Program-made: the position numbers and the translations under genes
Shown: positions 1-39,742 of the stretch, one piece after another
Layout: each line of letters opens with the position of its first letter
Position numbering within the stretch: the first letter of the stretch is position 1
The notes under the pieces: model-generated
Told to the model about the DNA's origin: nothing
The model's database searches: none
The model's input: the letters and a program-made list of their open reading frames with translations, nothing else
IMG/VR virus record: IMGVR_UViG_3300048850_000064
Coordinates: 1 to 39,742 of that record
Length of the DNA: 39,742 bases
Strand: one strand, 5' to 3'
Origin: a virus
Taxonomy: Duplodnaviria; Heunggongvirae; Uroviricota; Caudoviricetes

Positions 1-2
1 GG

Positions 3-2003
3 GCGGGCGGCACGGGTCCGGCAAGCTTCCAGTCCTTCGCCGGCGCCGGCTCTGTCATGGAAACGGCCGGCCGCTTCCAGGGCATGAATGAATCGACCGA
101 CCGCAACACGCTGTCGCAGTTCTTCAAGGAAGCCGGTCAGAACGTCGATCCGGAAATGACCGCCTGGTGCGCAGCCTTCGTCAATGCGGTGCTGGCGACC
201 AATGGCCTCAAGGGCACCGGCTCGCTATCGGCGCGCTCCTTCCTGAATTACGGCCAGGAAGCCGGCATGCCGACCCGCGGCGACATCGTCGTCCTGAAGC
301 GCGGCGATAATCCGACCAACGGCCATGTCGGCTTCCTCGACGGTTTCGACGAGAACGGCAATCCGCGCATCCTCGGCGGCAACCAGGGCGACGGCGTCAA
401 CGTCAAGACCTTCAACAAGGAAGACGTTCTGAGTTACCGGCGCATGGGCGGCGCAGACGCGGGCGCACCGGCCGCGCCGGCAATACCTTCTGTTGCTCCG
501 TCGGTCGAAGCAAATACTCGCCTCACCGAGATCCAGCGCGAGCGCAACAAGCTCGAAGAGGGCTACCTTGGTCAGCTCGACGACGAGATCGCCAAGTCCA
601 AGAAACTCGAAGGTGACGAGCAGGCGCTGAAGCGCAGCGAAGCCCTCAAGGCGCTGAAGGCGCAGGCCAAGGCCGCGTCCGAGGACGTCGATGGGCTGAA
701 TAAGAACATGCGAGCGCTGAAGGAAGCGGTCGGCAAAGGCGATCTCGGCACGAGCAAGGACATCAACGCGCCGGAATACAAGGAGCTCGTCAAGGCCGCC
801 CAGGAACTCGACCAGGTCGAACGACAGATGGCCGAGCGCAAGAAGGCGTCCGGCGAGATCGAGCGCTCCGAGGAGCGTTTTGCCCAGCGCCGCGTCGAAC
901 TGGCACGCCAGGCCGAGGAAGCGCACAAGCGCATGATGGATCCGCTCGAGCACCAGTCGACGCGCGGCTACCGGCAGCTTGAGCGCGAGCTCGACGAATA
1001 TGTCCGCTCGGTCGAGACCTATTACGCCAATGACAAGGCGAAGCAGGCCGAGGCCCTGCAGTTCAAGCAGGAAATGCTGCGCAACTTCCGCCAGACCGAA
1101 TCGGCCGAATATTTCGCCGACCTCGCCAAGCAGTCGCAGGACCGGCGCGTTTCGCTGATGAGCGAGAGCGAGCAGCGCCGCTTCCACATGAACGAGCAGA
1201 TCGAGGAGATCGACCGCTGGGTGCAGCGGGCGCGCGACGCCGGCATGAGCGAGGTCGACATCACCCGCCAGGCCGAGGAAGCCAAGGCCCAGATTCGCGC
1301 CCAGTATCAGCGCGAAATGAGCCCGATGACCGGCATGATGCAGGAATGGGGCGATCTGCAGGGCAACCTGGCGAAGGCTTCGGCCAACTGGATGAACGGA
1401 CTCGCCGACGGCCTGACGAACCTCATCATGGGCACCGGCGACCTGCGCTCGATGGTCAGTGGCATGCTCAAGGACATCCTGAACATGGGCATCAAATACA
1501 TGATGTCGCAGTTCATGGGCTCCAAAGGTCAGGCGCCGGCGTCCGGCGGCAAGGGCAAGGCTGGCAAGGCTCTGTCCTCGGCTGCCACCAAGGGTAAGGG
1601 CAAAGGCGTCTTTTCCGCGCATCACACGGGCGGCATTGTCGGCCGTCCGACCAGGCTGACGCGCGTCGTCGATCCGCGCGCCTTTATCGGTGCGCCGAAG
1701 TTCCACACGGGCGGCATTATCGGCGGGCCGCGACTGACGTCCGACGAGGTGCCGATCATCGCCAAGAAGGGCGAAGGCGTCTTCACGCCCGAACAGATGG
1801 AGCAGATGGGCGGCTTCAGCTCGACCAGCTTCCAGATCAACGCGCCGATCACCGTCAATGGCTCTTCCGGCACGCCCGAGCAGAACCAGGATCTCGCAAA
1901 GCGCATGGCGAAGGAAGTCGAGGGCACGATGCGCGGCATGGTCGCCAGCGAGATCCAGCGACAGATCCGGCCCGGCAACATGCTGAATTCGAGGAGAAGC
2001 TAA
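3..2003 (+). CDS. Tail tape measure protein, 5'-truncated by the window edge, with an internal TIGR02594-like Cys/His peptidase domain
   Basis: The frame is open from position 3. Long helical/coiled-coil body and C-terminal (H/F)HTGG..G...DEVPII.KKGEGV motifs typical of lambda-family TMP C-termini. Lies directly upstream of the gpM-like gene. WCAAFV...GHVGF...LGGNQ peptidase motif at about 57-440. Confidence 0.85.
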   Translation, partial: AGGTGPASFQSFAGAGSVMETAGRFQGMNESTDRNTLSQFFKEAGQNVDPEMTAWCAAFVNAVLATNGLKGTGSLSARSFLNYGQEAGMPTRGDIVVLKRGDNPTNGHVGFLDGFDENGNPRILGGNQGDGVNVKTFNKEDVLSYRRMGGADAGAPAAPAIPSVAPSVEANTRLTEIQRERNKLEEGYLGQLDDEIAKSKKLEGDEQALKRSEALKALKAQAKAASEDVDGLNKNMRALKEAVGKGDLGTSKDINAPEYKELVKAAQELDQVERQMAERKKASGEIERSEERFAQRRVELARQAEEAHKRMMDPLEHQSTRGYRQLERELDEYVRSVETYYANDKAKQAEALQFKQEMLRNFRQTESAEYFADLAKQSQDRRVSLMSESEQRRFHMNEQIEEIDRWVQRARDAGMSEVDITRQAEEAKAQIRAQYQREMSPMTGMMQEWGDLQGNLAKASANWMNGLADGLTNLIMGTGDLRSMVSGMLKDILNMGIKYMMSQFMGSKGQAPASGGKGKAGKALSSAATKGKGKGVFSAHHTGGIVGRPTRLTRVVDPRAFIGAPKFHTGGIIGGPRLTSDEVPIIAKKGEGVFTPEQMEQMGGFSSTSFQINAPITVNGSSGTPEQNQDLAKRMAKEVEGTMRGMVASEIQRQIRPGNMLNSRRS

Positions 2004-2354
2004 ATGGCGCTCGCAACCTTCAATCCTCCGGTGAAGCCGTCGCCAGGCACGGCTCACCAGCCGAAGGTCAATCTCTGGGAGGCCGAGTTCGGCGATGGCT
2101 ATTCGCAGCCGACGCCGAAGGGGCTCAACCACATCCGCAAGTCCGTCTCGCTGAAATGGGACGGGCTCAGCTACAGCCAGATGCGCGCCATCGTCGGCTT
2201 CTTCGAGGGCAAGCAGGGCTGCGTGCCGTTCAAGTATCAGCCCTATGGCGAGCCGGCCGTGCTGAAGTGGACCTGCAAGGACTGGTCCTATTCGGCCGAC
2301 GCGCCCTGGAAGGTCTCGGCGACGCTCGAGCAGTCCTTCACGCTCGAAACATAG
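2004..2354 (+). CDS. Minor tail protein, lambda gpM-like (distal tail)
   Basis: 116 aa with FGDGYSQ...GLN motif and F..QP.GE....W.C..W pattern. Position directly after the TMP. Confidence 0.85.
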   Translation: MALATFNPPVKPSPGTAHQPKVNLWEAEFGDGYSQPTPKGLNHIRKSVSLKWDGLSYSQMRAIVGFFEGKQGCVPFKYQPYGEPAVLKWTCKDWSYSADAPWKVSATLEQSFTLET

Positions 2355-2364
2355 CCGCAGCGGC

Positions 2365-2393
2365 TTGATAGTTAGTCATTAATGACTTACTCT
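2365..2393 (+). promoter_or_regulatory. Sigma70-type promoter with an operator filling the spacer
   Basis: TTGATA (2365-2370), 17 bp, TACTCT (2388-2393). Perfect 14-bp palindrome AGTCATTAATGACT at 2374-2387. Confidence 0.7.
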
Positions 2394-2416
2394 ATTGGTC
2401 CGAATAGAGGAAATTT

Positions 2417-3127
2417 ATGACGGCGATCCAGCAGGAAGCTCAGAAGCTTAGCCCTAGCGGCATCATCTCGTTGTTCACGCTCGACACCACGTCGATCGGT
2501 GGACCGATCATGCACTTCGTCATGGGCTCGCAGAGCGCTGCGCCGGTCAGTTTCGGCGGTGTCCAGTTCCAGCCGATGGATGTGACGTTCGAGGGCCTGG
2601 AGACCTCGGGGCAGGGCGCTCTGCCGACCCCGACGATCTCTGTCTCGAATGTCGACGGCATCATTCAGGCAGTCGTCAACACCTGGGGCGACCTGAATGG
2701 CTGCGTGCTGCACCGCATGCGCACCTATGTCCGCTTCCTCGACGGCCAGCCCGACGCCGATTCCACCGCCTTCTACGGCCCGGACACCTTCCGCATCGAG
2801 CGAAAGGCATCCGAGACATCGGCCTCGATCCAGTGGGAGCTCTCCGCGGCGATCGACCAGGAGGGCAAGCAGCTCCCCGGCCGCGTCGTCATCCGCGACA
2901 CCTGTCTCTGGCGCTACCGCGTCTGGAACGCCGTGACCGGCACCTACGACTATTCCAAGGCCCAGTGCCCCTACGAGGGCGCGCAGGCCTACGACATCAA
3001 CGACCTGCCCGTCTCCGACCCGAGCAAGGACTTTCCGTCGCGCCGCATCGGCTGCTGCCGGGCGCGCTTCGGCGAAGGCAAGCCCTGGCCGTTCGGCGGC
3101 TTCCCCGGCGTCGCAAGGAACATTTGA
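2417..3127 (+). CDS. Minor tail protein, lambda gpL-like
   Basis: QQEAQKLSPSGIISLF N-terminus, PTPTISVSN and RTYVRFLD motifs, C-terminal C.W.YR...C.Y...GC..RFG...PFGGFPG. Confidence 0.9.
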   Translation: MTAIQQEAQKLSPSGIISLFTLDTTSIGGPIMHFVMGSQSAAPVSFGGVQFQPMDVTFEGLETSGQGALPTPTISVSNVDGIIQAVVNTWGDLNGCVLHRMRTYVRFLDGQPDADSTAFYGPDTFRIERKASETSASIQWELSAAIDQEGKQLPGRVVIRDTCLWRYRVWNAVTGTYDYSKAQCPYEGAQAYDINDLPVSDPSKDFPSRRIGCCRARFGEGKPWPFGGFPGVARNI

Positions 3128-3924
3128 TGACCGATTTTACCAGCGCCTTCGAAGAAGCGAAGCGTCACGCCCGCGAGGAGTTCCCGAAGGAGTCCTGCGG
3201 GCTGATCGTCGCCGGCAACTATATCCGCTGCGAGAATGTCGCGGCCGATCCCGCACAGCATCGCGAGGGCGACGTCAATTGCGGTTGCCAGCTCTGCGCC
3301 TTCGAGATCTCCGGCAAGGTCTACAAGCAGCACCTGATCTCCGGCAACCTGCAGATGATCGTGCATTCGCATCCGAACGGGCCGCTGCATCCGTCGAAGA
3401 GCGACATGGAAACGCAGGAGGCGATGAACCTCGCCTGGGCGATCATCCCGCTCGACGAGGAGCGCATCGGCAATCCGCTCGTCTGGGGCGGCGCAACTCC
3501 GATCGCACCGGTCGTCGGGCGCGAATTCGTGCATGGCATTTCGGATTGTTATTCAGTCATTCGTGACTGTTTTCTGCTGGGCAAGGACAAGCTTCTCGAG
3601 CAGGGCGTCACCGAATGGCCCTTCGATCCGGTCGAGCTGCCGGTCTTCCCGCGCGACGATGCCTGGTGGGAAGGCGAGGCCGACCTCTACAATTCCGAAC
3701 CCTTCAAGATCGGCTTTATCGAGGTGCCGCGCGAACAGGCGCGGCCGGGCGATGTCTTCCTGCTGAAGATCCGCTCCGACAAGTTCAATCACGGCGGGCT
3801 GCTCGTCGGCAACAACCTGATCCTGCACCACCTGCCGAACCGGCTGTCCCGGCGCGAGCCTGCGGGTATCTGGGGTCGCCAGGCCGATCGCTGGCTGCGC
3901 TACGTCGGTAACGCCGATGCGTAA
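3127..3924 (+). CDS. Tail assembly protein, lambda gpK-like (JAB/MPN plus NlpC/P60)
   Basis: True start ATG 3127 overlaps the gpL stop (TGATG). ESCG...HSHP......S..D JAB motif, then DCYS..RD and H...HH NlpC/P60-like motif. Confidence 0.9.
   Translation: MTDFTSAFEEAKRHAREEFPKESCGLIVAGNYIRCENVAADPAQHREGDVNCGCQLCAFEISGKVYKQHLISGNLQMIVHSHPNGPLHPSKSDMETQEAMNLAWAIIPLDEERIGNPLVWGGATPIAPVVGREFVHGISDCYSVIRDCFLLGKDKLLEQGVTEWPFDPVELPVFPRDDAWWEGEADLYNSEPFKIGFIEVPREQARPGDVFLLKIRSDKFNHGGLLVGNNLILHHLPNRLSRREPAGIWGRQADRWLRYVGNADA
3554..3569. promoter_or_regulatory. Operator copy embedded in the gpK-like CDS
   Basis: CAGTCA-TTCG-TGACTG inside an AT-rich patch of codons (TGT TAT TCA GTC ATT CGT GAC TGT TTT) in an otherwise GC3-rich gene. 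Confidence 0.55.
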
Positions 3925-4525
3925 GATCCATCTGCACGGCGCGCTCGGCAAGAAATACGGCGCGGTCTTCGAGCTCGAGGTGATGACGGCCGGCGAGGCG
4001 GTGCGCGCACTCTCGGCCAACCTGCCCGGCTTCATGATGGATATCCGCGAAGGCGCCTGGCACGTCGTTCGCGGCGATGACGTCGACAATGGCTTCGACC
4101 TCGACGAGGACGACATTGCGAGCTTCAAGCTCGGCCGCGGCGATCTGCACATCGTCCCGCATGTCGCCGGCTCCAAGCGCGGCGGGCTCCTGAAAATCAT
4201 TCTCGGCGTGGCGCTGCTCGGCGCCGCCTTCGCCTTTTCGGGCGGTGCACTGGCGACCCCGATCATGGGCGGCGCTCTCGGCGGGGCGACCTACGGCAAC
4301 ATGGCGATGATCGGCGTGGCGCTCGCGCTTGCCGGTGTCTCCTCGATGCTCGCGCCCGAAGAGAAGGACGAGAGCAGCAAGAACGACAGCTCCTTCACGA
4401 TGAGCGGTCCCGGCAACTCCTACGAACAGGGATCTCCTATCCCCCTCGTCTACGGCGAGGTGATCACCGGTGGCGTGCTCGTCTCGGGCGGCATCGACGT
4501 CGAACAGATTGAGGTGGAAGACTGA
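3917..4525 (+). CDS. Tail assembly protein, lambda gpI-like
   Basis: I.LHG.LGKKYG...E..V.TAGEAVRAL N-terminus, IHIVP.VAGSKRGG, Gly/Ala hydrophobic stretch, G.PIPLVYGE..TGG C-terminus. Confidence 0.9.
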   Translation: MRKIHLHGALGKKYGAVFELEVMTAGEAVRALSANLPGFMMDIREGAWHVVRGDDVDNGFDLDEDDIASFKLGRGDLHIVPHVAGSKRGGLLKIILGVALLGAAFAFSGGALATPIMGGALGGATYGNMAMIGVALALAGVSSMLAPEEKDESSKNDSSFTMSGPGNSYEQGSPIPLVYGEVITGGVLVSGGIDVEQIEVED

Positions 4526-7500
4526 TGGGCATTCACGATCTCGATGCGATCCGCGGCGCAGGCGGCGGTGGTGGGAAGAAGGGCGGCGGAGGCTCCGGCT
4601 CGAACGCCCCGAACTCGCTGCGCTCGAAGGCGCGCGCCCGCATGGTCGAGGTCATCTCGGAAGGTCCGATCGTCGGCCTCGTCGATGGCGAGCGCTCGAT
4701 CTACTTCGACCAGACGGCCGTCAAGAACGCAGACGGCAGCTACAACTTCGACAACGTCATCTGGGAAGAGCACAAGGGCAATCCCGACGAGACGGCCTTC
4801 AAGGGCCAGTCGGCCGTCGAGACGTCCGTCCAGGTCGATGTTCCGGTCAAGAACGCGACCGGCCCGGTCCAGCGCACCATCGTCGATCAGAACGTCGATG
4901 CGCTGCGCGTCATCGTGCGCGTCGATTCCCTCTACAAGGTCGACAAGAAGTCCGGCCGGCTGAAGACCAACACGCTCGAATACAAGGTCGAGGTCCGCGG
5001 CAATGCCGGCACCTGGACGACGGCCGTCACCAACAAGCTCGAGGGCGAGAAGAACACCAGTCCGGTCCAGTTCGCCCACCGCGTCGTGCTGCCGGAGAAC
5101 GGCGCGCCTTGGGACATTCGCGTCACGAAGGTCTCCGAGGACAGCACCGACGACAACAACCAGAAGAATCTGACCTTCGAAGGCTATGTCGAGCTGGTCG
5201 AGGGCAAGTTCATCTATCCGCACTCGGCCGCGATCGCGATGGAAGTCAATGCCGAGGATATGGGTAACTCCATCCCGGCGCGCTCCTATCATGTCAAGGG
5301 CCTGAAGGTTCTCGTCCCGAACAATTACGATCCGGTCGCGCGCACCTATGACGGGATCTGGAACGGTGGCTTCAAGGTCGCCTGGACGAACAACCCGGCC
5401 TGGATCTTCTACGACCTGCTGATCAACGACCGCTACGGCCTCGGCGAATTCATCGACGCGGCGATCGTCGACAAGTGGTCGCTCTACACGATCGCCCAGT
5501 ATTGCGACCAGCTCGTCAAGTCCGGCTTCAAGAACGCCGATACCGGCGCCGACATCATGGAGCCGCGCTTCAGCTATAACGGCGTCATCAAGAGCCGCGA
5601 CGACGCCTATTTCGTGCTGCAGTCGATCACGACGGCCTGGCGCGGCATGGCCTACTGGTCGCTCGGCCAGGTCTTTGCTACCGCCGACATCCCGGCCGAC
5701 CCGATCAAGCTCGTGGCGCCGGCCAACGTCATCAATGGCGAGTTCAGCTATTCCTCGACGGCGCTGAAAGCCCGGCACTCGGTCATTCTCGTCAAGTGGA
5801 ACGATCCGAACGACTTCTATCGCCCGGCGACCGAGGTCGTCATCAACCAGGAAATGCTCGCCAAATACGGCTGGCGCGAGAAGTCGGTGACGCTCAACGG
5901 CTGCACCTCGCGCGGTCTTGCGCATCGCTACGGCAAGTGGATCCTCGATGTCGAGCAGCACGAGACCGAGACGGTCGAATACAGCGCGAGCTGGGATCAC
6001 GCCGAGGTCAAGCCCGGCGACATCATCGCCATTGCCGATCCGCGCAAGGCTGCCGTGCGCCTGGGCGGCCGCATCGTCTCGCATGTCGGCTCGCTGATCA
6101 CCCTCGACTACGATTTCGCTCCGACTTCCGGCGAGACCTATTCGCTGATGCTCACCATGCCGGACGGCTCGCTTGAGAAGCGGCCGATCACCGGCTTCCC
6201 GAGCGCGCGCCAGGTCCAGGCGTCGGGCTTTTCGAGCGTCGCCGCGGCAAACGCGATGTTCATGATCACCGGCTCGGACATCGTGCCGCGGCAGTATCGC
6301 GTTCTGGCGCTCGAGGAAGCAGAAGAGAACATCTTCAAGGTCACGGCGCTCTTTCACGATCCGCAGAAATATGCGCGCGTCGAGAAGGACGTCATCTTTG
6401 AGCCGCTGCCTTACAGCAAGCCGGCCCGCACCTCGAAACCGCCGACCAATCTCCATGTCAAGGAGACCGGCTATACGCTCAACGGCCAGACCTACACGCG
6501 CCTGACGATCTCCTGGTCGCCGCCCGTCGGCATCGTCTCGCGCGGCTTCATCGTCGCCGTCGACACGCCCTTTGACAGCAACGTGACGCTCGGCACGACG
6601 CCCTACAACTCGATCGAGATGGAGAGCGCCGGCCCCGGTTCCTACAAGTTCTACGTCCAGACGATCGACTTTACCGGCAGCATCTCCAAGCCGGCGACGC
6701 TCGTCTTTGAGGCCGAAGGTCCGGCGAAGTTCCCGATGGGCGTCGTCACCGACCTGACGCTACGCGACAAGCCGGGATCGACCCAGTTTACCGGCCGCGA
6801 CGTGCGCATCGTCTGGAAGAACAAGCTGCCGAGCTCGACGGATGCGACCGCCGAGGGTTATGCGGCGACCGACGAGAACTCGCCGCTCTACCAGCACAAC
6901 ACCGTGTCGGTCTATCGTGGCGACACGGGCGAGCTGCTGCGCACGACCAGGCTGAAGGGCAATTCCTTCACCTACGACTTCCTGTCGAACAAGAACGACA
7001 ATATTGCCGCAGGCTTTACGACTGCGCACCGAAGCCTGCGCTTCGTCGTCACAGTGACCGACATCTACGGCCGCGAGTCCGATCCTGTCGAGCTGACCGT
7101 CAGCAACCCGGTTCCCGCCGCCTTCAACCCGGTCGTCAACGTCAACGGCAAGACGCTTCATCTCACCTGGACGAAGCCGATCGACGAGGATCTTTCCGGC
7201 GTAATGGTGTGGGTCTCGACCGCGAGCGGCTTTGATCCCTACGCGACCACTCCCGTCTTCGATGGCGACGGCAGCTTCATGAGCTTCCCGGGCCAGGCCT
7301 CGACTACCTACTATGTCCGCACGGCCGCCTACGACTCATTCGGCAAGATCGGTCTGAATATCTCGCCCGAAATCCAGGTGAGCACGCTCGCCGATATCGA
7401 CTTCGAGGCACCGGCTGTGCCGACCGGGCTCGCATTCACCTTCACGCCGCTCGGTGACGGCCGCACGAAGGTCGTGGCGACCTGGAATGCGAACACTGAA

Positions 7501-10500
7501 ACCGATCTCGCCTATTACGACATTCAGTTGAAGGAAGGTTCAGGCAATTTCGTCGGTTTCCAGACTTCGACGACGACCTATGAATGGACCCTTCGCTCGG
7601 GCGTAGTTATTACCGGCAAGATCCGCGCCGTCGACCGACTCGGTAACGCATCGGCGTATACCGCCGACCTGTTGCGCGTTGTCACCGGCGATAACGTCCC
7701 GCCGGCTGTTCCGACCGATCTTGTAGCGAAGGGCACTTTCAACGCGGTCTGGCTGAATTGGACTGCGAATACCGAGGCAGACTTCGCGCGCTACGAGATT
7801 TACGAGGCCGCGACTGCCACTCCCGCGCCGACTGCTGCATCGGTAGCCTCGTTCGCATCCGCGTCCGTCACGCTTTACCGCGGCGATCTTCCGAGTGGAG
7901 GAACGCGCTACTACTGGATCCGCGCAGTCGACCTCTCCGGTAATAAGTCGGCATGGTCGGCCAGTGTCGTCGCGACGGTCCTGAGCGAAATCGACGTTAC
8001 GATCACGACGGAAGACCTTCAGGGGCTTGTTGACGCGACCAGCTTCGCCGCGTCCATTCGTCCGGTCGAAATACTGAGCACTCTTCCGACGACAGGTAAC
8101 GTCGAAGGACGCACCGTCTTCCTCACGACGAATAAGAAAACCTACACCTATCGCAACGGCGCCTTTGACGCCGGCGTCGACGCCTCCCAGATCGTCGGGC
8201 AGCTTGTCGCTGGGCAGATCGCCGCTGGAGCTATCGGCACGGAACAGCTCGCCGCGAAGGCTGTCACCGCGTCTAAGATGCTGATCGGGGATACCTCGAA
8301 CATCTACCCCGACCCGAATTTCGAGGATCCTGCGCTGATTTCGCTCGGCGCGAACATGGTTCTGGAGGCGAATAGCTTCTCTCCCGGGACCAAGCTCCTG
8401 ACCATCAATCCGACCGGCGGAACCGTCGAGAAGGCGGCTCTCGGCGCCCCGTTCCCGCTTGACCCGCTCAAGAGTTACTGGATCGGCGGGTATGTAGGGA
8501 ACGGCGGCACTACCCCGGCCGGGGCGACGCTTGATGTCGTATACTACTCCGACCTTGCTGGGTCGACGGAAATCAGCAGGGAGACGGTGTATACGACTAC
8601 GACCACGGGCGCGCGCACCGTTCTTAACGGGAAGCTCGTGACCGCGCCTGCCGGAACGAAGACGGCTAGGCTCCGGTTTATTCGGCCGGCACACGCCACT
8701 TCTGCCAGCAACGCCTACTTCTCTTTGCCGACCGTCCGCAGGGCTGCGTCCGGAGAGCTGATCGTCGATGGCGAGATTAAGGCTAACCACCTGTCTGCCG
8801 ATGAGTTGATCACGCTTTCCGCGCAGATCAAGGACGCGATCATCACCAATGCGAAGATCGTCGAGCTGTCGGCTGCGAAGCTTATGGCTGGCACGGCGCT
8901 GGCCGGCTCGATCACGGTATCCGGACGGTCGATCGGCAACCTGACCAACATCGACACCGTCGTCGACGACATATCCCAGAACTGGACTGTGCTCCAGAAC
9001 GGCTCTCCTGCGAGCCCGCTGAGCTACACCGTCAACCCGGCAAATATCGTTATGGGCTCAAGGTCCATTTACGTATCGCAGGGTGATGACATCTGGCTGG
9101 AGGGACCGGACCTAATCCCGTTCGATCCGTCCAAGCTCTACAAGATGACCTTCCGCGTCCGCCGATCTGGCGGCACTACGGCCAAGATGTATCTCGGTTT
9201 TTCCGGGTTTGCCGGCGATAAGACGACGCGCGTCAGCACTTCCGGCGCTAACTCTCACAATTCGGCGCACTACGTCGTCATGAACGCTGTTGATCAGGTG
9301 ACGGTTCCGACGACGTTTACCGAGTATTCGGCCTACGTTCGCGGACACGCTGCCACTGGTGGCACCGGGCTGGGAACGATCGCCAGCCCGAAAACCGCGC
9401 ACAGCAACGTCCGATACTTCCGACCACTGGCGATCTTCAACTATCAGGACCTCGTCGGCTGCGACATGGTGCTCGATAGTTTCAAGCTTGAAGTCGTCAG
9501 TGAGGATGCGGCCGGGGTCATCAATGCCGGCTCGACGCAGATCGATCCCGGCAAGGTTACTATCTCCGGCGGCACCACGCTTTGGAACTGGGTCAAGGGC
9601 GGCGACGAGACGCGCATCGACGGCGGCATGCTGTCGGCCAACACCGTCACGGCGAACAAGCTCGAAATCGGCTCGCGCAACATCACCCTCGAAGGCATCG
9701 TCTTCGAGCACAACAAGCCCGCGACCAACCAGGCGTCCTGGACCGCTGGCTCGGTGCGCTACATCAACGACGCCGGCGCAACCACGTCGAAGGCGATCAC
9801 TGCGGGTAACACGACGGCCTGGACCTCGGGCGTCATGTATATCTATTGGGTCAAGGACGCGACGACGTTCTCGGTGACGACCTCTGCAGCCACTGCCTTC
9901 GGTGCCAATAACGTCGTCATGGCGACCTATCGCGGTGGCGTCGACCTTGATCCTGATTACGGCCGGACGATCATCGATGGCTCGACGATCAAGACCGGCA
10001 CGGTAAAGGCTGCCCAGATCGGCGCCGACCAGATCAACGGCACGCATGTAGCGACGAATTCGCTCGATGCGACGCATATTAAGGCGGATGCGATCTCGGC
10101 TAAACATGTCGTGATCTCGGACACCTCGAATATGGTGCCTGATAATGGCCTGCAGGACGCTGGATCTTGGAGCCTCGGCGGCGCCGGCCCGCCGTTTATC
10201 GAGACGCATGCCACTCTTGGCAAGGTATTTCGCTTTGCTACCAATGCGACGCCCAGCTCGACATCCAGTTATATAGCTGGTGTCGTGTCCAAGCGGTTTC
10301 CGGTCATTCCGGGCGAGGCCCTTCATTACGGTGCCACGATCGACATGGATACGGCCGCCGATGTTCAGGTGATGCGCGTCTATTTGCGCTTCTTCCTTCA
10401 GGACGGAACTGAGAGTGGCACGGTCTCCGTTATCGCTCCGGCCAACCTGTCGGCGAATGTTGTAAAGGGCTTTGCTACCGTTCCTGCAAACGCCGTCGCG

Positions 10501-10761
10501 GCCGATATGTATATCCGGCGTGGCGTCGACACGAACGGATTGACCTCAACCGGCACGGCGCGGGCCTGGAATCCGTTTGTCTATCGCAGAGCCGGTGGCG
10601 ATTTGATCGTCGACGGTTCGATCGATGCAAACAAGATCAACGTCGGCCAGCTCTCGCTCATCGCGGACAATGCCGGCACGATCACGGCCGGCCTGATGCG
10701 CTCCTCCGACAGCAAGATGCAGGTCGATCTGAACAACAAACGCATTCTTATTGCCGATTAA
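4525..10761 (+). CDS. Central tail fibre / host specificity protein, lambda gpJ-like (2078 aa)
   Basis: ISEGPIVGL, RSYHVKGLKV.VP.NYDP..RTY.GIW.G.FK.AWTNNPAW motifs, FN3-like repeats, repeated carbohydrate-binding-like beta modules, and a DUF1983-like tail (KINVGQLSLIADNAGTITAG). Confidence 0.92.
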   Translation: MGIHDLDAIRGAGGGGGKKGGGGSGSNAPNSLRSKARARMVEVISEGPIVGLVDGERSIYFDQTAVKNADGSYNFDNVIWEEHKGNPDETAFKGQSAVETSVQVDVPVKNATGPVQRTIVDQNVDALRVIVRVDSLYKVDKKSGRLKTNTLEYKVEVRGNAGTWTTAVTNKLEGEKNTSPVQFAHRVVLPENGAPWDIRVTKVSEDSTDDNNQKNLTFEGYVELVEGKFIYPHSAAIAMEVNAEDMGNSIPARSYHVKGLKVLVPNNYDPVARTYDGIWNGGFKVAWTNNPAWIFYDLLINDRYGLGEFIDAAIVDKWSLYTIAQYCDQLVKSGFKNADTGADIMEPRFSYNGVIKSRDDAYFVLQSITTAWRGMAYWSLGQVFATADIPADPIKLVAPANVINGEFSYSSTALKARHSVILVKWNDPNDFYRPATEVVINQEMLAKYGWREKSVTLNGCTSRGLAHRYGKWILDVEQHETETVEYSASWDHAEVKPGDIIAIADPRKAAVRLGGRIVSHVGSLITLDYDFAPTSGETYSLMLTMPDGSLEKRPITGFPSARQVQASGFSSVAAANAMFMITGSDIVPRQYRVLALEEAEENIFKVTALFHDPQKYARVEKDVIFEPLPYSKPARTSKPPTNLHVKETGYTLNGQTYTRLTISWSPPVGIVSRGFIVAVDTPFDSNVTLGTTPYNSIEMESAGPGSYKFYVQTIDFTGSISKPATLVFEAEGPAKFPMGVVTDLTLRDKPGSTQFTGRDVRIVWKNKLPSSTDATAEGYAATDENSPLYQHNTVSVYRGDTGELLRTTRLKGNSFTYDFLSNKNDNIAAGFTTAHRSLRFVVTVTDIYGRESDPVELTVSNPVPAAFNPVVNVNGKTLHLTWTKPIDEDLSGVMVWVSTASGFDPYATTPVFDGDGSFMSFPGQASTTYYVRTAAYDSFGKIGLNISPEIQVSTLADIDFEAPAVPTGLAFTFTPLGDGRTKVVATWNANTETDLAYYDIQLKEGSGNFVGFQTSTTTYEWTLRSGVVITGKIRAVDRLGNASAYTADLLRVVTGDNVPPAVPTDLVAKGTFNAVWLNWTANTEADFARYEIYEAATATPAPTAASVASFASASVTLYRGDLPSGGTRYYWIRAVDLSGNKSAWSASVVATVLSEIDVTITTEDLQGLVDATSFAASIRPVEILSTLPTTGNVEGRTVFLTTNKKTYTYRNGAFDAGVDASQIVGQLVAGQIAAGAIGTEQLAAKAVTASKMLIGDTSNIYPDPNFEDPALISLGANMVLEANSFSPGTKLLTINPTGGTVEKAALGAPFPLDPLKSYWIGGYVGNGGTTPAGATLDVVYYSDLAGSTEISRETVYTTTTTGARTVLNGKLVTAPAGTKTARLRFIRPAHATSASNAYFSLPTVRRAASGELIVDGEIKANHLSADELITLSAQIKDAIITNAKIVELSAAKLMAGTALAGSITVSGRSIGNLTNIDTVVDDISQNWTVLQNGSPASPLSYTVNPANIVMGSRSIYVSQGDDIWLEGPDLIPFDPSKLYKMTFRVRRSGGTTAKMYLGFSGFAGDKTTRVSTSGANSHNSAHYVVMNAVDQVTVPTTFTEYSAYVRGHAATGGTGLGTIASPKTAHSNVRYFRPLAIFNYQDLVGCDMVLDSFKLEVVSEDAAGVINAGSTQIDPGKVTISGGTTLWNWVKGGDETRIDGGMLSANTVTANKLEIGSRNITLEGIVFEHNKPATNQASWTAGSVRYINDAGATTSKAITAGNTTAWTSGVMYIYWVKDATTFSVTTSAATAFGANNVVMATYRGGVDLDPDYGRTIIDGSTIKTGTVKAAQIGADQINGTHVATNSLDATHIKADAISAKHVVISDTSNMVPDNGLQDAGSWSLGGAGPPFIETHATLGKVFRFATNATPSSTSSYIAGVVSKRFPVIPGEALHYGATIDMDTAADVQVMRVYLRFFLQDGTESGTVSVIAPANLSANVVKGFATVPANAVAADMYIRRGVDTNGLTSTGTARAWNPFVYRRAGGDLIVDGSIDANKINVGQLSLIADNAGTITAGLMRSSDSKMQVDLNNKRILIAD

Positions 10762-10802
10762 GATCAGTCATTATTGACTGATCAATTGGCCTTTGCGAGA
10801 AT
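10762..10802 (+). promoter_or_regulatory. Operator (9-bp arms) overlapping a probable -35 element
   Basis: GATCAGTCA-TTAT-TGACTGATC at 10762-10783. TTGACT (10774-10779), 17 bp, GAGAAT (10797-10802). Confidence 0.65.
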
Positions 10803-10808
10803 TCAGAC

Positions 10809-11192
10809 ATGGCAAACAGACTTGTCCTTGGCGCATTTGATGGAACTTTCGTTCTCCGGGCTTCGGTCCCGGGGAGCGACGTTCTGTCGACGAGCCTGGC
10901 GCCAAGCAAGATCGCCTTCGACAGTCGCTGGGCGGATATGATGCGCATCATCCAGCACGGCAACGTGACCTTGGCTTCTGGAGCCTCGACGACGATCACG
11001 CATGGCCTTGGCTTCGTCCCTATGGCTGCCGCCTGGATGTATAAAAACGCTGCCGACCCCGACATGATGTCCCAGGAATACGGAACTCGTATTGAGCTGA
11101 AGGCGACCACGACGACGCTTGCTATCCGGCATTCGGTGGGCTCGACCTTCTCCATCAAATACGTGATCTTCAATATGGGAGCGACCGGCTGA
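10809..11192 (+). CDS. Small tail-tip accessory protein, paralogue 1 of 3
   Basis: Starts MANRLVLG...LRASVPGSDVL......AFDS. Beta-rich, directly after gpJ. Confidence 0.65.
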   Translation: MANRLVLGAFDGTFVLRASVPGSDVLSTSLAPSKIAFDSRWADMMRIIQHGNVTLASGASTTITHGLGFVPMAAAWMYKNAADPDMMSQEYGTRIELKATTTTLAIRHSVGSTFSIKYVIFNMGATG

Positions 11193-11548
11193 TGGCGAAC
11201 AGGGTTTTGCTCGGCCTGCGCGGCTCCCAGTATGGTTTATGGGTCTCGAAACCTGGTCAGAACGTGCTGACGGCCGTCGATCCGAATCTGCTTTTCAGTA
11301 TCGACGACAAGGCGTTTCAGGTGGTTCAGTCCGGTGCGGTGGTTTTCAACTCTGCCGCCTACATCGACATCACCATTCCCAATCTCGGCTATTACCCGCT
11401 TGCGACCTTCACCTACAAGCAGGTGAACAATATGACCTTCTATATCGAGTATCTGAGCTTTACGACCATCCGCTTCAACCGCTCTCACACGACGGCAGAT
11501 ACTCGATCCTTCACCTATTACGTCATGACCTGCCCGGTGGGCTTCTGA
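11192..11548 (+). CDS. Small tail-tip accessory protein, paralogue 2 of 3
   Basis: Starts MANRVLLG...GLWVSKPGQNVLT....LLFS. Coupled to the previous gene by TGATG. Confidence 0.65.
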   Translation: MANRVLLGLRGSQYGLWVSKPGQNVLTAVDPNLLFSIDDKAFQVVQSGAVVFNSAAYIDITIPNLGYYPLATFTYKQVNNMTFYIEYLSFTTIRFNRSHTTADTRSFTYYVMTCPVGF

Positions 11549-11549
11549 C

Positions 11550-11936
11550 ATGGCGAACCGCATTCTCCTCAGTGCAACGGGTCTGAAGGTATCGGCAGCC
11601 GGACAGAACGTGCTGACCGCGACCGGCAACAATCTGCTGTTCGACAATTCCTATGCGGGCATGGGTCTCTACGTTCGCGGCTCACGAAGCATCTCGACCG
11701 GGACCGAAACGATCGCGCTTGGGAAGAACTTCTCCAGAACGCCCTTTATCGCGATGTCCGGCGAGGGCTTCGTTGCTGCCGGCCTGGGTGAGACCGGCTT
11801 CAAGAGTGGCGCGAGCACCTGGATTCTCACCTACGACGACGCGAATACGCGTCTGGTTCTGGCTCATAACTCCACTGCGGTCGGGCCTGCGGCGCGGCCA
11901 TACACCCTCTATTACGCTGTTTGGGATTGGGACTGA
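11550..11936 (+). CDS. Small tail-tip accessory protein, paralogue 3 of 3
   Basis: Starts MANRILLS..GLKVSAAGQNVLT....LLFD. Confidence 0.65.
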   Translation: MANRILLSATGLKVSAAGQNVLTATGNNLLFDNSYAGMGLYVRGSRSISTGTETIALGKNFSRTPFIAMSGEGFVAAGLGETGFKSGASTWILTYDDANTRLVLAHNSTAVGPAARPYTLYYAVWDWD

Positions 11937-12493
11937 TGATTCTCGAATATGACGAAAACGGCCTCATCTATCACATCGTAGACGATCCGGTATCTCCTGC
12001 GCTCAAGGTTCACTACGAAGGAAAGCCTGGCGTAAAGATAGTCGAGCCCACGCGCGGGCCGCCCCAGCCGCGTCTGAACGCAGATGGCGAGCAGGAATAC
12101 GACGAGGTCCAGCAGAACGTCTACGACAATGAAGGCGATCCTGTGCTCGATGAAAATGGAGAGCAGGTTACCGAGACCATCTCGGTGCCGGTGTTCGACG
12201 AAGGCGACCTGATTTCGGCGAAGATCAGATCGGACAGCCATTATGTGCTCAATGGCGAGGTCGTCGAGCGACCGATTTTCACGATACCCGAAAGCCACGT
12301 TCTGGCCGTCGGAGCCGAACTGCAGATCAACGGGCTACCCGATCCCTGCAAGATCAAGCTCGACGGCGAGGAGATCGACGTTGAGGGCGGTATTCTGACG
12401 ATCGGCGCCGACATGCCGGCCGAATACCTTCTCGAGCTCGTCCAGTGGCCCTACGTCCCGGCATCCATGAAGGTGATCGTCAATGCTGCTTAA
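11936..12493 (+). CDS. Hypothetical phage protein, acidic, tail-associated region
   Basis: ATG at 11936 overlaps the upstream stop (TGATG). Codon use matches phage genes. No recognised domain. Confidence 0.6.
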   Translation: MILEYDENGLIYHIVDDPVSPALKVHYEGKPGVKIVEPTRGPPQPRLNADGEQEYDEVQQNVYDNEGDPVLDENGEQVTETISVPVFDEGDLISAKIRSDSHYVLNGEVVERPIFTIPESHVLAVGAELQINGLPDPCKIKLDGEEIDVEGGILTIGADMPAEYLLELVQWPYVPASMKVIVNAA

Positions 12494-12899
12494 GCTGAAA
12501 AAGAACCTCGACCCGCTCAAGGACCGCGCCTGCGCCGAGATCGACGCCATCGCCGAAGAGATCCGCGGCCACTACATTACGCTCGGCTCCGGGCAGGCGA
12601 TGGTCTACGCCCAGAAGGAGAAGGAGGCCGAGAAGGTGACGGCCAATCCGGGCGTCGCTCCGGCCGAGGTGCCGCATATCGCGCAGGAAGCCGCAGCCTA
12701 CGGAATGTCGCTCCTCGATCAGGCGGCGATCGTGCTGACGATGGCGAAAAACTGGCGCGATCTGTCTTCCGGAATCGAGACGATCCGACTGACGAGCAAG
12801 GACATGGTGCGCGCCGCGACGACGCCGGCGGCCATCGACCAGGCGCTCTCAGAGGCGAAATCACTTTTGGCTGGATTTGTATCTTTCGGCGTGGGATAA
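12483..12899 (+). CDS. Probable tail fibre assembly/chaperone-like protein
   Basis: IDA.AE..R..YIT..SGQAMVY..K..EA pattern, which I recall from small genes that follow phage fibre genes. Confidence 0.5.
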   Translation: MLLKLKKNLDPLKDRACAEIDAIAEEIRGHYITLGSGQAMVYAQKEKEAEKVTANPGVAPAEVPHIAQEAAAYGMSLLDQAAIVLTMAKNWRDLSSGIETIRLTSKDMVRAATTPAAIDQALSEAKSLLAGFVSFGVG

Positions 12900-12917
12900 T
12901 CAGTCATTCATGACTGA
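12900..12917. promoter_or_regulatory. Operator upstream of the lysis cassette
   Basis: TCAGTCA-TTCA-TGACTGA immediately after the stop of the previous gene. Confidence 0.7.
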
Positions 12918-12944
12918 CTGGAGCGCTGACGGAAGGACTCTGCT

Positions 12945-13226
12945 ATGGCTCGCGAAAACGATGACGTCAAAGGCTTTGTGGTTTCGCCCGCTCGCGTCGG
13001 CTTTGTCCTGTCGCTGGTCGCACTTGCTACCTTCGGCTTTCGGACCGTCGACTACGTCAAGGCCCAGGAATTCAAGATCCAGTCGCTCGAGACCTACGTC
13101 GCCGAGGACAAGGTCCAGACCAAGGAAATCCTCAAGGAACTGAAGACGCTCAATGAGCGCATGCAGGAGCTGGTCTTCGTCGTGAAGGGCACCTCGATCG
13201 CCCCGACGAGCCCTGCCGTCCGATAA
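12945..13226 (+). CDS. Membrane protein, holin/antiholin candidate
   Basis: One hydrophobic segment (VGFVLSLVALATFGF) followed by a coiled coil. GAAGGA RBS. Directly upstream of the endolysin. Confidence 0.5.
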   Translation: MARENDDVKGFVVSPARVGFVLSLVALATFGFRTVDYVKAQEFKIQSLETYVAEDKVQTKEILKELKTLNERMQELVFVVKGTSIAPTSPAVR

Positions 13227-13236
13227 GGAGTAGCCA

Positions 13237-13755
13237 ATGAACGCCAACCTGCAGAACGAGCCGGCCTGGATCAAGACCGCCAAGTCGCTGATCGGCCAGT
13301 CCGAGATCAAGGGTCCGCGCCACAATCCGCTCATCATCAAGATGTTCGAAGCCATCAAGTCGTCCTGGTTCAAGGATGACGAGACGCCCTGGTGCGCCGG
13401 CTTCGTCGGCTACTGCCTCGAGATGAACGGCATCCAGTCGACCCGCTCGGCCTCGGCCCGCTCCTACGAGAAATTCGGCGTCAAGCTCGACCGGCCCGCT
13501 TATGGCTCGATCGTCGTCTTCTCGCGCAATGGCGGTGGACATGTCGGCTTCGTCGTCGGCGTCGACCAGAAGGGCAACCTGATGGTGCTCGGCGGCAATC
13601 AGGGCGACATGGTCAAGATCAGTCCCTACGTGCCGAAGGACAGGGCCGGCAGCCGCGTCACTGCCTATGTATGGCCGACCATCCAGCCGCACGATTTCCG
13701 CTTTGACCTGCCGGTGCTGAAGAGCGACGGCAAGCTCCTTTCGAACGAGGCATAA
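13237..13755 (+). CDS. Endolysin candidate, TIGR02594-family Cys/His peptidase
   Basis: P.WI..A...IG..EIKG..HNP.I, DDETPWCAGFV, SARSY, GHVGFV, LGGNQGD. AAGGAG RBS. Lies between membrane-protein and spanin genes. Confidence 0.8.
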   Translation: MNANLQNEPAWIKTAKSLIGQSEIKGPRHNPLIIKMFEAIKSSWFKDDETPWCAGFVGYCLEMNGIQSTRSASARSYEKFGVKLDRPAYGSIVVFSRNGGGHVGFVVGVDQKGNLMVLGGNQGDMVKISPYVPKDRAGSRVTAYVWPTIQPHDFRFDLPVLKSDGKLLSNEA

Positions 13756-14070
13756 ATGATCGACGTCGAACTTATTGCCGCGGCTGTAGCCGAGGCCGAA
13801 GAGAAGATTGGCAGGCAGCGCGCCGTGATCGCGCTGCAGGGCCTCGTCCATGAATATCAGCCGCTGCGCGTCATCAATGGCGAAGTCAGCGAGGAGACGG
13901 CGCTGGCGATCTCGATCGTCGCGCACAAGCTCGGCGCCGACCGCCTGGTCGAACTCTACCAGGCGAAGCTCGAGGCGCGCTTCCCGGCCGAGTTTGCTTC
14001 CGTCGAGGAACCGGTCGAAGAAGCCGTCGCCGAAGAGGCGCCGCGCAAGTCGACCCGTCGGGTGCGCTGA
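13756..14070 (+). CDS. Hypothetical protein inside the lysis cassette
   Basis: Abuts the endolysin stop (TAAATG), has phage-like codon use and a helical sequence. No recognised family. Confidence 0.6.
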   Translation: MIDVELIAAAVAEAEEKIGRQRAVIALQGLVHEYQPLRVINGEVSEETALAISIVAHKLGADRLVELYQAKLEARFPAEFASVEEPVEEAVAEEAPRKSTRRVR

Positions 14071-14324
14071 TGCTGAAGGCGCTGAAGAAGCCGTCCTGGA
14101 GAATTCGCCGACGGGTCATCTTCGGCACGCTCGCCTTCTGCGCGCTCGAGGTCGTCTACCTGACGATCTTCGGCGAATCGACCTCGCTTGCCGAGACGAT
14201 CGCCAATGGCTGCTTCCTGCTCGCCGGCTCCGTCATCGGCACCTATGTCTTCGGCGCCACCTGGGACGACAAGAACCACCAGCAGCCGCTCGAGGTGCCG
14301 GTCGACCAGGAGGAACCCGGTTGA
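14070..14324 (+). CDS. Holin candidate (two transmembrane segments)
   Basis: Basic N-terminus (KKPSWRIRRR), two hydrophobic helices, acidic C-terminus. Lies directly before Rz. Confidence 0.6.
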   Translation: MLKALKKPSWRIRRRVIFGTLAFCALEVVYLTIFGESTSLAETIANGCFLLAGSVIGTYVFGATWDDKNHQQPLEVPVDQEEPG

Positions 14325-14704
14325 GCTTTGTCTGGAACCTCGTAAAGCCATTTGCAGCGCCGCTGGCAGCGATTGCCGCTGCTGCCGCTGTCTTCACCCT
14401 CATGAGCCTCTGGGACCGCTGGGTCGACGATCCTGCCGTCACCAGAGCCGCTCGCCTCGACTATGTCGCCCTTTCCGAAAAGACCGCGCTCGAAACCCAG
14501 CTCCGGATCGAGCGCCAGATGCGCGCCAATGCCCAGGCGGCCGTCGCCGACTACGCGATGAAGCTCGATGCCGTCTTCAAGGCCGAGGCGGCCACGCGAG
14601 AGAAAACCGAACAGGAGATCGCCGAGTATGAAGCGAAGCTCAAGGATACTCGCCGTAGCTGCGAGCTTAGTGCCGATGATATTGAGTGGCTGCGCAAGCC
14701 TTGA
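14321..14704 (+). CDS. Inner-membrane spanin (Rz-like)
   Basis: TTG start at 14321 after AGGAGG. N-terminal TM (LAAIAAAAAVFTLMSLW), long periplasmic coiled coil and a C-terminal Cys. Confidence 0.75.
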   Translation: MSFVWNLVKPFAAPLAAIAAAAAVFTLMSLWDRWVDDPAVTRAARLDYVALSEKTALETQLRIERQMRANAQAAVADYAMKLDAVFKAEAATREKTEQEIAEYEAKLKDTRRSCELSADDIEWLRKP

Positions 14705-14948
14705 TGGCCGTGTAAAGCACGCCGCGGCTATTCAGGCGCATGCCAACATCCACTACCCGCCGGCCGACATGCCGGATGACTGCGACAAGCGCGAGCCGCA
14801 CGCAGCCCTTACCGAAAACGCCGAGGTCCGTTCGATCCTGAAGCGCGAGCGCGCCGCACTGGACCGGGCGAATGACCGGATCGTTCGCTGCACCACGCAT
14901 GCTGAAGAACACTTCGTCATCAGACCTGTAGAGCCGGAGAAGAATTAG
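14628..14948 (+). CDS. Outer-membrane lipoprotein spanin (Rz1-like)
   Basis: ATG at 14628 after AGGAGA. Signal peptide ends in a lipobox (MKRSSRILAVAASLVPMILSG-C). Pro-rich mature part, overlapping the Rz 3' end in another frame. Confidence 0.75.
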   Translation: MKRSSRILAVAASLVPMILSGCASLDGRVKHAAAIQAHANIHYPPADMPDDCDKREPHAALTENAEVRSILKRERAALDRANDRIVRCTTHAEEHFVIRPVEPEKN

Positions 14949-15032
14949 AGTTCCGGATCCTCATCCCGTATAGATACTCTTATTCTTCTACTAACTAAGT
15001 AATAAATATTATACGAAACAAGGATACGGAAA

Positions 15033-16892
15033 ATGACACAGTCCGGTCATATGGAGCGGTTCGTCGAGGTCTATAACGACATCGAGAAATACCCGACACT
15101 GACGGATGTTGCCGTTAATCTTGGCGTCTCCTATCAGACTGTCCGGAACTACTCCTGTATCCTGCGCGCCAAGAAGAGGGCAGGTCAGGAGGTTCCGGAA
15201 CTGATCTCCCGGGTCGTCACCGCCAAGAAGGCCGACAACGATAATCTCGCCTCGGCGCGCGATCACGCCGTCGCCCGCGCCGACAAGCTGCGCGAGGAGG
15301 TGAGGGGTCTGATCCAGGGCTCGCGCTATCCGGTCGTCAATCCCGAGGCGATCGTCGTCGAAAGCTACCTGCGCAGCGTCTACGACCGGATCAACCAGAT
15401 CCATGTCGAGAAGGAAGGCACGCCGCGCACCTGGATCAACGACACGCTACGCGTCGAGGGCGTCGAGGATCCGCGCGGCCGGCGCTTCATCTTCACCGGC
15501 GCCCAGAACGACGCCGAGATCCATGAGGGCTTCTGGGAGAACCTGCAGGCCTACGCCGCCTATCTCGATGCCGACATCGTCGTCGGCCCCTGGACCTACG
15601 AGACGCAGTGGTGGAGCGAGAACAACCCGACCAGCCGCGTCTATGCCAATGCGCTCTCGGAATATATGTGCTTCGGCCAGATGGCGATCGGCCCCAACTT
15701 CATCTTCGCCGGCGAGATGAACACGCTACCGACCGCTTCGCGGCCGATCAGCGACCTCGTCACCTATTCGCGTGGCAAGTGGGCCGTCTTCCCGCATGCC
15801 AAGATCCAGCTTAAATCCGTGCCGTCGACCGATCCCGCCAGGCAGGCGCACCAGGTCATGACGACCGGCGCCGTCACCCGGCCGAAGGTCATTCCGCGCA
15901 AGGCCGGCGTCAAGAGCGTCTTCCATCACGTCATCGGCGCGACCGTCGTTACCTTCGACCAGGACGGCGACTTCTTCTGCCGGCAGCTCAATGCCGACGA
16001 GACCGACGGCTCCTTCTACGATCTCGATCTCCTCGTCAAGGACGGCAAGGTCACCGGCGGGCATCGCGTCAAGGCGATCGCATTCGGCGACATTCACCGG
16101 GCAAAGCTCGGCCCGGTCAGCACGCTCGCAACCTTCGGCGTCGACATCCGCACCGGCAAGAAGGTGAAGAACGACAGTATCATCGACGTGCTCAACCCCG
16201 AGGAAACCTTCTATCACGACCTGTTCGACAACATGGCCCGCTCGCACTGGACGGAGCACGACAACGCCTACAATTACGAGATCGCCACACGTAAGAGGGA
16301 ATCGGTCTTCGGCGAGATCGAGCAGGCGGCCGACTTTCTCATTCAGACGGCACGGCCGGGCACCAGGCAGTTCGTCGTCGATTCCAACCACGACCTCGCC
16401 CTCGAGCGCTATGTCCGCGAGGGCCGCTACCGCTGCGACGGCGAGAACATCCGCTTCGGCCTGAAGCTCGAGGACGCCTATCTCGGCTATCGCGAGAAGG
16501 TGGCGCATTGCCTCGAGAATTACGAGGCGACGCCGACATTCTCGCTGCTCGAATATGCCGTCAAGCTGCTGAAAGGCTCGGCCGTCACTGCCGAATGGGT
16601 GCATGACGGCCGCTCGCACCTGGTCGATGGCGTCGAATATGGCAATCACGGCTTCCGCGGCGCCAATGGTGCACGCGGCTCGGTCCCGAACTTCGCCAAT
16701 ATGGGCCGCAAGATCACTATCGGTCACATTCATTCGCCGGAGATCATGGATGGCGTCTATTGCGTCGGCGTGATGGAGCTGCAGCACGGCTACAATAAGG
16801 GACCGTCGAGCTGGGCGACCACGCACTGCATCCAGTATGCCAACGGCAAGCGCTGCCTCGTCACCCTCCAGAACGGAAAATGGCGCGCTTGA
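15033..16892 (+). CDS. T5 A1-like protein: N-terminal HTH plus calcineurin-like phosphoesterase fold (probable nuclease)
   Basis: TLTDVAVNLGVSYQTVRN HTH. Metal-binding motifs GDIH, HDLFD, DSNHD, NHG and GHIHS. RFIFTGAQN and GYNKGPSSW...Y.NGKR.L.....GKW segments match my recollection of A1-like phage proteins. Confidence 0.6.
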   Translation: MTQSGHMERFVEVYNDIEKYPTLTDVAVNLGVSYQTVRNYSCILRAKKRAGQEVPELISRVVTAKKADNDNLASARDHAVARADKLREEVRGLIQGSRYPVVNPEAIVVESYLRSVYDRINQIHVEKEGTPRTWINDTLRVEGVEDPRGRRFIFTGAQNDAEIHEGFWENLQAYAAYLDADIVVGPWTYETQWWSENNPTSRVYANALSEYMCFGQMAIGPNFIFAGEMNTLPTASRPISDLVTYSRGKWAVFPHAKIQLKSVPSTDPARQAHQVMTTGAVTRPKVIPRKAGVKSVFHHVIGATVVTFDQDGDFFCRQLNADETDGSFYDLDLLVKDGKVTGGHRVKAIAFGDIHRAKLGPVSTLATFGVDIRTGKKVKNDSIIDVLNPEETFYHDLFDNMARSHWTEHDNAYNYEIATRKRESVFGEIEQAADFLIQTARPGTRQFVVDSNHDLALERYVREGRYRCDGENIRFGLKLEDAYLGYREKVAHCLENYEATPTFSLLEYAVKLLKGSAVTAEWVHDGRSHLVDGVEYGNHGFRGANGARGSVPNFANMGRKITIGHIHSPEIMDGVYCVGVMELQHGYNKGPSSWATTHCIQYANGKRCLVTLQNGKWRA

Positions 16893-16917
16893 TAGTCAGT
16901 CAGTAATGACTTAAAAT
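16889..16917 (+). promoter_or_regulatory. Sigma70-type promoter with an operator filling the spacer
   Basis: TTGATA (16889-16894), 17 bp, TAAAAT (16912-16917). AGTCA-GTAA-TGACT at 16898-16911. 24/29 identical to the 2365-2393 cassette. Confidence 0.75.
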
Positions 16918-16941
16918 TTTAGGGGTTTTATCGAGGGTGTC

Positions 16942-17292
16942 ATGGCCGTTCAGCAGCATATCAAGGCGAGATCCATCTATGCAGGCTTCGAATGGCGCCT
17001 GCGCGTGACGATTGACGGCGTCGAACCCTTCGCCGCTGACGCCCGCTTTGCGGCTCAGATTAGACGACAGGCCAAGGATCCGGCACTTGCGACGCTGACC
17101 ACCGAGAACGGTGGGGTCGTGCGCATCAATTCGCGCAGCCTCGAGCTCGTTCTGCCTGGCGACGCCAGTGCCGACTGGGAGCAGGGCCAGGTGTTGATCG
17201 ACGTCGTGCGGGTAGCGCCCGAGCCGAAGCGCAATCTCGGCTTCCGACTGACCGTTCCGGTCAAGCAGTCGATTACGCGGGATTTCACATGA
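16942..17292 (+). CDS. Hypothetical virion-accessory protein (beta-rich, possible fibre anchor)
   Basis: GAGGG RBS. First gene of an operator-controlled cassette of fibre-like genes. Confidence 0.55.
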   Translation: MAVQQHIKARSIYAGFEWRLRVTIDGVEPFAADARFAAQIRRQAKDPALATLTTENGGVVRINSRSLELVLPGDASADWEQGQVLIDVVRVAPEPKRNLGFRLTVPVKQSITRDFT

Positions 17293-17519
17293 GCGTCGAA
17301 GCGATCAGGGTCGAAACCGACGACGAGATCCAGGTGACGATGCTGGGTGAAGAGAATGTCGGCGTCGAGGTGGCCGACGGCGAGGTCGAGATCGACCTCG
17401 AGGTTGTGGGTCTCCCTGGGCCGCGCGGTCCACAGGGACCAGTTGGGCCAGCCGGCCCTGCGGGTGACGGATCCGATCTGCCAAACCTTGTTCTGATTTT
17501 CGAAAATCATCTGATTTGA
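17289..17519 (+). CDS. Short protein with collagen-like repeat
   Basis: GLPGPRGPQGPVGPAGPAG (Gly-X-Y)n. Ends LVLIFENHLI. Confidence 0.7.
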   Translation: MSVEAIRVETDDEIQVTMLGEENVGVEVADGEVEIDLEVVGLPGPRGPQGPVGPAGPAGDGSDLPNLVLIFENHLI

Positions 17520-17532
17520 AGGATTGTCGATC

Positions 17533-18051
17533 ATGTCTCTCGCCTCGAATATCTCCGATCTCGCTACACGCGTCGCAACCGAAGCCAAATCGCTCCGCAC
17601 TCTGATCAACGGCAACGAGGCCAGCCTCGCGGCGCTGACGACGGGTGCCAAATCCAGTCTGGTCGCGGCGATCAACGAGCTGAAGGCTGCGGTTGACGCC
17701 GTCTCGGGCTCGGCTGCCGGCATCAACGACGGCGTGACAAGCACCGGCAGCACCTACTCGTCTTCGAAGGTGGTCGAGCTGCTCGACGCCCTGAAGGACG
17801 AGCTGCTTGGCGCCGGCGCTTCTGCCGCGCTCGATACGATCGCCGAACTTGCCCAGGCGCTCGGCGATAACCCGAACGCAGTCGCCGATATCCTGGCCGC
17901 CCAGGCGCTGCGCGTGCGCGTCGATGCCGTTCAGGCCTTCACCGACCCGCAGAAACTGCAGGCGCGCTCCAATATCGGCGCAGTCGCCGCGACCGACGTC
18001 GGCGACACCAGCACTAATTTCGTCACGACCTTCGAGAACGGGCTGGTCTAA
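17533..18051 (+). CDS. Fibre/whisker-like coiled-coil protein
   Basis: ATG at 17533 after AAGGA. MSLASNISDLATRVA N-terminus, LTT.AK.SLVAAINE and LDTIAELAQALG motifs common in phage fibres. Ends FVTTFENGLV. Confidence 0.65.
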   Translation: MSLASNISDLATRVATEAKSLRTLINGNEASLAALTTGAKSSLVAAINELKAAVDAVSGSAAGINDGVTSTGSTYSSSKVVELLDALKDELLGAGASAALDTIAELAQALGDNPNAVADILAAQALRVRVDAVQAFTDPQKLQARSNIGAVAATDVGDTSTNFVTTFENGLV

Positions 18052-18054
18052 TTC

Positions 18055-18297
18055 ATGTCGCTCGTTTCCGGTATTCAGGATCTGGCGACACGTATCGCGG
18101 CTCAGTTTCGCGACGTCGTGATGCCGCGGCTGCTGCCCTCGGGCGGCACGGCTGGACAGGTGCTGACCAGGGCCTCCGGACCCGATGGCGCTGCTAACTG
18201 GTCGACACTGGGAACCGGCGCCTTCGTCGACATTCACGTCGGCATCACTCCACCTGCCTCGCCGCAGGAGGGTAGCGTCTGGATTGACATAAGCTGA
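18055..18297 (+). CDS. Short fibre-like protein
   Basis: MSLVSGIQDLATRIA N-terminus (paralogous to the previous gene), LPSGGTAGQVL motif, C-terminal G.TPPASPQEGSVWID. Confidence 0.65.
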   Translation: MSLVSGIQDLATRIAAQFRDVVMPRLLPSGGTAGQVLTRASGPDGAANWSTLGTGAFVDIHVGITPPASPQEGSVWIDIS

Positions 18298-19034
18298 TGG
18301 CTGTCACCGGCGCCACGCCAATTGTAAACGCTGGTATTTCGGGAGTGTCGGTTACGACCGGCAGTTTTACGCCCAGTGCCGGTGACGTTCTCATCGCCTT
18401 TTGCGTCGGCCGTGGATCCAGCGCGCTCATACCGACCATATCGGACAGTCAGGGTGGCACCTGGGAGCCTATCGGCGCCGGCATCGATCAGGGCTTTGTT
18501 ACCGCGAGACTGTTTGCCCGCAAGATCGGCAGCACCCCCTCGGCGATGACCGCTACCGTGAACTCCGGCGGAGGCACGCAAACCGGCGTCATGATCTACG
18601 CTTTTGCGGGAGCGGGCACTAATTTCACCAACTTTCAGTCCCAGTCGTCGCTCGGCACCAGCCACGCCGTCACCATGAGCCCCTACGCGGCGAGTTCACG
18701 CGTGATGACCTTTATGATCATCAACTCCGGCACGGCACAAGCTGCGCCTACGGGTGGCTTCGACGAGATCCACGACACCAACCTTGCCACCAACGTCCGC
18801 TGCCAGACTGCACACGCCAGCAGTGCGGCATCGACCAGTATCGGCTGGACCTCGAACAACAGCGATACGATCTGCTTTGCGGTCGAGATCAAGGAGCCCG
18901 CGGTCGCTCCTTCTGGCTCCGTCGTCAAGGTGCGCGTCGCCGGCGTCGATCGCACCGGCGTCTGCCGGGTCTATCTCGGCGGCACATGGATCGCCAAACC
19001 ACTCAAGGTTATGAAAGACGGAAATTGGCACTGA
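18297..19034 (+). CDS. Beta-rich putative receptor-binding/lectin-like fibre head
   Basis: Ser/Thr/Gly-rich beta protein with a C-terminal GGTW..KP.KV..DGNW motif. Lower GC3 than its neighbours. Confidence 0.55.
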   Translation: MAVTGATPIVNAGISGVSVTTGSFTPSAGDVLIAFCVGRGSSALIPTISDSQGGTWEPIGAGIDQGFVTARLFARKIGSTPSAMTATVNSGGGTQTGVMIYAFAGAGTNFTNFQSQSSLGTSHAVTMSPYAASSRVMTFMIINSGTAQAAPTGGFDEIHDTNLATNVRCQTAHASSAASTSIGWTSNNSDTICFAVEIKEPAVAPSGSVVKVRVAGVDRTGVCRVYLGGTWIAKPLKVMKDGNWH

Positions 19035-19040
19035 AAATAA

Positions 19041-19093
19041 AGTCATCAGTGAATGATCTTTTTCAATGTCAAGTCTGCAAGACGAGCTATATA
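19041..19093 (+). promoter_or_regulatory. Degenerate operator plus GCTATA-type -10 upstream of phoH
   Basis: AGTCATCAGTGAATGATC at 19041-19058 and GCTATATA at 19086-19093 in an AT-rich spacer. Confidence 0.45.
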
Positions 19094-19139
19094 TTCGATA
19101 AGCTAGAGTGACTTAACTCCCTGCATATCGGAGCTTCAC

Positions 19140-19979
19140 ATGACAAAGCAGAAGACCAGACCCGTCGCTCGTCAGGAACGGCGCGCTGCCCGCACGCGCA
19201 ATGACGAGCCCTTGTTTCGTCTGGCCGCGAAGATGGACGAAACCTCGCCGAAGGCTCCGACCAAGGCACGCAGGGAACCGGTCAAGGCACTGAACGCCGC
19301 CCAGGGCCGCTATGACGCGGCGATGCGCTCGTCCGATCTGATCTTCGGGATTGGACCGGCCGGCACGGGCAAGACCTGGCTGGGAACGGCGCGTGCCGCG
19401 GAGATGCTGCGCGACGGCCTGATCGACAAGATCGTTCTGACCCGGCCGGCCGTCGAGGCGGGCGAGAGCCTCGGCTTTCTGCCGGGCGAGCTCGAGGAGA
19501 AGTATGAGCCCTATATCCGCCCGGTTCGCGATGCGCTCGAGGAGATACTCGGCTCGTCCCACACCGAATATCTGCTGAAGGCCGGCAAGATCGAGGGGCG
19601 GCCGCTGGCCTATCTGCGCGGCGCCACGCTCAAGAACTGCTGGGTGATCGCCGACGAAATGCAGAACGCCACGGTGACGCAGCACAAGCTGCTGCTCACC
19701 CGCGTCGGCGAGGGCGCCAAATTCATCGTCAACGGCGATCCGAGCCAGTGCGACCTGTCGCGCGGCACGCCGTCGGGGCTTCTGGATGCGGTCAACCGGC
19801 TGAAGGGTCTCGACGAGGTCGCGGTCGTCAACTTCACCCGCGACGACATCGTTCGTTCCGGCTTGTGCGCGAAAATCGTGGCCGCTTACGACACTCCGTC
19901 TGATGCTCGCTATAACGCAGTCAACGATGAACGAGACGACGAAGGACTGCGACGGTATTTCAATGGACATGCTGCATGA
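19140..19979 (+). CDS. phoH: PhoH-family ATPase
   Basis: GIGPAGTGKT, IVLTRPAVE.GESLGFLPG.L.EK..PY, PLAYLRG.T, IADEMQN, LTRVGEG....VNGD..QCDL, DIVRS: the canonical PhoH motifs. Confidence 0.95.
   Translation: MTKQKTRPVARQERRAARTRNDEPLFRLAAKMDETSPKAPTKARREPVKALNAAQGRYDAAMRSSDLIFGIGPAGTGKTWLGTARAAEMLRDGLIDKIVLTRPAVEAGESLGFLPGELEEKYEPYIRPVRDALEEILGSSHTEYLLKAGKIEGRPLAYLRGATLKNCWVIADEMQNATVTQHKLLLTRVGEGAKFIVNGDPSQCDLSRGTPSGLLDAVNRLKGLDEVAVVNFTRDDIVRSGLCAKIVAAYDTPSDARYNAVNDERDDEGLRRYFNGHAA
19909..19919 (+). promoter_or_regulatory. GCTATAACGCA promoter motif, copy 1 (inside the phoH 3' end)
   Basis: Exact 11-mer repeated at 20743 and 23651, each 30-55 bp upstream of an RBS and start codon. Confidence 0.55.
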
Positions 19980-20724
19980 GGCTTCTGTAACGAACGAGGG
20001 CGCGCTATCGAAGGGTGGCGCGTCCGACACACCACGCTCCTCGCCGCTCGAGGACGATCTCTTTGCCTGGAAGCATGTCACCAACAAGGAGCTGCTCAAT
20101 CACGAGCTCGGGCTGTTCGCCTCGAAGTGGTTCGACTACCGGCAGCTCTCGCCGCTCCAGGCGACCAGGCTCTATATCGAAGCCTATGGCGACGTCTATC
20201 GCCGGCACTACCGGTCGAACTTCGATCGTCGCGCCGCCGAGCACATCAAGCCGCTCTCCGTCGACGGCATCTGGGCCGGGCTTGCCGAGAACAATCCGAA
20301 GTCGCGCCGCGCCTTTGTCGGCTGCTGGCGCGGCCGGCAGATCGCCGATTTCCTCTGCATGCCCTACGAGGTCTATATCGACCTGGCGCTACAGTTCCGG
20401 CTGAACTACTGGAACCAGCGCAACATGCCGCAGCCGACCCACCTCTATTCGGAGATGGTCGTCGAGAAGGTTCAGGAGCGCTGGGAGGAGCTGCAGTCGC
20501 GCAAGCTCTATCTCGCCGAGGACAGCGCCTACATCATCCAGAACTATGTCGGTGCCAGACACCAGGACGACTATCACGAATGGCTGATGGCCCAGGCCGG
20601 CAAGCGCACCAATCCGGCCCAGTTCCTGGCCCGCTTTATCGACGAGGATCTCCTGCCCAAGGAGAAGATCGAGCTGCGCTACGACGACCACATGATCGAG
20701 CGCGTCAATCGATATCTCCAGTGA
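19963..20724 (+). CDS. Conserved-looking hypothetical phage protein preceding the replication genes
   Basis: Likely start ATG 19963 after GAAGGA. Strong phage codon use and aromatic-rich sequence (KWFDY, YWNQ). No recognised domain. Confidence 0.7.
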   Translation: MDMLHEASVTNEGALSKGGASDTPRSSPLEDDLFAWKHVTNKELLNHELGLFASKWFDYRQLSPLQATRLYIEAYGDVYRRHYRSNFDRRAAEHIKPLSVDGIWAGLAENNPKSRRAFVGCWRGRQIADFLCMPYEVYIDLALQFRLNYWNQRNMPQPTHLYSEMVVEKVQERWEELQSRKLYLAEDSAYIIQNYVGARHQDDYHEWLMAQAGKRTNPAQFLARFIDEDLLPKEKIELRYDDHMIERVNRYLQ

Positions 20725-20742
20725 GCATCCGACGCGCTCGAC

Positions 20743-20753
20743 GCTATAACGCA
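20743..20753 (+). promoter_or_regulatory. GCTATAACGCA promoter motif, copy 2
   Basis: Intergenic, upstream of the GAGGA RBS and ATG 20786. Confidence 0.6.
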
Positions 20754-20785
20754 CGACGCAACAAGAACGACAATCGAGGACTACG

Positions 20786-21073
20786 ATGAATTACGAGCAG
20801 CGCCCGCGCACCTTCGACCTTACCAGGCGTGACCGCGAGAAGCAGAAGATGGGCGGCTTGCGCCCGCGCAAGCCGAAAGAAAAGCGCTGGTCGCATCAGG
20901 ACGATCTCGAGGCCCTGAAGGGCAAGGGCATCATCCTCAATCTCAATGACGGCAGCAGCTATACCGGCATTCTCATCGACGCGGATCAGTTCACTTTGAA
21001 GATCCAGGTCGAGAACGTGTCTTCTGCTATCACTGTTTTCAAGTCAGTAATGACTGACTACAGGGGAAACTGA
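20786..21073 (+). CDS. Hfq/Sm-like RNA-binding protein with a basic N-terminal arm
   Basis: SHQDDLEALKGKGIILNLNDGSSYTGILIDADQFTLKI...TVFKSVM aligns by eye with E. coli Hfq [41 protein letters not shown]...MVYKHAI. Confidence 0.6.
   Translation: MNYEQRPRTFDLTRRDREKQKMGGLRPRKPKEKRWSHQDDLEALKGKGIILNLNDGSSYTGILIDADQFTLKIQVENVSSAITVFKSVMTDYRGN
21025..21059 (+). promoter_or_regulatory. Operator and possible -10 embedded in the 3' end of the Hfq-like gene, upstream of the helicase
   Basis: TGCTATCAC (21025-21033), then AGTCA-GTAA-TGACT-GACT (21042-21059), in an AT-rich codon patch. Confidence 0.6.
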
Positions 21074-21074
21074 C

Positions 21075-22430
21075 ATGAGCGCAGCCCTGGAATTGGAAGA
21101 CGACGAGGATATCGGCGGCCCGGCCTACGAGTTCGACCTCGAATTCCAGAAGAAGATCGTCACGCTGCTCCTGCGCGACACCCAGTTTGCGCTGCGCGCC
21201 AAGGATCTCGTCGAGCCTGACTATTTTCTCGAAAAGGCCCACGGCTTCATCGTTTCGGTGATTAAGGACTTCGTTTCGACCTACAAGACCGTGCCCGATC
21301 GCGCCATCGTGCCGACGCTCATAAAGGACGAAATCGCTAAAAGACGAATTCGCGACGACCTCAAGGAGCCGATCAAGGACGCGCTGCGCGAAGGCCTGTC
21401 GAAGAAGGCCGACCTCTCCGGCTCGGCCTTCATTCTCGGCAAGGTCGGCGACTTCGCCAGGCACCAGGCGATCGAGAAGGCGATGATCGAGTCGATGAGG
21501 CTGCTCGAGAAGGGCGACTTCGCCGGCATCGAGAAGATCCAGAAGCGCGCCTTCAGCGTCGGCAAGGAAGTCGAAGGCGAGGAATACGACTACTGGAAGG
21601 AGATCGAGAGCCGCACCAAGGTTCGCGAGGACTTCAAGGCCGGCATCCTGGTTAGGAACGGCATCACGACCGGCATTTCCGAGTTCGACGCCCACCTCTA
21701 TCACGGCGGCTGGGGCCGGCAGGAACTGTCGCTGATCATGGGCGCGGCCAAGGCCGGCAAGTCGCTGTCGCTTGGCGAGTTCACCAAGAACGCCTCGCTT
21801 GCCGGATTCCAGACCTTCTATGCGTCCTGCGAAGTCTCGACCAGGATCATCGCCGATCGTATCGACGCGGCGCTTTCCGACACGGCCATGCGGCTGTTGA
21901 AGGACGATCCCGCGACCGTGCGCGCCAAGATCAAGGCGGCCGAGGCGAGGGCAGGGGCCTTCAAGATGCGCGACTTCGCATCCGGCACACTGAAGCCCTC
22001 GCAGCTTCACCGGATCATCGACAACTACCGCTCGGAAGGCATCATCTTCGACCTGGTCGCGGTCGACTACGCCGACATCATGGCCGCGGAATACCGCTCC
22101 GACAATCTGATCGACAATATGCGCTCGATCTATATCGACCTGCGCGCCATCGCCTGGGAGTTCAATCTCGCACTGCTGACCGCGACGCAGACCAACCGCG
22201 AAGGCGCCAAGAAGGCAACGGCCAAGGCCACCGACGTTGCCGAAGACTTCAACAAGATCCGCACGGCCGACGTCGTGCTCGGCATCAACGCGACCGATGA
22301 CGAGAAGGCATCGGGCGAGGCGCGCATCACCTGGGTCGCGTCCCGTAACTCTGAAGACGGCTTTTCCTTCCGCATCAGACAGGACCGCGAGAAACTTAAA
22401 TTTGTAACGGCGATCCTCGGCAAGGAGTGA
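21075..22430 (+). CDS. dnaB: Replicative DNA helicase, DnaB/T4 gp41-like (SF4)
   Basis: Walker A GAAKAGKS, SCEVS, VAVDYADIM Walker B, TATQTNREG, AEDFNKIRTAD, SRN. Confidence 0.9.
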   Translation: MSAALELEDDEDIGGPAYEFDLEFQKKIVTLLLRDTQFALRAKDLVEPDYFLEKAHGFIVSVIKDFVSTYKTVPDRAIVPTLIKDEIAKRRIRDDLKEPIKDALREGLSKKADLSGSAFILGKVGDFARHQAIEKAMIESMRLLEKGDFAGIEKIQKRAFSVGKEVEGEEYDYWKEIESRTKVREDFKAGILVRNGITTGISEFDAHLYHGGWGRQELSLIMGAAKAGKSLSLGEFTKNASLAGFQTFYASCEVSTRIIADRIDAALSDTAMRLLKDDPATVRAKIKAAEARAGAFKMRDFASGTLKPSQLHRIIDNYRSEGIIFDLVAVDYADIMAAEYRSDNLIDNMRSIYIDLRAIAWEFNLALLTATQTNREGAKKATAKATDVAEDFNKIRTADVVLGINATDDEKASGEARITWVASRNSEDGFSFRIRQDREKLKFVTAILGKE

Positions 22431-22492
22431 GGCGACCGGGTGCGGAATCCGGGAACCAACGCATATTCGCCATGAGCGATTAGGAGGCACAA

Positions 22493-23626
22493 GTGGATTT
22501 TGCCGAAGTCGAGCGTGAGCTCGACATGGAGTTTTTCTTCGAGCGCGAGAGCCTCGCCTACAAGATCGGGCGCGGCAGCTCCGGCATGCAGATCAACGCC
22601 AAGCACTGCCCGGCCTGTGGCGACGGCCGCTGGCGCACCTATTTCGGCGTCGACACCGGTCGCGGCAACTGCTTCGTCTGCAATGAGAGCTTCACCAAGG
22701 TCAGGTTCCTGCACTTTCATTTCGGCCACAACAACGACTGGCGCGAGACGGGCCGGGTCGCCGCCGAGCTGTTGAAGGAGCAGGGCTGGCGACCGAAGCG
22801 CATCATCACGGCCGCGGTCGAGGTCGGCGAGGTTAGGCTGCCCTATAGCAGCGAGCTGCCGCTTGCGAGCGGCGAGAACCTCGCCTATCTCGAAAATCGC
22901 GGCATCACCGGCGACTACACCAAATATTTCCACCTGCGCTGGTGCGAGGTCGGCTTCTGGCTCTACCGGCATGAAAGCGGCGAACTCAGGAAGCAGAACT
23001 TCAACGACCGCGTCATCATCCCGGTGTTCGATCTCGACGGCACCCTGGTCACCTTCCAGGGCCGCGATATCTCCGGCCGCTCCGAGAACAAGGATCTCGA
23101 GTTCCCGGTCCAGAAATACCTGTTCCCGAAGATGCTGCCGGGCACGGGCCGATTCCTCTTGAACGGCCAGAACGTCCACCTGACCAAGGATGTCGCGATG
23201 GGCGAGGGCGCTTTCGACGTCATCGCCCTGAAGATCGCCTTCGACCAGGAGGTGTCGCTGCGCCATGTCGTGCCGATCGGCTCGTTCGGCAAGCATCTGT
23301 CCTATGGCGCGCTCGACGGCAACGACCAGCTCGGCCGGCTGCTGAAACTGAAGGCGGCCGGCGTCGAGCGGGTGACGATCATGTGGGACGGCGAGGAAAA
23401 GGCGCTGACCTCGGCACTCGACGCGGCCAAGCTGATCACCGGCATTGGTATGGTCGCGCGCATCGGCCTGCTGCCGCCCGGCAAGGATCCGAACGAAGTG
23501 CCGCCCGAGGTTACCATCCGCGCCTATTACGAGGCGCGCACCTGGAACTCGAAGCTCGATCTGAAGTGGCGTCTGCAGAACCCATACTCGGCGCGGTATC
23601 GGCGGAACTACTTTTCCAGTCATTAA
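22493..23626 (+). CDS. dnaG: DNA primase (zinc-binding domain plus TOPRIM)
   Basis: GTG start after AGGAGG. CPAC...CFVC zinc domain, YLENRGI, DRVIIPV.D.DG.LV.FQGR, EGAFD, WDGE and KDPNE TOPRIM motifs. Confidence 0.88.
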   Translation: MDFAEVERELDMEFFFERESLAYKIGRGSSGMQINAKHCPACGDGRWRTYFGVDTGRGNCFVCNESFTKVRFLHFHFGHNNDWRETGRVAAELLKEQGWRPKRIITAAVEVGEVRLPYSSELPLASGENLAYLENRGITGDYTKYFHLRWCEVGFWLYRHESGELRKQNFNDRVIIPVFDLDGTLVTFQGRDISGRSENKDLEFPVQKYLFPKMLPGTGRFLLNGQNVHLTKDVAMGEGAFDVIALKIAFDQEVSLRHVVPIGSFGKHLSYGALDGNDQLGRLLKLKAAGVERVTIMWDGEEKALTSALDAAKLITGIGMVARIGLLPPGKDPNEVPPEVTIRAYYEARTWNSKLDLKWRLQNPYSARYRRNYFSSH

Positions 23627-23661
23627 TGAATGATCACCCGTCGCACGCTTGCTATAACGCA
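23618..23661 (+). promoter_or_regulatory. Operator plus GCTATAACGCA promoter motif, copy 3
   Basis: AGTCA-TTAA-TGAAT-GATC (23618-23635) overlapping the primase stop. TGCTATAACGCA at 23650-23661. Confidence 0.65.
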
Positions 23662-23694
23662 TGCAGAGACACAAAGAGAGAAAGGATTGAGCGA

Positions 23695-24222
23695 ATGAGC
23701 GCTTATCCGATGACCGTTCAGAAGGTCTATCTGGAGCATGTGGGCGGAACCAAGTTTTACGCCCTGACACTGATTTTCAACAGCAACGACAAGGCGCTTT
23801 TCATTCGGCGCTGGGGTCGCAAGGGCGTCTTCGGCGACATGATCGTCGAGGAGCACAACACCCACAAGGCCGGCGTCGCCGCCTACGAGAAGCTGCTGCG
23901 CGAAAAGAGCAGCGGCCGCAAGGGCTACGAGGTCAAGAGCGAAGGTCAGGACGACGTTCATGACGGCGTCGACGAGCTGCGGCGCGTCGTCGGTCTGGCC
24001 CAGTGGGCGAAGCTGTCGCCCAAGGCCCTCAAGCATATCGATCCGGCGATCGACACGACCGGCGTGCGCGAGCCCGATCCGCCGCGGTTCGATGAGAACG
24101 GCGACTATCTCGGCGAGGCGCCGGTGCGCAAGGTCGAGATCACCGAGGAGATGGTCGAGGCCGACAAGCGCGCCCGCATGGAGAGCGCCTACAGCTCCAA
24201 CCCGAAGTTCGGCATGTTCTGA
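23695..24222 (+). CDS. WGR-domain protein
   Basis: ATG 23695 after AAGGA. GTKFY.L.......F.RRWGRKG..G......A..AYEKLLREK...KGY is the WGR pattern. Ends YSSNPKFGMF. Confidence 0.75.
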   Translation: MSAYPMTVQKVYLEHVGGTKFYALTLIFNSNDKALFIRRWGRKGVFGDMIVEEHNTHKAGVAAYEKLLREKSSGRKGYEVKSEGQDDVHDGVDELRRVVGLAQWAKLSPKALKHIDPAIDTTGVREPDPPRFDENGDYLGEAPVRKVEITEEMVEADKRARMESAYSSNPKFGMF

Positions 24223-24503
24223 TGGACGAACTCCTCAGATCGTTACGCGGGGAGGCGCATAATCTCGAGGGAAGTGAGGTGACTGTCTGGCTTTCCAAGA
24301 GGTCGGCCGAGCTCGCATCGCATCCCGATCTCGACGCGATTTCCACGATCCTCGAGGATATCGGGACCATCGAACACGGACCCCACCAGGTCCGCGTGGT
24401 CAGCGCCCGCGTTCGCACCGTGATCCGACGTGCTCTTGCCCGGCGTGATGTCGAGCGGCGCGAGCGGCTCTACGAAAACAACTCAAAATACGGAATGTTC
24501 TGA
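24222..24503 (+). CDS. Hypothetical protein with shared C-terminal motif
   Basis: TGATG-coupled on both sides. Ends YENNSKYGMF. Confidence 0.65.
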   Translation: MDELLRSLRGEAHNLEGSEVTVWLSKRSAELASHPDLDAISTILEDIGTIEHGPHQVRVVSARVRTVIRRALARRDVERRERLYENNSKYGMF

Positions 24504-25075
24504 TGGCACAGGTTTCGTTTCAGAAGCGGGTGACGCTGTCCTACCGCAACAAGTTCACATTCACCTGCCCGATCTTCAATTCGAAGACGGAGATGGGCGC
24601 CTGCATGAAGCTGCGCGATCTCGTCTGGGCCGGCGCACAGGTCGACGTCCGGCGCGGCTGCCAGGCGGCTATGGGCTGCAGCATGTGCCCGGTCGCGGCA
24701 CTGGTCTCCATGCACATCTACAACAACAACTGGGACAATGACTTCCACGGTTCGATCGAGCCGAAGGAAGGCAAGCTGCACGCCCAGGTGCTCGATCGCG
24801 TCGCCCGCGTCATTCCGCGCGAGGACATCGTCAAGAAGCTCGGCCTGTCCGAGACCGAGCACAGTCTTCTCTATTCGGCGCGCGAACGCATTGCCGAGCA
24901 GCTCAAGACCGCTCCGGGCGAGAAGCCGAAAGCCGCATCCGATTACGAGGCGCCGGCGCGCGCATCCAAGCCCAAGCCGAAGAAGTCGGCGGCTCCCGCG
25001 CCAAAGACCGAAGACGCAGTCGCGACCGCAGCCAAGAGCGGCGATCTCGCCGCTGCAATCAACGCCGCAGCATAA
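24503..25075 (+). CDS. Hypothetical Cys-containing protein with a Lys/Ala/Pro-rich tail
   Basis: TCP...AC...GCQAAMGCSMCP (possible metal site). TGATG-coupled. Confidence 0.65.
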   Translation: MAQVSFQKRVTLSYRNKFTFTCPIFNSKTEMGACMKLRDLVWAGAQVDVRRGCQAAMGCSMCPVAALVSMHIYNNNWDNDFHGSIEPKEGKLHAQVLDRVARVIPREDIVKKLGLSETEHSLLYSARERIAEQLKTAPGEKPKAASDYEAPARASKPKPKKSAAPAPKTEDAVATAAKSGDLAAAINAAA

Positions 25076-25087
25076 CAAGGAGACAAA

Positions 25088-26470
25088 ATGCTGAGATTGA
25101 TCGAGGAGATCGCGGCCGAGTCCGGCCGCCTGGAAAAAGAAAAGCTGCTCGCCGAGCTCGCGGCGACGGACGAAGGCAAGTTCGTCCTCAAATGGACCTA
25201 CGACCCGTTCATCACCTATGGCGTCACGCCACCTCGCCAGCCTGGCACCGGTAAGTTCGAGTTCCGGCCGAGCCTGGTCAAGCCGCTGCTCGAGAAGCTC
25301 GCCGCGCGCAAGCTCACCGGCAATGCGGCGCAGGCCGAGATCGCCGAATGCATGAACGTGCTGAACGAGCGCGGCGCCGAGCTGCTCTGGCGCATCCTGT
25401 CGAAGGATCTCAAATGCGGCATTGGTGACGTGACGATCAAGAAGATGGCGCCGGGCCTGGTGCCGACCTTCTCGGTCATGCGCGCCCACAAGTTCGAGGA
25501 GAAGCGGATCAAGAAATGGCCGCAGATCGTCGAGCCGAAGCTCGACGGCTACCGCTTCACCTTCCTCTGTCGCGGCGGGCACGGTGGCTTCTTCTCGCGC
25601 TCGGGTATCCGTCAGCCGGCCGCCGACCACCTGGTCGAGCCGATGATCGCGACTGCCTTCAAGGCGGCGCATGGCAGCGAGGCGATTTGCGAGACGCTCG
25701 CCGAGATGAAATCGTTCAACGATGACCGCGCCAACCTCAATTTCATGGCCGACGGCGAAATGCTGATGGACGGTCACTTCAACGAGAACGGTGCGCTCCG
25801 GCGTCAGGACGAGCAGGCCGAGGGTGCGAAGTTCCATATCTTCGACCTGATGCCCTATGCCGACTTCGACGCCGTCGGCTCTGTCGGCCGACCCTATATG
25901 GAGCGGCGCACGCTTGTCGAGGAATTCGTCAAGCACGCAGCGACCCCGGAGATCACCAAGACGCCGCGCTATTTCGCCAATTCGTTCGAGGACATTCACA
26001 ATCTCTACGGCATGTTCCGCGAGCGCGGCCTCGAGGGCGCGATGGTCAAGAACCCCGAGGGCCTCTACGACAAGAAGAAGTCCTATGGCTGGCTCAAGAT
26101 CAAGGCCGAGGAAAGCGAGGATCTGCCGATCGTCGGAGCCTATCCCGGCGAGCCGAATACCAAATACGAACACTGCCTCGGCGGAGCTATTGTCAGGCGG
26201 CCCAACGGCGTCGAGGTGCGCGTAGGCGGTGGCTGGAGCGATCAGCAGCGCGAGGAGGTGTGGAAGGCCTATCAGGAGGATCTGGCCGAGCTCGAGCGCA
26301 ACGGCGCTACGCTCGAAGATCCGAGTTTCGATGGCCGGCCGCGCTTCCTGCTTCGCATGATCGAGGTGCTCTATCACGAGGAAACGCCCGACGGCTCGCT
26401 GCGTCACCCGCGCTTCAAGTGCTTCCGCGACGACAAAGCCGGGGAGGTCGAAGAAAAAGTTGCTGCCTGA
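25088..26470 (+). CDS. ATP-dependent DNA ligase
   Basis: Motif I EPKLDGYR, III ADGEM, IIIa FHIFD, IV EGAMVK, V WLKIK, VI LRHPRF. AGGAG RBS. Confidence 0.95.
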   Translation: MLRLIEEIAAESGRLEKEKLLAELAATDEGKFVLKWTYDPFITYGVTPPRQPGTGKFEFRPSLVKPLLEKLAARKLTGNAAQAEIAECMNVLNERGAELLWRILSKDLKCGIGDVTIKKMAPGLVPTFSVMRAHKFEEKRIKKWPQIVEPKLDGYRFTFLCRGGHGGFFSRSGIRQPAADHLVEPMIATAFKAAHGSEAICETLAEMKSFNDDRANLNFMADGEMLMDGHFNENGALRRQDEQAEGAKFHIFDLMPYADFDAVGSVGRPYMERRTLVEEFVKHAATPEITKTPRYFANSFEDIHNLYGMFRERGLEGAMVKNPEGLYDKKKSYGWLKIKAEESEDLPIVGAYPGEPNTKYEHCLGGAIVRRPNGVEVRVGGGWSDQQREEVWKAYQEDLAELERNGATLEDPSFDGRPRFLLRMIEVLYHEETPDGSLRHPRFKCFRDDKAGEVEEKVAA

Positions 26471-26475
26471 CGTGA

Positions 26476-26500
26476 TCAGTGATCACTGAATTGCTATAAT
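26476..26500 (+). promoter_or_regulatory. Extended -10 promoter with an operator-like palindrome
   Basis: Perfect palindrome TCAGTGATCACTGA (26476-26489), then TG-C-TATAAT (26492-26500), just after the ligase stop. Confidence 0.6.
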
Positions 26501-26506
26501 ACCCAC

Positions 26507-26595
26507 ATCTCCGGATCCCTGACGACTTGGGTCAAAGTCGCTTTCTTGTGTCTCTCTCAAAGGTCGCCCCTAATCCCTGGGCGACCTTTTTTTTT
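26507..26595 (+). ncRNA. Predicted trans-acting small RNA (~90 nt)
   Basis: Bounded by the TATAAT promoter and a strong intrinsic terminator. Internal hairpin CGACTT/AAGTCG (26523-26540) and a single-stranded pyrimidine tract at 26541-26558. No ORF. The start site is inferred from -10 spacing. Confidence 0.55.
26559..26595 (+). terminator. Intrinsic terminator
   Basis: AAAGGTCGCCC/GGGCGACCTTT 11-bp stem, 9-nt loop, T9 run. Abuts the repC stop on the other strand. Confidence 0.85.
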
Positions 26596-27697
26596 AATGC
26601 GCTCGTCGCCGGCGCAGCGCGCGGATCTCCTCGACGAGCTCGATCCGGCCATCGCCGACCATCCGGGCATAGGTCCGGAAGTAGCCGCCGAAATTGCGGA
26701 TCTTCTTGCCGCCGTCGTCGTCATAGGCCTGCAGCACCAGGAAGAAGGCCACGGCAGCCGCGACCGGCCCCAGTTTCTCGCAAGCCTCGCTCCAGGCGCT
26801 TTCATGCGTGCCATAGGTGCCGCGCAACCGTCCGGCCGCTCGCACCAGGTCGCGACTATTCTCGACCTCGCCGGCAAGCGCGAAGGCGTCAGGGCAAGCC
26901 GCGGCCAGGTCGATCAGGTTGGGCACGGCCGGTGCCTCACCATTATCTCGCGGCCCTTTGTTACAAGACTGGTCAGGTGAATCGTTGTTGTTCTCTTTGA
27001 GGGGGCAATTCTTGCCGGCACAGGCGGCTTTATATCTTTCTTCGGCTTGCGCTTTGAGAGCTTGCCAGCGGGCCAGGGATGCGTCAGGAGCGACGTTTGC
27101 GTTGCGCCGCGGTGTCTGGCCCTGCTCGGCCTCGAATGCGCTCTCGAGGTCGTCTGCCGGCGCCTCCCATTCCTGGATCGCCAGGATCAGCTCCCTGACC
27201 GATCGCCGGCAGATGGTGATCTCGTCGAAGAGGTGCTCGATCGCCTCGCGCCTGACCTTCAGCCGCTCGACCAGCGCTCCGAACTCGGCCTTCCGGGCGA
27301 CGATCGGGGAGAGGTCGAGGCCATAGGCGTCGATGATCTGGCCGCTCCGCGCGCGCCGGGCGTAGCGCTTGCCATTTGGCGAGTCCTTCGACGTGACGAC
27401 GCCGCGGTCGATCAGTCCTTTGATCGCATAGCGGATCGTCCGCTCGGAAAGACCGGTGCGCTCCATCAGGAACTCGTTCGAAGGCCAGACCAGCAACCGG
27501 CCCTGGATCGGTTCGCCCTGGTAGCAGCCGACGAGCTGGTCGAGGACGAAGCGCAGCGCCGGCTTCAGCGCCAGTGCCTGCACCGCGAGCCGACCGGCCG
27601 CAAACAGCTCGTTACGACTGACCTCGTCCGGCGCCTGGGCAACAAGCGCTATTGCCGGCGAAATCTTTCGCCAGCCAGTGTTCTCATGAGTTTGCAC
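26594..27697 (-). CDS. repC: RepC-family plasmid replication initiator
   Basis: WPSN..L..R.GLSERT.R..I..L...G.....DSPNGKRYARR...G.I..AYG.DL.PI..R..EF is the hallmark RepC N-terminal domain. C-terminal ACPD and I.NFGGY.R motifs. GTG start with a GGGGA RBS. Confidence 0.88.
   Translation of the reverse strand: MQTHENTGWRKISPAIALVAQAPDEVSRNELFAAGRLAVQALALKPALRFVLDQLVGCYQGEPIQGRLLVWPSNEFLMERTGLSERTIRYAIKGLIDRGVVTSKDSPNGKRYARRARSGQIIDAYGLDLSPIVARKAEFGALVERLKVRREAIEHLFDEITICRRSVRELILAIQEWEAPADDLESAFEAEQGQTPRRNANVAPDASLARWQALKAQAEERYKAACAGKNCPLKENNNDSPDQSCNKGPRDNGEAPAVPNLIDLAAACPDAFALAGEVENSRDLVRAAGRLRGTYGTHESAWSEACEKLGPVAAAVAFFLVLQAYDDDGGKKIRNFGGYFRTYARMVGDGRIELVEEIRALRRRRAH
26940..27050. other. 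Candidate replication origin inside repC
   Basis: AT-rich patch in the inter-domain linker of repC containing a GANTC site (26979-26983). In repABC replicons oriV lies in such a region. Boundaries are approximate. Confidence 0.4.
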
Positions 27698-27704
27698 GTC
27701 TCAA

Positions 27705-27748
27705 TCCCCAAATCGGGACAAAGCTTCGCCGTCTCTCCGCGAAGAGAG
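27705..27748 (-). promoter_or_regulatory. Structured repC leader (S-element-like)
   Basis: Hairpin TCCC/GGGA (27705-27718) pairs the repC SD. Two mutually exclusive stems: CTTCGC/GCGAAG (27724-27744) and CTCTC/GAGAG (27733-27748). Confidence 0.4.
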
Positions 27749-27777
27749 TTGACAAATCAGTGGTGATTCGGGATAAC
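27749..27777 (+). promoter_or_regulatory. ctRNA promoter, antisense to the repC leader
   Basis: TTGACA (27749-27754), 17 bp, GATAAC (27772-27777), with a GANTC site (27765-27769) in the spacer. Confidence 0.8.
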
Positions 27778-27783
27778 CAGAGT

Positions 27784-27852
27784 GCATGTAGGTGTTCCCG
27801 AACACCGAGATTTTAAACGCTCTGAGACTGCAATCTCAGAGCGTTTTGCTTT
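27784..27852 (+). ncRNA. Counter-transcribed RNA (ctRNA) controlling repC
   Basis: About 65-70 nt between the promoter and terminator, with two hairpins (GGTGTTC/GAACACC and a 13-bp terminator stem). Position, size and orientation match repABC ctRNAs. Confidence 0.75.
27815..27852 (+). terminator. ctRNA intrinsic terminator
   Basis: AAACGCTCTGAGA/TCTCAGAGCGTTT 13-bp stem, 6-nt loop, then TGCTTT. Confidence 0.8.
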
Positions 27853-27858
27853 GTCGAG

Positions 27859-28077
27859 TTACCTAAGTCCTTCGATCCAATTGTTGACAGCAACGGCGAC
27901 CAGCTCCGAACGGTTGCGAAACCGACCGGACTTCACGAACTCATCCAGTTTTGCCTTTAAGCTCTCGTCGAGCCAGATTTGCATCTGGGTCTCGCCTTTG
28001 GCTTGGCGCGATTTCCGAAACTTCTCGGCCCGCCGTTTTGCTCCACTGTCCTGAAAACTCATGACCTGTTCCAACAC
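27859..28077 (-). CDS. Ribbon-helix-helix (CopG/MetJ-like) DNA-binding protein upstream of repC
   Basis: QMQIWLDESLKAKLDEFVKSGRFRNRSELVAVAV fits the RHH pattern. The start could be the ATG at 28062. Confidence 0.65.
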   Translation of the reverse strand: MLEQVMSFQDSGAKRRAEKFRKSRQAKGETQMQIWLDESLKAKLDEFVKSGRFRNRSELVAVAVNNWIEGLR

Positions 28078-28179
28078 ACGTTGCTAGTTACGTGCCTAGT
28101 GATGACCGATTCGTCATGATTCTGGAAGCCCTACGGCGCCGCGCGTCAAAATTGCAGGGCATACACGCTTTGATTGCAA

Positions 28180-28207
28180 AAGTCGCATAAGACTACTTAT
28201 GGAACTT
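28180..28207 (+). other. dif-like XerCD recombination site (28 bp)
   Basis: AAGTCGCATAA-GACTAC-TTATGGAACTT has the 11-6-11 layout. Inner CGCATAA and TTATG are identical to E. coli dif (GGTGCGCATAA-TGTATA-TTATGTTAAAT). Confidence 0.7.
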
Positions 28208-28242
28208 TATGGTAAAGTGCTAAAATTATCGCCAGCAGATTC

Positions 28243-28281
28243 ATTCATTGTTGACTTAATATCGCCAAGTCAGTAATGAGT
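28243..28281. promoter_or_regulatory. Tandem operators upstream of the repressor candidate
   Basis: ATTCA-TTGT-TGACT (28243-28256) and AGTCA-GTAA-TGAGT (28268-28281). Confidence 0.6.
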
Positions 28282-28322
28282 GATTCCATAACTCTTTACC
28301 GGGATACGTCCCGCAGTTGCGT

Positions 28323-28358
28323 TGCTATATAGAGACACAGACGCGACACAAGACACAA
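28323..28358 (+). promoter_or_regulatory. TGCTATATA -10 and a leader with three GACACA repeats
   Basis: TGCTATATA (28323-28331), AGAGACACA (28331-28339), GACACAAGA (28345-28353), AGACACAA (28351-28358). Confidence 0.5.
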
Positions 28359-28392
28359 CGAGAGTTTACATAGGAAGGGGATTAATAAACCA

Positions 28393-28827
28393 ATGCCAAC
28401 CGTTAGGAAGCCTTACGCGGAAACCCGCGCGGCACAGTTTCTTGAAAAGCGCATCGAGCAGCTTCAGAGCCGTAAGAGCCAGCGCGAGATCGCTCAGGAC
28501 ATCGGCTTCGCTCAGCCGCAGGCACTGTCGATGATGAAGACTGGCGAGCTGAAGATCCCGCTCGACCGTGTTCCCGCTTTTGCTCGCGCCCTTGAAGTTG
28601 ATGCCGCAAACCTTTTCCGCATGGTGCTGGAACAGCATCTGCGTGGCGAGGAGCTCACCAAGACCATCAACGAGATTTTCGGCGTGGTGGTGTCCAAGAA
28701 CGAGCGTCAGTTCATCGAGCTGATCCGCAATGTGTCGAACGATACCGACCCGGCACTGACCGACAAGCTCGCAGCCGAGCTGACCACGGTGCTCCAGGAG
28801 AACCTACCCGCTACGACCGGCGCCTGA
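28393..28827 (+). CDS. XRE/Cro-CI-type HTH regulator, master repressor candidate
   Basis: SQREIAQDIGF..PQALSMMKTG..KIPLDRVPAFARALEVD HTH. Monocistronic, with its own terminator and upstream operators. Confidence 0.8.
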   Translation: MPTVRKPYAETRAAQFLEKRIEQLQSRKSQREIAQDIGFAQPQALSMMKTGELKIPLDRVPAFARALEVDAANLFRMVLEQHLRGEELTKTINEIFGVVVSKNERQFIELIRNVSNDTDPALTDKLAAELTTVLQENLPATTGA

Positions 28828-28831
28828 AGAC

Positions 28832-28874
28832 GCAAGAAAAAGCCACTGCGGGGTTGGTAGTGGCTTTTTCTTGC
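28832..28874. terminator. Bidirectional intrinsic terminator
   Basis: Perfect 16-bp inverted repeat GCAAGAAAAAGCCACT/AGTGGCTTTTTCTTGC with an 11-nt loop. Confidence 0.85.
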
Positions 28875-28882
28875 TTCTGAGG

Positions 28883-28900
28883 AGTCAGTAATTACTGACT
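28883..28900. promoter_or_regulatory. Operator (perfect 18-bp palindrome)
   Basis: AGTCAGTAATTACTGACT, flanked by GANTC sites at 28882 and 28901. Confidence 0.75.
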
Positions 28901-28951
28901 GATTCCTTAATCTTTCCATCAACACACAAAGTAAAACAATAAGGACTTGCA

Positions 28952-29167
28952 ATGACGCTGACCAAGGACAAGATCGACCGCGTAGCTGAAATCACCTACG
29001 ACGAGGCCGTAGCAGAAATCGTAAAGCTTAGTGAAGTAAAACGCCATACGGTCGGTGGAACAGAAGTGTTCGCCGGTCTGCATCCCGAGCTTGGTCCTAT
29101 CCATATTGTTTTGCCTGTAATGGGCGGAGGGATGCTGTTGTTGCCTTTTGCTATCCATAATTTTTAA
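28952..29167 (+). CDS. Small AT-rich hypothetical protein between two operators
   Basis: TAAGGA RBS, 71 aa, hydrophobic C-terminus, codon use unlike the flanking genes. Confidence 0.55.
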   Translation: MTLTKDKIDRVAEITYDEAVAEIVKLSEVKRHTVGGTEVFAGLHPELGPIHIVLPVMGGGMLLLPFAIHNF

Positions 29168-29174
29168 TGTTACT

Positions 29175-29196
29175 AGTCATTCATAACTGACTGACA
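29175..29196. promoter_or_regulatory. Operator upstream of the cobT-like gene
   Basis: AGTCA-TTCATAAC-TGACT-GACA. Confidence 0.65.
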
Positions 29197-29211
29197 CAGA
29201 GGGATAGCAAG

Positions 29212-31917
29212 ATGAAGAAGGAGATCCAGGAGCTTCGTGAGGTCATCGCGAAGCTTGTGCCGCTGTTGACGGGCAAAGGTCTGGTCGTGACCCAGCGCGG
29301 CACGAAAGCCTATGTCAGCGTCCACCGCGTCACCAAGAAGCCGGAGCGGGTCAATATTCCCAACGTCTCCGACAATGCCGACGCGGACTTCATCCGCGCC
29401 ATCCAGGGCTTCATCGACCATGAGTGCGCCCACGTCCTCTATACGGACTGGGAATCCTATCTGCTGCCCGGCGATCCGGAAGATCCGAAGATCAAGCGCC
29501 AGCAGAACATGGTCAACATCATTGAGGACACGTTCATCGAGCGCCGCATCGTAGTGGATCTACCCGGCGCCCGGCGCAACCTGTCCGACACGCGCCGATT
29601 CTTCCTCGAGCGCGTCACCGGCCCGGCACTTGCCAGCGCCGCAACACCCCAGGAACAGCTTTCTTACCTCATCGTGCCGATGATGCGTGCGCTCGCCGGC
29701 CATGAGGAAATGCAGGAGTTCATGGACAAGAACGGCTACTGGTCGCTGCCACTCATTAAGGCGCTGCGCGACAAGATGCCGGAAAAGTTGGTCAAGTCGC
29801 TGCCGGAACTGAAGCACACCCGCGAATGCGTCGCTGTCGCCCTCGAGATCGACCAGATCCTCTATCCGCCACCGCCTGCCCCGCCCGTCCTCGAGTCGGT
29901 CGATCCCGCAGAAGTCTCCACGGCCGGCAACGACAAGGTGTCGATCTATGGCGATCATCTGCGCGAAGTGCGCGAAGTCCGGATCGGCGGCAAGCGTTGC
30001 CCGCGCTGGAAGACGGTGCTGACGTCCGCGGAAGCGGCCAAGACTGGCGACCTTGCGGCCGCGCTCGGCGGTGGCAGTCATATTCTGGCGATCACGCCGA
30101 AGCTCGATCCTGGCGTCTATGACGTCGAGGTCGTCACCGACGCCGGCCGCGGCGTGCTGCCGGCCGCCTTCACCTTTGTCGAACCGCCGGCAAAGCCCGC
30201 GTCCGAAGAGGACGAGGACGGCAAGAGCGAGGACAAGCCCGACAAGAAGGCCGACGAGGGCGATGGCAAGGGCGAGCGCGACCACAGCGAAAGCGAGCCG
30301 GGCGACGAAGGTGCCGGCGCATCCAGCGATGACGCCGATGACGACGAGAGCGAAGGTGATTCCTCTGCTGACAAGGGCAAGCCTGGCAAGCCCAAGAAGG
30401 GAGACAAGGAGAAGGATGAAGGCGCCGGCGACGAAAAGGACGAGGACGATCCCGCCGCTGGGTCGGACGAATCTTCTGACGATGGCAAAACTGGAGATGA
30501 AGAGGACGACAAGGACGCCGACGACGCCGGTGCTGACGAAGATGACGCTGAATCGGGGTCTGATGAAGGCTCTGACGACGAAGACGGCGATGCGGGTGAA
30601 GATGACGTGGCTCCGGAGGCTGACGAGGACGACGAGCGCGACGGTGAAGGTGCCGGTGACGGAGAGGACGAGGACGAATCTGAGGATAGCGATGGAGCTG
30701 CTGCTTCGTCCGACGCCGCTGATGTCGATGAAGACGAGGATGACGGCGCTGGCGATGCGGGCTCGGGCGATGAGGAAGACGCCGACGAGGACGACGGCTC
30801 GGGTGATGTAGACGACGGCGAGGCCGGCGAAGACATCCAGTTCGACGATCACGACTGGGACGCCGCTTCGCTGTCGGATGACGATTCCGACGAGGAGGGC
30901 GAACCTGGCGTCGGTGGCGACAAGTCGTCAAAGTCCATGTTCGATCTGGACGACGACGCGCTCGAGGATGCGGATCTGTCGAAGGCGATCTGCGTGATCG
31001 TCACCAATGACGCGATCAATTCCATGAGCCGTTCGGACTACACGGTCTATACCCGCGAGTTCGACCGCATCGAGCACTACGACGCCCCGCCTGCTGGCGA
31101 CGCCTATATCCCTCGCCTCGAGGAAGAGGTGCGATCGATGGTCGGCAAGATGCAGAAGGACATCGAGCGCATGCTCGCCGCCCAGAGCCAGGTGATCAGG
31201 AACCCTGGTCTGCGCTCCGGCCGCCTGCACGCCCCGAATCTGCATCGGTTGATGGCCGGCGACGACCGCATCTTCTACCGCAAGGCCGAGCACAAGTCGA
31301 AGGACACGGCGGTCACGCTGATGATCGACAACTCCGGCTCGATGAACGGCGCCAAGTGCCAGACCGCGATGGTCTCCGGCTATGCGCTGTCGTCCACGCT
31401 CGATCGCTGCAACATTCCGCACGAAGTCCTCGGCTTCACGACCGGCGGGTTTGACGTGCCGAGGTCGATCTATGAAGGGATGCTGAACGAAATGCGCGAG
31501 ACCGGCATTCGCTTCAACAGGCAGATCCCGATTCACATTCCGATCTACAAGGACTTCGACGAACGGATCTCGCCTATGGTCAAGCGCCGCATCGCGACGA
31601 TGGCCTATAGCCAGGTCGGACTTGCCGGCAACATCGACGGCGAGTCCCTCGAATATGGCGCAGTCAGGCTGTTGAAGCGACGCGAGAAGCGCAAGGTTAT
31701 GATCGTCCTGTCCGACGGTCATCCGGTCGAGGCACGCGACGCCTCGGCGCACTTGAAACTGGTCGTTAAAGATCTGACGAAGATCGGCATAGAAATGATC
31801 GGCATCGGCATCAAGGATAATGCCGTCCGCTCCTTCTATCCGAAGCACGTCGTCCTCAACAACCTCAACGACCTGCCCGGTCAGGTGATGAACGAGCTCA
31901 AGGCGATTCTCGCCTGA
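29212..31917 (+). CDS. cobT: CobT-like VWA protein with HExxH domain, inserted IPT/TIG domain and acidic linker
   Basis: N-terminal DHECAH...NIIED..IE. IPT/TIG-like block at about 29884-30186. D/E-rich tract. C-terminal VWA with MIDAS DNSGS...T...LSDG. The symbol denotes the family only. Confidence 0.8.
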   Translation: MKKEIQELREVIAKLVPLLTGKGLVVTQRGTKAYVSVHRVTKKPERVNIPNVSDNADADFIRAIQGFIDHECAHVLYTDWESYLLPGDPEDPKIKRQQNMVNIIEDTFIERRIVVDLPGARRNLSDTRRFFLERVTGPALASAATPQEQLSYLIVPMMRALAGHEEMQEFMDKNGYWSLPLIKALRDKMPEKLVKSLPELKHTRECVAVALEIDQILYPPPPAPPVLESVDPAEVSTAGNDKVSIYGDHLREVREVRIGGKRCPRWKTVLTSAEAAKTGDLAAALGGGSHILAITPKLDPGVYDVEVVTDAGRGVLPAAFTFVEPPAKPASEEDEDGKSEDKPDKKADEGDGKGERDHSESEPGDEGAGASSDDADDDESEGDSSADKGKPGKPKKGDKEKDEGAGDEKDEDDPAAGSDESSDDGKTGDEEDDKDADDAGADEDDAESGSDEGSDDEDGDAGEDDVAPEADEDDERDGEGAGDGEDEDESEDSDGAAASSDAADVDEDEDDGAGDAGSGDEEDADEDDGSGDVDDGEAGEDIQFDDHDWDAASLSDDDSDEEGEPGVGGDKSSKSMFDLDDDALEDADLSKAICVIVTNDAINSMSRSDYTVYTREFDRIEHYDAPPAGDAYIPRLEEEVRSMVGKMQKDIERMLAAQSQVIRNPGLRSGRLHAPNLHRLMAGDDRIFYRKAEHKSKDTAVTLMIDNSGSMNGAKCQTAMVSGYALSSTLDRCNIPHEVLGFTTGGFDVPRSIYEGMLNEMRETGIRFNRQIPIHIPIYKDFDERISPMVKRRIATMAYSQVGLAGNIDGESLEYGAVRLLKRREKRKVMIVLSDGHPVEARDASAHLKLVVKDLTKIGIEMIGIGIKDNAVRSFYPKHVVLNNLNDLPGQVMNELKAILA
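30205..30903 (+). repeat. Low-complexity Asp/Glu-rich coding tract
   Basis: About 230 codons dominated by GAC/GAT/GAG/GAA/GGC, in frame within the cobT-like gene. Confidence 0.9.
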
Positions 31918-31934
31918 ACTTTTCCTTTTGGTAA

Positions 31935-31993
31935 GCGTCGGGTTCAGTCATTACTGACTTGCAACCCGACGCAAAAGTCAGTAATTAATGACT
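31935..31993. promoter_or_regulatory. Two operators, the first nested in a larger inverted repeat
   Basis: GCGTCGGGTT (31935-31944) and AACCCGACGC (31963-31972) enclose AGTCA-TTAC-TGACT (31946-31959). Second site AGTCA-GTAATTAA-TGACT at 31976-31993. Confidence 0.7.
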
Positions 31994-32041
31994 GTATTCG
32001 CGTTTGAGAAGCGCGATCTGAGAGAACGGAGACACAAGAGC

Positions 32042-33274
32042 ATGGCCGACGCTGCCGAACTGAACGACGACCCGATTATCTGCCAGATTGACAATCAGAA
32101 GTGCCATTCGATCCAGCTTCACATTTCCAAATATCATTCGGAGGAATGGACCCTCGAGCGCTACAAGGCCGAGTATCCGGGCGCTCCGCTCCTGTCGGAA
32201 AAAGCCAAGCGCCGCATCGCCGAGCAGCGCGCCGCGAAAGCCGCCGGCTCCTCCCACGAGGAGGCTGTCGCCATGCGTAAGGCCTATTTCCACGAGCTGT
32301 TCGATCTTGGCACCAAGGCCAAGGCCGCCTTCAACAAGATGGGTCATCCGATCGAAGTGACGGTCGTCGATTCCCATAGCGAGCTGTCGGCGCCCTACAT
32401 CGAGACGGTCAATCCGAACTACGTCTTCAACATCGATCTCACCAAGAAGGTGCTGATCGGCATGGAGCTTCGAAAGCCCGTCTATCTCTGGGGCTATCAC
32501 GGCACCGGCAAGACGACCCTGTTCGAGCAGATCGCCGCCCGCACGCGCCGGCCGTTCATGCGCGTCCAGCACACGATCAACACCGAAGAAAGCCACATCC
32601 TCGGCCAGTATGTCGTGCGCTCCAAGCCCGTCGAGGTCGAGGAGCTCGGCGCCGACGGCAAGATCGTAAAGGTCATCAAGCAGCAGACCGTCACCGAGTT
32701 CCAGCTCGGCCCGCTGCCGCTGGCGATGCTCGAAGGCATGGTCTACTGCGCCGACGAATACGACTTCGCAATGCCGTCGGTCGTCGCCGTCTACCAGTCG
32801 GTGCTCGAGGGCAAGGCGCTCGTCATCAAGGATGCGCCGCCCGAGTATCGCGTGATCAAGCCGCATCCGAACTTCCGCTTCTGCGCGACCGGCAACACCA
32901 ACGGCGTCGGCGACGAGACCGGGCTCTATCAGGGCACCTTGATCCAGAACGCCGCGAACTATTCGCGCTTCGCGATCACCGAAGAGGTGACCTACATGGA
33001 TCCGAAGATCGAGGAGAGCGTCATCGTCGGCCAGGCCGGCATCGATCGCGACGACGCTGCCAAGCTCGTCAAGTTCGCCAAGGATATTCGCACGTCCTTT
33101 GCCGACGGCAAGATCGGCATGACGGTGTCGCCGCGCGAGCTGATCAACGCCGCCGAACTCGGGCTCGTCATGGGCGGTGACTGGACGAGCGGCGTGAAGC
33201 TCGCATTCGCCAACCGTCTGTCGCGCACCGACAAGAAGGTCGTCGAGGAATACGCCCAGAGGATCTTCGGATGA
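32042..33274 (+). CDS. cobS: CobS-like (MoxR-family) AAA+ ATPase with an N-terminal zinc-finger-like domain
   Basis: ATG 32042 after GGAG. YVFN..LTK.V, Walker A GYHGTGKT, Walker B ADEYD, HPNFRF.ATGNT.G.GD..GLY.GT..QN.AN..RF. The symbol denotes the family only. Confidence 0.88.
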   Translation: MADAAELNDDPIICQIDNQKCHSIQLHISKYHSEEWTLERYKAEYPGAPLLSEKAKRRIAEQRAAKAAGSSHEEAVAMRKAYFHELFDLGTKAKAAFNKMGHPIEVTVVDSHSELSAPYIETVNPNYVFNIDLTKKVLIGMELRKPVYLWGYHGTGKTTLFEQIAARTRRPFMRVQHTINTEESHILGQYVVRSKPVEVEELGADGKIVKVIKQQTVTEFQLGPLPLAMLEGMVYCADEYDFAMPSVVAVYQSVLEGKALVIKDAPPEYRVIKPHPNFRFCATGNTNGVGDETGLYQGTLIQNAANYSRFAITEEVTYMDPKIEESVIVGQAGIDRDDAAKLVKFAKDIRTSFADGKIGMTVSPRELINAAELGLVMGGDWTSGVKLAFANRLSRTDKKVVEEYAQRIFG

Positions 33275-33915
33275 TGAACTGGCGCGACAGCGAACGCGCC
33301 GTCAAGGCGTTCTCCCATCGTGTCATGCGTCGGCTCGTTGCAGCCGGCGCGTCCGCCGACCTCGCGCAGGACGTTCGCCAGGAGCTCTGGGTCGCCTGGT
33401 GCATCGCTCGCGATTCCTATCGCGAGGACAGCCCCGCGACCTTCATGACCTATCTGCACAACGGCATGCGCATGCACATCAACACCTGGGCGCGCAGCAA
33501 CGTCAACAAGCGCCATCAGGAGGTCATCGCCTATTCGCTCGATCACTCGGGCGGCCCGGATGACGAAGAGGGCGAGAGCCTGCAGGCGCGCATTGCCTCG
33601 GCTGATCCCACGCCGGACGTCGCGGTGTTCGAAGAGGATCGCTGGCAGAAGTCGATTGCGCTCCTGTCGCCGCGCACCCGGAAGTTCATCGAGCTCCTGC
33701 GCGAGCCGCCGGCCTGCCTGCTCGCCGAGGTCCGCGCGCTCGAGGCCAAGTCCAGCTACGCCAAGAGCAAGGGTGTCTCGATGCCCTTTGCCAATCGGGT
33801 CACCACGACGCTCATCTTCGACGCGATGGGCGCGCCCCGTTCCGAACGACTTCGCATCGCCCGCGAGCTGCGCGAGGTCTCTGAATACATGCAGACCCTA
33901 GAGAACGACATATGA
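33271..33915 (+). CDS. Sigma-70-like transcription factor
   Basis: Region-2-like DVRQELWVAW..A...Y.....ATFMTYL, region-3-like SLD......GESL...IA....TPD, then LSPR. The region 4.2 HTH is not recognisable. Confidence 0.6.
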   Translation: MMNWRDSERAVKAFSHRVMRRLVAAGASADLAQDVRQELWVAWCIARDSYREDSPATFMTYLHNGMRMHINTWARSNVNKRHQEVIAYSLDHSGGPDDEEGESLQARIASADPTPDVAVFEEDRWQKSIALLSPRTRKFIELLREPPACLLAEVRALEAKSSYAKSKGVSMPFANRVTTTLIFDAMGAPRSERLRIARELREVSEYMQTLENDI

Positions 33916-34445
33916 CAACGATTCCGCATTTCGCGCCTGGCTGTTTCGGTTCGGCGCTCGCATTCCAGGAAGATCATTCCGTTTGCCGCGGCTGCAAGTT
34001 CCTGGCCGATTGCAAACCGCTCCACGAGCAGAATCTCGAAACGCTGCGTGTGGCGATGGGGATTACGGAAGCTCCGCGGCGCTTCCAGATGGCCGAGCCG
34101 ACACCGGAAAACCCGACACCGGGCGCGATGGTGCTGCCGAAGAAGGTGATGGAAGAAGCCGAGCGCCTCGATGCGATGGGTCTCGATATCGTCCCGAAGA
34201 TGCAGCGCGGCGAAAACCCCTTCTCGAAGGAGTTCAAGAAATACCTCTATGTCGCCGCGCACATGCTGATGCACGTCAAGGGCGCGCTCAAGCACCAGCA
34301 GATCGCGGCCGCCTATGTCAGCCGCCTCAACTACACGACCAAGACCGCCGACGCTCTGGCGCGCCAGGCCGTCCAGATCTTCCAGCATATCGGCGCGATT
34401 GAGCAGACGCAGACCGGCTACCGGCTGCGCAGGGCGGAAAACTGA
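33912..34445 (+). CDS. Hypothetical protein with an N-terminal 4-Cys motif and possible C-terminal winged helix
   Basis: PGCFG...VCRGC..LADC. The C-terminal helix-helix-wing assignment is a guess from the pattern. Confidence 0.6.
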   Translation: MTTIPHFAPGCFGSALAFQEDHSVCRGCKFLADCKPLHEQNLETLRVAMGITEAPRRFQMAEPTPENPTPGAMVLPKKVMEEAERLDAMGLDIVPKMQRGENPFSKEFKKYLYVAAHMLMHVKGALKHQQIAAAYVSRLNYTTKTADALARQAVQIFQHIGAIEQTQTGYRLRRAEN

Positions 34446-34642
34446 TGGGAACGCGGCTCAAGATTTTCTTCGATTACGAGTCGCGCACAGGTTTCCGCTC
34501 GGACGTCGTCACCTGGGATACGCGCCTGCCCTTCCAGCTTCTGAGTGAGACGGTGCTGCGCGATTTCGAGGAAACGCTGATGAAGCAGACGAAGAGCGTG
34601 GTCGCCTGTCAGGTTATTGATTTTGAAAGGACTTTTCCGTGA
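34445..34642 (+). CDS. Small hypothetical protein
   Basis: 65 aa, TGATG-coupled within the operon. Confidence 0.55.
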   Translation: MGTRLKIFFDYESRTGFRSDVVTWDTRLPFQLLSETVLRDFEETLMKQTKSVVACQVIDFERTFP

Positions 34643-34815
34643 GCCACAAATATCTGGTCAGCTACTTTCACAAGTTCGGACAGGGTCGGACCTTCGTGAC
34701 CTGCAAAGAGCCGATCGACACCGAGGAGCGTGTCATTGAGGTCGAACGCTCGATCTCCAAGATCAACAACTCCGAACTCGTCGGCATCATCAATATCATT
34801 CCTATGAGGGGCTAA
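34639..34815 (+). CDS. Small hypothetical protein (58 aa; not in the supplied ORF track)
   Basis: GTG at 34639 after GAAAGGA, reading MSHKYLVSYFHKFGQGRTF...NIIPMRG to TAA 34813-34815. Fills the gap before dnaE. Confidence 0.55.
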   Translation: MSHKYLVSYFHKFGQGRTFVTCKEPIDTEERVIEVERSISKINNSELVGIINIIPMRG

Positions 34816-34817
34816 CC

Positions 34818-37800
34818 ATGCACTCCGTTCTTGCCGCACGCACCGACTTCTCGATCGGCGAATCGATCCTGTCGCCCGAAAAGCTCGTCGAGGAAGCTGT
34901 CCGGGTCGGTGCAAAGGCTGTCGCGCTGACCGACACGATGACCGTCACCGGTATGATCGACTTTACCAACCGCGCCAAGAAGGCCGGCATCAAGCCGATC
35001 ATCGGCGTCCGCCTGCGCCTGGTCGACGATCCGCTCTACCGCCCGCCCAAGGGTGAGAAGAAGAAAACACCGCCTTCCTATTTCCTGACCGCCTATGTGC
35101 TGAAGGAAGCCGGTCTGCATTCGATCTTCCGGATGCTGACGCTTGCCAATTCCGGCGACACGGTCGATCCCGCGACGGGCGACAAGATCCCTGGCCGCTT
35201 CTATTACGAGAGCAAGCTCGGTTTCGAGGATCTCTACCAGGAGCTCGACAAGCTCGAGCCCGGCGACCTGGCCTTCACGCTTGGCGAGACGAATGGCGTC
35301 ATCGGTCATCCGAAGGTCGGTGAGATTGCCGCTGAGATTATAGGTCGTGGCTTCGCCCTCTATGCGCCTATGGTGCCGGTCGACACGCCCTATTTCGCGC
35401 GCGTCAACGAGCTCGGTATGCAGATGATCGAGAGCTCGATGGGGCTGATCGCGCCACTCGTCGTGCGCCCTGCCCTCTACGAAGACGGCGCGGCCGACGC
35501 GCTCGATATCATGAAGGCGGTGACCTCGAACACGGCGGTCGGCTCGATGTGGCACCGCTCGCCCTATAACCGCGACTTCCATGTCATCGGCGAGGCCGAG
35601 CTCAAGGCGGAAGTTCTGAAAGCGGCCAAGCGGCTCAAGGATCGCGAGAATGACGGCTCCGGCTCGATCTTTCTGGCGGCTCTCAAGAACACCGTCGAAC
35701 TCGTTGATATGGTTGAATATCAGTGGGACAAGCAGCCGGTGTCGCTGCCGAAAATGGCCGATGACGAGTTCGTCGAGGTCAAGCGCCAGTGCATGGAAGG
35801 TTGGAAGGAGCGCTTCAAGGTCGACGTCTTCGGCCATCGCCCGAGTTCCGAGGAGCTCGCCGAGGTCTATATCCCGCGCCTCAAATACGAGCTGGAGACC
35901 CTCAAGAAACTCAGCTTCTCCGGATATTTTCTGCTCGTAAAGGATGTGGTGAGCTATGCTAAATCGAATGGCATTCTGGTCGGCCCTGGCCGTGGTTCTG
36001 TGGGCGGTTCTCTGGTTGCCTATCTGATGGGCATCACGGACTGCGATCCGATCCGCTTCGGCTTGCTGTTCGAACGCTTCATCAACCCCGACCGTATCGA
36101 CCTGCCCGATATCGACCTCGACTTCATGTCGGAACGCCGGCACGAAATCATCGAATACCTGGTCGACAAATACGGCCAGGGCCGGGTCGCCGGCGTGTCG
36201 AACTTCTCCGCACTCCAGGCCGCGTCCTCGATCCGTGATATCGGCCGCGTCATGGGCATGAGCGAGCGGGACACGCGCTGTTCGAAGATGACGCCCAAGG
36301 CGCACGGCGCGCATATTCCGCTGATCGAATGCGCCAAGATGGTCCCGGACATCCAGGAGTTTGCCGACAAGCACGAGCCGCTCTGGAACATCATGACACG
36401 GCTTGAAGGCACGATGCGCAATTACGGCCAGCACGCGGCCGGCGTCATCGTCTCTGGCTGCGACCTGGTCGAGCGCGGCGTCATCGAGCGGCGCAAGGAA
36501 GGCGCTGTCGTCAACTGGGACAAGCGCATCGTCGAGGACATGGGCCTGGTCAAGATGGACGTGCTCGGTCTCTCCACGCTCGACCTGATCAAGCTGACGC
36601 TCGATTATATCCGCGAGCGGCATGGCAAGCGGGTCAATCTCATGCGCATCCCGCTCGACGACAAGGACGTGCTCGAGAACTTCGCCAAGGGCCTGACGAC
36701 CGGCGTCTTCCAGTTCGAATCGGGCGGCATGCGACGCCTGCTCAAGGAGCTCGGCTCCGACGGCACGATCACCTTCGACGATATCACGGCCGCGACCGCA
36801 CTCTATCGTCCCGGCCCGATGGAGTCCGGCATGATGGATAGCTACTATCTGCGCAAGCAGGGGCGCGAAATGGTCGAATACGACCATCCGAACATGGAGC
36901 CGATCCTCTCACCGACCTTCGGCGTCATGGTCTACCAGGAGCAGGTCATGCAGGTGGCGCGCGAGATCGCCGGCTACTCTGCGCCCGACGCCGACAAGCT
37001 GCGCAAGATCATGGGCAAGAAATTGCCCGAGGAGATGAAGAAGGAGCGCGGCAAGTTCGTCGAAGGCTGCGTCAAGACGATCGGCTGTGACGAGCATTGG
37101 GCCGGCGCTCTGTTCGACAAGATCGAAGGCTTCGCCGGCTACGGCTTCAACAAGAGTCACTCGGTCGAATACACGCTGATCTCCTATCAGTCGATGTGGT
37201 TGAAGGTGAACTATCCGGTCGAGTTCTTCGCCGCGGCGCTGACGCTGATGGACGAGGACAAGCTGCCCGGCATCATTCGCGACGCCGAGCGCTTCGGCAT
37301 CGACGTCTCCATGCCCGATATCAATATCTCGACCGATCGCTTCGAGATCGCCACGTCGACACGCCTGGTCATTCCGTTCAAGCGCATCAAGGGTGTCGGG
37401 CCGAAGGCCGTCGAGGCGATCCTCGAGGCGCGCAAGGGTGGCCAGTTCACGACGAAGGTTGATTTCGTCGAGCGTGTCAACAAGACCAGGGTCAACGTCA
37501 AGGTGCGCGATCTGCTCGACCGCGTCGGTGCCTTCTGCCGCATCGAGCCTGGCGCCAAACCGGCGAAGGATCCCAGCCGGATCCGCGACCTGATCGAGCT
37601 GATCCCCGGCCTGATCACCGACGCGGTGCCGGTCGATCACGACATGTTCGCCGACAAGGTGACGCGCGAGGAGATCAAGGCGCTGATCGAGGAGGTTGCT
37701 GAGGCGCATGGGCCGATGTCGGAAAATCCCGACGGCAAGATCGTCAAGCCGCTGTTTGGCAAGAATGCCCGCTTTATGATCGTCACCGACGCGCCGACGA

Positions 37801-38216
37801 CCCAGGAAGAGGATCTCGGCAAGATGTCCTTCGGCATTCAGATGGCCTGTGTCATCGACGCGCTGAGCGAACACACGCTGGCGCGCGAGGACGCCTACTG
37901 GACCTCGCTGATCAAACGGCCGAAATCCGAGAAGCAGGTGACGGCCGAGGAGATTGCGCTCTACCGGCCCTATTTCGAGCGCGAGCTGGAGATCCTGAAA
38001 CCTCCGATCATTGTGCTGCTCGGCAGCCAGACGGTGCGCCACTTCATTCCCGACTTCAAGGGTAAGGCGTCCGAGGCGGCCGGCAAGATCGTCTATTCGA
38101 AGGAATACGACGCCAACCTGGTCATCGGATTCTCGCCGGGCGAAATCTATTTCGACGCCAGCAAGCAGAAGCTGATGGAAGATGTCTTCCACTCGGTCAT
38201 GGATTTGCTGCCATGA
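34818..38216 (+). CDS. dnaE: DNA polymerase III alpha-like (family C) with a C-terminal UDG-family-4-like domain
   Basis: PGRGSVGGSLVAY, LLFERF.NP.R..LPDIDLDF, HAAGVI, KMDVLGL, GVFQFES, ALYRPGP, VYQEQVM, YGFNKSH. The PHP His ligands are degenerate. UDG-like domain at about 37746-38213. Confidence 0.95.
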   Translation: MHSVLAARTDFSIGESILSPEKLVEEAVRVGAKAVALTDTMTVTGMIDFTNRAKKAGIKPIIGVRLRLVDDPLYRPPKGEKKKTPPSYFLTAYVLKEAGLHSIFRMLTLANSGDTVDPATGDKIPGRFYYESKLGFEDLYQELDKLEPGDLAFTLGETNGVIGHPKVGEIAAEIIGRGFALYAPMVPVDTPYFARVNELGMQMIESSMGLIAPLVVRPALYEDGAADALDIMKAVTSNTAVGSMWHRSPYNRDFHVIGEAELKAEVLKAAKRLKDRENDGSGSIFLAALKNTVELVDMVEYQWDKQPVSLPKMADDEFVEVKRQCMEGWKERFKVDVFGHRPSSEELAEVYIPRLKYELETLKKLSFSGYFLLVKDVVSYAKSNGILVGPGRGSVGGSLVAYLMGITDCDPIRFGLLFERFINPDRIDLPDIDLDFMSERRHEIIEYLVDKYGQGRVAGVSNFSALQAASSIRDIGRVMGMSERDTRCSKMTPKAHGAHIPLIECAKMVPDIQEFADKHEPLWNIMTRLEGTMRNYGQHAAGVIVSGCDLVERGVIERRKEGAVVNWDKRIVEDMGLVKMDVLGLSTLDLIKLTLDYIRERHGKRVNLMRIPLDDKDVLENFAKGLTTGVFQFESGGMRRLLKELGSDGTITFDDITAATALYRPGPMESGMMDSYYLRKQGREMVEYDHPNMEPILSPTFGVMVYQEQVMQVAREIAGYSAPDADKLRKIMGKKLPEEMKKERGKFVEGCVKTIGCDEHWAGALFDKIEGFAGYGFNKSHSVEYTLISYQSMWLKVNYPVEFFAAALTLMDEDKLPGIIRDAERFGIDVSMPDINISTDRFEIATSTRLVIPFKRIKGVGPKAVEAILEARKGGQFTTKVDFVERVNKTRVNVKVRDLLDRVGAFCRIEPGAKPAKDPSRIRDLIELIPGLITDAVPVDHDMFADKVTREEIKALIEEVAEAHGPMSENPDGKIVKPLFGKNARFMIVTDAPTTQEEDLGKMSFGIQMACVIDALSEHTLAREDAYWTSLIKRPKSEKQVTAEEIALYRPYFERELEILKPPIIVLLGSQTVRHFIPDFKGKASEAAGKIVYSKEYDANLVIGFSPGEIYFDASKQKLMEDVFHSVMDLLP

Positions 38217-38491
38217 GCTTCACGATCAAAATGGTAAAGACCGTGCGGGTGCGCGGTCAACACACCCTGCGCAAGGGCGAGATCCTCGCGGCTGAAATGG
38301 GCGTCGATGACTATGAGAAGCCGATCTGGCTGATCCATATGAACGGCATGCTTAGCGAGCTGCCGGCCGAGGATGCCGAGCTTGTCGAGACCCCTGCCCT
38401 CGCCGCGGTCGATGAAGTCGATCTGGACGTCGAGGAGATGATTCGCTCGGTCAATCCCTACGCCAACAATCCAAACTACGGGAGATTTTGA
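38213..38491 (+). CDS. Hypothetical protein with shared C-terminal motif
   Basis: ATGA overlap with the dnaE stop. Ends YANNPNYGRF. Confidence 0.6.
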   Translation: MSFTIKMVKTVRVRGQHTLRKGEILAAEMGVDDYEKPIWLIHMNGMLSELPAEDAELVETPALAAVDEVDLDVEEMIRSVNPYANNPNYGRF

Positions 38492-38778
38492 TGACCCTCA
38501 CCCTTGTCCAGAAAATCGCTCGCATCCGCGAGCTGGCCCTCGAGAAGGGCTACAACGACGAGTTCATCCTATCCGGTATGGATTACAAAGACGGTCATTG
38601 GGATCCTGTTGCCAAGAGACAGGTATATGCCGAGGTCGAAACGCCGCACTGGCGGGCCGGCGTATCGAATCCCGTGGGCGCCGTGTGCTTGGGTGAAAGC
38701 GAGCCCGAGATAGACTTCGAGAGCGACACGATCGAAGGTGCGATCGACGGTCTGCTCGCCAAGATGGAGGAACTGTGA
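38488..38778 (+). CDS. Hypothetical protein
   Basis: Overlapping start/stop coupling, 96 aa. Confidence 0.55.
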   Translation: MMTLTLVQKIARIRELALEKGYNDEFILSGMDYKDGHWDPVAKRQVYAEVETPHWRAGVSNPVGAVCLGESEPEIDFESDTIEGAIDGLLAKMEEL

Positions 38779-39068
38779 TGGAAATCGGCGTCATTGAAGG
38801 TGCAACGGCCGTCGCCGGCGAGAAACAGGGTTATCAGCCCCTCCCCTTGCGCCAGGTCATGCTCAACTGCACGGTCAACGGCGAAGGCACGCCGGCCATT
38901 CAGTCGGCCTGGCAGCCGACGACCGACGAGGTCATGCGCCTGTTTGAGGGCGCGCCGATCATTCTCACCATCATCGGCACGCGCCAGCCGCCGGTCCTGC
39001 TCGAGGTCGGTGAACCGCCGGCAAAAGATGAAAACCGTGAGAGCTCCGATTCATTTTCTGCTATATAG
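38778..39068 (+). CDS. Small phage hypothetical protein
   Basis: ATG 38778 after GGAGG. SAW.PT.DE...L..GAPI.L.IIG..QPPV.L.V resembles a widespread uncharacterised phage family. Confidence 0.6.
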   Translation: MEIGVIEGATAVAGEKQGYQPLPLRQVMLNCTVNGEGTPAIQSAWQPTTDEVMRLFEGAPIILTIIGTRQPPVLLEVGEPPAKDENRESSDSFSAI

Positions 39069-39087
39069 TCAGTCATTACTGAATGAC
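39059..39087 (+). promoter_or_regulatory. TGCTATATA -10 immediately followed by an operator
   Basis: TGCTATATA (39059-39067) overlapping AGTCAGTCA-TTAC-TGAATGAC (39067-39087). Confidence 0.65.
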
Positions 39088-39098
39088 AGGGAACGACG

Positions 39099-39608
39099 AT
39101 GACCGAAGTGAGAAGATTTAAGGTCAGGCAGTTCATCGAATCTGCCGAGCTGCGCAAGGATACATCCATCAACCCGCTGGATCTCAGCGACGGCATGATG
39201 CAGCAGGCGTCCCTGTTCAGCCACTACGGCGAGCTTGCCGCAAAGGCTGCCCGCCAGGTCGACGACGTCAAGCTCCTTCTCGAGAACACCGAGGCGGCCG
39301 TCTATCGCAAGCTGCGCGACGACTTCGCCGGAAGGGGCGAGAAGGTGACGGAAGCCCAGCTCGAGAAGCTGGTGACGCGACACGAACAGGTGATCGCGAT
39401 GAAGAAGGCCTTGAACGAGGCCAAGCAGATCGAGGCCGTCGCCAAGACCGCCGTCGAGGCCCTCAGACAGCGCAAGGACATGCTCGTCCAGCTCGGCGCC
39501 CATGAGCGCGAGGAGCTGAAAGGCGAGCTGATCATGCGTGGCCGCGAGGCACGCGAGGCCGATGCCAAGGATTTTCTGCTGCGCCGCGCCGCAGCCGGAA
39601 ACGAGTGA
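39099..39608 (+). CDS. UvsY-like recombination mediator
   Basis: LRKDTSINPLDLSDGMMQQASLFSHY resembles the T4 UvsY N-terminus (LKKDVFIDSTKLQYEAANNVMLYSKW). All-helical, with a C-terminal ALRQRKDML motif. Confidence 0.55.
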   Translation: MTEVRRFKVRQFIESAELRKDTSINPLDLSDGMMQQASLFSHYGELAAKAARQVDDVKLLLENTEAAVYRKLRDDFAGRGEKVTEAQLEKLVTRHEQVIAMKKALNEAKQIEAVAKTAVEALRQRKDMLVQLGAHEREELKGELIMRGREAREADAKDFLLRRAAAGNE

Positions 39609-39634
39609 AGTAACCCCAACCCCAAGGAAAGCCC

Positions 39635-39742
39635 ATGATGAAACTGGTCAAAGCCTTCTTCGCCCTTCTGCGCCGCATCGCCGGTCTCGAGGACGACATC
39701 GAGAAGATCGTCAAGCCGATCACCGACATCGTCGACAAGCTC
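39635..39742 (+). CDS. Hypothetical protein, 3'-truncated by the window edge
   Basis: AAGGAAA RBS, MMKLVKAFFALLRRIAGLEDDIEKIVKP..., open to the end of the window. Confidence 0.55.
   Translation, partial: MMKLVKAFFALLRRIAGLEDDIEKIVKPITDIVDKL

Follow-up and report, generated by a model that had tools for sequence, protein, structure and literature searches.

VpdS of vibriophage VP882 and PreS of phage lambda are trans-acting phage small RNAs (sRNAs) that use the Hfq of the host (PMC12197685; bioRxiv 10.1101/2024.10.31.621285). Like DicF, they are short phage transcripts with a Rho-independent terminator and a U tail that pair imperfectly with the translation-initiation regions of several mRNAs, phage genes included, and no phage chaperone is known for any of the three. 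The phage sRNAs described so far all borrow host Hfq (PMC12197685), and phage-host conflict includes competition for Hfq. In the phage-plasmids P1 and P7, the C4 antisense RNA of immI represses translation of a regulatory gene, besides repressor and operators; C4 arises by processing of a leader, that of the operon under its control, and has one target, within that operon. AbcR1 and AbcR2 are alphaproteobacterial anti-Shine-Dalgarno sRNAs, Hfq-dependent in rhizobia, whose unpaired pyrimidine-rich core acts on the purine-rich ribosome-binding sites of many mRNAs. Sm/Hfq-fold genes on mobile elements are known from isolated annotations: a plasmid-encoded Hfq-like protein is reportedly mentioned in a study of Thermococcus plasmids. 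Another is gp39 of mycobacteriophage Adephagia, called Hfq-like from its predicted structure (PMC11373665). Our searches of open-access papers and bioRxiv preprints turned up no account of a phage-encoded Hfq that acts with an sRNA.

The window analyzed here, the whole stretch of 39,742 nucleotides, is part of a 115.8-kb (115,768 bp) alphaproteobacterial RepC phage-plasmid of the RHEph10/B1VFA-like lineage, a poorly studied group. Its features (Table 1) suggest a model in which a dedicated promoter just past the ligase gene yields an sRNA of about 89 nt. The 18-nt CU-rich core of this sRNA would pair with purine-rich leaders bearing GAGACACA(A) near the Shine-Dalgarno sequence and start codon, namely those of the WGR-ligase operon, an HTH regulator, a MoxR-like ATPase and about five operons outside the window, where pairing would most likely block translation initiation. 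The Hfq-like protein of the same element would probably bind U-tailed RNAs, the candidate sRNA included. Taken as a whole, this combination of a post-transcriptional sRNA layer on phage leaders with a divergent Hfq-like protein in one element strikes us as evenly balanced between right and wrong. Unlike the phages of VpdS, PreS and DicF, this element has its own Hfq-like gene, and the predicted targets are its own early and replication operons. Unlike C4, the candidate sRNA has its own promoter and has at least eight leaders as predicted targets, all remote from it; it is not processed from the leader of a repressed operon, nor are its predicted targets in the same transcript. It shares an unpaired pyrimidine-rich core with AbcR1 and AbcR2 and has no sequence or Rfam relationship to them; unlike them, it is phage-borne and its predicted targets are phage leaders. 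Unlike Adephagia gp39 and the Thermococcus plasmid protein, the Hfq-like protein is one of a large conserved family, has a fixed place in the genome and comes with a candidate cognate sRNA.

Table 1. Features of the window that bear on the proposed sRNA and the Hfq-like protein.
Feature	Position	Strand	Remarks
GCTATAA box, promoter of Hfq-like gene	20743..20749	+	member of the GCTATA[AT] class
Hfq-like Sm protein, 95 aa	20786..21073	+	basic N-terminal arm, residues 1-35; Sm core, residues 36-95
Perfect operator palindrome AGTCAGTAATGACTGACT	21042..21059	.	within 3′ end of Hfq-like ORF; GCTATCA before it
Extended -10 promoter TTGCTATAA of WGR-ligase operon	23649..23657	+	operator-like palindrome just upstream, about 23618-23635
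Purine-rich WGR leader with AGAGACACAA, predicted sRNA pairing site	23665..23686	+	duplex -20.5 kcal/mol, p=0.012 vs shuffled cores
Operon of WGR-domain gene, two small genes and ATP-dependent DNA ligase	23695..26470	+	Pfam WGR and ligase domains
Operator-like palindrome, core TCAGTGATCACTGA	26474..26491	.	abuts sRNA promoter; 4 mismatches to operator consensus
sRNA promoter TTGCTATAAT	26491..26500	+	TG + one base + TATAAT, perfect extended -10; TGcTATAAT at 26492-26500
Candidate sRNA, about 89 nt	26507..26595	+	5′ end inferred from promoter only
sRNA hairpin 1	26523-26540	+	from fold
sRNA unpaired CU-rich core, 18 nt	26541-26558	+	from fold
sRNA terminator	26559-26586	+	GC stem GGTCGCCC/GGGCGACC
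sRNA U9 tail	26587-26595	+	only run of T>=8 in the window
Promoter TTGCTATAT and HTH leader with AGAGACACA	28322..28364	+	GACACAA twice; predicted pairing p=0.006
HTH transcriptional regulator, candidate repressor	28393..28827	+	PHROG transcription regulators match
MoxR/CobS-like AAA+ leader, GGAGACACAAGAG ending 2 nt before ATG 32042	32021..32040	+	predicted pairing
AAA_5 / CbbQ_C ATPase gene	32042..33274	+	domain match

The sRNA would add a post-transcriptional layer on top of promoter and operator control. Plus-strand operons would fire from extended -10 promoters (TTGCTATAA/T) with a palindromic operator alongside, and genome-wide, GCTATA[AT] boxes number 27 on the plus strand and 4 on the minus strand. 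The -10 box of the sRNA is of this class as well. The palindrome inside the Hfq-like ORF and the GCTATCA before it are probably the DnaB promoter and operator; RHph_Y2_11, which is without the Hfq-like gene, has the same box-plus-palindrome layout ahead of DnaB. Operators at 28268 and 28883 lie on either side of the HTH regulator gene.

The preliminary description had proposed an Hfq-like protein, and structure prediction for the product of 20786-21073 bears this out. The AlphaFold (AF2) model shows a helix (residues 37-43) followed by five strands, with a core pLDDT of 76-84, and so has the N-terminal helix and five-stranded bent beta-sheet of the Sm fold. The best 50 Foldseek matches in the PDB are all Hfq, with target-normalised TM-scores of 0.66-0.86 and rmsd of about 1-3.5 A over 56-67 columns. 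Sequence similarity is marginal: neither the Hfq nor the LSM model of Pfam reaches its gathering score in the window protein (LSM, E=0.0016 and 18.6 bits, cut-off 23.4). The family profile matches Hfq of Listeria at E=1e-3 and of S. aureus at E=2e-3, and Pfam Hfq is matched by 23 of 78 family members at E<=0.1 (best E=3.2e-5). From its sequence and modelled fold, we regard the window protein as a distant, non-canonical relative of Hfq, within a family of at least 264 representative sequence clusters.

If the protein handles RNA as bacterial Hfq does (PF17209; 1KQ2, 3RER, 4NL3, 6GWK), then the residues of the RNA-binding faces should be kept. Besides the common fold and a like size (80-100 aa), the phage protein has equivalents of Q8, D9, D40, Q41, F42 and K56. 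Specifically, Q8, Q41, F42 and K56 of E. coli Hfq align with Q38, Q68, F69 and K86, of which K86 is invariant in the 78 family sequences and Q38 and F69 are kept in at least 90%. As these are the proximal-face residues that hold U tails, the protein probably binds U-tailed RNAs such as the candidate sRNA, and that it binds RNA of some kind is likely. The Sm2-like motif, [FY]K[HS], has the histidine of Hfq (H57) in roughly half of the family and Ser87 in the window protein. Unlike bacterial Hfq, the phage protein has Ala for F39 and a basic N-terminal arm instead of a C-terminal tail, and its family has an invariant motif of its own, KPKxWSHQDDL, and is confined to one phage-plasmid lineage. 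The arginine rim is reduced to Lys45 and Lys47 (R16, R17 and R19 align with K45, G46 and G48), and distal-face Y25, I30 and K31 align with N52, S57 and S58; at both sets of positions the family is variable. With His57 replaced by Ser and rim and distal residues lost, classical three-face chaperoning is uncertain. We also considered the A-rich leaders as (ARN)n sites for the distal face and rejected this, given that the three distal residues are not conserved.

Does this protein serve the sRNA? In the proposed mechanism it would form a ring, bind the sRNA and aid it. We put binding in vivo at about an even chance; that regulation needs the protein is doubtful, and equally tentative is the wider proposal of a private module throughout the lineage, in which a phage Hfq paralogue binds, and is required for, an sRNA that silences translation of replication and early operons and a regulator. 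Another possibility, to which we lend similarly limited credence, is that the sRNA regulates leaders with host Hfq or without a chaperone and that the phage protein does another job. It may assist the DnaB-primase replication module, with primers, single-stranded DNA or the helicase as its ligand; alternatively, it may be a takeover factor in competition with host Hfq over the sRNAs of the host. In every context examined, the gene order PhoH, phrog_2500 protein, Hfq-like protein, DnaB is constant, the carriers being RepC phage-plasmids of ~112-118 kb in Alphaproteobacteria. DnaB follows the Hfq-like gene directly, often with a 4-nt overlap at the DnaB start, an overlap also compatible with a replication role; because the genomes are syntenic throughout, the fixed position is weak functional evidence. 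No operator palindrome with three or fewer mismatches lies beside the Hfq-like promoter (16898-21042), which suggests a timing different from that of the sRNA, whose promoter is flanked by one. The loss of canonical distal and rim residues and the use of host Hfq by the described phage sRNAs likewise favor a separate job for the phage protein.

The preliminary description had proposed a self-contained circuit, and the comparison with relatives does not bear this out. RHph_Y2_11, RHEph10 and a Pararhizobium plasmid have no Hfq-like gene and keep an sRNA, with promoter and terminator, at the equivalent place, so the circuit is not demonstrably self-contained. As, moreover, a tblastn search of 50,697 phage records with the Hfq-like protein gave zero matches, a phage chaperone is not generally required. 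Set against a separate job for the protein are the family-wide conservation of its U-tail residues and the behavior of the sRNA itself. In the Hfq-less clade, pairing of the sRNA with WGR, HTH and MoxR leaders was undetected (p=0.08-0.43; -10.4 and -13.7 kcal/mol), and the leader word complementary to the RHph_Y2_11 sRNA (GAGATCACA) has no exact plus-strand copy, so that no leader regulon is evident in that phage. Thus, the leader-targeting form of the sRNA coincides with the Hfq-like gene, within what is a single clade. The protein could mean an insulated regulatory circuit, a means of hijacking the sRNAs of the host or, for the Sm fold, a new role in DNA replication.

Whichever chaperone is involved, the case for the sRNA stands on its own evidence. 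The region was said to hold an sRNA with a U9 terminator tail, and we do find the T9 run directly after a GC stem, with a promoter upstream whose box lies 6 nt from the predicted start. The fold is more stable than expected, at z = -3.5 to -3.7, with the core unpaired, as it is in the centroid folds of the window sRNA and of nine relatives. The unit holds no plausible ORF. In the whole 115.8-kb genome, it is the one unit that joins a CU-rich tract to a strong terminator and a T run of five or more. Judged on these features, 26507-26595 is a convincing sRNA gene, and we infer that it is transcribed. Among sequencing runs, one of soil metagenome DNA contains the stretch in full and is probably where it came from. 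In a soil metatranscriptome run, about 14% of the sampled words of the window were found, and contigs of the RNA library span parts of 19.5-21.4 kb and 28.2-33.5 kb and none of 26260-28195; for the sRNA region by itself, no RNA run was listed. Since small RNAs, transcript starts and strands are invisible in such contigs and DNA may have been carried over, this coverage is uninformative on expression of the sRNA.

Searches by sequence gave little for the sRNA: within the window no Rfam family reaches its gathering score, matches around the sRNA and repC are at chance level only, and blastn of the region against phage and plasmid collections returned no match. As the sRNA is too divergent for DNA search, its counterparts were located by position and architecture. 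One CU-core-plus-terminator unit is present in the replication-module equivalent of each of twelve relatives (L012, L016, L018, L021, L022, L025, L026, L027, L028, L029, L032 and L033). The sRNAs of relatives all fold in the order hairpin, unpaired core, terminator and U tail, the last running from U5 to U10. Compensatory changes keep hairpin 1 intact, as between CGACU/AGUCG and CCACU/AGUGG; its conservation was judged directly and from single-sequence folds, MAFFT having misregistered its 3′ arm between sequences. A palindrome equivalent to that at 26474-26491 precedes the sRNA in L012, L033, L016, L018, L022 and L025, and the promoter box recurs 5′ of it in L028 and L032, with an equivalent in L012.

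One could read 26507-26595 without any trans-acting RNA, as only the bidirectional terminator and 3′ end common to the ligase operon and repC, its complementarity to leaders being a by-product of low complexity, pyrimidine-rich on one side and purine-rich on the other. The unit does lie at the 3′ end of the ligase operon, between the convergent ligase and repC genes, with U9 overlapping the repC stop by two bases, and a terminator is expected there. Moreover, GACACAA is not enriched within the window (3.0 copies expected and 5 observed, a count reached in 21 of 100 shuffles), and the excess of pairing over shuffled cores, taken genome-wide, is modest. We nonetheless consider this reading improbable. 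The promoter and its equivalents in relatives speak against it, as do the conserved 5′ hairpin and unpaired core, neither of which is needed for termination. In Methylobacterium, repC is no longer adjacent, yet the unit remains beside the ligase gene, and cores and leaders co-vary beyond composition, as described below. That the sRNA is real and acts on phage leaders is, on our assessment, likely.

If a trans-acting sRNA uses this core, then its complement should mark leaders. On the plus strand of the 115,768-bp genome, GAGACACA occurs 8 times, against 1.8 +/- 1.2 expected in Markov simulations (n=200, maximum 6 copies). Each of the eight belongs to a 5′ leader and is at most 60 nt upstream of a start codon, and seven end 1-22 nt before it (the copy at 28332 ends 53 nt before); often the motif serves as, or adjoins, the Shine-Dalgarno sequence. 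The sole minus-strand copy is the sRNA core. The leaders of the WGR-ligase operon, HTH regulator and ATPase had been described as A-rich and sharing GACACAA, which is correct: they are 44-59% A against about 20% genome-wide, with plus-strand GACACAA at 23668, 28345, 28352 and 32031 and a single minus-strand occurrence, 26546-26552, within the sRNA.

The preliminary description also proposed that the sRNA co-regulates these three leaders. Predicted pairing agrees, being better than for composition-matched controls in each (p=0.004-0.012), and it would repress translation. The MoxR-like leader is the best predicted plus-strand site genome-wide (-22.6 kcal/mol in the genome scan; -24.5 kcal/mol, p=0.004, in the shuffled-core test). 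Altogether 20 translation-initiation regions pair at -17 kcal/mol or below, against 8.3 +/- 4.5 for shuffled cores (p=0.017). This genome-wide enrichment is only moderate (p=0.017-0.033), and a CU-rich RNA pairs fairly generically with purine-rich Shine-Dalgarno leaders. The predicted targets are on other transcripts, 1.7 to about 40 kb from the sRNA. As the HTH protein is only a candidate repressor, the proposed part in a lysis-lysogeny switch would depend on its being one. The leader of the Hfq-like gene itself has ACAAGAA at 20761-20767, as had been noted; as an sRNA target we rejected it, for it does no better than shuffled cores (p=0.36).

If core and leaders pair, they should change together between relatives. 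Synteny of the WGR-ligase operon is kept in these, and in five genomes the cognate sRNA-WGR leader pairing is better than with shuffled cores (p=0.000-0.012). HTH and MoxR leader pairing is significant in the window and in Shinella, and pairing with DnaB leaders, used as controls, is not significant. Across eight genomes, the mean for cognate sRNA-WGR leader pairs is -22.4 kcal/mol, and that for all pairs is -18.3 (permutation p=5e-5, composition controlled for). In Shinella, both core and leaders are without CACA, in pure GA/CU, and the match is retained. Of the co-occurrence that had been proposed as a check, the link between sRNA and WGR leader holds, and that with the Hfq-like gene is not borne out, given the sRNA of Hfq-less relatives. 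Such shifts of the motif along with the core fit RNA-RNA pairing better than a fixed protein site. That GAGACACA is instead a site for the Hfq-like protein or a CA-rich translation enhancer, with the sRNA masking it or uninvolved, would suit its place near start codons and the repression by Hfq bound at A-rich ribosome-binding sites elsewhere (reportedly in Pseudomonas Hfq/Crc, and by direct Hfq binding for IS10 transposase), but is very improbable, as the motif is not conserved between relatives and the distal-face residues for A-rich RNA are lost.

With pairing thus the preferred account of the leaders, the element offers a testable system: a protein family of at least 264 clusters, an sRNA for which a seed and eight or more target leaders are predicted and, as natural controls, relatives with and without the Hfq-like protein. 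The private module, if true, would be the first virus-encoded Hfq-sRNA pair, and the post-transcriptional control of the phage program would be independent of, or insulated from, the host Hfq network; a lineage of phages that bring an Hfq-like protein of their own would change the picture of reliance on host Hfq only. Even if protein and sRNA are unrelated, an anti-leader sRNA, conserved and co-evolving with its target, would still add a post-transcriptional layer to this group of phage-plasmids. Cultured carriers of relatives are Shinella zoogloeoides UPHL-collab-1 with plasmid CP132310, Phyllobacterium myrsinacearum AN3 and Methylobacterium oryzae H33R-06.

The contig measures 115,768 bp (~61% G+C), the window being its first 39.7 kb, and window positions 19-34 kb hold a replication and early-gene module. 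The module opens with a phrog_2500 protein, followed by the 95-aa ORF of the Hfq-like protein, a DnaB-like helicase and a primase; then come a WGR-domain gene, two small genes and an ATP-dependent DNA ligase, RepC with a ribbon-helix-helix gene ahead of it (minus strand), and finally an HTH regulator, a CobT/VWA protein and a MoxR/CobS-like AAA+ ATPase. The closest named relatives are Rhizobium phages RHph_Y2_11, RHEph10, N1_10 and B1VFA (115-122 kb), and RHEph10 is reportedly named in a survey of phage-plasmids. Further relatives are ~116-119-kb non-mobilizable plasmids of Shinella, Pararhizobium, Rhizobium and Methylobacterium. B1VFA has been reported as phage-plasmid-like (PMC12509600). Separately, soil metatranscriptome contigs, which are uninformative for small RNAs, match window parts 19484-21419 and 28196-33500 at >=99% (one, 28299-28674, spans the HTH gene); DNA carry-over is possible, and the matches hint that another soil sample contained this element, or one nearly identical, and that it may have been transcribed there.

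Against Pfam, the Hfq-like protein gave a sub-threshold LSM match alone, and a word-indexed search of 5.8 billion proteins returned three close homologues. Exhaustive profile searching retrieved 264 representative clusters, of which 113 reached E <= 1e-10; the family consensus is KPKxWSHQDDLxALKGK...G.L..ADQFTLK...S..T.FK[S/H]A. Modelled with AlphaFold from the close homologues, the protein has one helix and five strands (core pLDDT 76-84), and all of its best 50 PDB structural matches are Hfq, from seven species including S. aureus, Listeria, E. coli, Pseudomonas, Caulobacter and Bacillus. The family profile reaches Hfq of Listeria (E=1e-3) and S. aureus (E=2e-3), and 23 of 78 family members touch Pfam Hfq. 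Together, the Sm-type model, structural matches and profile bear out the phage Hfq-like protein of the preliminary description. In the HMM alignment, E. coli Hfq Q8, D9, D40, Q41, F42 and K56 correspond to Q38, D39, D67, Q68, F69 and K86; at H57, the window protein has Ser and about half of the family His, and the window protein lacks the distal Y25, I30 and K31 and the rim R17 and R19. This pattern of matched and lost residues marks it as a distant, lineage-specific relative of Hfq, in which the uridine pocket looks preserved and the A-rich-RNA face does not. The profile also matches four long proteins in 5 to 17 separate stretches (P0083, 727 aa; P0102, 1679 aa; P0119, 2903 aa; P0129, 703 aa), which could be tandem Sm-like repeat proteins or a repeat artefact.

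In all contexts examined, the Hfq-like gene is flanked by the gene of the phrog_2500 protein and by DnaB, whose start it often overlaps by 4 nt. Those contexts were 13 IMG/VR loci; three genome contigs, from Magnetospirillum molischianum, Phyllobacterium myrsinacearum and a Methylocystis MAG; three matching plasmids, of which two were inspected; and metagenome contigs with close and distant family members. It is missing from the Rhizobium phage clade and the Pararhizobium plasmid, which have an 88-118-bp gap at that place, and no phage record in the searched collection encodes it.

Features of the sRNA unit and of neighbouring regions in the window
Feature	Position	Strand	Remark
Operator palindrome, perfect, 18 bp, with GCTATCA box	21018-21059		inside 3' end of Hfq-like coding region, ahead of DnaB
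Ligase stop codon	26470		sRNA unit directly after
Operator-like palindrome	26474-26491		ahead of sRNA promoter, abutting it
TTGCTATAAT	26491-26500		sRNA promoter; perfect TGnTATAAT extended -10 box
sRNA gene, candidate	26507-26595	+	
Hairpin 1	26523-26540		6 bp
sRNA core	26541-26558		18 nt, unpaired, CU-rich
U9	26587-26595		after GC-rich terminator
Counter-transcribed-RNA-like unit	27750-27852	+	upstream of repC
Ribbon-helix-helix (CopG-type) gene	27859-28077	-	72 aa, directly upstream of repC
Symmetrical hairpin, A5/T5 flanks	28836-28870		just after HTH gene
Operator palindrome, perfect	28883-28900		follows the hairpin

The predicted sRNA with a U9 tail also held up, with a promoter box, hairpin and GC-rich terminator that make this a good candidate sRNA gene. 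The genome has 27 plus-strand and 4 minus-strand boxes of the form GCTATA[AT], most of them a short way before a gene, and the sRNA fold has z = -3.5. When both strands were scanned, without bias, for a >=70% pyrimidine tract followed by a strong hairpin and then a T run of >=5, the 115.8 kb gave exactly one site, the sRNA. The same scan found one plus-strand site each in the equivalent replication-module region of ten relatives' loci (L012, L016, L018, L021, L022, L025, L026, L028, L032 and L033), and relaxed settings added units in L027 and L029 and a weaker one in L017. All of these units share one fold type; hairpin 1 persists with differing sequences, and L016 and L029, for instance, differ by a compensatory swap of G-C to C-G. 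In Methylobacterium, the unit remains beside the ligase gene though repC has moved away.

The preliminary description had the sRNA co-regulating the repressor, the AAA+ ATPase and the WGR/ligase operon through a shared GACACAA. That motif is not enriched inside the window. Predicted pairing with the HTH, MoxR and WGR leaders beats shuffled cores. Genome-wide, GAGACACA has 8 plus-strand copies versus 1.8 +/- 1.2 (maximum 6) in Markov simulations, all 8 in 5' leaders; seven end 1-22 nt ahead of the start codon, and the copy at 28332 ends 53 nt ahead. The sole minus-strand copy is the sRNA core. When the genome was scanned for duplexes with the core, the plus-strand top site was the MoxR leader (32017), and 8 of the 25 top sites were translation-initiation regions. 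With 170 genes called crudely, the core pairs at <= -17 kcal/mol with 20 initiation regions, where shuffled cores reach 8.3 +/- 4.5 (p=0.017). Inside the window, the core is predicted to target the WGR-ligase operon, HTH regulator and MoxR ATPase; beyond it, the predicted targets include a small gene with a Metallophos nuclease-like gene after it, a 789-aa protein that matches HATPase_c weakly, and several uncharacterized genes. The Hfq-like gene's own leader in the window, in which an ACAAGAA had been pointed out, pairs at chance in the shuffled-core test (p=0.36) and is not credible as a target.

The strongest evidence is that sRNA cores and leaders vary between relatives and match within each genome. 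The window core UUGUGUCUCU matches leader AGAGACACAA, the Phyllobacterium core CUCUCUGUGU matches ACACAGAGAG, and the L012 core CUGUGUGUGC matches GCACACACAG; in Shinella, a pure CU repeat faces a pure GA repeat, with CACA on neither side. Cognate pairing between sRNA and WGR leader was better than with shuffled cores in five genomes (p=0.000-0.012), HTH and MoxR leader pairing was significant in the window and Shinella alike, and the DnaB leaders used as controls never paired significantly with the core. No site in the 20-22-kb loci of L022 and L033 pairs better with the core than the WGR leader does. When eight cores were set against eight WGR leaders (8 x 8 matrix), the cognate mean was -22.4 versus -18.3 kcal/mol overall, equalled in 1 of 20,000 permutations, a test that controls for base composition.

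RHph_Y2_11, RHEph10 and Pararhizobium, which lack the Hfq-like gene, carry a promoter-plus-terminator unit at the equivalent position, with a related core (e.g. AUUGUGUCUCCUUUCC) and no GGGU-loop hairpin. As these cores have no detectable pairing with WGR, HTH or MoxR leaders (p=0.08-0.43), the leader-targeting form coincides with presence of the gene; since the relatives without it are one clade, this is a single evolutionary observation. The Hfq-like protein and the sRNA candidate, taken separately, are solid; that regulation by the sRNA requires the protein seems to us rather doubtful. The Rhizobium-phage-clade core GAUCUCCUUUCC (L001 14282-14301, L036 13378-13397 and L035 14962-14981, all loci without the gene) resembles the anti-Shine-Dalgarno 3' tail of 16S rRNA (GAUCACCUCCUUUCU), and therefore may be a general ribosome-binding-site mimic, not a leader-specific seed.

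Hfq-fold genes on mobile elements were known earlier, e.g. Adephagia gp39, with no function or RNA partner (PMC11373665). The phage sRNAs VpdS, PreS and DicF use host Hfq (PMC12197685), and these and rhizobial anti-Shine-Dalgarno sRNAs are closer working analogues than P1 C4, first offered as the closest, to which the likeness is loose. In agreement with the preliminary description, no account of a phage Hfq-sRNA pair turned up in full-text searching of open-access papers and bioRxiv preprints.

The palindrome AGTCAGTAATnACTGACT gives 26 strand-matches in the window, at ~11 distinct places on or beside promoters, versus 0.02 expected. An operator-like palindrome abuts the sRNA promoter, and the promoter of the Hfq-like gene has none, also in L012, L028 and Shinella; because only one of the two promoters has such a site, the sRNA and the Hfq-like gene may be expressed at different times. 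Within the Hfq-like gene, the operator and box fall on the FKSVMTDY codons of the C-terminus, so that the Sm2 coding region likely doubles as DnaB promoter and operator. The homologous gene of L012 has an operator-like site 18 nt further upstream.

Around repC, the ribbon-helix-helix gene is kept in RHph_Y2_11 and labelled hypothetical in Shinella, B1VFA and RHEph10 records; its product may be a replication or copy-number regulator. The counter-transcribed-RNA-like unit, antisense to the repC leader, consists of TTGACA, 17 nt, GATAAC, then two hairpins and UUUUGCUUUG, with no Rfam match at threshold; RHph_Y2_11 has kept both its promoter and its terminator, and Shinella shares the terminator stem, with compensatory changes. 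In some relatives with the Hfq-like gene, tRNA genes (Met, Asn and Thr, or Asn alone) adjoin the repC 3' end (L017 16857-17713; L025 16962-17037). The symmetrical hairpin that follows the HTH gene resembles a bidirectional terminator.

Follow-up and report, generated by a model that had tools for sequence, protein, structure and literature searches.

A predicted small RNA gene between the ligase and repC genes of a RHEph10-like phage and its possible pairing with leaders of the same phage

Between two convergent genes of a phage genome, one for an ATP-dependent DNA ligase and one for a repC-type replication initiator, lies a short unit with a promoter-like box, two hairpins and no plausible ORF. 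The question is whether this unit is only a terminator or a gene for a small RNA, and what such an RNA would act on. The window analysed here covers bases 1–39,742 of a complete phage genome of 115,768 bp (G000). The ends of this genome are direct terminal repeats, and its + strand holds almost every gene. Gene starts came from a simple in-house caller, which matched the annotation of RHEph10 at 43 of 54 starts. Our preferred reading of the sequence, held with moderate confidence, is that the unit encodes a trans-acting anti-RBS sRNA of about 90 nt (26506–26595, + strand) that represses mostly promoter-proximal phage genes, probably with the assistance of Hfq.

The phage was compared with five near-complete IMG/VR genomes (G001–G005) and two fragments (L011 and L014). 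G001 and G002 are its nearest relatives, and their ligases are 57–58% identical to that of G000. RHEph10 and the RHph_Y2/N1/X66 phages are distant relatives, with ligase and repC genes that are 68–74% identical at the DNA level. The plasmid genes of RHEph10 and its homology to the phage-plasmid pLM21S1 have been discussed in the literature (PMC7969092). The gene order is conserved: the helicase, primase, WGR-domain protein and ligase genes are followed by the minus-strand pair of repC and a CopG-type gene, and after these come the HTH regulator, CobT-like, CobS-like and sigma factor genes.

The features of the unit are listed in Table 1. The original prediction had placed an extended -10 promoter, a hairpin, an unpaired tract and a T9 terminator in this unit, with no ORF, and each of them was found at its position. 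Transcription of the RNA would start at about 26506–26508. The terminator stem (26559–26589) consists of GGTCGCCC/GGGCGACC and three A-U pairs, and T9 occupies 26587–26595. The RNA folded with −27.8 kcal/mol (z = −3.65 against shuffles), and the tract was unpaired in the centroid structure, with a mean unpaired probability of 0.70. The 11-bp stem followed by U9 (U5–U9 in the homologues) has the terminator U-tail of about six or more U that is a feature of Hfq-dependent sRNAs. The sole reading frame in the unit starts with TTG and is antisense to repC, and the tRNA/tmRNA search returned none. The Rfam search of the window and seven homologous loci gave nothing at gathering score. Weak local Rfam matches (ncr982, suhB/MmgR, NsiR4 and others; ≤22 bits) were rejected as terminator-driven noise.

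Table 1. Coordinates of the RNA unit, its neighbouring genes, the Hfq-like gene and the predicted target leaders in the window
Feature	Position	Strand	Remarks
14-bp perfect palindrome TCAGTGATCACTGA	26476..26489		spacer/-35 region of the RNA promoter; 12/14 variant of operator TCAGTCATTACTGA
-10 element TGCTATAAT, TG-extended TATAAT	26492..26500	+	recurrent phage promoter type; homologous units carry the -10 type of their own phage
5' hairpin, 6-bp stem CGACUU/AAGUCG, loop GGGUCA	26523..26540	+	from folding
Unpaired CU-rich seed tract CUUUCUUGUGUCUCUCUC(AAA)	26541..26561	+	complement contains GAGACACAAGA; tract CTTTCTTGTGTCTCTCTC at 26541–26558
Rho-independent terminator, 11-bp stem, 9-nt loop, U9 tail	26559..26595	+	abuts the repC stop codon (26594–26596, minus strand)
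ATP-dependent DNA ligase gene	25088..26470	+	upstream neighbour of the RNA unit; Pfam DNA_ligase_A_M and others; synteny in relatives
repC-type replication initiator gene	26594..27697	-	convergent neighbour; Pfam RP-C 8.9e-46 and RP-C_C
Hfq/Sm-like protein, 95 aa	20786..21073	+	sub-threshold profiles, AF2 model, Foldseek
cobS-like (AAA+ MoxR-type) leader GAGACACAAGA	32029..32039	+	best predicted target; 3–13 nt before ATG 32042; covers the Shine-Dalgarno region
WGR-domain gene leader AGAGACACAAAGAGAGAA	23665..23682	+	predicted target; ATG 23695; −20.3 kcal/mol, rank 3/176
HTH regulator leader	28332..28358	+	predicted target; three overlapping 8-of-9 matches GAGACACAG, GCGACACAA, AAGACACAA; ATG 28393

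The promoter of the unit belongs to a set that recurs in this phage. The motif T[GT]CTATA has 17 copies genome-wide, all on the + strand and mostly before gene starts. The genome also has 28 CAGT..ACTG palindromes, about 25 of which are of the operator type TCAGTCATTACTGA, and most of these are beside promoters. The shared promoter type and the operator variant in the spacer would thus wire the RNA unit into the transcriptional circuit of its possible targets. In a soil metatranscriptome (X2), low-depth contigs (2–7x) were found for neighbouring genes and none over 26411–28014; such contigs show neither transcript ends nor strand, and they speak neither for nor against the RNA. A search of sequencing runs with the 121-nt unit listed no RNA data set that contains it, and the DNA run X1 is probably the sample of origin.

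The unit is conserved among the relatives. A homologous single-copy unit with the same placement (ligase, RNA, repC) was found in G001–G005, RHEph10, Y2_11, N1_15, L011 and L014, that is, in at least ten RHEph10-like phages. The RHEph10 copy is at 33236–33311 of JX483881. It is located between the ligase gene, or a small ORF after the ligase gene, and the stop codon of repC. The layout is common to these units and comprises a -10 box that matches the promoter type of the respective phage, a hairpin on the 5' side, an unpaired CU-rich tract of 12–20 nt, usually an AAC(U), and a terminator. Each homologue by itself folded into hairpin, tract and terminator, with z values between −2.7 and −5.5. 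Across ten homologues the terminator stem shows covariation, with double changes at five of the nine pairs. The sequence of the 5' stem differs among G000, G001 and G002, with the pairing and the GGGUYAA-type loop kept.

The covariance model of the unit (R1) gave exactly one match per unit-bearing genome, and did not find the unit in X66, V1VFA-S, G006, G007, L061, L062 and L063. The repC search of viral contigs gave three loci, and a metagenome scan with the ligase alignment gave another three, the latter all without the RNA. The RNA unit is conserved in many relatives yet missing from some, and it thus appears to be a conserved but dispensable single-copy gene.

The leaders of the phage's own genes showed a motif that matches the tract. 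The word GAGACACA occurs eight times on the + strand of the 115,768-bp genome (23666, 28332, 32029, 45635, 46961, 57820 (rIIA-like), 67201 and 78097), and all copies are in 5' leaders, 1–53 nt ahead of the start codon. The sole copy on the minus strand is the RNA's own tract. The original prediction had considered that GAGACACAA might be common on both strands. This was not the case, since the word has eight + copies, all in leaders, and one − copy, in the tract. GAGACACA is present in 7 of 176 leaders, compared with 0.185 expected from leader composition, and every 8-mer of the shuffled leader sets was in at most five leaders. It is the top strand-specific leader 8-mer, and an unbiased ranking puts it first after the palindromic operator words. 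The genes that carry it are mostly the first after a TGCTATA promoter. The distance of the motif to promoter and start codon is variable, so it is neither a fixed Shine-Dalgarno sequence nor a fixed promoter element.

Pairing of the seed with these leaders is predicted to be stronger than that of shuffled seeds. The ten best leader duplexes of the seed had a mean of −20.1 kcal/mol, versus −16.5 ± 1.1 kcal/mol for composition-matched shuffled seeds, and 1 of 200 shuffled seeds paired with the leaders of G000 as well as the real seed. The target motifs were mostly unpaired (0.45–0.85). Eight perfect sites of 8 nt or longer to the accessible seed are predicted in unlinked leaders, and for 6–7 of the eight the start codon is at most about 20 nt away. 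Part of this complementarity is what any CU-rich RNA would show, and the leader motifs overlap purine-rich Shine-Dalgarno sequences.

The best predicted target is the cobS-like leader. The complement of 11/11 that the original prediction had proposed at 32029–32039 was confirmed, and this leader ranked 1/176 by duplex energy (−22.6 kcal/mol); the product matches Pfam AAA_5 and CbbQ_C. The proposed match in the WGR leader was also recovered, with 10/10 pairs at 23665–23674 and further pairs past a bulge. The WGR motif begins about 7 nt after the -10 box TGCTATAAC (23650), and it would hence lie at the 5' end of the mRNA. The leader of the HTH gene, described before as a repressor, has its three matches at 28332, 28343 and 28350 and ranked 6/176. 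These matches directly follow the promoter TGCTATATA at 28323, and the first copy may be partly upstream of the transcription start; the product is a PHROG transcriptional regulator. The HTH and WGR sites precede the start codon by over 20 nt, and simple occlusion of the RBS is less obvious there. The ligase RBS had been proposed as a further target, and its 8/9 match is real, but with rank 109/176 it belongs to the background.

In the two nearest relatives the seed has another sequence, and the leader motif has changed with it. Covariation in relatives had been proposed as a check, and such joint change was seen in G001 and G002. Their seed is UUUCUCUCUC and their top leader motif is GAGAGAGAAA. 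The top leader 8-mers of both phages (GAGAGAGA, AGAGAGAA and GAGAGAAA) are the complement of their own seed and are located at the RBS, 0–17 nt from the start codons. A search for GAGACACA in the G001 and G002 genomes returned 0 copies. The leaders of the orthologous cobS-like, WGR, rIIA-like and g46979 genes have GAGACACA in G000 and GAGAGAGA(A) in G001/G002, and the WGR orthologues of G001/G002 have GAGAGAGAA(A) instead of the G000 motif. The leader motif of G001/G002 is low-complexity. The z values against shuffled seeds were −3.5 for G000, −4.5 for G001 and −6.5 for G002, and 0 of 100 shuffles was as good.

The longest perfect complement of the cobS-like leader to the phage's own seed was 11, 11, 11, 7, 9, 7 and 6 nt across seven phages. 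Permutation of own against swapped seeds gave P = 0.0008 for cobS and P = 0.013 and 0.03 for two other leaders, and P = 0.49 and 0.14 for two internal control genes; these P values ignore shared ancestry, and G001/G002 and G003/G005/RHEph10 are mutually dependent. The co-variation tests also depend on the gene caller named above, and they are supportive, not conclusive. The initial claim of an sRNA core complementary to several phage leaders is supported by the conservation of the unit, the strand-specific leader motif and the joint change of seed and motif.

Significant pairing between seed and leaders, and with it the extended private code, was found only in the clade of G000, G001 and G002. 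GAGACACA was not enriched in G003–G005 (0–2 non-self copies in G003/G005), and it was rejected as a family-wide target, being absent in G001/G002 and not enriched in G003–G005. In the RHEph10 subgroup (G003 and G005) the RNA is conserved and UGUGUCUC is kept, and the z values of the seed-leader match (−0.7 and +0.2) were no better than shuffles. The match was barely better than shuffles in G004 and RHEph10. In the predicted folds of the G003 and G005 RNAs, UUGUG pairs within the 5' hairpin, which leaves the generic anti-SD tract UCUCCUUUC. This weak pairing suggests that the ancestral role of the family may be different or weaker. The RNA family may have begun as a generic anti-SD RNA, or it may have another role. 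L061, a metagenomic relative without the RNA, served as a natural control, and neither its WGR leader nor its cobS leader contained such a motif.

Four other explanations of the unit were weighed against a trans-acting sRNA. The element could be merely a shared terminator that forms the 3' UTR of the ligase operon and the stop for the convergent repC, with an unused -10 box and a tract without function in trans. The unit is exactly between convergent genes, and its hairpin stands between an A-tract and a U-tract. The ligase operon would also end at the terminator of the RNA, so the tract would also occur as a 3' UTR. The promoter scanner called no full -35/-10 promoter on the + strand at the unit, and X66, V1VFA-S, G006 and L061 manage without it. 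Nevertheless, we consider a terminator alone unlikely. All homologues have, at a similar distance, a -10 box that fits the promoter type of their own phage, and the conserved-loop 5' hairpin and the unpaired tract are kept although they are superfluous for a terminator. The tract also co-varies with leader motifs elsewhere in the genome. It is very improbable that GAGACACA(A) is an orientation-independent double-stranded DNA site for a phage protein, with the copy in the RNA unit being one more site. Such a site would suit the copies that adjoin promoters and operators, which is most of them, and the 28332 copy, which lies immediately next to a -10 box and may be transcribed only in part. It would not explain the extreme strand bias: all eight copies point the same way and follow promoters, and their spacing from the -10 box varies. 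The equivalent motif of G001/G002 is at the RBS itself, 0–17 nt from the start codon, the single inverted copy is the unpaired tract of a conserved RNA-like unit, and the real palindromic operator of the phage has another sequence.

The position of the unit also brings repC into question, because in every case the unit directly adjoins the stop codon of repC. In repABC replicons, repC is normally under the control of antisense RNAs. The RNA could act mainly in cis, as the perfectly pairing antisense partner of repC transcripts that run through a weak minus-strand terminator and would be degraded or sequestered, and thereby tune a plasmid-type replication; this could coexist with a role in trans. 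On the minus strand the hairpin is followed only by UUU in G000, and there is no U-tract in RHEph10; read-through of repC in G000 would thus be antisense to the RNA. However, the known repC counter-transcripts are upstream and pair with the repC leader, whereas the present RNA overlaps only the stop codon, and the repC leader ranked 29/176 for seed pairing. Relatives with repC and without the RNA exist, and an antisense role leaves the leader motif and its co-variation unexplained. We regard it as quite unlikely to be the main function. A role aimed chiefly at the host, as a generic anti-Shine-Dalgarno RNA resembling the 16S rRNA 3' end or as a competitor for host Hfq, with secondary phage matches, seems rather unlikely as well, and it could coexist with the action on phage leaders. 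An anti-SD tract rich in C and U is common to all members (in the RHEph10 group it is UCUCCUUUC), even to those without a special match to phage leaders, and two known phage sRNAs, VpdS and PreS, have host targets and are competitors for Hfq (PMC12197685). If the RNA acted only in the host, there would be no reason to expect the leader motifs of the phage to follow changes of the seed.

The predicted sRNA resembles several known systems in part. The C4 RNA of the P1/P7 immI region and the CI RNA of P4 immunity are small phage RNAs of plasmid-type prophages. They pair with RBS-covering sites in their own leader and shut off the downstream genes. The likeness to C4 of P1/P7 (RF01695), CI of P4 and CA of N15 is a phage RNA that pairs through exposed short sequences with a leader of the same phage. 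C4 and CI are processed from the operon they control, and the one transcript holds two or three repeated sites, whereas the present RNA is predicted to have a promoter of its own and to face eight or more targets that are scattered over the genome. Membership of the C4 family was rejected, as no RF01695 match was obtained at gathering score in the window and seven homologous loci, nor up to E = 10 in a local scan. The C4-type layout was also rejected, since the unit lies between the convergent ligase and repC genes and its targets are 3–50 kb away. VpdS of the plasmid-like prophage VP882 is an Hfq-dependent trans-acting sRNA that regulates phage and host mRNAs (PMC12197685). VpdS and PreS of lambda are stand-alone phage sRNAs with a terminator U-tail that act in trans with Hfq, and the same is predicted for the present RNA. 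They use the Hfq of the host and have mainly host targets, no private many-gene leader motif and no phage Hfq have been reported for them, and their sequences are unrelated to the present RNA.

The rhizobial AbcR1/2 and alpha-r14/NfeR1-type RNAs are short and Hfq-associated, and their unpaired CU-rich anti-SD motifs occlude the RBS of many mRNAs. These are chromosomal with bacterial regulons, whereas the present seed reaches past the SD into the phage-specific ACACAA part. The covariance-model search gave no match, and the best weak ones, such as suhB/MmgR with 17 bits against a threshold of 41 bits, were noise. The endoribonuclease RegB and the repressor RegA of T4 turn off early and middle phage mRNAs through a short motif at the RBS (GGAG for RegB). 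This is a functional analogy only, as both are proteins and are unrelated to the present RNA in sequence and mechanism. The ctRNA (inc-alpha) of repABC replicons is similar in being a small terminator-ended RNA beside repC in alphaproteobacterial replicons. Identity with the ctRNA was rejected, because the ctRNA is upstream and antisense to the repC leader and the present RNA is at the 3' end of repC, with a seed that does not favour the repC leader.

The phage also encodes a 95-aa protein with an Hfq-like fold. The Pfam LSM profile matched it with E = 1.6e-3 and 18.6 bits, below the cut-off of 23.4 bits. Pfam Hfq gave no match, and PHROG gave no family. Among the sub-threshold PDB profile matches, 30 of 32 were Sm, LSm or Hfq proteins. 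The AF2 model has the helix (H37–43) and five strands of the Sm fold, with a core pLDDT of 80–88. The best 39 Foldseek matches in the PDB were all Hfq, with a target TM of 0.68–0.84 and an rmsd of about 1–1.7 Å over about 60 residues. In an alignment of six homologous sequences, the invariant residues Q38, D67-Q68-F69 and K86 were placed by eye at Q8, D40-Q41-F42 and K56 of Hfq, which are positions of proximal-face residues. This protein would be the likely chaperone of the RNA. Homologues were found only in G001 and G002 among the compared phages and were absent in G003–G005 and RHEph10; the gene thus co-occurs exactly with significant seed-leader pairing. No Hfq-like gene was found in L061 within the fetched 21.4-kb locus (10 kb on each side of the ligase gene).

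We propose that the predicted sRNA works as follows. The RNA would be made from the operator-bearing phage promoter and end at the U9 terminator. Its seed core UUGUGUCUC and the flanking CU repeats would pair with GAGACACA(A) in at least eight phage leaders, namely those of the cobS-like, WGR and HTH regulator genes in the window and those at 45635, 46961, 57820, 67201 and 78097. Because 6–7 of the eight sites are no more than about 20 nt from the start codon, pairing is expected to block access of the ribosome and thereby repress translation. The RNA may then act as a delayed brake, or negative loop, on operator-controlled transcription units. The phage Hfq-like protein probably binds the U-tail and speeds annealing.

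We would tentatively go one step further. It is possible, though perhaps not quite probable, that this tailed phage, probably a phage-plasmid, has a self-contained post-transcriptional regulon, with its own Hfq-type chaperone, one sRNA and a private leader code (GAGACACAA; GAGAGAGAAA in the sister phages) in front of its promoter-proximal genes. Seed and code would co-evolve, and each RNA would control only the genes of its own phage. If this is true, the regulon would be an RNA-based determinant of immunity or timing specificity. To our knowledge, most known phage regulatory RNAs are cis-antisense or directed at single operons or host genes. What would be new compared with the known cases is one RNA facing a motif in at least eight dispersed leaders, the joint change of seed and motif between sister phages, and the phage's own Hfq-like protein. 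If confirmed, this would be a compact natural case of an sRNA regulon that a virus owns together with its chaperone, and the large rhizobial phage-plasmids of the RHEph10/pLM21S1 type would possibly have a further level of control over timing or immunity. Such a model of seed-target co-evolution would be tractable, as RHEph10 is a cultured relative with Rhizobium etli CFN42 as a host.

The leader of the Hfq-like gene was also ranked as a target. In G000 its ACAAGAA match came out at 86/176, which is background. The Hfq-like gene of G001 bears the leader motif in its own leader.

The small RNA predicted between the ligase gene and the replication initiator gene repC was compared among related phages. 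The exposed tract of the RHEph10-subgroup RNA is (G)AUCUCCUUUCC, as seen in the RHEph10 and N1_15 loci. The tract resembles GAUCACCUCCUUUCU, with which 16S rRNA ends at its 3′ side in alphaproteobacteria. The metagenomic relative Ga0182741_1000257, whose ligase shares 59% identity, lacks the small-RNA unit in the corresponding interval, where a small ORF extends directly into the stop codon of repC; no GA-type motif is common to its WGR and cobS leaders. This contig is a natural comparison case without the small RNA.

The hairpin shared with repC is followed on the repC strand by only UUU, and by none in RHEph10. Because of this short run, the sequence suggests that repC transcripts may read through the hairpin, in which case they would be antisense to the small RNA along its full length. 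The stretch separating repC from the CopG-type gene contains a perfect 13-bp inverted repeat (AAACGCTCTGAGA ... TCTCAGAGCGTTT) that overlaps a promoter-like site on the minus strand; the repeat may serve the repC module as an operator or as a counter-transcript element.

Many of the phage's TGCTATA promoters have a conserved YCCCG element approximately 12–14 nt upstream, replacing a sigma-70 type −35, and the genome includes a gene for a sigma-70 region-2 protein. The small RNA's own promoter has no YCCCG; an operator occupies that place. Palindromic operators of the type TCAGTCATTACTGA, with variants in which the centre is 4–6 nt, occur in approximately 25 copies genome-wide, most of them adjoining TGCTATA promoters. 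The operator word differs among sister phages, being TAAGTAAGCGCTTAG in the two nearest relatives and AATATTGATTGA in the RHEph10 group. A 144-aa HTH protein is a candidate binder of the TCAGTCATTACTGA-type operator.

Coordinates of the features discussed (window positions, + strand or minus strand where given, unless another source is named)
Feature	Position	Strand	Remark
Hfq/Sm-fold protein, 95 aa	20786-21073	+	predicted fold
TCAGTCATTACTGA-type operators, examples	10765, 12901, 21045, 28886, 31945, 31979, 39070
TGCTATA promoters with YCCCG	23650, 28323, 45589, 46944, 54511, 67165, 70796, 74250 and others		genome positions
Sigma-70 region-2 protein	33271-33915
HTH protein, 144 aa	28393-28827
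Shared hairpin	26559-26596	minus	repC strand
13-bp inverted repeat	27815-27846	+
RHEph10 small RNA	4640-4730		locus L002
N1_15 small RNA	7509-7583		locus L060
Interval without the unit	11400-11700		locus L061 (Ga0182741_1000257)

Foldseek with the 95-aa protein returned Hfq as all 39 best matches, which points to an Hfq-like fold. The protein matched no PHROG family, and its Pfam score was under the cut-off. Its homologues are confined to the two sister phages and a small number of proteins from metagenomes, and its basic N-terminal extension of 35 residues was modelled with low confidence.

Word depth in the soil metagenome DNA run X1 was approximately 1,700–2,300 across window positions 22000-34000; the phage was therefore highly abundant there. 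In the soil metatranscriptome X2, low-depth contigs represent the HTH, CobT-like, and CobS-like genes.

Follow-up and report, generated by a model that had tools for sequence, protein, structure and literature searches.

A RepC cassette with a predicted antisense RNA, probably a plasmid-maintenance replicon, in a viral relative of RHEph10 and pLM21S1

The window, a 39,742-nucleotide stretch of the virus record IMGVR_UViG_3300048850_000064, carries an RHH (ribbon-helix-helix) gene and the replication initiator gene repC on its minus strand, with a predicted counter-transcribed RNA (ctRNA) encoded between them. The presence of this set in a phage genome is confirmed, and sequence comparison makes it likely that the stretch is a plasmid-maintenance replicon within a phage-plasmid of the RHEph10/pLM21S1 group. 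Phage-plasmids shuttle genes between the phage and plasmid worlds, and those of alphaproteobacteria are less studied than P1, N15, and SSU5. The phage carrying the replicon is an added member of a published rhizobial phage-plasmid family and no new type of element. Plasmid-like prophages carrying a RepC replicon, namely pLM21S1 and RHEph10, already appear in a 2015 study (Dziewit et al. 2015, PMC4447125), and B1VFA and V1VFA-S were added in 2025 (Gunathilake et al. 2025, PMC12509600). The idea of a phage with a RepC replicon, put forward in the first-pass annotation, is not new, the same kind of element being already present in the 2015 study; current views stay intact, with the basic claim in print since then.

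The record represents a distant, complete new member of the alphaproteobacterial phage-plasmid group, and its comparison with relatives details the group's replicon, which comprises a putative repressor gene, a predicted antisense RNA, a structured leader, and a candidate internal origin. The antisense RNA, the hairpin that would hide the repC ribosome-binding site, and the AT-rich candidate origin inside repC were not found in the publications consulted. These parts offer handles on copy control and on incompatibility with the many rhizobial repABC and repC plasmids.

The element and its RHH-repC cassette

The full virus contig measures 115,768 bp, bears a 190-bp direct terminal repeat, which may be an assembly overlap, and has a CheckV completeness of 100%. 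Its genome encodes siphovirus-type homologues of terminase, portal, capsid, tail tube, and tail tip. The genes and control regions around repC, and the partition candidates found elsewhere on the element, are the following (window positions unless marked as genome).

25088-26470, plus strand: DNA ligase, neighbour of repC
26560-26595, no strand assigned: intergenic hairpin and T9 run where the ligase and repC genes converge (sequence reading; weak hairpin-type Rfam alignment)
26594-27697, minus strand: repC, replication initiator, 367 aa, GTG start (Pfam and NCBIfam)
26938-27067 (gene nt 631-760), no strand assigned: AT-rich stretch in repC, candidate origin of replication (composition)
27859-28077, minus strand: RHH (CopG-like) gene, 67-72 aa, likely ATG at 28062 (Pfam RHH_1)
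28078-28392, no strand assigned: AT-rich divergent control region, the RHH/HTH spacer, GC 0.45, putative operator region
28393-28827, plus strand: HTH (XRE-like) regulator of 144 aa, oriented away from RHH-repC
Genome 93387-94043: ParA-like gene (CbiA match, 29.6 bits against a cut-off of 25.4)
Genome 97399-98973: two ParB_N genes (domain matches)

The repC product matches Pfam RP-C (E 8.9e-46, 156.3 bits against a cut-off of 24.4), Pfam RP-C_C (E 3.7e-15, 56.5 bits against 32.6), and NCBIfam RepABC_RepC (NF040974, 217.1 bits against 150), and it is the sole RP-C match in the whole 115.8-kb genome. The open reading frame is intact, with all conserved RepC residues present, and the protein is 54-57% identical to RepC of the Shinella plasmid NZ_CP132310 and 41-48% identical to those of the Rhizobium phages RHEph10, N1_10/Y2_11, B1VFA, and X66. 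Comparison of the RepC profile with solved structures gave no meaningful match. The hairpin downstream of repC is a strong terminator on the plus strand and a weaker one for repC, whose stop codon is overlapped by the T run.

The RHH product scores 22.5 bits against the Pfam RHH_1 cut-off of 20.5, and a profile of eight RHH orthologues matches the RHH domain of NikR (E 0.0018). Relatives carry an orthologous small ORF immediately upstream of repC, and the RHH gene is probably co-transcribed with repC. The layout is not that of a repABC operon, the gene upstream of repC encoding this small RHH protein. As the first-pass annotation had stated, neither repA nor repB stands beside repC, which is surrounded by the RHH gene, the DNA ligase, and the HTH regulator, and both RHH and repC lie on the minus strand within the phage replication region. 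This region is otherwise plus-stranded, RHH and repC being the only minus-strand genes called there, and the AT skew flips its sign at 26-28 kb only. No tRNA genes were found in the window.

The RHH/HTH spacer contains an imperfect 20-nt inverted repeat (28238-28257 and 28267-28286) with the core TTGACTT...AAGTCA. In the 21 loci compared, the GC content of this spacer is 0.39-0.57, mostly 0.43-0.48; exact palindromes sought across the RHH/HTH spacers amounted to partial AAGTCA-core motifs in some relatives, with no clear common operator. The HTH gene has no Pfam match and a weak HTH-type match in NCBIfam, and its orthologues at the same position are annotated as HTH/XRE regulators.

The central part of repC is conspicuous by its composition. 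At nt 631-760 of the gene, GC drops to 0.50 against 0.65 for the whole gene, and third-codon-position GC to 0.50 against 0.79; a dip at the same position is seen in 9 of 10 relatives. In p42d, the AT-rich centre of repC contains the origin, and replication is abolished by silent changes that raise GC over repC nt 658-822 (PMC3155836). The dip described here matches the position of the p42d origin, and by this analogy the origin of replication most likely lies inside repC, at about 26938-27067.

Predicted antisense RNA and structured repC leader

The spacer between RHH and repC is 161 bp long; along its plus strand, a promoter is followed by a small hairpin and then by a strong terminator, which together predict an antisense RNA of about 70 nt. 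The elements recognized on the two strands are listed below.

27749-27777, plus strand: predicted antisense RNA promoter (TTGACA at 27749-27754, 17-nt spacer, GATAAC at 27772-27777)
27784-27853, plus strand: predicted ctRNA of about 70 nt, with hairpin, terminator hairpin, and U-rich tail
27791-27806, plus strand: small hairpin of the ctRNA (sequence reading)
27815-27846, plus strand: terminator hairpin of the ctRNA, 13 bp, followed by TTTTGCTTTG
27704-27719, minus strand: leader hairpin with the repC ribosome-binding site in its 3' arm (GGGGA, 7 nt before GTG)
27717-27730, minus strand: conserved leader box GGCGAAGCTTTG (alignment of sense leaders)
27733-27748, minus strand: leader hairpin H2 (CTCTC/GAGAG), adjoining the antisense promoter

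The -10 hexamer of the antisense promoter, GATAAC, is imperfect. The predicted ctRNA, folded as a 72-nt RNA, has a fold energy of -27.2 kcal/mol (z = -4.3), and the same layout is repeated across 36 related loci, with conserved antisense promoter and terminator: in 35 of them the repC start is preceded by a TTGAC at a distance of about 45-62 nt, mostly about 50, and in the remaining one at about 80 nt. In the terminator helix, compared over 25 sequences, compensatory changes occur in all 13 pairs and pairing is kept in 92.9% of cells, a result that none of 500 shuffles reaches. The helix also carries a strand signal, with 46 G-U cells when read as the antisense strand versus 8 when read as the opposite one. 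Promoter, terminator, and covariation support the existence of a gene for an antisense RNA upstream of repC, in line with the ctRNA proposed in the first-pass annotation.

At the gathering score, Rfam detected no ctRNA family in the whole window, and at E up to 10 in 26400-28450 it gave chance-level hits only, none of them to the ctRNA_p42d model (RF00489). When applied to control loci, this model recovered the ctRNA of Xanthobacter pXAUT01 (52 bits) and missed the repABC loci of pTiC58 and S. meliloti; the model is narrow.

The sense strand of the same region is also predicted to be structured, the leader fold having z = -6.3. A hairpin with the ribosome-binding site in its 3' arm is seen in many, not all, of 32 related leaders, with differing sequences. 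The position of H2 is taken by a hairpin of 5-9 bp in most of the 32 loci; these hairpins are unrelated in sequence, and their G-U pairs are workable on the sense strand only. RNAalifold returned no consensus pairs for the sense leader, since the MAFFT alignment put hairpins that differ in length out of register, and the leader hairpins therefore rest on per-sequence hairpin scans.

Part of the conserved leader box, GCTTTGTC (27717-27724), is able to pair with GACAAAGC at 27848-27855 of the same mRNA, and this long-range helix is present in the minimum-energy fold of the leader. In several loci, variants of the box and of its 5' partner change together, and in all 5000 permutation trials the own pairs did better than the permuted ones. 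These sequence patterns tentatively point to a long-range leader helix between the two segments; we found no description of a leader switch of this kind for these elements.

Conservation and function of the replicon

Megablast of positions 24000-32000 against phages and plasmids returned short pieces only, and relatives were therefore sought and gathered at the protein level. The RHH-repC cassette occupies the same slot in 35 elements, on the opposite strand between the ligase and HTH/CobT genes, the count being of distinct RepC loci with ligase and/or CobT in their flanks, drawn from phages, plasmids, isolate genomes, and viral contigs. This synteny is maintained at 37-57% protein identity, and most RepCs of the 35 elements form one clade. 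The earlier proposal that a related backbone had gained a rhizobial replicon thus stands as to the backbone, which is homologous to that of SSU5 (see below), but not as to a recent insertion: because the slot is the same in 35 elements, the cassette is ancestral to the group.

The relatives comprise circular plasmids in Shinella, Pararhizobium, Sinorhizobium sp. LM21, and R. beringeri, as well as element-sized contigs in isolate genomes and plaque-forming phages. As pLM21S1 could not be induced with mitomycin C (PMC4447125), the plasmid state and phage activity are documented in different members of the group, never in the same one.

In a RepC tree rooted on the pTiC58, S. meliloti, and Xanthobacter proteins and built from a set that left out pRmeGR4a, the RepC of the window falls in a subfamily (support 100/100) with products of solo repC genes from Bosea, Methylobacterium, and R. 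leguminosarum. On pRL9b2 of R. leguminosarum and pSM51_Rh08 of R. beringeri, solo repC has no phage genes around it and nests deep in the phage-plasmid RepC clade (support 100/99). These data hint at the cassette as a seed of replicons on conjugative Rhizobium plasmids. On a broader reading, RHH-ctRNA-repC would be a self-contained, portable replicon exchanged between ordinary plasmids and phage-plasmids, with conjugative plasmids as the recipients in Rhizobium and phage-plasmids as the donors, and its antisense RNA would disrupt the long-range leader helix (27848-27855/27717-27724); we put this combined proposal forward as possible, while leaning slightly against it.

RepC could also be the general origin-binding initiator of the phage, employed in lytic growth besides or instead of plasmid maintenance, with the antisense RNA merely timing its expression. 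The 115.8-kb genome revealed no Rep_3, lambda-O-type initiator, or second RepC, and the cassette is found among replication genes in every member, including plaque-isolated phages; the search, however, covered few initiator families, and the initiator of SSU5-type phages may be one that escapes recognition. Moreover, low-copy plasmid replicons are typically controlled by an antisense RNA and a repressor, several relatives persist as stable plasmids in cultured strains, and the same cassette is a replicon on ordinary Rhizobium plasmids too. We regard such a general lytic role as unlikely.

Two further alternatives were rejected. The non-inducibility of pLM21S1 and the fact that some relatives are known as lytic isolates only would suit a decaying remnant, devoid of present function, in a strictly lytic phage; this is nevertheless very improbable in view of the intact repC ORF with all its conserved residues, the synteny over 35 divergent elements, the RNA helices preserved by compensatory changes, and the synonymous sites of the repC dip, which stay AT-rich. 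Nothing was found in favour of an integrated prophage of which the contig would be an excised or misassembled form, the least probable reading of all: the genome has no match to tyrosine integrase (PF00589) or to serine recombinase or resolvase (PF00239), the contig closes on itself via the 190-bp repeat without host flanks, and relatives are separate circular replicons. These findings fit an extrachromosomal element, as the phage-plasmid reading of the first-pass annotation would have it.

If the cassette is a plasmid-maintenance replicon, RepC would be made from an RHH-repC transcript and would act in cis to open the AT-rich origin within its own gene (about 26938-27067), as in p42d and the octopine Ti plasmid. 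The RHH protein would repress the operon promoter, presumably located in 28078-28392, and the antisense RNA of about 70 nt (plus strand, about 27784-27853) would pair with the repC leader. Such pairing could refold the leader, with its H2 hairpin, conserved box, and RBS-hiding hairpin, so that less RepC is produced, resulting in a low copy number and in incompatibility with like replicons. Partition could be ensured by the distant ParA-like and ParB_N genes, which lie about 66-71 kb from repC, the first-pass annotation having suggested a look for parAB elsewhere on the element; the ParB_N proteins adjoin packaging genes and may be other than partition proteins. Bulk DNA synthesis would fall to the phage helicase, primase, DnaE, and ligase, with RepC serving lysogeny and the phage's own replisome serving lysis. 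It is from sequence and analogy that we infer the production and action of the RNA, the target of RHH, the origin inside repC, and the service of RepC in the plasmid state.

Comparison with known replicons and phage-plasmids

The first-pass annotation had called for a protein-sharing comparison with known phage-plasmids, and protein identity and gene order place the element with the RHEph10/pLM21S1 group. Like pLM21S1 (KM659098), named a known phage-plasmid (PMC7969092), and RHEph10, the element falls in a genome size range of about 115-118 kb and combines siphovirus structural genes, a RepC replicon, putative partition genes, and cobT/cobS with the lack of an integrase; it also shares the gene order primase, WGR, ligase, repC, small ORF, HTH, CobT. 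It differs in that the RepC proteins are only 44-47% identical and DNA-level similarity is almost nil. In the published descriptions consulted, neither the RHH gene nor the antisense RNA nor an origin within repC is mentioned.

The nearest relative found is the plasmid unnamed3 of Shinella zoogloeoides (NZ_CP132310, circular, 117,457 bp), a separate replicon of a cultured strain annotated as a plain plasmid. About 25 genes occur in the same order, with ligase and CobT 60% and 58% identical, respectively, and RepC within the range given above, a divergence at the genus level or deeper. The same RHH-repC slot is present in the Rhizobium phages B1VFA, V1VFA-S, and RHph_X66 and in the plasmid pRlX6, where RepC is 42% identical. 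These siphophages have genomes of 118-122 kb that encode a DNA-binding regulator besides parA, parB, and repC, and they have been proposed to be prophage-plasmids (PMC12509600). B1VFA has physical terminal repeats of 3.6 kb.

That a solo repC with a ctRNA and without repAB is known from rhizobial plasmids, as stated in the first-pass annotation, agrees with the account in PMC10194956 of Izquierdo et al. 2005, according to which an upstream antisense RNA controls repC and determines incompatibility in the pRmeGR4a type. The operon of the window likewise contains repC without repA-repB, and solo repC genes of the same RepC subfamily occur on Bosea, Methylobacterium, and R. leguminosarum plasmids; here the replicon resides on a tailed phage, and pRmeGR4a itself is likened by description.

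With the repABC operons of p42d and pTiC58, the cassette shares the initiator family, the AT-rich centre of repC, and, on the antisense strand, the succession of RBS hairpin, small hairpin, TTGAC, and terminator with a CCTTTT..TTTGC tail. CTTGAC is found about 67 nt upstream in the repABC operons of pTiC58, S. meliloti, and Xanthobacter. In contrast, an RHH gene takes the place of repA/repB, and the RepC proteins are 28-31% identical. The logic of the arrangement resembles that of the pMV158 copG-repB module, which has a small RHH repressor gene before the initiator gene and control by the antisense RNA II; with an unrelated initiator, rolling-circle replication, and a Gram-positive host, this is an analogy of logic only.

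The backbone of the element, from terminase through tail, helicase, primase, ligase, CobT, CobS, and DnaE, is homologous to and collinear with the first 50 kb of Salmonella phage SSU5, of the SSU5/pHCM2-type phage-plasmids, at 24-56% identity. Identities to SSU5 reach 56% for the large terminase, 52% for portal, and 45% for the major capsid protein, with 37% for helicase, 38% for primase, 29% for ligase, 37% for both CobT and CobS, and 36% for DnaE. The SSU5-like backbone with a different initiator, described in the first-pass annotation, is thus recovered: about 25 distinct genes have counterparts in the same order there (36 ORF hits at E < 1e-5, a number that includes several opposite-strand shadows of these genes), and nothing in SSU5 positions 1-50000, the part compared, matches repC. 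Between primase and ligase, SSU5, whose type has enterobacterial hosts, carries instead an unrelated minus-strand gene, SSU5_041, which has no Pfam match.

The RepC cassette and its neighbours

A RepC replicon cassette in the window is well supported, and the element that carries it is a distant addition to an already described group of phage-plasmids, the rhizobial RHEph10/pLM21S1 type. The genes of the window lie on the plus strand nearly throughout, with two opposite-strand genes in 26594–28077 and a predicted antisense RNA (ctRNA) in the spacer between them:

26594–27697, minus strand: repC, 367 aa, with both RepC domains (RP-C, E 8.9e-46; RP-C_C, E 3.7e-15)
TTGACA 27749–27754, 17-nt spacer, GATAAC 27772–27777, plus strand: predicted promoter, antisense to the repC leader
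27791–27806, plus strand: 6-bp hairpin, as read from the sequence
27815–27846, plus strand: perfect 13-bp terminator hairpin, followed by TTTTGCTTTG
27859–28077, minus strand: small ribbon-helix-helix (RHH) gene, Pfam RHH_1 score above the cut-off

The repC product also exceeds the cut-off of the NCBI RepC equivalog model (217 bits versus 150), and the NikR DNA-binding RHH domain aligns with a profile of eight orthologues of the RHH protein (E 0.0018). The cassette is flanked on one side by an ATP-dependent ligase and on the other by an HTH regulator, a small ORF, CobT-like, CobS-like and sigma-like proteins, and DnaE; neither repA nor repB is present among the genes adjacent to repC. These domain matches and neighbours bear out the first-pass annotation, which had described RHH, ctRNA and repC without repA/repB beside them.

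The stretch that separates the stop codons of ligase and repC (26476–26595) has a promoter box of the TGcTATAAT type at 26491–26500 on the plus strand, followed by two hairpins, the second of which (26560–26588) ends in a T9 run overlapping the repC stop codon. This plus-strand region may encode a small RNA or may simply be a two-way terminator of the convergent ligase and repC genes. The AT-rich spacer between the divergent RHH and HTH genes contains an imperfect 20-nt inverted repeat (28238–28286, core TTGACTT...AAGTCA), and palindromes with an AAGTCA core are found in the same spacer of B1VFA and two other related loci (L050 and L058); together they are a possible shared operator. In the 901-aa CobT-like protein (29212–31917, plus strand), an IPT/TIG domain is present, and the VWA domain is preceded by about 250 residues of very acidic, low-complexity sequence; spikes of GC skew and of AT skew are seen at 30–31 kb. 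Just upstream of the DnaB-like helicase, an ORF of 95 aa (20786–21073, plus strand) gives a weak LSM/Sm-domain match, below the cut-off (E 0.0016).

The predicted antisense RNA and the repC leader

The predicted antisense RNA, 72 nt long, folds with −27.2 kcal/mol (z = −4.3). An Rfam search over the cassette region returned no ctRNA match with the ctRNA_p42d model, which is narrow: in a control run, it recovered the ctRNA of Xanthobacter pXAUT01 but neither that of the pTiC58 repABC locus nor that of S. meliloti. Canonical repABC loci (pTiC58, S. meliloti, Xanthobacter) arrange their antisense-strand elements in the order seen here. Phage and plasmid records and viral contigs yielded 36 related loci. 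In 35 of them, the distance from an antisense-strand TTGAC to the repC start downstream of it is about 45–62 nt (in most, about 50 nt), and in the remaining one it is about 80 nt; a terminator-like hairpin is present 92–160 nt beyond the −35 box in almost all. When 25 distinct terminators are aligned, compensatory changes occur in all 13 pairs and 92.9% of the cells are paired, a value reached by none of 500 shuffles and lowered to 60–66% by a one-column slide of the partners. Read on the antisense strand, the helix has 46 G-U cells, against only 8 for the sense-strand reading; selection on the helix therefore acts in the antisense transcript. We read this plus-strand unit as a true ctRNA gene with a predicted RNA product.

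On the sense strand, the leader was compared from the antisense promoter to the GTG start, and three features are found in most relatives: a short hairpin directly beside GTCAAC (27733–27748 here), of unrelated sequence between relatives and with G-U pairs that function on the sense strand only; a conserved box, GGCGAAGCTTTG; and a hairpin with the ribosome-binding site in its 3' arm (27704–27719 here). RNAalifold gave no consensus structure on the MAFFT alignment of the leaders, because hairpin lengths differ. The entire repC leader folds with z = −6.3, and this fold pairs GACAAAGC (27848–27855) with GCTTTGTC (27717–27724). The long-range partners co-vary in other loci, as in GGCAAAGC with GCTTTGCC and GATAAAGC with GCTTTATC. 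Own pairs exceeded permuted pairs in 5000 of 5000 trials, a control that ignores the kinship of the sequences, and the predicted helix is therefore held tentative.

Candidate origin and the whole element

The GC content dips from 0.65 to 0.50 at repC nt 631–760 (window 26938–27067), where third-codon-position GC falls from 0.79 to 0.50, and a GC minimum occupies the matching position in nine of ten relatives. The origin of p42d is situated in the AT-rich middle of its repC; replication is lost when silent changes raise the GC content at nt 658–822, and the RepC of that plasmid is cis-acting (PMC3155836). By analogy, base composition makes a candidate origin within repC likely here too. Among the initiator families searched, RepC is the sole one recognised in the element; neither a Rep_3 or lambda-O type initiator nor a second RepC was found in the genome.

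The full virus record, of which the window forms the first 39.7 kb, comprises 115,768 bp at 61% GC, is rated 100% complete, and has ends that repeat over 190 bp; no tyrosine integrase or serine recombinase was found in the element. Candidate par genes lie elsewhere on it, with a putative role in partition:

genome 93387–94043: ParA-like ATPase
genome 97399–98136 and 98287–98973: two tandem ParB_N proteins

The tandem ParB_N genes (genome 97399–98973) lie outside the window and precede the terminase genes by a few kb; they may encode partition proteins or ParB-like proteins related to packaging or to a nuclease. Transcription of the antisense RNA, DNA binding by the RHH protein, and an origin within repC are functional predictions from sequence, and RepC may serve the plasmid state only or lytic replication too.

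History of the cassette and comparison with known phage-plasmids

Thirty-five elements share the gene order CobT, HTH, RHH, repC, ligase, with RepCs at only 37–57% identity to the one in the window. In a tree of 58 RepCs, for which three canonical repABC proteins provided the root, every phage-plasmid RepC falls into one subfamily (support 100/100), which also takes in the solo repC of Bosea and Methylobacterium plasmids and Microvirga RepCs; a single clade (94/99) holds 32 of the 35 phage-plasmid RepCs, including the one studied here. The conserved gene order and the tree thus indicate that the replicon was acquired before the group diversified, not recently.

Nested deep in the phage-plasmid clade (100/99) are the repC genes of two Rhizobium conjugative plasmids, R. 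beringeri pSM51_Rh08 (L017) and R. leguminosarum pRL9b2 (L069, 257 kb). Both are solo repC genes with an antisense promoter and terminator as in the phage-plasmids, and neither phage genes nor homologues of the ligase, CobT, and HTH were found near them. This suggests that the cassette moved from phage-plasmid to plasmid, a direction read from a tree whose sampling was steered by patterns from phage-plasmid proteins, and at least one such transfer to ordinary plasmids seems to have taken place. The pRL9b2 repC adjoins a transposase. In Microvirga contigs and plasmids (L019–L028 and L033), ORFs of about 405 and 343 aa lie directly upstream of repC; judged by size only, they are as expected of repA and repB, so that repC within this subfamily appears to exist in two settings, repABC-like operons and RHH-repC cassettes.

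The nearest RepC (54–57% identity) is encoded on a circular plasmid (117 kb) of Shinella zoogloeoides whose gene order is the same, followed at 41–48% by those of the Rhizobium phages RHEph10, RHph_N1_10, Y2_11, X66, B1VFA, and V1VFA-S, a 116-kb Pararhizobium plasmid, and pLM21S1 of Sinorhizobium sp. LM21. The remaining relatives are viral contigs of about 16–121 kb, many of 110–121 kb, several of which make up a whole contig in the genome of an isolate (Faunimonas and Ancylobacter are examples). For pLM21S1, Dziewit et al. (2015) reported a plasmid-like prophage that has partition genes and a RepC-like replicon and no integrase; with pLM21S1 and RHEph10 as the archetypes, they proposed a new group (PMC4447125). 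Pfeifer et al. (2021) termed pLM21S1 a known phage-plasmid (PMC7969092), and Gunathilake et al. (2025) reported parA, parB, and repC in B1VFA and V1VFA-S (PMC12509600). A solo-repC family with antisense RNA is established in rhizobial plasmids (PMC10194956). The main claim was thus already published: the first-pass reading of a phage-plasmid with a RepC replicon stands, while its implied recency gives way to a slot kept in 35 elements and its novelty to PMC4447125.

The same annotation had described a backbone shared with Salmonella phage SSU5 and a different initiator. Over the first 50 kb of SSU5, gene order matches from terminase to DnaE, with identities of 56% for terminase, 52% for portal, 45% for capsid, 48% for tail tube, and 23–35% for tail proteins, and of 37% for helicase, 38% for primase, 29% for ligase, 37% each for CobT and CobS, and 36% for DnaE. 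No repC match is present in those 50 kb, and with the collinear matches this confirms a common backbone with a different initiator.
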